This document shows, one piece after another, positions 1-64,000 of a stretch of 64,000 nt of DNA. This DNA comes from Eutreptiella sp. 'Long Island Sound 2002'. Its lineage: Eukaryota > Protista > Euglenida. Position 1 is the stretch's first letter. Each line of letters opens with the position of its first letter. Under the pieces are notes generated by a model. It was not told where the DNA came from. It worked only from the letters and a program-made list of their open reading frames with translations, and did not search any database. The stretch is from assembly GCA_964036045.1 (NCBI GenBank), contig OZ038378.1, forward strand, positions 141,360,001 to 141,424,000. Reading direction: 5' to 3'. The translations under genes and the position numbers were made by a program.

Positions 1-15
1 CCTGTGGTTAAGCAG

Positions 16-143
16 GAGGGTCGTTACTCCCTCAATTAGAAGTAGTAGAGCCCCATATACTACTTCTTTCCCCATACCCCTTGGACCAGGCAACAACCTA
101 TCTAACCCACTACGTCACACGGTGCCCATTTCTGTGACGTAGT
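16..143. other. Cluster of three consecutive hairpins
   Basis: gaggg(16-20)/ccctc(29-33); agaagtagta(38-47)/tactacttct(58-67); actacgtcaca(109-119)/tgtgacgtagt(133-143). All are exact reverse complements. Confidence 0.75.
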
Positions 144-225
144 CGTTTCGGTTCGCATTTTGCGACATTTCACATGTCGAGTCGTTTCGCGCTTCCAGAT
201 GCTGTGCCTGCTCATATGCCGCTAC

Positions 226-522
226 CTACTGCTTCTTGGCCTTCCCACCATGGGAAGTAGCAGCTTGCTTCTTGCCCTTGCTGGCGGCTGGTTTCTTTTT
301 GGTTGGCTTCTTGCTACTGTTGTTGCTGCTGCTAGCAGTGGCCTCAGAAGCTGCCGCCCGCCTCTTGCCCTTCTTGGTTGCTGCCTTCTTTTTGGCTAGA
401 TTCTTGCTGCTGCTGCTGTTGTTGCTACTTCTGCTGCTACAACTACTACTGCCGTTGCCGCTAATGCTGTTGGTGCTCGTATTATTGCCGCTGTTGTTGC
501 TATCGCTTTCGCTACCCTCGGA
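226..522 (-). other. Open frame without ATG encoding a Ser/Asn-rich then Lys/Ala-rich (histone H1-tail-like) peptide; possible terminal exon or TE ORF end
   Basis: Manual translation ends ...SKNLAKKKAATKKGKRRAASEATASSNNSSKKPTKKKPAASKGKKQAATSHGGKAKKQ, with TAG at 228-226. The region is low complexity. Confidence 0.3.
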
Positions 523-3456
523 TCAGCTGTGTGGTTGGGGTTCAAACAATTCAGTACATGCCATGTGCAAAGAGAAATTTGCTGCAAAAAATCTTCCTTG
601 GTAAAATGTTTTGGCAAATGCTATAATTATGGCACGACGGCTTTTTTCGTAGGCAACCCTCGGAGGGTGGGGGGCGGGGGAATGCAATTTTTTTCCAGGC
701 ACGCAGTTTTTTTCCAACCTCGCCCCTTGGGCCTGCGTTGGCCAATTGCCGCGTGCTTACCTGCGTTGGATGTAGACCCTCTGCCCTCAGCCCACACGGC
801 TCTTGCACCGAGTACGAGGGCACGGGGCGCTGGGAGAAGCGACATTTTTGCTTGGGGGAGGGGGGTAGCCAAATGACACGCCCCACATCACTCCGCTCCC
901 TCCCAAAGGCGCCCCAGCTACTAGAGCCACGTGGCGGCTCATCACAGGCCCACAAATGCAACACGGATCATGGGGCGACAGGTTCCCTAACCTCCCATTG
1001 CCCTTCTCTGAAATGGCTCCGTCACCCCCTGGTCGAGTGGGGGAAGCCTGAAATGGCTGAATAACCTCCCCTGTCCTGGGGGGGTCGCCAAACTGGGGAG
1101 GAGTGATGAGGGTGTCCAAAGGGAAGAGTAATGATGTGGCATATGCAGCCATGCACAAAAAGTTCCTTTGGGTGCCTTTGCTGCCTGTGGCCCAGCTTGC
1201 TGTGGCTGGACACCCCCCCTTGGGGCGGCGGGGGGGGCGGGGGGGGGGGCGCTTCCTGGGAGTGGTACAGCCCACACCCCACCCCACCCCACCCCACCGC
1301 CGGAGCAGGTGGGTCTTGCCTATACATCCAAACCCCACCTTTGGTTGCGGCAACACCCTCGTCCCTCTTTCCATTGTTGCAATCCTGTCCACATAGGCGC
1401 AGATGTACAGACCTCAAGTATGCAGGGCTCTCTGGTCCCCAAGAAGTGTGAGTACAGCGTGTAACTCACGTCCTCCAGCCACTCTTGAACACATGTGTGA
1501 AACTCATGGGCCCGTTTGTATCTGCAGCACATCCATGACACAGCGCAAGGGGACGAGGCACGGGCACGCGGACATTGGTGTGTGTTTGTGTGTGTGTTTG
1601 GTGGTGGTGGAAGCGGGGCTTATTAAGGAGGGACACTGGCATGGGTCACCAGGGTGAGAGCTCAGAGGAGACCACCGCCCATGAGAGGGGCAGCAGGGCT
1701 GCTAGAAGACCCAGATCCCTGGACCTGGCCCCTCACCTTGGTCAGAACCTCCCCTGATGCAGAGCCTCCATCCCAGCACAACTGTGGCACACCCTGGTGG
1801 CGTCCTCTGCAGACACTCATCTCCGCTTGGGCAGTGGCTGACCTCACACCCGCACACCCCAAGTCTACCAGTGCAGCATGCTTGCTAGCTGCCTCCTGCC
1901 TGTTGGGATGCTGCTGCGGCAGGGCTGCCTCCTCTTGGCTGCCGGTGTGTGCCCCAGGGTTTTACGGCTGACAAGCTGGCATAGCGCTGCGGTACGTCTC
2001 ACGGGTGTTGGTCGCAGGTGATGGGCATGTCCCCTCGAGCAGCAGTGTGCAACTTCCCAATACAGTGCATGCTGCTCCCTGGGGCCGAGGGTGTAGCTCA
2101 TGCACAAATATTTGTCGCAGCCATTTCCGGGCCTACAGATGCATTGCCTCCCAGGGTCCAAATCTGGGGAGAAGACCAGCGATCTGCTCCCCCCCCCCAT
2201 TGTTTGTTTATGTGGGCGGTCGTCTTAAGGAGGGCACAAGCCTCTTAAGATCTAGCACGCTCTTGTGCCAACAGGGCCGTCATTCCAAGGAGAAAGTTCC
2301 TGTGACGGTCAAACAGGCTCTTCCTCCAAGGGGGAGGGGTCCACGTAGAAAGTAGCCTTGTGGCTCAGTGTTGGCCAACCCACCGGTGCGCCGAGAAAAG
2401 CCATCCCTCAGCCCCCCGCCCTCCCAGCCAACTCTCCAGTGTAGAAAGAGAACCTCTTGGCTAGTTTAGGCTGCGTGCACTTCCTTCCGCTTGCCCATGG
2501 CCTAGTTGCCCACCTTGCCCACCGCGCGGCAAGTTGTAGCTATAAGGCGACAAGAGCCCCCTCCACTTACTGCATTGACAAGGGCCGCTGGTGCCATGGC
2601 TCGGCACAAGCACTTACATATTTCTGGGCGCTTACACATGTGCCATGCCCGAGGGCCAACACCGTCGTGTCGGTGGCCAAAGCGCTGGAGGCCATGTGGC
2701 CCATAAACACCACAAAATACAAGGGCCCAGGCTAGCAGTGGCCCCACGCTAGCACATACCTTCACCGAGATAAAGAGTCAGCTCAGCGAGCATCGCCGGC
2801 GCCTGCTACCGCATTCACCTTCTCTCCAACACGCAACATATGCCTGAAGCCATCTCTCCTGCTAGACACTTTCCGTTCTTGTGGGTACATTCATCGTCCT
2901 TGACCTTTCCATCCTCCATTATCACCGAAGCTATCGCTTTCACCACAACTTGTGGCACAGATTGCTTTGGGAGGCCCTTGGATTGGGTGTGGAAGCAACG
3001 CTCACAACCGAGTTGATTCATTTGCAAAGAACAACATCCCTATAAGCCTTGGGGGGGCGACTGCTCGGTTCTGGACGCCAACTACCCCCCCCAACTAATT
3101 GTTGGCCATAGGCCCAACGGGGGGGGGTTCTGGGAGGGGCGATGGGGGGGGGGTTTGGGGGGGCTTTTGCCCCGGGGGGGGGGGGGGTCCGGGAGGGTGG
3201 GTTTGGGGGGGGGGGGGGCAGGTGGGGCGATTTGGGGGGTACATGCCCCCAAGGCCAAGCGTTGGTCCATCACAGGCCCCCTGCCTCCCCTTGCCCTCCC
3301 TCTAACCATACCATCACCCTAACCTTTGCAGCAAACTGGTTCAGCCATACCAGCCATGTTAATTAGGCTGAACAAGATCCCCCAAAGTTCGTTCATGGCT
3401 ACTTTTGCCACATCATTGTTCTCCATTTTGGACCCCAACAATAACTTTGACCCTAG

Positions 3457-3494
3457 CCTAGGGTTAGAGCTAGGGTTAGGGTTAGGGCTAGGGT
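3457..3494 (+). repeat. Degenerate telomere-like (TTAGGG) tract inside MITE, left of insertion
   Basis: ctagggttagagctagggttagggttagggctagggt. Confidence 0.85.
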
Positions 3495-4628
3495 CACCGA
3501 GCTGGTGGAACCAGTCTTGGTTTTATAACCCTTTTTAGTGTCTAGGGTAGACCTACCAGGTTTAGCAGCAAGCAAGCAAGCAGCAAGCAGCAAGCAGCAA
3601 GCAAGCAGCACGCGCGAAATGGGGAAAAATCAGAACTCCGTCGTGGTGCTTCAGATTCGACTGAAATTTTGGTGCATGATACCTATGGGTGTGAAGTACA
3701 ATCACACAAAGTTTGAGCAAGAAACTCAACGGTGGTGGCTGGGAACGGGATTCGCAAGTGGCGGACCTCGGTTTCAAAAACTGCAGTTTAGGGCCAAAAA
3801 CAGCCATTTTTGGGCCAAAAAAAGCTCTAGAACACACTCAAAACGGCCAAACGAAGGGAAACGGTGGGTACACCCCACGTGCGGCTTGACTTCCCCGTGT
3901 CAACGAGCCCTTTGCCGCCCTCTAACTCCATGATATGTCCCGGAAACGGCCCAAAAAGGCCCCCCGAAGCTCCAAATGCCGATAGCCACAAACCAAGAAT
4001 AGACCATATCTTTGGCTACATGGCTCAAAATGCGATTCCGAGGGCACCTACTCCACCCACAACCCCCCACTTTTTGTGGTTTCCACCCCTCCGAATTGCC
4101 CAAACGGACACCTAGACCCCAATACCTAGGCCCACTAGGCTGCGGCAAGTTGCAAGCTCAAGCCCAAACACGTGGGTACCCAAATGGGTCAACAGGGTCC
4201 AATAGGGGCAAAAAGATGACTTTTCTCAAAAATGATCCTAGACCATGTGCGATGCTAAAACAAGTGTTTTTGGACCGTTTTGAGCTTGGGGGGGGCGATT
4301 TTGGTCCTCTAAAAATCCCAAAATGCCTTGAAAATGGGTTGTTTTGGGTCCAAAAATGGGTCAAAAATGGGTCAAAAACACATTTTTCCAAACCTCATCC
4401 TGGACCATTTGGGGTGCACAAACGGGTGAAATGAGCCCATTTTGAGCCCATTTTGGGGCATTTCGGCCCCTCGAAAGTCCAAAAAGCCTTGAAAGTGGGC
4501 CTCGTGGTGATGGGGTTCGCTTGCAAGCTGATTTCACTTTGTCAAGTGTGAATCATTCTTGATGTCCCTCACCAGTCATAGCAGATGTTCCCTCCCCCAC
4601 CAGCTCGGTCCCAATATTCAGTCTTGAT
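3495..4628 (+). mobile_element. Asymmetric-TIR non-autonomous element, unit 1 (Helentron/Helitron2-like architecture)
   Basis: 5' accgagctggtgg (3496-3508) pairs with 3' ccaccagctcggt (4597-4609), which lies 19 bp from the end. A gcaa-type microsatellite lies near the 5' end. Flanks are gggt | taggg with no TSD. Confidence 0.75.
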
Positions 4629-4640
4629 TAGGGTTAGGGT

Positions 4641-5767
4641 CACCGAGCTGGTGGAACCAGTCTTGGTTTTATAACCCTTTTTAGTGTCTAGGGTGGACCT
4701 ACCAGGTTTAGCAGCAGCAAGCAGTAGCAAGCAGCAAGCAAGCAGCAGCACGCGCGAAATGGGGAAAAATCAGAATTCCGTCGTGGTGCTTTGGATTCGA
4801 GTGAAATTTTGGTGGATGATACCTATGGGTGTGAAGTACAATCACACAAAGTTTGAGCAAGAAACTCAACAGTGGCGGCTGGGAACGGGATTCGCAAGTG
4901 GCGGACCTCGGTTTCAAAAACTGCAGTTTAGGGCCAAAAACAGCCATTTTTGGGCCGAAAAAGCCCTGGAACACACTCAAAACGGCCAAACGAAGGGAAA
5001 CGGTGGGTACACCCCACGTGCGGCTTGACTTCCCCGTGTCAACGAGCCCTTTGCCGCCCTCTAACTCCATGATATGTCCCGGAAACGGCCCAAAAAGGCC
5101 CCCCGAAGCTCCAAATGCCGATAGCCACAAACCAAGAATAGACCATATCTTTGGCTACATGGCTCAAAATGCGATTCCGAGGGCACCTACTCCACCCACA
5201 ACCCCCCACTTTTTGTGGTTTCCACCCCTCCGAATTGCCCAAACGGACACCTAGACCCCAATACCTAGGCCCACTAGGCTGCGGCAAGTTGCAAGCTCAA
5301 GCCCAAACACGTGGGTACCCAAATGGGTCAACAGGGTCCAATAGGGGCAAAAAGATGACTTTTTTCAAAAATGATCCTAGACCATGTGCGATGCTAAAAC
5401 AAGTGTTTTTGGACCGTTTTGAGCTTGGGGGGGCCGATTTTGGTCCTCTAAAAATCCCAAAATGCCTTGAAAATGGGTTGTTTTGGGTCCAAAAATGGGT
5501 CAAAAATGGGTCAAAAACACATTTTTCCAAACCTCATCCTGGACCATTTGGGGTGCACAAACGGGTGAAATGAGCCCATTTTGAGCCCATTTTGGGGCAT
5601 TTCGGCCCCTCGAAAGTCCAAAAAGCCTTGAAAGTGGGCCTCGTGGTGATGGGGTTCGCTTGCAAGCTGATTTCACTTTGTCAAGTGTGAATCATTCTTG
5701 ATGTCCCTCACCAGTCATAGCAGATGTTCCCTCCCCCACCAGCTCGGTCCCAATATTCAGTCTTGAT
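4641..5767 (+). mobile_element. Asymmetric-TIR element, unit 2 (chimeric)
   Basis: Same termini as unit 1. Separated from neighbours by tagggttagggt at 4629-4640 and 5768-5779. Period 1139-1146 bp. Confidence 0.8.
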
Positions 5768-5779
5768 TAGGGTTAGGGT

Positions 5780-6928
5780 CACCGAGCTGGTGGAACCAGT
5801 CTTGGTTTTATAACCCTTTTTAGTGTCTAGGGTGGACCTACCAGGTTTAGCAGCAGCAAGCAGTAGCAAGCAGCAAGCAAGCAGCAGCACGCGCGAAATG
5901 GGGAAAAATCAGAATTCCGTCGTGGTGCTTTGGATTCGAGTGAAATTTTGGTGGATGATACCTATGGGTGTGAAGTACAATCACACAAAGTTTGAGCAAG
6001 AAACTCAACAGTGGCGGCTGGGAACGGGATTCGCAAGTGGCGGACCTCGGTTTCAAAAACTGCAGTTTAGGGCCAAAAACAGCCATTTTTGGGCCAAAAA
6101 AGCCCTGGAACACACTCAAAACGGCCAAACGAAGGGAAACGGTGGGTACACTTCTCGTGCGGCTTGACTTCCCCGTGTCAACGAGCTCTTTGCGGCCCTC
6201 TAACTCCATGATATGTCCCGGAAACGGCCCAAAAAGGCCCCTAGAAGCTCCAAATGCCGACAGCCACAAACCAAGAATAGGCCATATCTTTGGCTACATG
6301 GCTCAAAATGCGATTCCGAGGGCACCTACTCCACCCACAACCCCCCACTTTTTGTGGTTTCCACCCCTCAGAATTGCCCAAACGGACACCTAGACCCCAA
6401 TACCTAGGCCCACTAGGCTGCGGCAAGTTGCAAGCTCAAGCCCAAACACGTGGGTACCCAAATGGGTCAACAGGGTCCAGTAGGGGCAAAAAGATGACTT
6501 TTCTCAAAAATGATCCTAGACCACGCGCGACGCTAAAACAAATGTTTTTGGACCGTTTTGAGCTTCTGGTGGCCCATTTTGGTCCTCCGAAAATCCCAAA
6601 ATGCCTTGAAAATGGGCTGTTTTGGGTCCAAAAATGGGTCAAAAATGGGTCAAAAACGCATTTTTCCAAACCTCATCCTAGACCATTTGGGGTGCACAAA
6701 CGGGTGAAATGAGCCCATTTTGAGCCCGTTTTGAGCCCATTTTGGGGCATTTTGGCCCCTCAGAAGTCCAAAAAGCCTTGAAAGTGGGCCTCGTGGTGAT
6801 GGGGTTCACTTGCAAGCTGATTTCACTTTGTCAAGAGCCATCAATGTGTGAATCATTTTTTATGTCCCTCACCAGTCATAGCTGATGTTCCCTCCCCCAC
6901 CAGCTCGGTCCCAATATTCAGTCTTGAT
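5780..6928 (+). mobile_element. Asymmetric-TIR element, unit 3
   Basis: Same termini. The 3' half carries diagnostic substitutions and indels relative to units 1 and 2. Confidence 0.8.
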
Positions 6929-7050
6929 TAGGGTTCAGGTTAGGGCTAGGGCTAGGCTTGGGGCTAGGGGTAGGGGTACGGGTAGGGGTAGGGGTACGGG
7001 TAGGGGTAGGGGTAGGACTAGGTTGAGGGTTGGGGTGGGTGTTAGGGTCA
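6929..7050 (+). repeat. Expanded G-rich telomere-like tract (potential G-quadruplex)
   Basis: tagggttcaggttagggctagggctagg...ggggtaggggtacgggtaggggtagggg...; longer than the equivalent tract in the copy near 58100-58170. Confidence 0.8.
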
Positions 7051-10000
7051 GGTTGGGTTTAAGGATAGTGCCGGGGTGCAAAGTGGACAAAATTTTCCTT
7101 CGGGCGGCTTTGGTGCCCATGGAGCGTCGGGCGGCTTTGGCGCCCATGGACTACTGAGGGCGACACCTTTGGCAACCAACTGTTGGCCCGAGGCCCCTAG
7201 GGGGGGGGGGGGTAGTTGGCGTCCAAGGACCCGCGGAGTCGCCCCCCCCCCCCCCCCCCCGTGCCTATAAGGTTGTGGACTGCCTTTGGGCCACGTGTGT
7301 GCTCTCCTATGTGGCTTAAGTTGTGGCCCGTACTGTCCGCTCGGTCACCCTTCTTGGGCATCTTGTGGTGTTGCCCTTGGTTCTCATGTTGTTGTCATCG
7401 AAGTGCTTGCACCATCTCGTGTTAGTAGTTTGTCCTGGTGCGACCGTCCCCAAGGATGTGGTGTTTTCAATCCCTATATGTCTCTTGCCTTGCTAAACTT
7501 TGAGGCATGATTCTTGCAACTATGCCCCAACTAGGACCCAATGGGCAGCAAGCAAGCCTCACATCCTAGGATGGAACCCCTAGAGGACAGCCAATTGTTG
7601 TGTGTTGAAGTACCCTCATGAACATCATGCAAGCGGTGGAACAAGTTAATATGGGGTATGCGTTGTGGGGATGAGGGGGCCAATACATACATATCATATA
7701 TCATATCAACCATATATGCCCATTGTGTTCTCTTTCTAGGTGGCAAAGGGAGAACCCACTCATTGACACCTTTGGCGGCACAGCACGTTGCCCATTGAGG
7801 ATGTGTTGAGGCACGCGAAGTGCACATGAGCAACTTGGGGGGAGGGGTATTTGTGTAACATACTGAGGGCATAGCGATGGCAGTAGGCGCTACAAGGCCA
7901 AATATATTTTGTAGGAATTTACTTCATAGTTTTGTTTGGATTCTGCCCTTCACTCCTTGCCTTCCTCCAAAATCACCATGGAAGGGTGAGATTCCCTACC
8001 ACAGTTTGCACATTCAGCTAGGGCCGTAGCCTCTCCTTTGTAGAGAGCAATGGCGCCAACATATCAATGCGCACACCCTGCTTGGTGCCATTTTTAAAGG
8101 CAAATATTGCATATGGCTGGTGAATTGTCCCCTTTCCTTTCTGCACTAAGTGTCACTATTTCTGTGGTTCAAGGGACTTGTTCTCGGCCTACGGCGCTTG
8201 TGGCACATGTGGCGTGTAGGATGAGCCCCCTAAGGGTAAGGGATCATTCAAACAACACATTTGACCGGCAAAACAACATGGGTACCTTAGCCCCCATGGG
8301 GACCCACGTAGGATACACGCACACTTCTGTGTGTGTCTTTGAATTGCCCTTGTGTGAGATTGCATTGCCTTTGCTACCCCAAATCCCAATACCTCTCCCC
8401 ACGCTTAGATATCACCCTCACTCCCAGCCACTCGCGCGGGTTGCACAAGCCCTCTCTCAATAGCCTCCCTCTAGGCCACACAACATGGCACAAACTTCGC
8501 TGGACGCTGGACGTTGTCGCCCTAACGGCGTTGATGCTCATTATGTAGTCGGAGGTGACCAAGTTTGCTCACACTGAAGCCCTTGCAAACTGAGCTGCTG
8601 CACAAGACTAGCCCCAAGACCATGGCAATCCACCATGTGCATGGCATCCATAGCCACCCCTTGTCCGTGGGGGGCTGAGTCTTTTGGCATTAGACATAAA
8701 GGGGTGCAGTGTGTATCCCATGGTTCCACGAGGAGGTATGGCCACAATGCATGATGGCATGGTGGTCAACTATTGGCGCAAGGATGACATTCGGCGATGG
8801 CTCTACGGAGGAACAGAGAACCAAAGAAAGGATGCAAGCAGGCTTGGAAGAAAAGGCAGAACGACGGATCATTGCCACGAATGTTGAGCGCATGTCCTTG
8901 TGAAGCAGGAGCAATAAGACAAAAGCTTCACAAATAAAGGGAGAGAAGGATAAGCAAAAATGAATGAGAATCAACCGGAAGAAAGCTCCTTTTTGTATGT
9001 TTCCACTGGCACCAATAGACCGATTTACAGCTTCAGTGCGGAGTCTTGTGCATCTAGGGGGTTACGAGTAAGGTCTCCCTCTTGCCACACAACCTTGTAA
9101 ACCAGTCAAATGCCGGAAATGCTGCAAGGAACAAACTACATTGATGCCAACTTCCTTTGGGGAAACAGCTGCCTCACCCTTCTTTGTGGCTTCTAGTGCG
9201 ACTGCAGCAAGCTTGGAAGCGCCTAGGTGCGGTCCTTGACCCCAATACCCCTGAAACGTTTTGGCCCTTTGAAGGGGGTGGGGGTAGGGGTCATGGGGAG
9301 TGGAGTCTGACCAAAAATCACCAGTTTCTTTGAACCACCGTGGTGTCCAGGCATTATTTACACCCTCGTACCCCGTGTAGCCACCTTGTGGTCTACTCAC
9401 GCCAAAATCAACCTTGTTGATCATGTCATAACGATCTCCACTCATGTCCTTTATCATAAACCTTGCCATGAACAAAGTGGTAGGGTCCCGGTGAAGGGGT
9501 TAGCATACAACAACGGAGGTCTCCACTCTCCTCGCCAGTGTCACGGTGGTTGTAGCCACCCACACCCCCTGCCGGAGGGGGGGGGGGGGGGGTTGACAGT
9601 ATAGAGACCTCTTTGGCACGGCCCGCACCAAAGATGGTGCCCACAGGGTGCCCAAGCCCGCGAGGTCGTTTCGACCGTTTTCGACCGTTTTGTGCTTCCT
9701 ACCACCATCTCAATGGGTGCCCAGTTCCGTGAGCTGCGTTTTGTGGTAACTGTGGGACAAAAAGAGCAGAACAAAGTAAAGTATATGTATGATGTACACC
9801 GGAAGTAGCCACACAACCCCTGCCTTCGCGAGGGTCCCCAATAAGGGGGTGAAATCAAAGTGGCTGCGTAACCTGTGCCTTCTCAGGGTCCGCAACAAGG
9901 GACCGGAATCAGAAGTGGCTACTCAAATCGTGCCTTCTTGGGGGGGGGGGGCAGAGAAAATGTCAGCGACCCAATGCAACATGCGAAGGGAAGAACGGGT

Positions 10001-13000
10001 GACTGTCCAGGGCCCTGTAAAGATACAAAAACCAGACGGAATGTCACACAGAGGGTAACCAAGAGCGAAAGAGGCACCCACCTTCCTGAAGGAACAGGCA
10101 ATCCCCAGGGGGCAGGGCGTATGCTCCACTCAGCAGAGGCCTGTCTCACGTACACCACATAAACCCCCACATGCGCGCGCACACCCAGCACACCCCATGC
10201 ACACCCTGACAATGGGATGCCATACCTGTGCCCCATGTCGTCGCGCTGCAGCAGTTGAAAGACTGCGGGGCCATGACGCGCATGATAATCTGCAGAGGAT
10301 GTTATGGGCAGGGCAGGTCAGGAATTAGGACCCGCATCGCATGATTCAGTGAGCAGGACCAGTCACTGGGAGTGCGGCTCAGTGTGATTCCTATACAACA
10401 GTCATTAAACTCGATTCCAATGTTCCTGATCTCGCGTGGGATTTCAAAAAGTTCAGGTTTGCGCATTAAAAACAACGAAGTAAACAGATGAAAATATTCA
10501 ATCTTCTTCAGAATGCAAAACTGAAATATTGAAGGACTAAAGAGTAGCTCAATTTCTCCTAAAACTGAGAGAATTATAAAAACATGTGCCTATTGATCAT
10601 TTGGTGGTCCCTATCAGTCGAAACAGAGAAAAAGACCAAAGACCGGTAAATGGCTTGGTTTGATTTTATCCATCTAAAATGAGTCCAGTGACTGTGGTGT
10701 ATCTGGGCATCTGAACGCGCCGGCATCAACTTGTGAGTACGCCCCAGCGGTGAAGCTGCACACCAGATCGCCGCATTGTTGGGTCCATATCATCCGCATC
10801 CCTCGTCCTATCTGATCACACATCAGATGTGGAAGGGTTCGTCCTAGTCGCACTGCAAGTAGAGGCCAGCCCTACTCGGTTCACACATGGTTGCGTGGAT
10901 GGGTGTCTCAAACCCAATGTGCCGGCCCTACCTACGTGAATTGGCCCGGGCTGTGTGCTCTCTACTGTCCCACCCAACTCAACAAAGAGTGGCGCAAGTG
11001 GGTTCACGGTGCGTCGAGTGTGGGGGTGTGGGGTGTTTGGTGTGAGTTTTTGTGTGCCATGTGTGACGTTTGAGATGAGATGTGTGGTGCGTGGTGTGGT
11101 GTGTGACGTGTAATGTGGGAAGCCAGCGATGGATACGGATGCCACAAGCGGGAGTGAGGGGAGAGGGTCGTACCTTTGACTTTGAGTGCACTTGAGTGCA
11201 CAAGGTCCTGCATTTTGGGGCTCAGCTGCAATGAACATTCCATAATGTTGCCGGTGGCTTTGGGGCTGTCGGCATCCTGAAACTCCACAATCATGGACAC
11301 GTTCCGGGAGCCCCTGGAAAGCTCCCCCATGGTGTTGTAACTGGCGGGCCTTCCTTCGGAGCTGGGACTCATGACCTGCACCTCAGGTTCCTGGTGCCCC
11401 CGTGGTGAGACAGGGTCTCCCCGTTCGGTGTCTGTGGAAGCACTGCACAAGGACGTGGAACAGGCATTTCACAATTACCCATCAGGTCAGGAGGCGTTGC
11501 ATGTGGGATCTGGCAGATCAGGCAGCAGAACACAGAAAAAAAGAAAAAAAAGAAAAGAAACTCGAACATATGCTCTAAATGGCTCAAAACAAAATTAAAC
11601 AACTTACAAAACATCTGCCAGCGAAAGCACGGTGCAAAACATGCAAAAACCGGTCGCAAACAAAAAAATCAACACCATAAAACGCAATTAAAAACATCGT
11701 CATTGATATGCTTGTCATGCACGTACCTGTCTTGTAGTCAGTGTTGTCACGTAGCTTGAGAAAACCATGCCGCGAGCACCGAATAGGATGAGATAGCACC
11801 AGAAAAGCACCAAACAACAACAAAAAGGGCAAGCAAGCACACAGCGCACTGGTGCAGCACAGCACACAGCACAGCACCGACATCGACACACATGACCCGC
11901 CCTGCCCTACCAGATTTGTGTATACTTCTCCATGTACCACTCCCTTTCCCCTTGTTGCCTTGCCCCCGCCTGTGCCACTATCAGCAAGAACACAGATCCA
12001 TTCAACCAATGGACCCAAGCACAGGGTACAACAGCTCTAGCCCCCCTTAGGACTGAACAGCCCCCCAGGCTATGCCTACAGGCTGCACCACTAATGGTCC
12101 AGCCATGGCGGTTGCAAGTGTGGGCACCCACTCCTAACGGCAAGAGGCAATGGGTTCGCCTAAGCAACAGGATTCCTCCCCTGACTCCATGCTTCCATGG
12201 TTGGGGGAGTGGGTCACCATAGTCACAACAACCAAAAATCAAGGCTGCTTGTGAGGCCACCAACACTAGATAGGAGCCGGGAGACAGGTGACTGGAAATC
12301 CCCAGCAACTCACTGGGGTAGATCACTTCCATGAGCCCCTAACACCCTGGTCGAGCAGGGGCTCCAAGTGCTACGGAGTGTAGCACACCATCGGGTCGGC
12401 CCAGTGCCACTCCATTGAGCAACCGGTGGTCACTCCAAATGCTCTCCGCAAAGGGCTAAAGGGGTGTGAAAATTGCAGAAGCCTCAGCAAAGGCGTAGGT
12501 GGCCTGGTGTGCTTCAAGTAGTAGCAACAAGGTCAGCCTAGAATCCCACGTCAGCCTAGAATCGCACAAGTAAAGTTGCGAGGATGGGTCCATGCCAGCC
12601 CCCTAGGTCAGTAAGGGTACACAGTGGGGCATAGCTCCCCCCACCTCCTCCTCCAACCCCAAGGTGCCATGGCTGAGCGAACTTTTTACTTCCACACGAA
12701 TTCGCGATATGTACCCACAGTATTTGAACCACGGATATGCATTTGATCGCGAACGGCACCAATTGTGCGCAAATGGTTACCATAATGCGCATTCTTCAGA
12801 CTGAGGACTGCATTACGCATTGTATCCAACAATTGATTGGACCACGTCGCAATGGGCCGCAATGGGCATCAACATTGTCATCGATCCACTTTTGCAAGGC
12901 TTGCATGGCGATACAAGGGGGCACGAGAAAGAGAGGACGGAACAGCCCACTGGACAATCTGGGGGTCGAAAAAAGATACGCATGTAGGAAGACTACAAGC

Positions 13001-14190
13001 TCTATTGGGCTTTGCACCTGTCACATGCAAAAGGGCATATTACCCCGGTGTATACATACACTTTGTGAATGGTATTTCGCTTAGCACGCTTTACAAGGGG
13101 GTTGGGCATCGCGACTCCACACTGATGAGGAGCCCCGGGCCTTCCCGGTCATCGGTTTTCTTTTTCCCCCTCTCCGGCTGGAATATTGAAGTTGCACACA
13201 ACTGCCGGTTGGGGTTGGAGGCCAGTGCATACGTATGGCCGTAGCAACTTGAGGTGGTGGCCTTGGACCACACAGTGCCAGGCTACAAGCACCTCTCCCG
13301 GCTTACACCACACATTCAATGCACAAGCTTGACCTCCAAACTAGCAGTGTTGCTTTGCAATGGAGATGTATTAGCCACATTTGAGCAAAAAAGAGTGTTA
13401 TGTGGTGTTACCGGGTGGTGGGTGGTGCGGCCTCACACTCGGACCCAAAATTCGTCTCGTGGGAAAAATTGCCACCCATACCCCCCTTGGGGGTATGATG
13501 CGGGGGGCAGCCAACACAGTGTCACGGCCACCCCCCCACTAGGCAAAGGCGCTGGGGCCCAAGGTAACCCATGACCTCATTGTCTGTAGGAGGGTTAGGG
13601 TAATCAATTGCTAGCACGCATGCACATGGGGTTGCCGAGGTGAGCTTCCGAACTACATACGTACAACACAAAACAAGAGCAACGGTGCTTGGGTTATCCA
13701 CGCCCCACGATATGTGCACCTAAAGACGAAAAAATGGATCGGAGGGTGCACTTGCATGAGGGGAAATCATGATGAAAACATGACTGGGCACCCCATTGTG
13801 CACATGCACATGTTACACATCGGCAAAGAGGAAGTGTCACACACATAAGAGGGGGGAAAGTGAAGCCGGAGGTTGAAGGTAACCCCCAGAAAGTCCAATT
13901 AGCATAGCGGCCTAAAATAGAAAATGCACTTTCATTGTCGGTCCCCCACATGCACTGCACCATATCATGGGTCTGTGGCTCTTCACCCTTGAATGACGAA
14001 TAAGCTCCTTCGTCAACTCAAGGATAGAGAGTCCAAAACATCCAAGCAATAGTACATTGCATGTGTATTCATAGGGTATCATCCATGCCCACGGGACTCG
14101 GTGTGGCCAATTTCTTCGTGTATGCTTCGATGCCATTCGCAGAGCATCGCTGAAGGACACTATTGCATGCACGAAGAGCAAAAAGAAAAT

Positions 14191-17100
14191 GCCTTCTCGG
14201 GAGCCCAAAAGAGGGCGGAGTGCTCGTCATTCCTGCATCCTCCGGGACCCCCAAACAAAGGGGTACAAAGTGAGAAGTGGCTACCTCACCCCTGCCTTCT
14301 CGGGGGCCCAAAAGAGGGGAAAAATGCTATGTCACCTTTGCATTCTTGGGGATCCCCAAACGAAGGGGGACAAAATTAGTGGTTGCCTCACCCTGCCTTC
14401 TCGGGGGCCCAAAAGAGGGCAGAAATGCTATGTCAACCCTGCAGTCTCGGGGATCCCGAAACAAAGGGGGACAAAATCAGAAGTGGTTGCCTCAACCCTG
14501 CCTTCTCAGTGGCCCATAAGAGGGCAGAAATGCTACATCAACCCTGGATTCTCAGGGTACACCAAACAAAGGGGGATAAAATTGGAAAGGGGCTACCTCA
14601 CCGCGGCCTTCTCGAGGGCCCAAAAGAGGGCGGAAATGCTACGTCACCCTTGCATTCTCGGAGATCCCCAAACAAAGGGGGACAAAATCAATGGCTGCCT
14701 CACCCCTACCTTCTAAGGGGCCCAAAAGAGAGCAGAACTGCTACACCACCCCTGCATTCTCGGGGATCCCCAACGAAAGGCGGACAAAATAAGAATTGGT
14801 TGCCGCACCCCTGCCTTCTTGGGGGCCCAAAAGGGGGCGGAAATGCTATGTCACCGCTGCATTCTCGGGGATCCCAAAACAAAGGGGGACAAAATCAGAA
14901 GTGGTTGCCTCACCCATGCCTTCTCGGGGGCCCAAAAGAGGGCGGAAATGCTACGTCACCCCTGCATTCTCGGGGGTCCCCAAACAAAGGGAAGACAATC
15001 ACAAGTGGCTGCCTCACCGCTGCCTTCTCGGGGGCCCAAAAGAGGGCGCCACCCCTGCATTCTCAGGGATCCCCAAACAAAGGGGGACAAAATGACAATT
15101 GGTTGCCACAGCCCTGTCTTCTGACTGCACGGGTGACATAGCATTTCCGCACTCTTTTGGGCCCCTGAGAAGGCAGGGTTGAGACAACCACTTTTAATTT
15201 TGTCCCCCTTTGTTTGTGGATCCCCGAGAATGCAGGGGTGACATAGCGCTTCCGCCCTATTTTCGGCTCCTAAAATGGCAGGGGTGAGCAGCCACTTTTG
15301 ATTTTGTTCCCCTTTGTTTCGGGGCTCCCCAAGAATGCAGGGGTGATGTAGCATTTATGGCCTCTTTCGGGCCCCCGAGAAGGCACGGGTGAGGCAACCA
15401 CTGATTTTGTCCCACTTTGATTGGGGATCTGCAAGAATGCAGGGGTGGCGTAGCGTTTGTGCCCTCTTTTGGGCCCCGGAGAAGGCAGGGGTGAGGTAGA
15501 CACTTCTGATTTTGCCCCCCTTTGTTTGGGGATCTCGGAGAATGCAGGGGTGATGTAGCATTTCCGCCCTCTTTTGGGCCCCCGAGAAGGCAAGGGTGAG
15601 GTAGCCACTGATTTTGTCCCCGTTTGTTTGGGGACCCCCGAGAATGCAGGGGTGACATAGCATTTCCGCCCTCTTTTGGGCCCCCAAGAAGACAGGGGTG
15701 AGGCAACCAATTCTGATTTTGTCCCCCTTTGTTTGGGGATCCCCGAGAATGCGAGGGTGGCGGCATAGCATTTCCGCCCTCTTTTGGCCCCCGAGAAGGT
15801 AGGGGTTAGGCAGCCACTTGTAATCTTCCCCCTTTTGTCTGGGGACCCCCGAGATTGTAGGGTTCACGTAGCACTTCCGCCCTCTTTTGGGCCCTCGAGT
15901 AGGGGTGAGGTAGCCACTTATAAATTTGTCACCCTTTGTTTGGGTATCCCCGAGATTGTAGGGGTGACGTAGCATTTCCGCCCTCTTTTGGGCCCCCGAG
16001 AAGGCAAGGGTTAGGCAGCCACTTCTGCGTTTGCCCCCTTTTGTTTGGGGACCCCCGAGAATGCACGGGTGACGTAGCATTTCCGCTCTCTTTTAGGCCC
16101 CCATAAGGCAGGGGTGAAGCAGCCACTTCTGATTTTTTCCCCTTTTTTGGGGGATGCCCGAGAATGTAGGACTGATGTACCATTTCCCCCCTCTTTTGGG
16201 CTCGGGGATCCCCAAACAAAAGGGGTCAAAATCACACTGGCTGCCTCACTCGTGCATTCTTGGGGGCCCAAAAGAGGGCGGAAATGCTACGTCACCCTTG
16301 CATTCTCGGAGATCCCCAAACAAAGGGGGACAAAATCACAATTGGCCACCTCAGCCCTACCTTCTCGGGGGCCGAAAAAAAGGCGGAAATGCTATGTCAC
16401 CCTTGCGTTCTCGGGGATCCCCAACCAAAGGGGGACAAAATCAGAATTGGTTGCCTCACCACTGCCTTCTCGGGGGCCCAAAAGAGGGCGGAAATGCTAC
16501 ATCACCTGTGCATTCTCGGCGATCCCCAAACAAATGGGGACAAAATCAGAAGTGGCTGCCTCACCCCTGCCTGCGCGGGGGCCCAAAAGAGGGCGGAAAT
16601 GCTACATCACCCATGCATTCTTTGAGATCCCCAAACAATGGGGGGCAAAATCACAATTGGCCACCGCACCCCTGCCTTCTCGGGGGCCGAAAAAAAGGCG
16701 GAAATGCTATGTCACCCTTGCGTTCTCGGGGATCCCCAAACAAAGGGGGACAAAATGAGAATTGGTTGACTCACCACTGCCTTCTCGGGGGCCCAAAAGA
16801 GGGCGGAAACGCTACATCAACCATGTATTCTTTGAGATCCCCAAACAAAGGGGGGCAAAATCACAATTGGCCACCTCACCCCTGCCTTCTCGGGGGCCGA
16901 AAAAAAGGCGGAAATGCTATGTCACCCTTGCGTTCTCGGGGATCCCCAAACAAAGGGGGACAAAATGAGAATTGGTTGCCTCACCACTGCCTTCTCGGGG
17001 GCCCAAAAGAGGGCGGAAACGCTACATCTCCCATGCATTCTCCGAGATCCCCAAACAAGAGGGGACAAAATCATACTTGACTACCTCACCTTTGCCTTCT

Positions 17101-17695
17101 CGGGGGCAGAAAAAAAGCGGAAATGCTGTGTCACCCCTGCGTTCTCGGGGATCCCCAAACAAAGGGAAACAAAATGAGAATTGGTTGCCTCAGCCCCGCC
17201 TTCTCGGGGGCCCAAAAGAGGGTGTAAGTGCTATGTCACCCTTGCATTCTCGGGGATCCCCAAACAAAGGGGGACAAAATCACAAGTAGCTGCCTCAACC
17301 TTGCCCTCTTAGGAGCCCAAAAGGGGGCGGAAATGCTACGTCAACCCTGCATACTTGGGGATCCCGAAAAAAAGGGGGACAAAATAAGTGGCCGCCTCAC
17401 CCCTTCCTTCTCGGGGGCCCAAAAGGGGGCGGAAATGCGATATCACCCCTGCATTCTCGGGGATACCCAAACAAAGGTGGACAAAATCAGTGGTTCCCGT
17501 GCCCCTGCCTTCTCGGGGCCCAAAAGAGGGGGGAAATGCTACGTCACCCATGCATTCTCGGGGATCCCCAAACAAAAAGGGACAAAATCAGAAGTGGCTA
17601 CGTCACCCCTACGTTCTCGGGGGGCCAGAAGAGGGCGGAGATGTTGTGTCACCCCTCCATTCTCGGGCGCGGGGACAAAATCAGAAGTTGCCCAC
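14191..17695. repeat. 105-bp satellite array (about 33 units), with an inverted central block at about 15124-16200
   Basis: Landmark ccca/ccga recurs at 16267, 16372, 16477, 16582, 16687, 16792, 16897, 17002 and 17107 (exact 105-bp spacing). The block 15124-16200 reads as the reverse complement. Confidence 0.95.
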
Positions 17696-17749
17696 AACTG
17701 GGCACATCACCTACAGGCATGCATTTTCACTAAAATCGGTAGGTTTTTT

Positions 17750-18015
17750 TTATGGGGTAAACGCGTGTAGGAAAAAATCGTCACATGGTGCAATTTTTTT
17801 TCGCGGTAAGTCGTGTAATTGTTTTCTGCGGTAAATGCGTGTAACAAAAAAAAAATCATCACGTAATTTCTTTTGCGGTAAACGTGTGTACAAAAAATCG
17901 TCTAGTCGTGTAAATTGGTTTTTGCGGTAATGCGTGTGACGGGCTTACACGACTTACTACCAAAAGAAATTACACAACTAAACTACTTTTTTGTTACACG
18001 CATTTACCGCAAAAA
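17750..18015. repeat. AT-rich motif cluster with inverted arms
   Basis: gcggtaaatgcgtgtaacaaaaaa (about 17828-17851) is mirrored by ttttttgttacacgcatttaccgc (about 17987-18010). Several degenerate gcggtaa-cgtgt copies lie between. Confidence 0.7.
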
Positions 18016-18304
18016 AAAATATACACGAATTACAACATACACGATGAGGAGGCGTTGCGCAATAATTTTGACCATTGGGATTTGGGGTCTCAGAACCCTT
18101 CACCCTATTTGTAGGTCCACTAGCATCAGTTTTATGCTATTTTCCGCTATCTTTGAACCATTCCCCGGAACAAATCTTATCAAGTGAGTGCTTTACTGAG
18201 ATAAGGTCTGTAAAGAGTTTCTTTATGGGGGGTGGCTGAAAGCACTCCTAGTGTCCCTCAACATGCGTCCTTATTCAGCCCCTTTTACCGGTGTACCCGA
18301 TTTC

Positions 18305-18343
18305 CCCTCCCCCACCAGCTCGGTCCCAATATTCAGTCTTGAT
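18305..18343 (+). mobile_element. Orphan 3' terminus of the asymmetric-TIR family
   Basis: ccctcccccaccagctcggtcccaatattcagtcttgat is identical to the last 39 bp of the 3.5-6.9 kb units and is followed by tagagggtt. The upstream sequence is unrelated. Confidence 0.85.
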
Positions 18344-21300
18344 TAGAGGGTTGTAAAGGGTCATAAGGGCTTCGGTCACTCGGTCGGCCGCATACGTACT
18401 TGAGATGCATTGCATTAATTCTTGATTTTTTTATTTTCTTATTTCTATGTTTCTCAATGATGTAGTGGTACGTGTGTTGTGTGTTTTCCTTTTTTTCTGT
18501 TGAGTTAGCGAGCGAATACAAATTTTCGTGCTTTCAATGGGTATGTGAACATTGTTTGGTATGGGCAGCTGGCCAAATGTTACAATATGAAGCATCAAAA
18601 AAACATCTTAAAAACCTGTTGTTCCACCACTGAGCCTTTCACCTTATAGAAATATCCACTCTCCATAACAGTGACCACAGATGCCCGCAACTGACCGACC
18701 TGGTTGACCGTGGTTGCAGTTCGTTGCTGTCTGCCCCTTGGGTCCCATGCATCCTCTCCCACATGCATGAAAATGTGCATTGTTGCAACGCATCTGGCTT
18801 CGAGGCTCTGACTTGTTCTCAGCCCCTCTAGTGCCTTGATACTGGCATTTCCTGCTCCCTTTCCAACCTACCTCTATTGGTAGTGCAGAAAATAGCTTGC
18901 AAATGCTCCCATTCATCATTATTTATCATCTTTGAGGGTGCCCACGGGCACACATGGCAATCCATTATAGCAAAAGAACATGGGGCAAATATAAGGCGAA
19001 AAATGGCTCAAAATAGCCTTAACCACTTGTTTGAGCAACCCAGATGGTCTGGGAACAACTTGGGAAAAAATCGTTCTGGACCACTTTTTGACCTACAACG
19101 AACCTTGCTTACCCTACCCTAGCAGGTGTGGTGCCCATGGGGTATTGAAGCGTGTTAGGGGTGCAAAAATAGCTTGCAAACGCTCCCATTCATCATTATT
19201 TACCATCTTGAGGGTGTCCAAGGGAAGAGGTAGCTCCACCCTAGACCCTGGAGAGGGTTCTGAAACCTTACTAGTTCCACCACCTCAGTGAATGCCTCTA
19301 TAATCCTCTACAACCCTCTATAATGCTATCTACCCTTGAAACCCCTCTACAGCCCTCTACAACCCTCTACAACCTTCTGCAACCCTCTATGCCAACAACC
19401 CTCCACAACTGTCTACAACCCTCTTGTCCCTCTACAACCAGCTCTAACCACCTTCAACCCTCTAACGACCATCCACAACCCTCTCCAACATTCTCTGACC
19501 CTATCGAAATTCAACCAACACAATTGTCATTGCACAGCTGGCTCATTGCTCGCAAGGTACCTTCAATTGGAAAGGTGGGACGGGAAAAGGAAAAGGAGGT
19601 TCGATGATAGTTGGGATTCGGAGAGACCTAGTGGCATCGTCGTTATCCTTGTCGGTGTCCATGCCACAAGCCATACGCAGGGCCTTGCCACGTGCCGCAA
19701 ACAGGTTGTCAAAGCGAAATGCAAGCTGCGGGGGAACGTACATACCCCCGCCTCCCCCGCGACAGTACCGCAGGGGGCCGGCCGGCAAAAGGGAGAGCAG
19801 TGCGGCGCGACTGGGAGTGTGGGTGGTCGGCAGGCCCTGCGTGTCATCCAACGTCCAGCTGCAGAGAACAGGAAAACCATGCAGGCAAGGGCTCATCAGG
19901 GATTGTCAAGAAGCATGACTGCAAGCACCAAGTGCCCCCCCGTGCAGTGGTGCCACAAAGACCAGGTACCCCCCACACATGTGCTGACCTGCATCAATGC
20001 ATGAATGCTCACTTCACTGGCAGCTGCTGTGAAAGGAACAAAGATGTTCCTGTGCAATTCTGATTTTCACTTTCGCCTGAACCCCACCCCCTTAAGTCCC
20101 ACTGCACCCAAAGTCAGATGGGTCAAATGCGCCCTCCACCACTGGGGAAGAAGGCCTACCGGGAAGATGCTATCTTGATTGGGTAGACAGCAAGTGTATC
20201 AAACCATGAGGTTGTATACTACAACCATTCACTCAAATTGTGCAGCGAGTGTGACAACATCGGTTGTGTGCTTGTACATCGATTTTTGCCGAGACTCTTA
20301 GTTCAGCAATGGCCCCACCTACCTTGCTATTTCCCCCCAAGATAGAGCCCTTCATTCATGACATTCAAAAATCCTTGATTTAGAGGGTGTCCTCAACATG
20401 GTACACACACACACACACATTGTGTGCACAAGCATTGTGCACCAACAGTATACCCCTTGTGCACCCGTTGCACAATGATGTAGAGGCGTTCATGGGTGCA
20501 CACAAGTGTGGTAACCTGCATGTTGTCACGCTGCAGGGTATGTTTTTGGGTTGGTGTTATGTGTGTGTCCTCTTAGGTGTGTTGCTCTGTGCGCCCCGCC
20601 CCACCTGAGCATCTCAGGGCCCTTGAATACATTGCCTTTTTGCACTAGTGGCTGACTAGTGCAGGCGGGTTCAGGGCTTCAATAGAGTCTTATCTTAACC
20701 ATAGTCGGCCATTTGGCTATTTGACTCTATCGTAGCTGTGTTGTGCACTCTGTGTGGTGGGTTGTGGCGAGGTTGCCACATGCGCCCTTTTTAGGCCATT
20801 GCCAGAGTTATGCTCTGATTCAAATTTGTTATTCTACATTTTTCCTACCATACATTGACAAGTGGAGGGTATGTGCCCCAAGCAACAGCCAAGCACGAGG
20901 TGATGTGTGCTCCCATGCCCATCTGATGCAAGAGTTTGGCCGTCTTTTGCACAAGTGTGCCACACATGGTTCGTTTGCCCATTTGTATGGTTATTGTACA
21001 TCTGCACTATTTACGTGGTTTGTATGATTGAGTTCATGCGGAACGATATGGCGTTGAGTGCGGTAGACCTCGACCGCTTTTGACGTAAGCCACCGTCACA
21101 TTCATGTACCCATGTGTCGTATGTTGTGGCATGGAGTACAATGACTGCATGTTGAGAACTACAGTTCCATATTCTGGTAAACCCACCTACGCTGCTTATG
21201 AGTGATGTTGTGGCATAGGATGGCGGATGGTTGCAATCCAACGGGCCATCGAGTGCTATTTTGTGTGGTGTTGAAGGATGGGAGGGCCTAGGAGGGCATG

Positions 21301-24300
21301 TGCTTTGCCAACCCCCAACAATGGTTGCGTATCTATTTCTTTTGAAAACCGCCAATTTCACACACACACACACACACACAGCTACATCCTTGTGTCAACA
21401 ACATATCCAACGTGGGCTGTGCATGTGTGCTGGGGCTGCACAGGCATTGTGCACCACCCGAATCATAGTGCACCTACCACACACAAACAAAATAGAGAGA
21501 GGGTTGGAGTCTCGAGCACTTGGCGTGGTGTCCCTGAGATCAATTCAGGTGGAGACAAATGAATATCGTGCACTTACACTTACACTTTACATCAAAGCAC
21601 TTTGTGTCATCCGCCTGCAAAGTGAAGCCAGGACAGGGATGAAATTGCTCTGCAGGGGGGGGGGGTGGGCAAACGCCCATCGAGGGGGCTTTGAGGTACG
21701 CCAAAATTTCTGACTCAAAATGGCCCCCATAAAGCCTTGATCATTTTGAATGATATATCATGCAGAGAAAAATTTGTCCGAAGAAAATTCCGAGTATATT
21801 GAGTATAGACACATGGGGTGAAAACACATTTTTTTCTCTTTGCCACATCAAGCAAAATTTGCCTACGGCGCCTTTGGCGCCAATGGTCCGGCACGTTCCT
21901 CCCAATTTCAAGGGAGGGTGGGGGGGGGGGGGGGTTGGTGTCAAGGACCCGACCCAGGTGACCCCCCCCCCCATGTTGAGGCCGTTGGTTAGATGCACCA
22001 GCTACCAAATAGTGCCCGGGTGTTTGGGGGGAGGGGGGTTGGCACACATGAGGTGCAAGGGGGGGAGGTGGCAAAAAGGCGCAAAGAAGGGGGCGATTTG
22101 GCACGCAACAGGTACACAATGGGGGCTGGTGCACGAGGCACAGGTTGGGGGTTGGCACAGGGGTAGCCCTTTTCCGGTGACCCGTTTTTGACCCAAAAAA
22201 AATCCCAAAAAGGCTTCAAAATGGACCATTTCAGGACCAAAGCAGGTTCTGGGGGCTCAAAAACATATTTTTCCAAAAAAGAGCCTGGACCACTTGGGGT
22301 GTTTTTTGCACTTGTATTTTGGCCTAATCGGAGCCATACAATGACACATCTTAGGTGGCACCAATGTACAGCAGCTATCTTCACATCACTGCGTGGGGAT
22401 ACCAACATGGGGGACCAACAGACACAGAGAGTGCACGCTGTGCTGTCTGTGTGTTTCTTGTGCCACATGCACCCACATCTTTCTGGTATGCAGCTTCTTT
22501 TGGGTGCCACATCCAGGTAGGCTGAGAGTGTAATATTTGTCCAATTGCTCACAAGTGCAGCCTTGTGCACCTGTAGGTAGCGGCTGCTCCCCTGCCAGTG
22601 CTGACAGGCTTCACATTCAGTCACCAGATCACCAGATGGCATACAAGTGGTGTGCTGCATTTCAAGTTTTTTTTTGGTATCAGTGTTTCTGGTTCTTTGC
22701 ACCCAAAGGCAACGGATGGAAAATTCTGTATGTGGTCAGTAACAAAACTGGGCTTTTAACCCCCTATTTCTTCCCCACTTAACTCTCCTGAGGACTGTGG
22801 TCGGTAAGCACACAAAAGACATGTCACTGAAAACGAGTTGTACAAAAGGGTAAGCAACTAGCCTTGTAGAACACCCTACAATGATGCCATGTGTGCTTTC
22901 ATTTTGATACTGTGTGTCGCACGTGTGCACCGAAAGAAAGCTGTCGCCAACCAGCAACTGCTGTCAGTCAATGTGGCCCTGGAGGGCTTTGAGTCACCTC
23001 AGAATATTTGACTTCCCTTGTCCTCAAGTGGCATAGGCACCAGGACATCGCACAAACAAGTACCCGTGTTTTGTGCTGGCAATTGATGCCACCTCTATTC
23101 TGCTGCTGCTTGTGCTCAAGCGAAACTGTCCGGCGTTTTCGAGGCGTTCTAAATGCTCGAGATTGTGCCAAAGAATTCTCATGCGGCTCCAGTGGCATCG
23201 GAGCAGCCTCCTCAGGGCATAAGGAAGCACTCGCATGTGGGTGTGGTTTGGGGTGTCCCTACACCCAGATACAACCCCTCCCCCCTGCACCCAAAAATCA
23301 GGATACAAGCACATCAGCAGATGCAAAGGGGGAAGGGGGGGGGGGCAGGGCGTTGCTTGAGGGGAGGGGAAAGGGGGGGAGGGGGTCCAGGGGAGGGAGG
23401 GAGGGGGTCCAGGGGGGAGGGGTCCCCCCCCCCTGCCGAAGTGAACCATATCCACCAGGAATTGCAAAAATGCACCACACTGACGCATTCAGATATACAT
23501 TTGTCATAATGTCTGAAGACAGGTAATCAACTGATCTTTTTGGGTTCATAGATTGTGCCCTCACCCAAACACCACCAGGCAACACAAACAGGAAACACGG
23601 AGGAATGCTCATTGTTATCAAATTGTTTGCTGAAGATCAATCAGAGTTTGACTCACCTGAGCTGGACTCACCAATGCCATCCTCTCCTGAACTGCAGTTT
23701 TGTCGTGCCATTATGGCTGCTCGTCTTATAAACTCGGACAGAGTTGCCCTTGGAGTGTTAAGAAAAAGTGTGGAACATGCTTTCTGTACAACATTGTACG
23801 CCTCTTGCCTTTTCTTCCCAGTCCATCTATCTTGGAAGCAAAAATAGAGGGTCGCGTTCATGACGTCGTCGCGATTTACGCGGGGACACCGCTGTACCGG
23901 TGCTAAAGAACGTACTTATGGGACACTGGGGCATGGTGTCTGCAACAGGGGGAAGAAATGATACGAGTGGAGTGACCAAAGAACCCAACCATAGGTGCAC
24001 CGAAGGCGCAGGAGGAAAAAATTGGCCCAAACGAAAAAAGGTTCCCAGAACCCTGATTCTCAGGTGAATTAAAGCGGAGGGGGGAGGGAGGGAGGGGGTC
24101 CAGGGGGAAGGGGTCCCCCCCCTGCCGGAATGAAAATTAAAGCAACGCCCTGGGGCGGGGGTGGGGGTCAAGTAGGCCCCTCAAAACGAGGGGCCGGACC
24201 GGATTGCGGAAAGGGACTCATGAACAGCGCCGTGACAAACTCCCAGCCAATGGTCCCGGCCACTGGGCAGGCGCGTGAAGGGGCATCGCCGCACCAGAGG

Positions 24301-24316
24301 TCCCACCACCGCAGAC

Positions 24317-24646
24317 CTGCTCGCCAGACTGTAGAAGGGCGTAGGGGCAGGCATTGTGTCGGAGGCCGCATGGCGCGACCGAGTGCTGCTGGGGCTGGGG
24401 CTTGCGCTTCGGGCCGAGGGGGACTTCCGGCCCGTGGGATGGGCGGTGAGGGCCGTGCTGGTGCGGTCCATGGCGGTGCAGTGGCTGGGGCGGGTGCTCA
24501 GGCTGGACGCGGGGCGGGCGAAGGGGCTGATGATAGAGGGAGGGAGGGTGTCCTCGCCGGGCACGTGCATCCACAACGACGCCGCCGCGGAGGCCGCGCG
24601 CAGCGGCGACAGCGTCGAGCAGCAGTGCGCTTTGAGGTAGTTCCAC
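24317..24646 (-). CDS. Candidate coding exon (Ser/Pro/Ala-rich), possibly a distal exon of the minus-strand host gene
   Basis: Acceptor ccgcag at 24647. Frame WNYLKAHCCSTLSPLRAASAAASLWMHVPGEDTLPPSIISPFARP... has strong C/G third-position bias like exon 57161-57407. The donor position is uncertain. Confidence 0.45.
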
Positions 24647-27600
24647 CTGCGGCCGATGTGCAATGGAGCGCACATTTGCGCACGGCGGTTGTGCGCGTGC
24701 ATGCGTCGGCCGTGGAGAGCGCGTGCCTCCCACAGCTTTAGCACGTTTGCTAACCTCGGGGAGGCAGCGGAGTGTGTCTCTCGGAGGTTTGCGCGCGCAC
24801 TCATCGAGCGTGTGCCTACTGCGGGTGCCTTGTGTGTGCCGAGCATACCTCCGCTGGTTGTCCTGGGCGTTGTGCTTCGGCATTTGGTCTACCATCTGCA
24901 TCGCCATTTCCGCTGCGGCAGCCAACTGGTCACACTGCGTCGGGGCAATCGGCCTGCACGAGGAGGACGTATCCTGTGGGGCATCTTAGGTCAGGGCGTG
25001 GGGCTGGGTCCTCAGAAATCGGAAACATGATCCCCCCCCGCCCCGCTCCAGACCAAAAGTAAAAAAGGGGGGGGCTGGGGGGGTGGGGGGTTCGCTGTGT
25101 GGAGTTATGATTGGGGGGTTGCACAGGAACGTGAGGGAAAGGGAAATGTGACCCTTCCCCAATCCAAGATCAATAAGTTTGTCACCAGGGGCATTCTTTA
25201 GAAACAAGAGGGTTTGCACCGTAAAATGCCCTCAACCCCCCCCCGCCCCCCACATACCCGTGTTAAAAGGGGGGGGGGGGGCAAACCCCCTCATGATATC
25301 CTGTTGCTCAAGAACCCCCCACCCGTCCACCGACGCTGCGGCAGTGGTGCGCTCGTCTTGTTCGGAGGGGGGACGGCGTCTCAGTTGAGATCCGTTTTCT
25401 TTTCTTTTCTGGAGACTTCTCATGTTGGCAACTACCGCAGCAGTTTGATGAGCGGGTTGCGGAAAGGAAAGGGTGGAGATACGTCGAGGGTACAGAGGAT
25501 TGTAGTTGGCTGCAGAGGGCTGCAGTGGGTTGTTGGGTGTCAAAGATGGTCGTGCAGGACTACGGCGGGTTGGAATGGTGTGTGGGTGGTCCGAGGGCCT
25601 TTTTCAGGGCTGTAGAGGGTTGGTGAAGGTGCAGCAGGTTGCAAGGATGTCGAGCCGTATTTAGGGCCCCGGGATGTTTTGGGGGGGAAGGCAACCAACG
25701 CTTCCGCCACCGTCACACCCCCCTTGACGCACCACTGCCTTTGCACAACATTGCTACGTATCGGATTGGTTTAATTGCGACATCCACGTTCCCAGGGCTC
25801 AGCAGAAAACAACACTCACGGAACGGGTTTTTCTGCTGCATCTATTCGCCGTCTAGCGAACGAACCAGCAGACCCACATTTCTTCGCCTCTGTGCCATGT
25901 CCCGCAAATTGTGCCTTTCCGGTTTGTGTTGCACTGTCAATCAGCCTTGAAGGAGAGGGGCGAGGACGTCGGACCCTGGCACGCATGAATGTGAATGAAA
26001 GAGACCTCCGTGGGAACTCTGTGCCCTGGTACAGCAGCTCGGGCAGGCAGAAATGGAACTCTGGAGCAGGGGTGAGTGGTACAGCCATTCAACACCTTCA
26101 ATGCCTTCCATAGACTCTTGCACCAGCCCTCCTCCTGCACAGCATTGTGTTGGGATTGTTTTCGCTACGGCGTGCGCACCACTACACACAAAACAGTATC
26201 CACAACCAAACCTCGGATCTTTGAGATGGTCCTTTATGGGCACAGGGCTGACAATGTACTCATCGCCCTTCAATTCGTCTTTCTTGACTGCATTGTACAT
26301 GCTACCAGGGAAGCTGAAGGCAGGATTCAAGTTCAGTACCCGCTTCTGTCTGAATGGATCAGACGCATTGGGCAGTGGCTTCTGCGGAGAAACATACAAG
26401 CATAAGAACCTCTGTGCCCCTTCCCATGCAACCATTCTTGAACAATACCCCACCCATTCCACAATAATATATCAACAACCATGACCAAACCAAAAGATCC
26501 CTCAGCAATAGAAATGGTGCCTTCGAAATGATGGCATCCAAATCTTCATCTGCAAGGGCTTGCAAGCCCACTAAAGGCACATTTGGTGTGCACACATCAC
26601 CCGTTGTGGGCCACCACACATAATTACATTTGCTGGTGTGCACCGCACACTATCACCCTCTGTGTATGTCACAAGTAATACCATTTTGCCAGTGATAATT
26701 CCAATTCTCTCAGCATCGGTAGTGATGTACCAACTTTGTGCATTTCAGGGGGTTGCAGCCCGTGTTGCCTCATGTGTGCCCCGTGAGTGTTCCGTAAGGG
26801 CAGGGGGGGGGGGGGATATTGGGGTATATTCAGAAAGCCCTTGAAAAGGGCTTTTTGGAACACCCTGGGTCTGCATGTTGTACTGACAATATGTTTGAGT
26901 TTTTTGTCCGCCTTGGACAGTGCCTGTGTTACTGCTGCCTCTTTTTGTGAACAGGCAGGTACCATGTCTTCATAGAAATTGAAGTACAAACCTCCAAACA
27001 GAAGTACAGCATAAGAAGGGGCTACGGCACAACCTATTGTCTACCATACTGTGGTGCGCGTCGGCAGATTTGCAAGACACAGTTTCAATGTGCAGCTCTG
27101 GAAATGGCCAATTTAGATCAAAAAGGTCATATTTTAGTTTATGCCTGTACGGGGTGTCACCAGTGTGGCAGTAGACCTTGGGGCAGTAATCGGGGAAATT
27201 CTCCAATATTGTTGAGCCCACACTCTTGCATTGTTGCATTCAGCACATCAAAATGCACAGATTTCCATCCCTCTTTTTTCGTTATTGAAACCACATATCA
27301 GAGCACAAGGCTGAGCACCGCGAAAACCTTGCACGCAGAACAAGCTTTACGAGTAGATGCTGAAACGCCCAAACTCGGTGGACCTAGACCAAAAAATATG
27401 GTCATCCCCCCCCGCCCATGACCCATACCTTTCCAAAATGGCCTTTTCTTGCAGATTTCAAATAAGTATAAGATATCCCCCCCCTATGTGGTGACATGTT
27501 TGCACATTGGGCGGCGACGGGTTACCTGAGTCCCAACGGTGTTGGATAGGCCATGTGGCGATAGGGGTTGCCCCAGGGGTCAGTCCATGGGCCTATTGCA

Positions 27601-28449
27601 AATTAAAGCGGGCACTGTGCCTACCTCATTGGCCGCAGCGCTCGGGTCCCGGGGCCTGTAGACCCAAACAGCGGCGGATGCACCCGGTCTTGGACAAGCC
27701 ATGAGGGGACAGGGATCGGGGTCCAGGGGCTTGGTGTCAAATTCCATGAGCACTATGCTTGCCTCGGTGGGTGCGGCGCTCGGGTCCCGGGGTTAATGGC
27801 CGGGCGGCCCCCTCCCCAAACGGGGGGGAGGAGCAGGAGGAGGAGTTGCTAGTGATCGGCGCAGGCCCAGTGCTAGCTAGTGGACGGGAAAGGGTGCCCA
27901 CTCCCTGTGTCTCCACCACACGGATTGTGAAACAAAACATAGACCAGACAAGCCACGTTCACCCCGGGCGTGGGGCGATTGGGCTCGGCCAGTCTCCAAA
28001 CCCACGCACTCGCCGAACTGTGGATACCCTGGCGGCAGACCCAATCCTGGGCTGGAACGTAGGTCGAGTGGTCACATGGGGTCCCCCGCCCACCGAGGCG
28101 TCGCAATGCATGCTAGTTTGTTTCCATATCTATGAGTCTATACATGTGTGCTACCATCTAGGCGCTCGGTCTCAAGGGGACGGAGTAGCACGAACCCTCT
28201 TGTTCTGCTTGACTGGACAAGGGCAACACAAAGCGGGCAGACAAGGCAGGAAGCAAGTGATGAGGCAAACACACATAATGCTCACAACTATGCCAGTCGA
28301 AGGCGGACCCAAGGGTCTGTGTATGAAAAACGGGCTTGATGTCCCGCTAACGGCAAGGACTGGCAGAATAAGGTGCAGTTGAATGTGCTCATCTGTCGGA
28401 GGGACCACATTGAGCAAAAAAAAAAAAGCTACGGAGCGCTGAGGATGGC

Positions 28450-31400
28450 CATAACTCAAAACCCAAAGCCAGGCAGCAATCCCAAGGGGGTGGAGGGAAA
28501 ACTGACGGGCTATCCCAAATGAGCGCCATGGCACTGTCCATGCCTTGAGGCCTACCAATTGTGTTGCACCCACCAATACTGCCTAACCAAGCGCAAACGT
28601 TAGGTGTTTGGGCCTTGATGGCTGGCGACTGCCAACGGAACATGTACAGAGAAAGGTATCATAGCCAACAAGACTTGTAAAAGAGCGGAACGGGGCCGCC
28701 CCGGCGACTCAAGCACCCGAGAGCTCCACGATGACGAGCACACTAGAGTGGGAGGGGGAGGGGTCCAATGGAAAACATACACGTGACGGCACGCTGAGAA
28801 CCACGGCACTACCGGCAACGTAAGAGAGCGGTGTAAGGCTGCCACCTCGTTCAAAATGAAAGATACAACATTCCGCAAGGCCTTACGCATAATCCCCCGA
28901 GAAAGAAGAAGAGAGGCATCACGAGGGGTGACCTCACCCGTGAGGCCGATTTGGGCGCATGAATAAGGTGACAGGGCATGAAAAGGGTAGAACCCAGTCG
29001 GATGCCAAACATTTAGCGGCCACGCAAAAAACGTATATTGTGCCCTGTACCCGTAGGGACCCTCCATCGTGGACACAAGTCCTTGAGGGCCACAAGCAGC
29101 CGAGAGTGAAAAAAGACTCGCAAAGATAGAGCGGCTCCACAAAAGGGACATGTTGTGCTGGAAGTCGCACCCGGGTCGTGTCGTACATCCACAATCATCC
29201 AATGCACCCCCCAAGTAAAAAGAACCTGCATGACCAGCTCATTGTAAAAAGTGTAGTTGGAGTGTGTGCGGATAGGTGGCAATGACACCGCCACCCGGAC
29301 ATATCCACGCAGATGTTGCCTGAAGAGGGCCACTGGATCATGCACTTGGTATGGACGAGAGGTATGTGCAATGATGAAACAAACAGTGGGGTCCTTTAAG
29401 CCTGCCTGCCATGTGGCCTAAGGAACTTGCCGAAGGGCGGTTTCCTTAGCCAACACGTCCACGTGCCCGAGGACATACCCTGGAGGTGGGAATACAGGTG
29501 ATAGGGTATCTCCCATCGGGCTCATAAGCCGCGGCAACGTGAAAGCAAGGCAGTGACGAGGGAACAGCTATCGTCATTTTTGCTCTCCAAAGCAGCGATG
29601 TATGACTAGGAATCTAAAAAAGTCCAGCTCTCGCCGCGGTATACCGATACATTGGGTGCGGGAGTGAAGGGCGACCCAGGCCACATAGATCTGTGCTTGA
29701 TACGATTTATTGCAAAAAATGGTTATACGCACGGGGTGGAGATTGAACGCACCAGTGGTTAAATTTAAAACCACCAGGGTGGCAGTGCCCCGGGAACCAC
29801 ACAGCATCATGGATGCATGCCGCATTATGACTTGGAGGCCGAAGGTCAAGTAGGTCCGGACGCAACACTGATATCACCTGAGAGAAAGGCGTTCGAGCTG
29901 ATTGAGAGGCCTGAAAGCGGCAGGGGCGCTGTAGCCCGGTGCCTAGGCTTCGTGTACTTGGCGAGGTCCTCTCGATGAAACTGATGGGGCAGGGCATGCC
30001 GTCCGGGCAACCGGACAAAAGCGGCGGGGCTTGGGCGCTGCAGAGGCGATCCCCAAAGACAGATTGGTTCATCCAAAAGGTCTTAACAACCGAGCCGCAT
30101 CTCAGTCCCTAGGGCCACAATCTTCACATTGTCGGAAAACAGATTGGTGGCCACACCAGCGGCAAGCAAGGGAGCGACCAACCGTTGTGCGTCCTAATGG
30201 CACTCCGCCAGCCAACACGTGTCATGTACCCAACCCAAGCGGCATAGAGGACCAGCACGGGACCTGAGTGGCCTAGCAGTCAAAAGGACCACAGCAGCCT
30301 ACAGTTCACCCGAAAGACAGTGCAGCAAAGCCAAGATGGGGTCCCCGTGCCCTAAGCCTGCCTCATACCAGGCTAGAGCCTCCTCCACTCCTTGATAGGC
30401 ACACATGTGCATGGAATGTATGGCAAAGAGGAGTACATCTACTACCAAGGCGGACAAGCCCACTGCAAGCAGCATGGTATATGGCTGTGAATGGTATCGT
30501 GAGCTAGAGACCCAAAGGTGTGAATGATGTCGTCAACAATGAGCCAGCCCTACAGGCCCTGGGCCCAATGCGACAAAAACCAGTCACGCACTACGCGAAG
30601 GACATCTAGCACAGAGGTGTGTGGCCATATGGAAAACTGCCAATGCGAGATGCGATGCTCGTCACAAAGAAAGCACTGTAGAGTGGTAGTAAGGTTCATG
30701 GAGAGTACTTTCCGTCCTTTCGATGTAGATGCTCTAGCCTAGACCACCACATAGGATGACTCGCGGACAAAGGCTCCCAGGTGCTCTTGTTCCTGCCAGA
30801 CGACAGCGGGAATTCGGTCAGAAGCAACAGGTTCCCCGTAAGCGGCACGTGCCGCCCCCCCAATAGCATCGCAAAGGAGTGAGACCCGAGCATTAGCAGC
30901 CGTGCCAACGTAGGCATAAGGCGTCAAAAGGCCGCACAATATTGGTCAATGGGACACACTGGGATAGGAGGGAGCAAACGAAAGCGGCGACAGTTGCCCC
31001 AGGATGGAGACCGGCATAGGAGCCTCAACCCTATCCATATGAAGCCTGATGGGGCAATGATCCGACGGAAAATGAGCGTCAAAATGGGTTTCTCCACAAA
31101 CACCGGTCAGGTGCTTGAAGACCAAAAAATGGGCCTCAACATTGAAATGACCTTGGGAACGCACCCAGCTGGGTAGTTCCACACGAGGTGTCACTCGTTG
31201 CAGACGGGACTCGGCCAAAAAGACCGCAAAAAAGTGACGCATGTCTCAGAAACAAAACTGAAAATGGTGGCCCCGGTCCGGGTTGTGATTGATGTCCCGA
31301 AAACAAACACGGAAATATTGTCTAGAGGCCAAAACATGCGCCAAAAGCAATTGCAAAATAGGATCTTAGTTGTCAATTGACCCCGACAATAGAGGGTATA

Positions 31401-31800
31401 ACGCGATAACAAGCAATAAACAACCCGCCAAATTGAACCACGTAGCAGCGCCCCTGCCATCCGATTGGATGTCGAACCGTGACAAATGTAGGTGCGTACC
31501 ATAGCTGCCACCCCTAAACATTTCTTGTTAAGGCTGAAAAAAGCGGCATACAGTGGTGTATGGAAAAAGACTCAGGCAAAGCCCCAACCTCCTGCAGAGA
31601 GACCACAACCGGGAAGACAAAGATTGAAAAAGAGACAAAAAAGCTCGTACTTTAAGCCTCAAAGACTGTTGCAAATTGAGGGACAGAAGCTGCATACCGC
31701 ACATTATGGGGGCATTAGTGGGCACTACACAGACATCATGACCCCCGCAGTTACCGCGGGAGAAAACCTTGCACGCCACGCATGATGCGTGCCTGCACAA
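28450..31800 (-). pseudogene. Decayed non-LTR retrotransposon ORF2 (APE endonuclease - RT - Cys/His finger)
   Basis: Motifs in the expected order across frameshifts: MQLLSLNLQ (about 31696), PVVVSLQEV (about 31600), FPSDHCPI (about 31060), IVDDIIHTFGSLAH (about 30520), GLGHGDPILALL (about 30345), WVHD (30221-30232), FGLQV, TCPFCG (about 29150). Outer boundaries are approximate. Confidence 0.75.
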
Positions 31801-32199
31801 GGTAAGGCATGGGCTGCCCCTCCCTTATCCTAGGCACGGCAGCCGCTGGAATCCGTGCACCCTACTCGCCTAGCGCGATGTGTCCTGTCCCCTCGTGATT
31901 TGAGAGAGGGTTCCACAGTTCCTGAGGGGCTAGCCCCTTTGCCCAAGTGCCATCCAAATATCGCCAATGGTGACACAACGAATGTCCTTGTTTCTGTATG
32001 TGCTCTATGTGAGCCCACTTTTGTCTCTACAAAGCCCTTTGTCCGGCTCTGCTCTAGCTCCATGTCTTTGCACCCTGATACCCATCTATGCACCAGGTTC
32101 TTTTTTTTGTTCTATCTACGGCAGTTGGGGGGGGGGGGCGCCTCCTATCAACACCTCTCCGGTGGGGAGCCGCTTTGGTGTGCCCCTTGCGCCTTGCAC

Positions 32200-35100
32200 T
32201 TTTTACTCACGCTAGATCCTCGTTTTGATTTTCCGCTGTGCTTTTAGCACCCCCAATTTATCTGCCTTGGTTGCCTTTTGATTTACCGACGCGGTATGTG
32301 CGCCCTGGCTGTTTCGGCACTTTGTCTAGGGGAGTCATCCACTTGCATACAATTTTTTCACAAACTGCCGACGTAGCCTGTTGTTGCAACATGTCCAATT
32401 TTGTGTCGCTGCTTCTCATTGTTATATCACAAACCGTGGCGATGGATCCGTATGCAGCCGACCTATGCTCCCGGTGGGTGGGGCAAGTTTCTTCAAATCT
32501 ACTCGGTGCCGCCCGTGACTCTTTGTCCACCCTATGGAGTAACTCCCTTGCCGGGGTGAACGATGCCTTACGGTGGGCCCTCTAGAAAGACAAGGTCACT
32601 TTGGTGGCTAGCATTCATACAGTTGTTCACCCACAAGGCCTTATTCTCAGATGCAAAGCAACGGTGCAAACGTCATCCGACTGCAGTATTGTCCCATAGG
32701 TTCCTTTGGCAATGGTTGTCACCCCCAAAATCCTCGGCTATCTACCGTTACCTCCGGATGATCTGGCGTGTAGCCTTGTGCACACTTGGAACCCGAACTA
32801 GTGGCTTGTGGAGAAGTCCAAGCTACATGGATCAATCGCCCGCATGGTGGGGCTCAAAGATGTATCCCAAGTATGGGGTGCCGAACGCCATGCTAAAGAC
32901 CAAGCTCATCAAGTCGGTGATTACCTCCTAGGGGGGGGTTGTTCGTGATTTTTGGCTTTGCCCCCCCCCCCCCCGCACATGCACTCCTTGTGATATTGGA
33001 ACTCCCCCAACCCATTGACTCCACTCCCACGATCTCGAAGCCCGGCCTTGTGGATGAACTCCATTACGGTATGCTTTCGTGGGCTAGTAGCTTTTGCAGC
33101 TTTGTTCTTGGTGCCCCTTTCTCAAAGCATGCGCCTATTTTGGATGTGACCACCGTTGGCACAATTGCCGCTGCATATGACTCCTCAGTCATTCCTATTG
33201 GGTCCGTATTGCAAGTTGCGCCCTCCTGTCGTGAACTACGGCCCCTGTTTTGACTGCTTTTGAGAAGGGGCACACGCGCCCGTGACCACACTATGAAAGT
33301 GGTTGACGCCAAGCACTCCGGGCTCTACCTTTCCTCTAACACGGGATATCCTGCGCAGCCTATTTTCTCTGTTTTGCGGCACTTTTTTCTGCCCCATGAC
33401 CATCAATGTTGACAACAACTACTCGCCCTCTGCTGCTCACCCTTGTTTTGAATTAACCACCACCCCTGCTGACGTCATGTGCACTCACGATACTCCCGTT
33501 GTGTCCCTGCCAGCCGATTTGACCAACCCGACTTACTTTGAGAGCGACATTTTGCCTTAGCAGCTGCAGTTCGGTCACCCTGCGGATCAGCCGCCGAACT
33601 ATGAGGCCATCCTCATGATCGATCAACTGAGCCTGCAGCGCAACAAAGCGCTAACGCAACTTCGAGAAGATCATCAATCTCAGATTAATGCCTAGCCGGC
33701 TCATGGTAAAGCTACTCTTCAAGACTTGACAACGCGCACGATGCCGCTTTGTGGGAACCTCCATCGAAGGTCATTGATTTTGAGGCCCAGCTTCGTGTTT
33801 TTCATGCATAACACTTGCAACTTCGGCAACGCTCCCCTAATCATGCAATGCTTGACATTCCACTTGTGATGGGTCTCCTTCAGGATATTGTCCGCCGCCG
33901 GCACACACCTGCCCCTCGTGTGCATGCCACTCTGACATCTATGATCCCTCATGAGAGGTTTGCTCCGTTGCCAGCTGACCACGAGCCGTGTTTGCCATCT
34001 ATGGCGCTACTGGTCACCGTCGCGACATGCTAGGCATTGCTCCTTCCGATTCGAGGGAGCCGCAACGCTCTTTTTGCGCTTAGTGAGTTGTGCGGTTTGA
34101 TGACCCCGCATCCTGGTCAGTTGCTGCTGCAAATAGCTTCGTGGCCTCCCCCCCAAATGCATATGTTGCACCCTCTAACCATCATGTTGCCCCCTCCACG
34201 TTACCTCCGGCCAATGTTTGACCAACGGAGCCGCGCCCCAAGAACAGTGGTGCTGACCCCTTGCCCTACTTTTTGTAGTCGTCCAACTCCATCCCTGCCG
34301 CCCGTGAGGCCAAGTCCGCAGAGTCTGTTCATCTTTTCATGAATGTCACCTGTTTGGCCGATTGTCCGGTCCGGATTTCATGCAGGATTCTCTATATTCC
34401 CAATGGGAGTACCTGTCCCGTAACTCCGCAACACTCTTCTTGGGAGCTCGGCGGTGCAAGCCTTTTTGGTCCAGAAAAGTAATCAAGTGAAGGCCGAGTT
34501 TGCTGCGGTTGCCATTGCAGCCAATGCCGCGACAGCCAAGGCGCAGAACCAAGCGCCCGGGGCTGCTGCTTCCTCATCCCGGGGCCCCTTTCGTGGCGGG
34601 CGCGCTCATGCTATCCATTTTCTTGCGGCATTGCATTTCCGCTTGTCATCGAAGCCCACTGTGCATTGGCCGTGCATATCGTCCAAGCTAGGTAGCACAC
34701 TTTGTACCGCCTTTGGGGCAGATCTGTTAGCCCATTTGGCCGATCAACATCTCCGCCAAGGTACCGAAGGCCTCAATGGCGGCTACTCTGTGGTTGGCAT
34801 CACCCATGCTGCTAATCCATCGTATCGTCTCAATCCACACACGAGGACGCCCGTGTTATCTTTACTTTCTGCAAAGCGGAATGGCAACCTTGGAGGCTGT
34901 GGGGATCGGCCCCCTCCGCCAAAAGGGCTCGCACGGAGGCCGCCCCCAAGGCCGTGGTGCTTCCACCGGCAACACACCCTCTGCAATAGTATGCGGATCC
35001 GGCGCCTACAACTTGTGTTTACCTTTAACCACGAGACCCCACTTACACAGCGTCTTATTCTGCCTTTGGTACTTCTTTTCCCGCCCCTACCTCTCCTTAC

Positions 35101-35880
35101 TCCACCGTTGGCGGACATGCTTTCTCTGGGGCAGTGGGCACCGCTCCTCTCGCCATCTCACCCCCCCTCTCGCCGCGGTTCCCTCTTCTTCACCTCACTA
35201 TACATCATACCTGCCAGCTCCTCGATACCCCCCTTAATGAGCGCTGTGCCTGAAGGCGACCCTCGCCCCCAATGACTGCCAGTATCCGAACAAACCCCCG
35301 CCCCCTTTCGTCTTTGCCCGGCAGGAGAAGGACCACGGCATGGTACGATCATCCATGCATGAATCCAATCGTGGGGCTTGGCGGTTTTCTACGTTCAACG
35401 CGTGGGGTTATCAATTTTCACCATCCAGCACATTTTTGGGCACGTCCGACCTACTAGATCATTTTCTGTCCCTGCCTTTAGCGGACCTCTCCCTTTCCCG
35501 AGGTCTTCACTAAATACCCTCCGTGTGGGCTCCTTGACTCAACTGGTGGATTAACACCACCCAAAAAGTCCTTCCGCGACATGGTCCTTTGTTTCCCCCC
35601 TCTTTCCAGGCAGGCCCCGTTAGTGGGTTTTGCAATGTTTTGATTACGCAATTTCTTTTTGCACTTTCATGTAGCCTCCCGTGGCACTCAGTGTGTCTTA
35701 ATCATGTGCCTTAGCTCGTCGAAAATGCGGAGGCATCTCCGCTACCTGTCCCTAGGCTCCGTTCTGGAGGCTGCTTGTGATTGCACCCTCTACCACATGG
35801 ATGCTCGATGGCCGTATGGCGATTTCAAAAATGGCCCCGCTTGGAGGGGCACGTTCACTCTAGCACGGGCGGAGAACACA
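32200..35880 (+). pseudogene. Decayed 5' half of a non-LTR retrotransposon (ORF1-like remnants plus start of APE)
   Basis: WRFSTFNAWG at about 35385-35410 resembles the APE N-terminal xxWNxxG motif, and GDF follows at about 35820. Upstream are fragmented coiled-coil and low-complexity frames (e.g. ORF 34454-35275). Confidence 0.5.
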
Positions 35881-35899
35881 ACATGCATGTTACAGGGAC

Positions 35900-37480
35900 G
35901 TGGAAGAGGGATGCCAAATCATGTACTGAGCCCCGAAGGGTCTCGGTGGCAGTCAAAGAGACACAAATCACATGTATGCTAGGTTGGGTACCAGAAGCAG
36001 CACAACCTATCTTCGCTGATACCTGAGGGCAATGGGTTGGGCAAAAGACATAGGGCAATGGGGAACAAGCATATTTCTCAAGTGTATGGCACCATTCCCC
36101 AAAGTAAATACAAACTACTGCAAAGCAAAGGGTCACGGCAGGCCGCCTGCTGCAGGCTGAGAATAGAAAAAGGCAACAAAGATGGACCATAAACGACCTG
36201 CATCTATGATTGGACCAGAGCAGATAACGACTACGGTTGCGGCGGAGCACCTTGGTCATCATTAGGGCCTCGGCGAGGCGGTCCATCGTGGCTGGGGAGC
36301 ATGCTGGCATTCTCATAGGGGATGGGAGACACAACAGCTCTAGCAGCCGCCAGATGACCTCAGTTGGGACCCCTCACGAGAGGCAAATTCTATGGACGCG
36401 AATCGGTAGTACGACTAGTCTAAATGCACCCGGCACTAGCACGCGTGGTGGTCTCCAAACTTGATTGTGTGGGGGCAAGAGGCGAAGTTCGCGTCTGGGT
36501 GGTGGGGGCGTAGTGTCCCAAGTACCCACCCAAGAAGCACTTGAACGTGGTCTTGTTTAATTGTTTGGCCATAGGGGGCAAGAGTTCGGGTCCGGGTACA
36601 TGGGACCCTGTGCACCGTATGTCTACGTCGGGCGTAACATGGTGTGAGAGGCTGGCAACCACGCAAGCATGCCCTCAGCGACGCTGGTTGGCGTAACCAG
36701 TAGCAGATCGGACCTCCTTCTTATCAGACAGGCAAGTTGCACATGAGACCATACTATGGGATCTAAGTGGGCAGATCCGGAAATAGCAAGGTTATCATAG
36801 GTGGAGGCATCAAGTGCGGCGAGATCGAGCACAATCTATGGGTAGGGGGGCATATGACAAAGGGCTGGTTTTGAAAACACGCCGCGGATGCAAACAATGT
36901 ACTATGCCCATGCCGGTGTGGCGAGCAGGGTTATTCATCACTGAAGTAGGCGCATGGCCACAAGAACACACCAAAGAGGGCACAGAAGGAAGCTACACGG
37001 CAGAGCGCGCGCGCACCGCGGGCCGCATCGAGCACAAGAAAGGCGAGTGTTGGCCTACTAGGCCCATGAGCATGTATAGCATTTAGAGTGCTGGGCAAAA
37101 GCAAGATGTGAAAACGATAGACGCGGGCAAGAGTTTTCCCGGGAGGAGGGCTACGGAAACAAAAAAATTTATCATCCTCAGAACGGAGTTTGTGCAAGCA
37201 GAGCAAATAGAAAAAGACCAAGGCGCAATAAAACTTGTGCTTGTGGCAAAGTGCGCCACTAGGACCACCTTTCCGGGGCACTACTAATGTTTCCCTGCGA
37301 CCGTCGTTTCGTGAGAGTGTCTCAAGACTTTGCAAAATGATCCACAAGATTTCCGGAGGCGCGGGCAAGAAGAGTGGTGCGCAAATAAAACCATATTGGC
37401 ATTTGAGCACAAGCTTGGGGATCCGAGTGCGAGGCTCAACGGTGCAAGATAATAGTTCCTGCACTTATGTCTTGGTTTAG
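35900..37480 (-). pseudogene. Decayed non-LTR RT fragment
   Basis: LVVPRKGGP (about 37270), QYGF (about 37390), LAFLVLDAA, RGV-Q-x-QPLS (about 36870), YDNLAI, FKCFLGGYLG. These are RT-like motifs in roughly the canonical order. Confidence 0.55.
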
Positions 37481-39336
37481 AGATGGAGGGGAGGGATGAC
37501 AACGTTTCTAATTCCGGCTCAATGGTGAAGCCGGGCCACCCACCGCCATGTCACCGTGCCCGTGACCACATCGCTCTAGCGCCTAGCATCACGGCCTGAC
37601 GGGTAGCCTACTGGGGAGTGCCAAAGAATAGTTAGAGTCTTCCTAGGCACAGGCAACGTGGCTGCCCCCCTTTTCGAGCCGATTCGTGCTGGAGAGACTC
37701 CACCATGCCACCACACCACATCAAGGTGCCAGGCCCCAAGGGTTGCGGGGGTTGGACTCGAGTGCCGGGTCCTGTAGACCCAAACAGCGGCGGATGCACC
37801 CAGGTCTCACCGGTCTTGGACAAGCCATGAGGGGATAGGGACGCCAAAGGGGCCATGGGCCAGGGTCTTAGTGCCACATTCTGTGGCGCCGTGCCTGCCT
37901 CAGTGGGCTTGGCACTCGGGTCCTGGAGCCCGTAGACCTCCATAGCAGTGGATGCACGAGTTCCACCGGCCTTGAACAAGCCTTGGGGGGGTAGGGACGC
38001 CCCGGGGGTCAAGGTCCAAGGGTTTGGTGTTGGTTTTTGCCCCCTCCACCACCTAGGGGGACCCTGATGGCCACCTTTTGGTACAGTGGCCGGGGTGGAG
38101 AAATGGTGGCCCCCCTCCCAATGCGGGGGCTCCCCGATAGCCACTTGCTGGTACGGTCGCTGGATTGGGTTCATGGTGGGGCGGCCCCCTTCCCATGCAA
38201 GGGAGGAGGCCGCTGCTTTTTGTGCGCAGTACCACCACCTAGCCGGTTGCAGGGCGGGCACACAGGCAGCGCAGCCACCAATTGCAGGCGGTGCAGCCTC
38301 AACCACCGGGCGAGTCCATGCCCATAGGCAGTGCGGCAGTGTAGCCTGGTGCAGTTGAGATATTGCCCCACACCCAGGGTGCAGACTGTAGACCGCGGCG
38401 GCCCCTTTTTTGATGGTATAGTGGCTGAGGCTTGGGGACCCACCTATTGGCCGGTACTTTACGGGGTTTACAGGCGTTTCGGCCCCCGGCCCCCATGTTG
38501 TGTAAATGGGTGTAAAATTTTCCCCAAACGGGCCGTAAGTTCCCAAGAAAAATGGCGTAAACTCCCAAATGGTGTAAATTAAGAGAACGGACGGTGTCAC
38601 TCAACCGTTCAAGCAACCTCAAAAACTCAAAATAGCGGAACTCAATGTTTTGAAGGTTGGTTGCTTCGTCGTTGTGACCCGTAGTGGCGTTTTCCCACCG
38701 CTTCAATGATTGGTTTGGTGTTTGGATTAGAAAAGAATGTGTGTGGATACATACTTCTTTATACCGACAGCCAGGCTTTTTTTTGCTGGGGTTGCCCAGG
38801 GACTGCCAGAGGGTTGGGGGGGGGGGGGGTATGGGGGGGGGGATTGCACCATGGACCTGGGCTTCGGTTAAAATTGTGTCCCGTCCATCAAAAACACTAC
38901 TAATTGGGCAATTGATTTTTTGGTGCCTTCCAAAAAAAGGGAAAGGGCACTGGGAGCATGTAGTCGTCACTCCGCAAAACCGACCGCGGCAACTCCCACA
39001 GCACGATAGGCTCTGCACTTGAACGTACGAGGCGACCGATGGGGTGTGCGCTGTGGTTGGCGCCGGCTTGGGGGGTGGTTTGGCGGTTGCGCCTCCAGTG
39101 GGGGCTTCAAATGAGAACTCGAAACCATTGCGCGCTTTCGAAATCTTAGCCGCACGCTCAATCTGCACTTGCTGCAGAGTTGAGGGGGAACCTTCGGACT
39201 TGATGTAGCGGAGTGCGGCTGCCGGAGTAGCAAATTCTTCCCACACGGCATCTCCGCCTTGCTTCCCCACCCACATTACACGACAAAGCTAGCACAAGAA
39301 AGGGGAATAGAAGTGGGTGAACATAAGGACAGCAAG

Positions 39337-39757
39337 GGAAGAAAGAATGCCCCTAAATGCCTTCTTCTCAAGCCGGGGAAAAGCTCGAGGCAGGGTTCTT
39401 CACTCGTCTTGCCGGATTCGGCCTAATGTTCTCTGAAATAGGAAATGGGCATCAAAAAAGTTTGCATTCAACAATGGACACAAATCTAATTCACAAATAT
39501 TTGTAAGTGCAGGGAATGGCACGCAAAGCATGTGAAGGCAAAGAAAGAAAGAATGCCCCTGAATGCCACCTTCTCGAGCTGGGGAAAAGCTCGAGACAGG
39601 GATCTTCACTCGTCTTGCCGGATTCGGCGAATTGGCTATATAGCCCTTGCAAACTCTAGCACGGGAAAGGGGCATTTGCAGAATTTACATTCCAAAATGG
39701 ATACAAATCTAGCTCACAAATATTTGCAAGTGCAGGCAATAGCAAGCAAATCATGTA
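39337..39757. repeat. Two-copy tandem duplication (about 205-220 bp)
   Basis: aagaaagaatgcccct...cttcactcgtcttgccggattcggc at about 39340 and 39545; caaatcta-tcacaaatatttg-aagtgcagg at about 39481 and 39704. Confidence 0.85.
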
Positions 39758-42700
39758 AAACCCCAAATTTACACCAAATTTATAAAAATGTACGGGAATT
39801 TATGCCACTTTTCAAATTTACGTAATTTACAGCGCAAATTGCTCCCCCCCCCGCCCACCCATTTGCTACCGGCTTGGGCGGGCGGGGTTCGGTTGATTGG
39901 CGCAGACCGCGGCCGCAGGGGCGCCTTTGGCAGTCAAGGCTATGGTAGGCCCTGCCAATGCGGCAGGCCGTGATAGCTGCCTGTTGGTATGGCGGCCGGG
40001 GTGGGTTAATGGCCGGGCGGCCCCCTTCCCAAACTACCGGGGGGGGGGGGGGGGTCGCTGTCCCACGTGTTGCATGATGCAACGGGCCCCATGCACCCCA
40101 ACCGCCACCTGTTGGTATGACGTCCGGGGCACGATAACCGGCCCATAGCCGCCGGCCCCTTCCGTCCACGGATAGCTCTGCAGCGCTAGGGCAGCCCGAG
40201 TCCCCCCGTCACCCGACGGGTGGGGATAGGTGTGGCCAACAGGGGTCATTGCGTGGGCGCAAAGGGGCCAAAGGCGACCCTCACACCCCTTGCCGGCGGC
40301 CCCGAGGCAGGGCTGACTGTGGTGGGGCAGGTCGAACTCCACTCGGGGTGGTGAGGGAGAGGGGACCAGGCTCCCCCTGCCAGACTGGACGGAGTCAGCC
40401 CCAAGAGGAGTGGGCCATCATCCAGCGGATTGAACCATGTGTCGGCGTCGCCGAGTGTGGGTGTCTGTGTTGGGTAGGTGCCTGTGCTCCGCGTACGGGC
40501 CCTGTATCCGGGGACATGGAGGCTGTGGGGGGGGGGGGGGGACCAGGCAACGGACAAGGCCCCGTGACCCGCCGGCCAAACGCCGCCCTTCGGTAGTACC
40601 TGATGGGCTAAGGGCGGACCTCTGTGTGACTGTGTCCCCGCTCCCTGGGGGGGGGGGGGGGGGGTTGGCAACTGGTCTGGAAGTGGAGCCAGATTCCCTG
40701 CCTCGTCCCCCCTCCAAGGCTGCCTGAGTGGTACCCACAACACATCGTCGGTGTGTTGCCTGGGTCGGCAGTCGGTGGGGAGGAGGCGAAGAGGAGAGCC
40801 GCAGCCATGATGCTGAGCCGGGTAGGCCCGCGGTCAGGGTCAGCCCACCGACGACCGCTTCTCCTAGTTGGTGGGGGATGGGGTTGGTGAACGGGTGATC
40901 CCTACAGGAGGTCACATCTCCTCCTCCTCCTCCTCCTCCTCTGTACATCATCTGCAGGGTGCATGCATCAGACTTACGTGCATCGGAAATAATCCCACCA
41001 ATCAGTCTGCACATATCTCATTTTGTGTGCACCACAGACCATCCGTCGCTGCTGTGCACGTATCACCAGTTGTGGGCATCCCGAAAACGATCCTAGTAGC
41101 CGCTGTGCACGTATCAGACCCTGTGTGCATCGTAAATGACCCCATTTGCCAGTGAGTGCATATTAGGATTCCTGTGCATCACAAATCATCTCCTTTGCAA
41201 CCAACAAGAAGGAGCACCAAGAAATCCGCTTGGTGGTGGTGTCTGTCTCGGCAGAATGGCCCTTCTAGCGACGGTGTTCTGTTTTGGTATGAAGCTATTC
41301 AGAGCTCCTTTTGCAGTAGGTGACAGGAAAGGGGTGCTGTCGTCGGGGATGGGACACACCTGTTGGTAGGTGGTCAGTTTTGCAGGGACTTGCGGAAGTG
41401 CAGAGCCGGCGGCAGCCCTGAGCATGGCCCTTGTGCGAGGCTTTTTGTGCTTCGACGACGGTGATTTAGCCTGCACAAACACCACATGGTACTAGGAATG
41501 GCACACCGCCGGCGCACAAAGGGATGCTGCAGAGGGGCATGAAGGGGCGATGCAGAGGGGCACCAAATGTTCATGCAAAGGGGAATGGGGGGGAGGGGGG
41601 CACACAGAATGGGTAATTTGCCATCAAAGGCATCGCATTGGCAAAAGGTCTAGTGCAGGGTAGTGCACAATTTTGATAGAGGCAGGAGGGAGGGGGCAAG
41701 GGAGGGAGGAATGGAGGGATGAGGGATGGCTGGAGGGAAGGAGGTAGGAATGCAGGGATGGCTGGAGGGAGGGAGAGAGCGTGGGAGGTAGCGAGGGAGG
41801 GAGTGGAGCAGTGAATTAGTGGATTCGTGGATGGGGAGCCAATTAGTGGGTTGCTACAACCTAGTTATTCATCCCCTTCCCCAACTCCACCAGTGGTGGT
41901 TGCACAACACAATCCATAGGGTAGTCCTTGCCTTACTGGCACACTGTGAGCCACTTTTAAGACATTACTGTCTAAGAAAGCCTCCAATTGGCCCCCTTCC
42001 AAACAACCCAACCACACAAGCGTCTGAGGGACCCGCTTGTGTCTTGCTGTTCCCAACCTTCCCAAGGCCCAAAGAGCATGCAACATGACTAACGCAAGAA
42101 GCAGTTTGTGCATCACACTACCTTAAATGTAGCTAAAAATCTCAAATGTCTGCAAACGCCTTGAAGAATAGCTACCGATTATTTGACTACTCTGACCTTG
42201 GCACACGTGTGTGTATCAATACAATCAAAACCATATGATATCTCACACTTATTGCCAAAGGACAATTTCTCAACATTAGCCTTATTGTGACAGGTGGGTT
42301 TTGGTAATTTGGGGTTGTAAGAGAACTATTCCTAGCCTGCAGCACACCTGCTGCGCAATTGCCATGCGCAAAATAGTACCTTGATATGGCTTTCTTCTTC
42401 TTAATCTTGGAATGCATCTATGCAATTAGAAGGCCCCAAGCTCATTATTGTGGTGATACATCTTTGGGGTGCTCTGTGGGGCTTCTATTTTCGTGGTTCC
42501 AGTGCATTTGTTTGATGTGTCCGCATACTTTCATATCAATGGCCAGTTCTGACTTGCGGGCAAGTACAAGAATGGTGGGAGCTTTGGCCTTCTCTAGCTG
42601 GTGGCAGCATAGACTCGGGTTGCACAGCAATGAAGGAGAGAGGACACCAAGCCATGGCACCAGCTCAGACCAGTTATGGTGTACAGGGGGTGGGGGTCAC

Positions 42701-43848
42701 ATTACGGATGTGGTGCTCAGCAGTGGCATGGGGGTGGTTGAAGTAATGCAAAGGTGGTCCCACCAACTTTCTTTGTGACTTTTGTGCCTAAGACGGCACA
42801 TGCAAATGGTCAGGCTTGAGGCTGCAGGCATGAAAGCAAGCACTATAGCCATATCGTAATTGGTAGGGCATGACACAAGACCATCAAACAAACACACGGT
42901 ATCAACACTGCCTTTCAGTTTCCCCGGCCCCTAGGCTAACATGATTCCAGGTAGGGAAGAACAAGTTTTGGGGGAAGGGATCAACCTCAAAGCCCAAAGG
43001 GTGGGAATCTCCTTCAGTAACCACAGCCAGAGGCTGTGGACCACGCTTTTTTTGCAGTACGTTTGGGTGCACGCGGAGGACTGTATGTCAATGTGCACTA
43101 GGGGGTCCAAAGACTTTGCCAAACCCACAAACTCAATGACGACGTGACAATCTTGCATTTTGTACCGCGGGGTGTCATTCACCAATAGCCGATACTCTTC
43201 TTCAAAATCCACATTGGAGCCCATCCCGTGTCTCCACACTACTATTGGGACTTGGGAGATAGAGGTATTGTGCCTCTGTTGGACCTAGTTGCTGAGTAGC
43301 GTGAGTGGCAGTCTTCACAAACAGCACTATTTCCTCCCCCCACAACTTCTTGGAGAGGCTTACGTAGCTCGTCTACCACAATAGCCACCTTTACTTGGCA
43401 ACCGCATGCCGCTCCATGGATGCCACAACGCAAAAAAGAGGCAAAAAGATATGTGTGAAATAGAGAATACATACAAGAATTCTAGGGCGAAAAAATGAAA
43501 GCAAATGGAAGGTTGTCCCTATATTTTTTGTCCATTGTATTTGTTACCTCAATGGTACAGGGCTGTTGGTTAAACTGTGTACCATACTCGGTAGTGGAGC
43601 GAGGACACATGTCCTTGAGGCGCAGCATAGAAGGTAAAAAAATGGATGGAAAATGCTACTCATATTGCTTAGGATTTTTCGGAATGCCATCCATGTATGC
43701 CCACCAAATCCGACTCATGTCGCAGGGTGGATTTCAAAAATTGCAAGCAACATAGCATGAAAATTTTCTTCCTAGCGCCCCTAGGCATCTTGGCCGGAAA
43801 ATCCCCGGGACATTGCTACTCATAGTGGTTGCGTTTTTTGAGCCCGTT

Positions 43849-44070
43849 TCTTTCATGAAATGGACACACAAGCCATGAGATCTGACCCCTCAAAGTCACG
43901 TCCACTATCCGCCCTTTTTCTCCATGCCACGGTTTCACTATTGACCAACTCAAATTGCATGATGTTGCCCCAACCTCTGGCTCTTCATAGCACCCTTTCT
44001 TTCATGAAATGGACACATAGGCCACGAGATTTGAGCCCTCAAAGTATGGTCGACTATCCGCCCTTTTTCT
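43849..44070. repeat. About 73-bp direct repeat, 148 bp apart
   Basis: tttctttcatgaaatggacaca...actatccgccctttttct occurs at 43849 and 43997. Confidence 0.85.
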
Positions 44071-45826
44071 GTGTTGAAACGGACCAATTCCTTCCCACGA
44101 CTTCCAAATCACGCCAAGTGAGCTGCTGGTGACATATTCTCGCAACATTGAGTCAGTTCAGTCATGGTGTGATCGAGAGACACTTCCCTCGGGCTCATTC
44201 ACTAGAATAACAATCTCTGCAGGGCCTGAGGATGCGCCGTGAAGAAGGGGGAAGGGGTTGTGCCAGGATGTGTGCTGCCAGCCCCTGCCCGAAATATAGT
44301 CCATCACAGTGCGTGTGGAGGTGACCAGGCGCACTGGGACTTGGACCTTGGCAGCCTTGGCACTCCACCCCTCATATGGCCCAGGGGCACTCTAGTTGCG
44401 CTTCCGCTTCCTGCTGCTAGTAGGGGCCTGTGGCCGTGCTTGATGGGAATGGGAAACGGGTTCTGCCTTAGAGTCAAAGCGAGATGCCATAGCGACCACA
44501 CTGTGGAAAACCACCTGGTGGCACAATACAAGGGGCAACATGTTGCCACTCAAAGGAGGATAGGGGGCTGGCCCCTTTCCTGGCATTGGTGCCAAAGCAT
44601 CTGCTGCCGACTGCATCTCATGAAGGACAGTGGGGGTCCAACCAGTGGAACGTAGTTTTACGGCTCTTGGGTTACTAGCCCAACGCCTGGCATCCTCAAA
44701 AATTTCGCAGCATTGCAAGCCGGTCTTGGCAAAGTGTTGTGGGGTGGGGGGGGGGGGGGGGGACTAGGTGGCACACTTGCCCATCAGCCAGAGCACCGTT
44801 GCAATAGCAACATTGGTGCAATTTCTCTGGGAGGCTGCCGCGGGAGCAGTGTGCAACCGCACAGCCATCCCTCCTTTGCCCTGCCCCCCCTTCCCCCCCC
44901 TTGGCACTTCTACCTGAAGGGCCTTGGCCACAGGAGTGCCCAACGACTCAAAAATGTCCACCCCCTATGGACTTATGCCAAAAACAATGGCATGCAAATC
45001 TTGACCCCCCCCTCCCCCAAGAATAGTCAGGTCCCCCACAAGACCAAAGGGTTGGGGGAGGGGTGCCTTCAACAATCCCCTCTTTTTGGCCTCAAGCCAG
45101 AGATGGCGCATGTGCCCTAAAAGGGCCACCCCTGGTGGTTGTTTGCCTCCCTTGGCAGCCTGGCCTCAATCTCCTTGAGGTCGGCCCCCTTCGGCTTCCC
45201 CCCAAACTTCTTCCTAAATTTGTCCTGGGCCATTTAAACTTCTGGGTGAGGAAAGAAAATTGCCCCCTCATTTCCCTCAACCTCTCGGCAAGCTTGTGGT
45301 ATCCCTTAACTATGGCTTGTCGCAACTGGCTACCCACCCCCAATTCCCCACAAACATTCACGCTGCGGTCAAAAACAGCTAGCTCAACAACAGCGTGCAG
45401 GGAGTCTAGGGGGGGGGACCCCGAAGTTGGCAAGGTGCTGAACGTACCAACTGGGGGTTGTTGCCCTCCTGGTTACCCAGATCACACCGGGCCCACCAAA
45501 TCTCGCAGCTGCAGCAAACCAGCTTTGAGATTTGGCGCTACATTGTGCAAGATATAATTGCACAGACACAACTGCATATGCGGCTCCGGCGGCCAGGCAT
45601 GTGAGGGCATAAGGGGACGGGGGGGGGGGGGGTTGCTTGGGCGGCGGTGACGGCCAATCCTGCAGCTGTTGCTCTAATTGTAGGGAGGGGGGTGCCTTAC
45701 GGGTTTGGAATGTGCTTGAAAAGCAGCGGCGGCCACGGCTGTTGCTCTTGCTGCGGCGGCGGCGCCCACTTTTGCGCTGCCATGGGGTCTTCCCATAGCG
45801 GCACACTTGCCGCAGTGGACTGGGAC

Positions 45827-45897
45827 GGCGATGGTGATGGTGATGGTGATGGTGATGGTGATGCTCCTGCTGCTGCTGCTACTGCTGCTGCTACAGC
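45827..45897. repeat. (GATGGT)n followed by (GCT)n microsatellite
   Basis: Directly visible in the sequence. Confidence 0.9.
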
Positions 45898-47426
45898 TAC
45901 CTTGGGGGGGCGGGTGGCCCACACGGCCAGTGCGCACAAGCAAGATCTGTGCTTGGGATTGCTTGGCGAGGAACAAGGAAATTGAGGACATGCTGGACAT
46001 ATTGAGCGAATTAAAAGCAGAATAAAATCGTGCTGCAACTTGAAGTGCATCCTCTGTGAACCGCCCGGAAACACACACGACCACACACATCATTTCTCCG
46101 CATCGGCCTGCTCACAGCCCTTGGGGGCACCTATGGCCTACAGCCCGGAATCCATCATAGTTATATGGGCCCGTTTTGGGGACCTTTTTGAAGGCTTCGG
46201 GGCAGGGGCCAAAAGAAACTCAATACCCCGCAAAGGACCATGGGTTTGGTAAGTGGTCTGGCAATCGGTTCGAAAAACATCCCCTTCTAGTGGCAAAATG
46301 GTCTTTTGCCAGGTGCCAGAGGTGGCCTCGTCCCAAACCCTCCAACTTGCTTCCTCCCGCATAACTTCAGTGTCGTGGGTTGCTGCAAGAGTAGCCCGGA
46401 TGGCACTGTGGATTGTTGTCTAGGGTGGCTCACGGAAGGCATCATTTATAACGACGCGCAGAACTTCAAAGGGGACATGGGTGTAAAATAGGGGGGGGGG
46501 GCTGGAAGCTTGCGGTTACAACTTTTTTGGAACGTTTTTGATGCCCACCTCCTGAAACCATGTCTAAACGCCTGCCTTTGTCCACTTTTAGGTCCCTTAT
46601 CAAGATGTCAAGGTGCGTGGACAAAATGGATGTCAAAAACAGAAAATGCGATCGCAGTTGTTCATGTGAGTCATTAGCGAATGTGCGGTCAGTATCATAT
46701 TGTAAATCTGGGCCAGTGATGCATAAATTCTTGTATTGAACCCCATACGAGGTTTCATGCTAGCTGGGCATGGTTTTGCCTACAGCCTGGCATGTGGTCA
46801 CCAGAGGAATTCTACTCTTGGGGGGTTGAGTGAACTTTCTATGCATTAATGTGGCCAATGGCGTGTCCTTGCCATAATAGCATATATTTTTGGTGCCACC
46901 TTATCCAAAAAACCGGGCAACAGGCGGGGTTCAATTGTATCTGATGGGTTGTGGTGCAGGCGCAGTGCATCCACAGCATGTTGGAGCTTAGACTGGATCA
47001 CTGGGTTCCGGAAGCTCAACATTTGCTGAATGAGAATCTATGAGGTCCCCCTCAAAGGTAAGATCTGAGGCGGAGGCGGAGGGGGAGGGGGGAGGGGGGG
47101 CGCGGAGGATGCAGTTCCCTGGCTACCCCTTGACATTTTCCAATCTGTTGAAAGGGGAAAGGCGGTGGCACAAAGGACATCCGACTTGGGGGTGCAAAGT
47201 TGTGGTGGGGTGTAAAAAGGGCAAGCCGACATGGGAAAAAAAGCTTTCTTTGTTTTGTGGCTACGTGAACACACACTTCTACTCCTACGGCAGTCACAAA
47301 ACCGGGGAAGTGGCCGGTGCTAGGGGCGGCGATCACGAAAGGATCTCTGCCAATCGAGACTAGGCAGACAGGCACACAACAGTCCTATAGAGTGGAAATG
47401 TAGGGCGCAGCAATAGGCTTTGTGTT

Positions 47427-47670
47427 CACCAAGCTGGTGGAACCGGTGTTTCTTTTATAACTCTCGTTAGTGTCTAGGATGGACCGAACAGGTTTGGCAA
47501 GCAAGCAGCAAGCAAGCACGCGCGAAATGGGGGAAAAGCACATGTCCGTCGTGGCGCTTCGGATTCGGCCAAAATTTTGGTGGATGCTACCTGTGGGTGT
47601 GAGGGACAACCCCACAAAGTATGATCTAGAAACTCCACGGTGGCGGCCGGGAACGGGCGTCGCAAGTATG
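47427..47670 (+). mobile_element. Diverged 5' portion of the asymmetric-TIR family
   Basis: caccaagctggtggaacc...gcaagcaagc...cgcgcgaaatgggg...gggaacggg aligns with 3495-3750 and is preceded by gtgtt. No matching 3' end was found. Confidence 0.8.
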
Positions 47671-49589
47671 CCCTGTTTTACTGAAACGCGTGGCATCCAA
47701 ATTTGATGGTTTTCAATGGGCGGAAATTTGTATGGACTAAAAGTGTTTGTCCCGGAGCATTTTGTAGACACATACATATACATAATGACGCGCAAAACTT
47801 CAAAGGGGACATGGGTGTAAGATAGGGGGGGGGGGGCTGGACGCTTGCGGTTAGAACTTTTTTGGAACGTTTTTGGAAGTGTTTGTCCCGGAGCATTTTG
47901 TAGACACATACTACCACCAGTTCATGCCACAAGTTGGATACAAACATTTAGTAAGACATCTGACATGCTGCATACTCTCCATCTTCTCCACAAGCCCCCT
48001 GTTTGATGAGCAGTGAAGGAACCGAATCCTGCAGAACAACGCATGTGGCAAAGGGACAAGGGAAACACAAGAATGGGCACACGTGCCGGTGCATTTGGAG
48101 AATACCATATCAAAAATGCAATGAATTGTTGTGAATACCAACACCTGTTCTGATACATACCGGCATGCCACATCACAAAACGCAACTCAGCATTGATAAC
48201 AGAGAACAACCCCCAAGGATCCATTGGCATCACATTGTGCTTCCCATTCAAATGGTAACTTCCTCCACGTCATCGTCGCTCTCATTCCCATCAGCTTCTC
48301 GGGGCTCGCTTTTTGTAGGGTCACTCTTTGCTTCCTCTAGTTGATCCGGGTCTTGAGGGCAGGAATCCAGTCACTGAGCAATTCACTGTGTCACCGGCAA
48401 TCGAATCAGCCGGCTCTACTACAAGAGCAATTGGGCTTGCCATTGGAAAAAAGTGTTAAATGTCAGAAAATGAGGGCTAGAAGTACGAAAAAGGGACCCA
48501 AACACCAACAACAATCATTTGCAAATGCCGCAAAGCACAAGCAATCCCATTCCACAGGGCTGCAGAATGATGAAACTGGTAGTAGCAACATCGGCTAACA
48601 TGCACCCACTTCCAAAAAAAGCAGCAGAAAAAAAGCAGAAACAAAAAGGAAAATCTCTAGATCCCAAAACCAAAAAAAATTCCCCAGCAGAAATGATGTT
48701 GCAGACCTGCCACATGCAGATTTTTTGATGTTAATCTGGAATGGCATGGCGGTTTCTCTCTCTGGCGGTTGGCTATTAACAATTCGGTGTAAAAAAATTG
48801 ATCACCTGCGGAACATGGGGTCTTCCAAGCAATTGAGAGACAGCATGTTGAAAAGGTGAGGATGATGCTCGTCAAAAAACAGCACAGCCCAGGCTTTGCT
48901 ACCACACCACAATTTTTTTTTCAACAGACACGACTAAATTGTGGAAATTATGGGGTTGTGGCAGTGACCATACATGGCCTTGTCGATGGCACCTTATGTT
49001 AGACGTCCGACACGTGCCGCGTCACACACATGTCAGACTTCTGACATAGCTGTGACTTTTTCATCACTCAATCTGTGTCTGTAAACGCTGGTTCCGAGTG
49101 GACAACATATATCCAACAATTGTGTGGAATTGAAAAACCCTACAGTTGTGCGCAACACCTCATCGAAGATGACTTGGACAATGGCCTGGCTCGTGCATTT
49201 GTGCAGCACCTCCTTGAGGTCCGCTGCAACGGGGGCAGCCGCAAAAAGTGGGTTCACTTGCAGCAGTCATTGTGTACAAATGATAGGTCCAACCACTGGA
49301 TTGGGCCCTTCCAAAGTTGCCTGTGGACCTTGTACACCGCAGACCGGAAACAGGCACTGCCGTAGGGTGTGAGGCCTGAAGCCCCGAAGGCACCCCCCGA
49401 AAGAGGAGCCATTGCATTCGCAAAAAAAAAATTGACATGGAACCCTGTATGGGCAAAGTGCAGACGCCAATGGCATTGCCTAACATTACGTCGCATTAGA
49501 AAGAGGAGAGTGGCGTATTTAGTGATGAGTGTCTGCAAAGCCCACGAGCGGCAGAGGATGCGCTCATAGGCAGCCACTGACTTGCCAAC

Positions 49590-49640
49590 CTGCCACGCCC
49601 CCTGCAATGGAGCGCCGCAGGATGTTGCTGAGACGCACGG
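49590..49640 (-). CDS. Possible 51-bp internal exon (xVRLSNILRRSIAGGVA)
   Basis: Pyrimidine-rich ttccttgcag acceptor, GT donor, phase 1-1, GC-rich codons. Linkage to the host gene is not established. Confidence 0.3.
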
Positions 49641-49899
49641 CTGCAAGGAAGACGGCAAGGACCATGCTTTCCATGAGGATGAGATCAGGTGCACGGTGGA
49701 CACTAACTGTATAGGGGTCCTAGGAAGCCAATAAACTCAAGGGCGGTCCAAAGTGGTTGGTGTACATTGTACACCCTGTGAACAAACATTTTGTACCCGT
49801 GCCACACTCCAAATAACAAAGGGTGTTTGGCCATACCCTGCCGAAATTCTATTGCCTTCGGCAAGTCCACCTCACAGAGAATCTACCGCGAGCAACACA

Positions 49900-51175
49900 C
49901 ACCCGAAATAGGGTGGAAACTACATAAATACCGGCTAAAACATGCTTTACATACCTTGGATGATCATTTTAGGTGATCACGGTATCAAAAAAACAAGTTC
50001 GAAAACTTCCATTTTTGAGCTGCCCAGGGTGACAAACTGCATCAGCAGGTTGTGTACCAATCCCTTGGGAGACCCCCCCGCCCTTGGACCTAATACCCAA
50101 ATCGGGTGAAAAACACGTAAATACGGCCTAAAACATGCTTTACATACCTTGGATGGTCATTTTGGGTGATCACAATATCACAAAAACAAGTTTCAAAAAC
50201 TTCCATCTTTGAGCTGTCCGGGTTGAAAAGCTGCATAAGCAGGTTGTGCACCCGTCCCTTGGGAGCCCCCCCCCCCCCCCCCCCCGACCTGATACCCAAA
50301 TAGGGCGAAAAACACGTAAATACGGCCTAAAACATGCTTTACATACCTTGGATGGTCATTTTGGGTGGTCACAATATCAAAAAAATATGTTTCGAAAACT
50401 TCCATTTTTGAGCTGTCCGGGGTGAAAAGCTGCTAAGCAGGTTGTGCACCCGTCCCTTGGGAGACCCCCCCCCCCCGACCTAACACCCAAAAAGGGTGAA
50501 AAACACGTAAATACGGCCTAAAACATGCTTTCCATAGCTTGGATGGTCATTTTAGGTGGTCACAATATCAAAAAAATAAGTTTCGAAAACTTCGATTTTT
50601 TGAGCTGTCCGGGTTGAAAAACTGCATAAGCAGGTTGTGCACCCGTCCCTTGGGAGACACCCCCCCCCCCCGGACCCAACACCCAAATAGGGTGAAAAAC
50701 ACGTAAATACGGCCTAAAATATGGTTTGCATAGCTTGAAATGTCATTTTGGGTGGTCACAATATCAAAAAAAAAAAATTTCAAAAACTTCGATTTTTGAG
50801 CTGTCCGGGTTGAAAAGCTGCATAAGCAGGTTGTGCACCCGTCCCTTGGGAGACCCCCCCCCCCCGGACCTAACACCCAAATAGGGTGAAAAACACGCAA
50901 ATACGGCCTAAAACATGCTTTGCATAGCTTGGATGGTCATTTTAAGTGGTCACAACATCAAAAAAACAAGTTTCGAAAACTTCCATTTTTGAGCTGCCCA
51001 TAGTGAAAAAGTGCATAAGCAGGTTGTGTACCAATCCCTTGGAAGCCCCCCCCCCCCCCCGGACCTAATACCCAAATCGGGTGAAAAACACGTAAATACG
51101 GCCTAAAAACATGCTTTACATACCTTGGATGGGCTTGGATGAGCTGTCCGGGGTGAAAAACTGCATAAGCAGGTT
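49900..51175. repeat. Tandem array of about 190-200 bp units, about 7 copies
   Basis: aaa(t/a)agggtgaaaaacacgtaaatacggcctaaaacatgc recurs near 49905, 50098, 50297, 50487, 50685, 50879 and 51074. Unit length varies with a C run. Confidence 0.93.
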
Positions 51176-51270
51176 GTGTCCCGGCCCATTCACTAAGCCA
51201 TTATTGTTGGAAACAGTCATTTCGCGTCTTTGGCACGGGTTGTGAACGGCCCTAAGCAAAGCTAGAGACT

Positions 51271-51470
51271 NNNNNNNNNNNNNNNNNNNNNNNNNNNNNN
51301 NNNNNNNNNNNNNNNNNNNNNNNNNNNNNNNNNNNNNNNNNNNNNNNNNNNNNNNNNNNNNNNNNNNNNNNNNNNNNNNNNNNNNNNNNNNNNNNNNNNN
51401 NNNNNNNNNNNNNNNNNNNNNNNNNNNNNNNNNNNNNNNNNNNNNNNNNNNNNNNNNNNNNNNNNNNNNN
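51271..51470. other. Assembly gap (200 N)
   Basis: Run of N in the sequence. Confidence 1.
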
Positions 51471-53896
<2,426 letters not shown>

Positions 53897-53898
<2 letters not shown>

Positions 53899-53920
53899 TC
53901 TAATGTACACCCCTCTCCCC
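53897..53920 (-). mobile_element. 3' terminus of another member of the (TA)n-inserted asymmetric-TIR family, opposite orientation
   Basis: cctctaatgtacacccctctcccc is the reverse complement of the 53157-53180 terminus with two mismatches and abuts (TA)n. The interior is different. Confidence 0.8.
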
Positions 53921-55399
53921 AACTCTAGGTGGCTGCCTGCCGAAAAAAAAGTTTTTCCTACACACCCAAAACCTGCCACAACAACAAACAACATGAATAC
54001 ACACAGCCATCTGCGCAATTATTTTGCCTATTCAGCAATGCGGTTGTTGACATCACCTTGGTGACATCACCGTTGACACTAGCCGTAGCAGTTGCGGTGG
54101 TAGTTGCGGTGGTCGCTGCAATTGCACTGGTTGTAGCAGGTGCTCTGGTGGCAGAAGCTGATACGGTGCAGGAACTTGTAGCAGCGGTCGTGGAATTAGT
54201 GGAACTAGTGGCAGACGCCACTGTGCTGGTGTTCGTCAGAGTTGTAGCAGCAGGTTTGGCAGCAAAAACAGACAGGGTTGACAGTAACGTATACAGAGCG
54301 AACACAATTCAGCATCTGTTGGCAGTTAAGAATGGGGTTGCGCGACTTGAGCTCAAACAGAAGGTGCAAGATCTGTCACTGCCTGCAAGGAGGAGTGCTT
54401 ACAGCCACAAACATGACAGGCCATGGAGGTAAACGCAGCCTGTCCACGCAAGAAATAAGACACGTGGACACTAAGTACTGTCAATCTTGAAGAGGGCCAA
54501 GAATCCAACAAATCGGCACAAAATCGGAGCAAATCGGGAGTTCAGCCCCAGCCGGGGGGGGGGGTGTAATTGTGCCTGTTTGGGGTGGGGGTGATGCTTT
54601 GGGGGGGGGGGGGGGGTTCCAGCCAGAGGGCTCCATGGAACCCTGCACTAGAGATTGAAGACCCGTCCACCCTTGGGGAATACTGTTATTGGACAAAATA
54701 AGGATAACAAGGGTTTAACCCCCAAACCTGTTGTGCCATGGTATGCAGTTCCAAAAACTTCGTGCACTTGAGGTCAGGAAATGGGAGTGTACCCCCCCAC
54801 CTTCTGATCCCTGCCATGCATCTCCAGGAACTCGGGCCCTAGCAGCTAGGTTTGCGGGAAAAACTTGGGAACCCCCTATGAAAAAAACAAAAAGCGGTCC
54901 CATGTCTGGGGGACAAAAAGTGGCATATACGAGCCAACATACCCCAACACTGCCTTGGGTGCTTTCTCATGGCCACATTGATCTAATAAGTGATGTGATA
55001 TGATTTTGGGATGAAAATCTTGAAAACTAGGCTGACAACTACTTTTGTGGGGCACTTGGCCATTCCTAGAGTCCACGCTTCAAAATTGCAAATTGCAAAA
55101 TAGTAGCAAGTGATGAGTTGCCAAAACTTGGCAAAACAGGTAGCAGACTACCTAAAATAGGCACATGGCACTTAATAGCAGAGGCAAGGTGTGGAAATCA
55201 GTTTTACATGATGATTTCAAAAAAACAATGTTGGAGAACAGTCTCCATGGGCAAGACACGAAAACTTAAAAGCTAGCTTATTTCTGGGACCTGTTGGGGA
55301 CACTGTTGGGTCTTTGGCCGAAAATTTAGGAATGTCTGTTGCCATAAGCCAATGTGTTTTCTGCCATAAATTTGGCAGAATCTGAAACACCACGCATAC

Positions 55400-55430
<31 letters not shown>

Positions 55431-55663
55431 ACAAACCCCTATCTCAACCTCGCATCTAAAACGGATGAAAAGCCGATTCTGGGTGACCCCTCACCACATC
55501 TCCCATACCCCAACCACAGCGTAGCCCTCACCACAACACTGAAACAGCCCCCTTGTACCAGTACCACACCTCTAACATGTGCAGCAACCTTCACACCCAC
55601 ACCACCTCGTCCGGACCCGGCTTACCTCTTGCATGCACAACCCTCACCAGCTGACCCACATAC

Positions 55664-55845
55664 CACAGAGGTGGCCCACAAGAAAAATGTATCTCCACTT
55701 TGGTCCATCTTAAAATATGCAACAATGCGAAGGAGCACCCGCCGCTCATGGGTCTGCATGTGCGCCGCCATTCGGCGGCACACATCTGCGCACCGCTTTT
55801 GCACCAAAGGCCCCACGAACACTTCTGTTGTTTGGTGTGGTTGCC
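55664..55845 (-). CDS. Host gene exon 4 (G-QPHQTTEVFVGPLVQKRCADVCRRMAAHMQTHERRVLLRIVAYFKMDQSGDTFFLWATSV)
   Basis: ctgcag acceptor. Phase 1 matches the exon 3 donor. Donor gtatgt at 55663, with an alternative gtaagc at 55625. Confidence 0.8.
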
Positions 55846-57160
55846 CTGCAGAATGTGGAAGTCAACGAGGAAAACGATGGCCAGGATCCAGGATGAAGGG
55901 CCTGGGTGTGGTGCGTGGTCCCAATGTCCACACTGCCTGTGTGGACACTGGGACCACCCAGACCAAGCCCAGGGGAATGAATGAAATCTGGAGAAAGCAT
56001 ACAGCCTTGGGTTGGAGTGTTTGGTAAGACTTAGTAACAGATGAGGTAAAACTTGGTAAACTGTGGCAAAACTTAGTAAAAACAAATTTGTGGAAATTCT
56101 TTGTCTACTATGTAACAAGGTAAAACTTAGTTAAAAAAATGTTTTACTAAATTACACACTTCGATGTCAGGTCATACTTTTGTTTAAGGGCATAAAGGCG
56201 TGACGAGGGGTTGAGTGCAGTGCAGCCGAGTGGAAGAGGAACAACACAAGGATGAACCAAGAGGCACCATGACATGACTGATGAAATCAACCAAGGAGAA
56301 GAGCAGCAGATGTCTTACAGTTGGTTGCCGCCCGAAGCTGTCTGTTGCTGCAGTGGAGGCTGGGATCGGTGCCAGTAGTGTAGCTTGGACAAGGAGGCGG
56401 GAGGGGGGAAGACTGGTGGGGGGCGGGAGCCCTGTGTGTGTGCTGGATACTTTGGCGTACCCGGGTGTGCAACTTCAAGCCCTGCAGATGGCAACGGATC
56501 CCCAGTCTGAGCAACCCTACGACCACACTTTGATGCTCGGTGGTTTGGGGTGCTTTGGGCTCATTTGGACTGCCCTGGGGTGCCTTCAGGTGGCTTAGGG
56601 TGGCTTGGTGCCCTCCTCATGCAACCCCTTGGAGTCCCCTGTCGTTTCCTTGCCACCCATCGCCTCCGTTCATGCATTCCTGTCTCACGCCTTGCCTTCG
56701 TGCAGGCTGGCAACACTGCACGCACTTTCGAATCCGCAGCCGATGCCATGTCACCTATCTGGCCTGCCGGCTCTGGTTTGGTGGGGCTTGTCCTGCTTGT
56801 CCCCAACCCACACCCCTCCAGGCCACTCTCCCCCGTACCTGCAGAACCGCACACCTGCACGCCTCTCCAAACCCCTCCGAACAACACAGCCCTCCACTGG
56901 AAGGCGCTGGACACATGCTGTCTTGATCTCAGTATTCCCTCGCGTGAGCCGCCAGCGGGGCCTCGCGGGCTGCGATCCACAGGTACATGCGGATTAGTCT
57001 TGGTGGCTTCCTTCGCAACGACCGCCAGTGAACAACCTGCGCCTTCTGCCGCGGACACACGCGCCATTCACAAAACCCCCGCCGTGAGCGACAACAAGGG
57101 CCCATTGCATCCGAGTCACCCACATCGCCCCCCCCCCCCCCCCAGGCGGCGCACACACAC

Positions 57161-57407
57161 CTTCGTGGGTCACACACTTGTCGTGCAATGAGAATCGCGT
57201 GTCATACAAATTGTTGACGTTCTTGCGGCGGTTGACCAGGCACATGAACGGCGTCCAGACGCACTGAATGGACGTGTTGTGGTCCAGTTTGGGGACCACG
57301 AACTTCTGCAGGAAAGAGTCTGGGCGGCGCTCGCGCTTGTTCAGGAACACGGGGATGGCGTCGGCGGAGAGGAACTCCACGGAGGTGGCGTCCGTCCCGG
57401 CATCCTC
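57161..57407 (-). CDS. Host gene exon 3 (EDAGTDATSVEFLSADAIPVFLNKRERRPDSFLQKFVVPKLDHNTSIQCVWTPFMCLVNRRKNVNNLYDTRFSLHDKCVTHE)
   Basis: ctgcag acceptor, gtgtgt donor, 247 nt, strongly biased GC3 codons, globular composition. Confidence 0.88.
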
Positions 57408-57646
57408 CTGCAGAGCATGCACGGCAGTCTCGCCTTCATCCCAACCCCAACCCCCTAATGTCTCGTACATGTTTTCCCAATGAACCCCGTCACCTGCCGC
57501 AAAGCTCCATGCCTCAGGAACACCTGACAAAAGGGGGACTCGCAAGCATAGAGTTGGATGATGTGCTAACTGATGCCCCCACTCACAGGCCATCAGCACC
57601 TCCAATTGAGTTCAATGTGACCCCTCGGCACCGCTTTCCATACCCA

Positions 57647-58339
57647 GGGGGGGGGGGGGGGGGGCAACTCCTCGGGTTTGAACGCCAACTAACCCCCCCC
57701 CAAAAACCGTTGGCCGAAGGCCCCCAAATGGGAAGGGGGGGGGGCTTCTGGGAGGGGCGATGCGGGGGGTTTTGGGAGAGGTTTGGGGGGGGGGGGGTCC
57801 AGGAGGGTCGGTTTGGGGGGGGGGGGGATCCAGGTGGGGCAATTTGGGGTGGGCCCGGGGGGTGGGGGCACATGCCCCCAAGGCCAAGCGTTGGTCAATC
57901 ACAGGCTCTGCTTACCTCCCCTTGCTCTCCCTCTAACCGTACCATCACCCTAAACCTAACCATAACCTTTGCAGCGAGCTGGTTTGGCCATGCCAGCAAT
58001 GTTGATTACGCTGAATAAGATACCCCAAATTTCGTTCATGGCTGTTTTCCCACATCGTTGCCCTCCAATTTGGACCCCAACACTAACTCTGACCCCAGCC
58101 TAGGGTTAGAGCTAGGGTTAGAGTTAGGGCTAGGGGAAGGGATAGGTGTAGGGTTAGGACTAGGCTGAGGGTTTAAGGATAGTGTTGGGGTGCAAAGTGG
58201 ACAAAATTTTCCTTCGGGCGCCTTTGGCGCCCATGGATGCCTGAGGGTGGCACCTTTGGCAACTAACTGTTGGCCGGAGGCCCCTAGGGGGGGGGGGATA
58301 GTTGGCGTCCTAGGACCCGTGGAGTGCCCCCACCCCCCC
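57647..58339. mobile_element. TIR MITE copy 2 (uninterrupted, in intron 2 of the host gene)
   Basis: TIRs ggggcaactcctcgggtttgaacgccaacta and tagttggcgtcctaggacccgtggagtgcccc. Colinear with 3051-3494 plus 6929-7260. Confidence 0.85.
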
Positions 58340-58738
58340 ACACCAGGTCCATACCATTTTATAAAGGCCCGGCACGAAACCTCATTTCTCCAAGCCCCCC
58401 TCCCTCCTCCTCCACCGGTCTTCCGTGCCGCCCTTCTCGCGGAACAATTTTCAAATCGCTCAGGGAGGGGTGCTTTGAGATCTTTGGCCACACATGCGCG
58501 TGGGGATCGATGGAGACCCTTGGCCGGACCTCCCCCCACTCCCCCTGGAAAAACTGGGGAGCTCAGTTGATATCCAAACCCATGACCCCCGGGTGTCCGC
58601 TCAGGACGTGACTTAGGCTGCCTCTGACAGGTCCCTGGGCTGGAAATCGTTAATCCCATCTCTCAGGCTCGGCCTCCCCCTGTCTTCCTCAGCAGTCCCA
58701 CACAGTTCACATCTTGACGAGGTTGAAGAGGTTTTGAC

Positions 58739-58867
58739 CTCCATGAACTCGCGCTTCCGGAACATGAAAGTTGCTGCACAGGGGCAGCCGCTGGGCTTCC
58801 CAAAGGTCTGTTGGATCTCGTCTTTGTTGCACTGCTTCTTTTCCTTCCGAACGACCTGCTTTGTGTC
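58739..58867 (-). CDS. Host gene exon 2 (DTKQVVRKEKKQCNKDEIQQTFGKPSGCPCAATFMFRKREFME)
   Basis: ctgcag acceptor, GT donor (gtcaaa), 129 nt, phase 0-0 consistent with both neighbours. Confidence 0.75.
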
Positions 58868-59899
58868 CTGCAGTGCACAGCAACGCCAAACTAGCCCTGT
58901 GCCACACGAGCACAGGCAGACAAAGGCCGTGCACAGGCACGGACCAGCAACGTCCCCAGTCCAACCACGATGGGTGTATTGAAGGCACAACGCCCAGCGG
59001 TGCTCGCGGGGTACAAGGAATCGGCCCCAGGAGCACCACGCGCAGTGCCTGAGAGCCATGATGAGTGGCTTGGGTGCAGCACCTGTCCCCCAAACCTTAG
59101 ATGTAGCCCACAACACCACCACTCCAAGGGTCACGTGTGCATTCCGTTTGTCGAGTGCAGGTGGGGTCTGCGTTGAGGAGGGTTGGAATAGAAAGAGGTG
59201 GGTATGTGGATCGTTGAATGCGTGGCTGTGGGATTTGTGTTGCGTGTCTGCGACGCCAAAGTGTCACATGGTGCCATGCTGGAAGGCTTCTCTTGTCACC
59301 AAAGTGTCTCCTGGTGCCACAGCAGAAGAAGTTTCGTGGTTCTCTGGTACCATGGTACATGCATTCAAGATGCACCCTAAAATCCATGTACCCCTTATGC
59401 ATTTCATGCAGCCCCACATGACAGCATGCACTCCGACGGAGCCTGGTTGGTAGCACTCCGACCGAGCCTGGTGGTTGGATGTTGGGGGATTGTGGATCAT
59501 GCGGTTGCAAGGCCAAAAACGGCAAGAACTCTCGCACTTTTGCAATTGATATCATCTGACAAAGTGCAGGGTATGTGACATCACTGAAGATGCACTGCAT
59601 TGTAAGAAGAAGCACATGTGCTCACCAATGCTCAACAAGAGGTCGTGCTTCACCCCCCCCCCCAAAAAAAGTCAATCCAAGGGAAACGAAGCCCCATACA
59701 CAAAGGTCCAAGAAATATGCGCGGAGCCCAAGCAATTTGAGCCCGAGCCCACAACCTCCCGAAATACACTTGCGCTCTCCTAGGCCAGGAGCTACGCCTG
59801 TGGTATGCGACTGCCTTCTGCGCTCTGAGCCATTTGTGGCGAGCGTGGTCTGCGCCCTGATTGCACCGTCCAAACTCCGCTGCCAGGGGACCCACGCCC

Positions 59900-60390
59900 G
59901 GTCACACTTGGGCCGACTCCCCTTCTGAAGGGTACAACTTCGAAGGGTGGGGGAAGATGTCCAGGGGAGCCCCATGCCCGGTCACACTCGGGCCCAATGC
60001 ACATTGGGGAACATGTCCGGGAGCCAACTCCCGTCCCAACGTCACATGCACGGTGCCTCAAACAAGCATCCGCACTACTGCATCCGCACTACTGCAGGCA
60101 TCCACGCCGCTGCGGGCTGCAGCGTCCTGGGTGTGACGTACAAGTTCTCCGACAAAAACTCCTAGGAAATGCAAGTTCTCCAACTCCAAGGTACGTACAG
60201 GTTCTCCAACAGAGGATGGAAGGGTTCCAGGGTTATAGTGGACCGGTGGCCAACACAGGTCTATGCGAAGACCTCCTGCATGAAATCTCCAGGCAAGGGC
60301 GGGAATGCCTGTGGGTGAAAGTGCCATCCCATGTAAACGTCCCCGGCAATGAAGAGGCGGACAGATTGTCCAATGCTGTGGGGTGCTGGG
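59900..60390 (+). pseudogene. Decayed RNase H1-like domain, probably retroelement-derived, in intron 1
   Basis: GPVANTGLCEDLL...CLWVKVPSHVNVPGNEEADRL (about 60235-60370) matches the RNase H C-terminal W-x-KV-x-S/GH...GNE-x-AD motif. PQTSIRT upstream resembles QTNNRAE. Confidence 0.75.
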
Positions 60391-61200
60391 GGTTTAACAG
60401 CAGGGCCTCTGTTGTTGAAATCAGTTTTTTCCATTGCCACACACCCCTCCCCGCCTGGTACATACAGATACTCTGTCAGTGCAGTTGCATGGGAAAGACT
60501 TTGTGTGCGGCATTCCAGCGCCAGCATGGGAGGGACTCCAAAGGGCAGAAGCAGCAGAGGGGCAACTGTCCCACTCTCACCTTGTAAAAGTACTTTTCCC
60601 AAGGGGCTTGGAACAAGCAATGTAAACAATGTAAAACCAATGTGTACACCCGGAAATACTAACCAGCACACTTACTTCGCCTTTGTGCCCTCCCCTCCCA
60701 AAATGACTGGGTCCACTTGGTGTCGTACCTTGGGGAACCCTGAGTTCCTTAAAACAGCATGCAATTTCATTCGGCTGCATTTTGAATGTTTACCAGCACC
60801 GGTTTGGGGTGCAAAAGTCAGGTTATTGACAAGGATAGGTCCCATAATGTCGGTCAGCTTCCCACCGACATCAATTTCAACTTCCTGCCACAGGGGGGGG
60901 GGGGGGGAAGCAGGGGTTGAATGGGATTTAGATCCGGCTTGCAGCGCTATCAGCCAATCATGAGGTCAACCTACTGGACAACCCATCACTCTCCATTTAT
61001 TCCTCTTCAAGTGCGGTTTGGACCAAACACTGCAAGTGGTGATCATGATTTTCCACACATCTTCATAAGACACAAGTGTGGTGCACCACCTCAACCCTCA
61101 CCTGAAGAAAGAAACAGGAATGAAGACACAAGGGTTTCGATACACAAATTGGGGCAGCTGCCCTTTGGTGATTTGCGTTCTCTGGGGCATCTAGACGTAC

Positions 61201-61356
61201 CTGATCGTAATAGAACCATGCGTGTAGTGACCCATGTTGATAGGTAATCGTGGAAGGGATGCGCACATCAGCCCCCATTTTTGTGGGGTCCCTTTGAGCT
61301 AAGAGATCAAACAATCCAATTAGAGAGAAATCCGTGTCACAATCTGGGGTACTCAT
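61201..61356 (-). CDS. Host gene first coding exon (MSTPDCDTDFSLIGLFDLLAQRDPTKMGADVRIPSTITYQHGSLHAWFYYDQ)
   Basis: ATG at 61356, donor gtacgt at 61200, phase 0 joins exon 2. The start codon is assumed. Confidence 0.7.
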
Positions 61357-62095
61357 AGGCCTTTCGTTGCCAGTGTCACCTTAAAGCACCATGCTTTGGC
61401 TCAGTTGAGCAAGGACAAAGGATCCGCGGACCTTGCACACCTGCCAGCTACCTGAAGTAGGCAGCAGACATCAACACCATTGAAAAACACTCTAAATGGG
61501 GACAGCAAGCGAGGGGGGGTCCAGGGCAAGGCTGGAAGCAAAGTTTGGAAGCAAGCTCATCGCCATCACATTTGCCGTCTGTCCTGTAACATTAGGGTTT
61601 TGCGATGCAAGAGCAGATCAACAAGAGTGCTTGTCAAAAATCCATGGATCAACTTCTGATGGTAGCATCCGGTGGTTGAACCAATGTTCTCCTGCATCAC
61701 AATCCGGTCTCGTCTCCTGCCTTGTATCCTAACATGCATATGTGCACTTTTGCGTGACCTGTGTGGTATGTGCTGCTTGTTTTTGTGTGTCCCACTGACC
61801 TGTGTGTGGGTCATCAGGCACATGCCTGATATCAGGTCACATCTTTTTGTTCGGAGCTGGATATCGTGTGCGGAATTGGCTGGACGGTGTACAAACACTC
61901 CAAGCTAGACCCAAGGCGTTGGGCCCAATGGTCAAGTTTGAGCACCACCATGAGTGTCAGTAGATCCCTCGTTGGGGGGAAGGCCTTGACGGAGCGTAGG
62001 GCAGCCTAAGGCAATCGTTTGGCAGGCACCCATCCAGCTAAGAAGTCATATTTTTGAACAACAGCACGAATTATGGTTCTGTGACCAATCTGCTG

Positions 62096-64000
62096 TCACC
62101 ACGATGGCCCTGAGCGTGGACCAACTCGTCCCCACCCACCCCGACGTCAGGTGGCACTCCGCGCCCCTCAACGCAGGGTGGCTGAACCCAACTGGATACT
62201 ACTGGATCCCGGAGGCCTGGGGCCACACGTCCTCTGACACCTCGGGAGGGGGCCCCTGCAGGCACATCACCGGGATGGCCCTCGTGGCTGACCTGACCCG
62301 CAAGTGGGCGGTGACCATCCCTGGCACTATGCCCGACGGGGAGGGAGTGGCTGCCTGCCCCCCCCTACAGTACGGCCGACAACGGCCGTGGGTTCACACG
62401 GTGGACGCGGAAGTCCTACTCCACTTCCTACAACACGCAGACCATGAAAGAACCATGGGAGTCCCTGCGGGGGCAGCGAAGGTAGTTTACCAACTGCCCC
62501 TAACATGGCTCTGCGAGCGGCTGAACAGCCGGGGACTACACCCCGAGCACCCCTTCTGGTTCGCCCACGCCACCCCCCACCACAGCGACGCGCTGCTGCA
62601 CAAGGCGGACTGGGCGGCGTCCCAGGACACTGTCCTGCAAAACACGCCACCGGGCTGCAGCCACAGCCAGCTTATAGTCGCCGGCGACGACGGACACCTT
62701 GAGCTGCGGCCGCCCACAATGCGATCCCTTGGCGAAGTGGCCCAGAGGGCGCAGCGCGACCACACGTCGACACACCGGGAGCACACACCCCTGGGAATGG
62801 CCCACGCCACAGATCTCGTCCATGTACGGGACCTCATCACGACTACCACCAATCATCGCGCGCTCCGAGCCCGGGATGGCCGCATGCCGGTACAATCCAG
62901 GCTCCGCACCCGGAAGGAACGACTTTTCGGCGTGTCCATCCTCCCGCAGCCCTGCCTTTTCTGCGGCGGACGGGAGGAAACCCTGGTGCACATGCACGTG
63001 GGCTGCACCGACTTGCGGCTGCTATGGGCACACTACCACCAGACGGTGCAAGAGGCGGCCCGACACCTCCGCCCGGCGACAAAGCGCTGTAGGTTGCCTC
63101 ATGGCGTTCCGTCCGGGAAGAGTGGACAGAGGTTTTCTGCTCTAGATTAATCCCTGAAGCCGCAGAGGCGCAGCTCTGCACGATCGCCCGCTACGACCCC
63201 CCGGGAGAAGCCTCCGTGGACGTTTTCCTCCAACACATGCTCCGACTGGGGGACTTCGACTGGGAGCTCCGCAACCATAGGCCGGAGCAGCTGCTCCGCA
63301 CGCCACACAGCGCGGCGGCGCGAGTGCACCAGTGGCTCACCGCGGCGGAGGGCGATTGCCTGCCTCCCGCCACACGCCTGAGCAGGGATTTCGTGGCCTC
63401 CCTCCGCCTAGTGAAGGGCACACTAGAACGCCGACCCACCCGCGAGGACCCCCACCCATACCAGGACCTGGCGGGGGGTTCCTCGAGGCACTTCCAGAGC
63501 GCCATCTTCTCGCCGTGGATCGTCGGGCGCGGCACAATGACCGCGTGGGAGGCGCGCATGATATGCGTAGAGTGGGCGCATGCATGGGATTGCTCTTGCG
63601 CGGCAACACAACCCCCAGGGACTCCAGCGGAGCAGTACGCCGCAGTCCGCCTGGACGGGTGGGGACCACACACCCGGCCGCGGCCCACGGCGGTCCGCGG
63701 GGCGGGCCCCGATCGCCCGTGGGACGAACATACCACAGAGTGGCTGCGCGAGACCCCGGGGGAACATATCGTCCCTCCTCCGCCAGCCGCTTCCCCCTCG
63801 GCTCGTGCTGCACGCGGCCAACATGCTGCAGGCCACCGGGGTAGGTGTGTGGGGACAGGATGCACCAACCATCTGGTGGCTCCCGCCTGGAGACGAACGC
63901 ACCCGGCTGACGGTGGCCCATTACGAGAAGGGGGGACCCGTTTATGACGACGCTCTGTCCAAGCTGGGCCGTCTCCCGGGACCCCTCCTGCTCCAACTCC
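62096..64000 (+). mobile_element. 5'-truncated non-LTR retrotransposon ORF2 C-terminal part (RNase H-like region, CCHC finger, long extension); runs off the window
   Basis: The 348-aa ORF 62104-63150 contains VDAEVLL...HKADWAA and PCLFCGGREETLVHMHVGC (zf-RVT-type motif). It continues in ORF 63216-63947 after a disruption. There is an abrupt GC shift at about 62096. Confidence 0.8.

Follow-up and report, generated by a model that had tools for sequence, protein, structure and literature searches.

A non-coding unit of about 1.14 kb is repeated head to tail in the genome of the euglenid Eutreptiella sp. 'Long Island Sound 2002', with two telomere-like hexamers between neighboring units. This raises the questions of how the units came to lie in TTAGGG-type repeats, how the array was built and to which class of element the units belong. 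They were addressed in the window, the whole 64,000-nt stretch of DNA that was analysed (contig OZ038378.1, positions 141,360,001 to 141,424,000), and in related loci.

Structure of the units

The array occupied positions 3495-6927 and consisted of three head-to-tail units with (TTAGGG)2 between them, each running from CACCGAG to CTTGA without coding capacity (Table 1), in agreement with the first-pass annotation of this DNA. The units were bounded by TCACCGAGCTGGTGG... on the 5' side and by ...CCACCAGCTCGGT plus a tail on the 3' side, and their ends were characterised by the motifs TCACYRAGSTGGTGGAAC (5') and CCACCAGCTYGGT plus the tail (3'). The 5' terminal motif occurred 9 times versus 1.8 expected from shuffled sequence, and the 3' terminal motif 4 times versus 0 in shuffles. 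The 13-nt inverted repeat, annotated with its 3' arm inside the 3' end, was exact over 13 nt, and its arms were 100% complementary in all three units (3496-3508 versus 4597-4609 in unit 1). This arrangement, a terminal 5' arm and a subterminal 3' arm, was kept in about 25 units of other loci. Complementary variants of the arms (GAGGTGG versus CCACCTC) were found across subfamilies and were absent within single units, so co-variation of the arms had no support. The 5' microsatellite noted at first pass was of the (AGCA)n type and was present in every unit of the array, 70 nt from the 5' end.

Pfam gave 0 matches for any ORF of the unit, which is thus non-coding, and an exact look-up of six unit ORFs in the protein collection found none of them. 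On the unit, Rfam gave 0 matches whether the cut-off was the gathering score or E up to 1, hammerhead ribozymes and tRNA-type heads included. Folding of the 3' 100 nt was no better than that of shuffles (z 0.05 and -0.28), which bore out the reported absence of a strong 3' hairpin, and the sole stem there was a 3-bp TCA/TGA mini-stem at the extreme end. The first 42 nt at the 5' end folded beyond shuffles (z -3.1), with an AACCA/TGGTT palindrome beside the inverted-repeat arm that was not kept in sister subfamilies. When the 3' and 5' ends were joined, the junction folded with a z of -5.3.

Table 1. Positions in the window of the units, their parts, the host tracts and the related copies
Feature	Position	Strand	Description
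Unit 1	3495..4627	+	1133 bp, counted CACCGAG...CTTGA
Unit 2	4641..5766	+	1126 bp; chimera of unit 3 (5') and unit 1 (rest)
Unit 3	5780..6927	+	1148 bp; two 11-nt insertions versus units 1 and 2
5' arm of 13-nt inverted repeat	3496..3508	+	also 4642-4654 and 5781-5793
3' subterminal inverted-repeat arm	4597..4609	+	also 5736-5748 and 6897-6909; 18-19-nt tail, then unit end
5' microsatellite (AGCA/AGCAAGC)n	3564..3607	+	also 4709-4750 and 5848-5889
Spacer TTAGGGTTAGGGT	4628..4640	+	13 nt = 6n+1; identical spacer at 5767-5779
Left host tract (target), degenerate TTAGGG/CTAGGG	3458..3494	+	ends ...CTAGGGT at the 5' junction
Right host tract	6928..7016	+	TTAGGG decaying to TAGGGG repeats
Empty-site copy of the host repeat	57885..58330	+	same flanks, left 90% identical; element absent
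Solo 3' terminus	18299..18343	+	inverted-repeat arm and tail, 46/48 nt identical; unrelated interior; then TTAGAGGG/TTGTAAAGGG-type repeats
Variant-family 5' part (TCACTGAGGTGGTGGAAC...)	19000..19291	-	on its own strand preceded by the (TTGTAGAGGG)n array at 19295-19489
Sister-subfamily 5' part, ~240-265 bp	47426..47690	+	5' arm CACCAAGCTGGTGG; 3'-truncated; outside TTAGGG, flank ...TTTGTGT
(AT)n sister family	51643..53180	+	15-nt exact inverted repeat, 51643-51657 versus 53158-53172; 8-nt 3' tail

Insertion into telomere-like repeats

The array is an insertion into a host repeat. Insertion was demonstrated by an element-free copy of the same host repeat within the window, in which an unbroken TTAGGG-like tract lay at 58100-58164. 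This empty site showed no duplication beyond one ambiguous T, and the annotated lack of a target-site duplication was thereby confirmed to within that T.

Junctions were surveyed at eight loci, namely the window, two JGI metagenome contigs and five contigs of the ENA assembly ERZ25074135. TTAGGG-like tracts were present at 27 of 29 5' junctions, with the exact ending GGGT in 25, and a TTAGGG-like start followed at 25 of 26 3' junctions. All copies had a single orientation relative to these tracts, and all 19 spacers were 6n+1 nt long (7 to 109 nt). The preference for telomere-like repeats that had been suspected at first pass was, at these eight loci, strict in both orientation and hexamer phase. 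The target tracts were short and degenerate (36 nt), and the arrays frequently lay in the same host repeat. Both ends were precise in about 25 full units, and in all the other copies examined the annotated termini were also the boundaries of the element.

The junctions read GGGT/CACC...CTTGA/TTAGGG, the 3' end of the units being CTTGA or CCTGG. The element may be bounded as TCACC...CTTGA at GGG^TTA or as CACC...CTTGAT at GGGT^TAGGG. Since this one-T ambiguity was kept across 55 junctions, T/T and G/T insertion are indistinguishable. Thus, of the TT target proposed earlier, the T at both junctions stood, and the position of the cut was ambiguous.

Origin of the array

The trio grew out of a dimer through a single unequal crossover. 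Over its 5' ~330 nt, unit 2 agreed with unit 3 (24 informative sites); the remainder agreed with unit 1 (48 informative columns), and the exchange point lay at about 4970 to 5012. As a clean chimera, unit 2 has its 5' third from unit 3 and its other two-thirds, up to the 3' end, from unit 1, from which it follows that the trio did not arise by three insertions. A rolling-circle concatemer was ruled out as its source, since unit 2 had two parents and spacers varied among loci. Transposition alone as the source of the head-to-tail array is not supported, given a recombinant unit 2 and spacers of such different lengths elsewhere.

The unit tree was mostly star-like with local duplicate blocks, and neighboring units were mostly not mutual closest relatives. 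Arrays at other loci fit repeated same-site insertion together with recombination, and not concatemeric rolling-circle copies. Local unequal crossover does add to the arrays. A plain satellite formed by local tandem duplication only was ruled out by the empty site, by the dispersal of arrays over eight loci and by neighbors that were mostly not nearest relatives.

Related copies and sister families

The family has thousands of copies. A search with one reading frame of the unit returned 626 protein clusters; the 120 of them that were listed alone comprised about 1,800 sequences. In one run, 51,652 contigs aligned on the window, a count of contigs and not of reads that carries no evidence on copy number, strand or transcription. 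In the JGI metagenome scan, the 5' terminus picked up two sequences, a genuine copy (L002) and a bacterial one that matched by chance (L001), and the 3' terminus gave 0 matches; no match came from the scanned viral contigs or prokaryote genome contigs.

Other interiors, too, carried the last 45 bp (3') or the first ~250 bp (5') of the unit. The first-pass annotation had placed the same termini on unrelated interiors at two sites, which was correct for the solo 3' terminus at 18299-18343, where no matching 5' end was found on the same strand from 6928 to 18312. It was not correct for the copy at 47426, which belongs to a sister subfamily and whose first ~240-265 bp were 77% identical to the 5' part of the unit. 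In non-telomeric flanks, those of the 47426 copy (...TTTGTGT) and of the copy at 16599 of locus L010, the termini lay at the same nucleotide.

The ends of the (AT)n sister family were unrelated to those of the unit and had the same architecture, as seen at seven 5' and five 3' junctions, together with a 5' (CAAGCAA)n microsatellite. Its interior contained the 3564-3976 segment of the unit in inverted orientation and four 161-bp tandem copies of the 4195-4500 module of the unit.

Classification of the family

The units are probably a non-autonomous element of the Helitron2/Helentron group (HINE/DINE-1-like) with target specificity for one hexamer phase. Published accounts of Helentrons, HINEs, DINE-1 elements and Helitron2 describe the same architecture as that found here: an asymmetric, short inverted repeat, a microsatellite on the 5' side, tandem repeats in the interior (here in relatives of the unit), T at the flanks without duplication, and ends that different interiors have in common (PMC4067079, PMC13085455). 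The HINE/DINE-1 elements of arthropods and molluscs and Helitron2 of Chlamydomonas resembled the units in being non-coding and of high copy number, in a 13-15-nt inverted repeat whose 5' arm is terminal or nearly so and whose 3' arm is subterminal, in the 5' microsatellite and central tandem repeats (the latter in the (AT)n family), and in the T at the junctions, the lack of target duplication, the tandem arrays and the chimeric copies (PMC4067079). A variable T has been reported at the Helentron 5' junction, and a variable T was seen at the 5' junction of the (AT)n family. The units differed in their strict target, TTAGGG-type hexamers in a single phase and on a single strand, whereas HINEs use any T-rich site, in the 3' arm 18-19 nt from the end versus 38-60 nt in mite HINEs (PMC4067079), and in having no convincing 3' palindrome. 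Canonical Helitrons, with 5'-TC, 3'-CTRR, a hairpin of 16-20 nt lying ~11 nt from the 3' end and A/T insertion, did not match, as a 5' TC is possible (TCACC) but the 3' CTTGA or CCTGG is not CTRR, the hairpin is absent and the target is GGG(T)^(T)TAGGG.

No HUH/helicase gene was found in the window by Pfam, as the first reading had stated. Across the window and ~190 kb of related loci, Pfam and gene tables likewise showed no Rep/helicase gene with the family termini, and no long copy there had both ends and encoded a Rep/HUH-helicase, a tyrosine recombinase or a reverse transcriptase. Pfam gave nothing relevant on the unit ORFs and 40-odd other ORFs of the window and loci, and the variants with unusual ORF lengths (L010, L011) and the region behind the 47426 copy contained no Rep/helicase, recombinase or reverse transcriptase tied to the ends. 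Because no Rep/helicase was found with these termini, it is the architecture of the units that suggests a rolling-circle enzyme. Of the earlier proposal of a rolling-circle-type family, mobility, non-autonomy and the Helentron-like architecture were upheld, and neither a Rep/helicase nor a stable 3' hairpin was found.

Helitrons that insert into telomeric repeats are already known from Paramecium, where strand-specific insertion and the carriage of satellites were published in 2026 (PMC13085455). The telomere-capping Helitrons of Paramecium aurelia have telomeric repeats of one polarity on both sides with an absolute orientation bias, varying stretches of repeats between copies and satellite-rich interiors (PMC13085455). 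They are long, encode Rep/helicase, lie at germline chromosome ends and are oriented by the C-rich strand (PMC13085455), whereas the units described here are 1.1 kb long, non-coding and oriented by the G-rich strand; they number in the thousands and occupy interstitial tracts, most of which lie within a host repeat.

Alternative explanations

It is unlikely that the units are non-autonomous partners of a tyrosine-recombinase element (TATE/DIRS-like or Crypton-like), in which a double-stranded circle of joined ends would recombine with the telomeric hexamer and give scar-free, oriented and phase-locked arrays. The telomere-associated TATEs of Leishmania braziliensis, another euglenozoan family, insert precisely in GGGTTA repeats, at mid-hexamer, form tandem clusters and encode a reverse transcriptase and a phage-type integrase (PMC2696322). 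The units shared the hexamer-phase insertion and the tandem arrays; the lack of target duplication also spoke for such a partner, as did the joined ends, where the arms flanked a short asymmetric spacer resembling a recombinase site, within the junction that folded with the z of -5.3 given above. However, TATEs are coding, have a TT duplication and lie at chromosome ends (PMC2696322), whereas the units are non-coding, have at most one ambiguous T and are interstitial. Unlike in tyrosine-recombinase cores, the arms would be at least 19 nt apart and the cut would lie at the edge of one arm and not in the middle. The microsatellite, the internal satellite and the end-swapping are typical of HINEs, and no recombinase or reverse transcriptase was found near any copy, the RVT_1 gene of locus L007 being unrelated to the element.

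Spread as a satellite without any transposase, by excision of [unit + (TTAGGG)n] circles through intrachromatid recombination and their re-entry into TTAGGG tracts by homologous recombination, is very improbable. Unequal crossover demonstrably acts on the arrays (unit 2 and the duplicate blocks), the arrays are frequently in one host repeat, and homologous recombination through TTAGGG would also produce fixed orientation, in-phase spacers and no scar. Against this stand the same-nucleotide termini in non-telomeric flanks (47426; L010 16599), the shortness and degeneracy of the target tracts, the neighboring units that are mostly not closest relatives, and the inverted-repeat architecture kept in the (AT)n family with its unrelated ends, for which recombination alone has no need.

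We see hardly any likelihood in a SINE-like passenger of a telomere-repeat-specific retrotransposon (TRAS/SART-type non-LTR or endonuclease-lacking Penelope/Athena-type) moved by target-primed reverse transcription: such retroelements with head-to-tail arrays split by short telomeric repeats are well known, LINE remnants with weak RNase H and zf-RVT matches lie at 59829-63147 of the window and the 47426 copy keeps one end without the other, but both ends of the full units were precise, there was neither a poly(A) or simple-repeat tail nor a 5'-truncation series, Rfam showed no hammerhead ribozyme (which also spoke against the Penelope-like/retrozyme class) and no tRNA, 5S or 7SL head (as a site-specific SINE would have), and the inverted-repeat architecture is unexpected from this process.

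Proposed mechanism

For the Helitron2/Helentron-type element favored here, the transposase would be a Rep(HUH)/Pif1-like helicase whose gene lies elsewhere; it would recognise the 5' tip and the 3' subterminal arm with its tail, nick one strand at GGG(T)/.../(T)TAGGG and move that strand. The strand would be rejoined without duplication, solely into the G-rich strand of TTAGGG-type hexamers and in one fixed phase, which would also fix the orientation. As every insertion would leave TTAGGG on both sides, later copies would adjoin earlier ones and form head-to-tail arrays with 6n+1-nt spacers. Unequal crossover would then expand and shuffle the arrays, as shown for the trio, and sister families with other termini would occupy other simple repeats, such as (AT)n and the TTGTAGAGGG-type 10-mer.

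It is conceivable, at low probability, that the target is chosen by the end DNA of the element itself and not by the protein alone, by analogy with IS608, where the target sequence beside the element doubles as the left cleavage site and is recognised by the element DNA. Both the telomere family and the 10-mer family carried an AACCCT...AGGGT motif ~35-60 nt from the 5' end, and this motif was mutated in two subfamily copies outside telomere-like repeats, making four cases in all. The (AT)n family had no analogous internal motif, and it is for this reason, together with the four cases, that this reading is kept only at that level. IS200/IS605 HUH transposons such as IS608 likewise insert strand-specifically and scar-free directly 3' of a short fixed sequence, and likewise have subterminal secondary structures in place of true terminal inverted repeats, likenesses that may be taken as a mechanistic analogy only. 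By contrast, these transposons are bacterial, rely on a Y1 enzyme and carry a strong hairpin at each end.

Implications

Target choice by eukaryotic rolling-circle (HUH) transposons is poorly understood. Thousands of copies that keep to a single phase and a single strand of a six-base repeat, with sister families in other simple repeats, provide a natural series for the end sequences that set the target. If the element DNA does set it, the family would represent a naturally re-programmable, strand-specific and scar-free DNA insertion system in a eukaryote. In addition, interstitial telomere-like tracts can seed kilobase "satellites" through repeated insertion at one site followed by unequal crossover, which is relevant to the interpretation of repeat landscapes and assemblies of such genomes.

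Structure of the telomere-family units

The array at 3495-6927 consisted of three head-to-tail units (the trio) of 1133, 1126, and 1148 bp, counted from CACCGAG to CTTGA and separated by two identical spacers of 13 nt, TTAGGGTTAGGGT. Each unit began with a 13-nt arm, the exact reverse complement of which was followed by a tail of 18-19 nt at the 3' side, and an AGCA/AGCAAGC microsatellite was located ~70 nt from the 5' end. The first-pass annotation had described such an array at 3495-6928, with an asymmetric 13-bp inverted repeat and a 5' microsatellite, and the arms proved to be exact. In the window, the 5' terminal motif had 9 matches against 1.8 expected from shuffled sequence, and the 32-nt 3' end motif had 4 against 0. 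No Pfam match to the ORFs of the units was found, and Rfam returned no family for the unit at the gathering score and none at E values up to 1, which implied that the unit contained neither a hammerhead nor a tRNA-like head. The last 100 nt of the unit folded no better than shuffles, in agreement with the earlier remark that a strong 3' hairpin was missing. At the tandem junction, the two inverted-repeat arms can pair into a 13-bp stem (z -5.3), which is simply a consequence of the inverted repeat.

Empty site and insertion point

The sequences flanking the trio (3250-3494 and 6928-7330) belonged to a host repeat that recurred at 57885-58330, the left flank being 90% identical to this copy, in which the degenerate TTAGGG/CTAGGG tract was unbroken and free of the element. 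The array therefore lies within the telomere-like tract of the host repeat, and it is an insertion with an empty counterpart within the window. Rejoining the flanks left one surplus T, so the inserted segment would be either TCACC...CTTGA at GGG^TTA or CACC...CTTGAT at GGGT^TAGGG. No target duplication longer than this T was found at the trio when its flanks were compared with the empty host-repeat copy. Among the host-repeat copies, three were filled with arrays (window and the fetched loci L003 and L004) and two were empty (at 58100 of the window and at 16367 of locus L007). With a length of ~650 bp and a dispersed distribution, the host repeat is an element in its own right; it contains G-rich repeats of 29-31 nt, and its left side has a C-strand-like telomere motif, its right side a TTAGGG-like tract on the G strand. 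It is the source of most interstitial TTAGGG tracts observed here.

Copy number and junctions

Public data showed a very high copy number of the telomere family. Segment 3300-7200 was matched by 51,652 contigs from one run and by 7,205 from another organism label, while one contig of a third organism label spanned unit end, (TTAGGG)2, and unit start. The JGI metagenome contig L002 carried a copy of 92% identity with a head-to-tail junction, the spacer being three hexamers (19 nt). When a spurious frame close to the unit's 5' end was used to search the protein collection, 626 clusters matched, almost all of them from a single long-contig ENA assembly (ERZ25074135), with ~1,800 member sequences counted in the best 120 of the 626.

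Junctions were surveyed at eight loci, namely the window, L002, and six loci fetched from cluster members. TTAGGG-like tracts contained 27 of the 29 5' junctions (exact GGGT end in 25), and 25 of the 26 3' junctions opened with TTAGGG-like sequence, the remaining one lying in a TTAGAGGG/TTGTAAAGGG-type repeat. The G-rich strand was on the element's own strand in every copy, all 19 spacers measured 6n+1 nt (range 7-109 nt), and arrays held 2-11 units. One subfamily ended in CCTGG in place of CTTGA with the junction position unchanged. The proposed termini are the element boundaries in other copies too, and the suggested association with TTAGGG is near-absolute.

Origin of the trio and growth of arrays

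In the alignment of the three units, all 24 informative sites in columns 55-335 joined units 2 and 3, and in columns 380-1111, 48 informative columns joined units 2 and 1 with 1 site contrary. This pattern is the expected outcome of unit 3 of one chromatid pairing with unit 1 of the other. The trio derives from a dimer by one unequal crossover, with the exchange point placed by the alignment between about 4970 and 5012; this crossover accounts for the identity of both spacers and leaves only two founding units for insertion to explain. Only two private changes were present in unit 2, which marks the exchange as recent.

The tree of 18 full units was mostly star-like, and neighbours were mostly not nearest relatives; at locus L005, four neighbouring units formed one cluster, and two non-adjacent units were 98.8% identical. 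The star-like topology, with neighbours that are seldom closest kin, together with the related block of L005, indicated that arrays arise as new copies insert again and again into the telomere-like DNA flanking every copy, followed by remodelling through unequal crossover. The spacers, variable and in phase, speak against concatemeric rolling-circle products as the source of arrays, since concatemers would fuse the 3' end straight to the 5' end.

Relatives with other ends or other repeats

A sister family, the (AT)n family, had unrelated ends in the same inverted-repeat arrangement. Its window copy carried a 5' (CAAGCAA)n microsatellite, and its interior was built from telomere-family modules, one segment being inverted and one module present in tandem as four copies of 161 bp. 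Across the window and three ENA loci, the 5' junctions (n=7) read ...ATAT(T)TA^CTACACC and the 3' junctions (n=5) GATTAGAGG^(AT)n, with one head-to-head pair occupying a palindromic AT site. A variable T, as seen at the 5' junction, has been described for Helentrons (PMC4067079). Another 3' end of this family occurred beside (AT)16 at 53897-53919 (-). Locus L008 contained two copies head to head at 4245-4300 with the palindrome TAATATATTA between them, and at 11744-15013 (-), ~3 kb away from a copy of this family, an open frame of 1089 residues without Pfam match.

The annotation had placed the same termini on unrelated interiors at two further sites. This held for the 3' end at 18299-18343; the copy at 47426 turned out to be 3'-truncated and to belong to a sister subfamily. 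Sharing of ends between interiors is usual in Helitron families. The 47426 copy had its 5' boundary at the same nucleotide as the telomere family, outside telomere-like DNA, which argues for recognition of the 5' end as such. A subterminal AACCCT...AGGGT pair, the telomere-like hexamer on both strands, was present in two families occupying telomere-like repeats and mutated in two subfamily copies outside them (four cases in all).

Coordinates of the features (window positions unless a locus is named)
Feature	Position	Strand	Remark
5' arm, 13 nt	3496-3508	+	start of unit 1
3' arm	4597-4609	+	exact reverse complement of 5' arm
(AT)n-family element	51643-53180	+	exact 15-nt inverted repeat, 5' tip vs 3' subterminal; 8-nt tail
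Third variant, TCACTGAGGTGGTGGAAC	19291	-	adjoins (TTGTAGAGGG)n array
Sister-subfamily copy	47426		3'-truncated
Telomere-family 3' end, 45-48 bp	18299-18343		unrelated interior
AACCCT...AGGGT region	3525-3560
AACCCT...AGGGT region	19232-19262	-
AACCCT...AGGGT region	47455-47490
AACCCT...AGGGT region	L010 16630-16665
Host repeat	3119-3494 + 6929-7330		filled
Host repeat	57667-58330		empty, tract at 58100
Host repeat	L003 3396-3870 + 6196-6475		filled with array
Host repeat	L004 6204-6484 + 10988-11106		filled with array
Host repeat	L007 ~16200-16400		empty (16367)

Other repeats in the window

A composite at 14190-17667 and 17700-18042 consisted of a 105-bp satellite, arranged in three blocks that alternate in orientation, and behind it an AT-rich, foldback-like segment; the ENA assembly contained the same composite (L004 18971-20066, 74-82% identity). 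A 193-bp satellite with C-rich starts (49899-51132, 6.3 copies, 88% matches) directly preceded an assembly gap (N run 51271-51470) and an (AT)n tract. Long frames at 59829-63147 (+) gave weak matches to RNase H (E 0.002-0.003) and zf-RVT (E 0.015), which suggest a decayed LINE-type retroelement.

Class and mechanism

HINEs (Helentron-associated interspersed elements), DINE-1 and Helentrons are defined by subterminal inverted repeats of 13-15 nt, a 3' palindrome, microsatellites or central repeats, and T-flanked insertion without duplication, and Helitron2 by asymmetric terminal inverted repeats, a palindrome at each end, and T(T/C) targets (PMC4067079, PMC13085455). The telomere family had these features, with the cut at either T^T or G^T, apart from two: no 3' palindrome was found, and as to a coding partner, Pfam searches of ORFs and gene tables revealed no Rep/helicase in the window or in ~190 kb of fetched loci.

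The main alternative to an element of the Helitron2/Helentron type would be a tyrosine-recombinase element like the TATEs (telomere-associated transposable elements) of Leishmania, which likewise target the telomeric hexamer with precision and occur in tandem clusters (PMC2696322). It is disfavoured by the single T at the junction, by a cut site next to one inverted-repeat arm, and by an interior resembling that of HINEs. Spread of circles by recombination alone is weakened by boundaries conserved outside telomere-like DNA, by the short and degenerate target tracts, and by the same architecture in the (AT)n family. With both ends precise and neither a tail nor a ribozyme present, the family is unlikely to derive from a retroelement. 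For the Helitron class, targeting of telomere repeats has a precedent in the satellite-carrying Helitrons of Paramecium, whose insertion into telomeric repeats is strand-specific (2026; PMC13085455).
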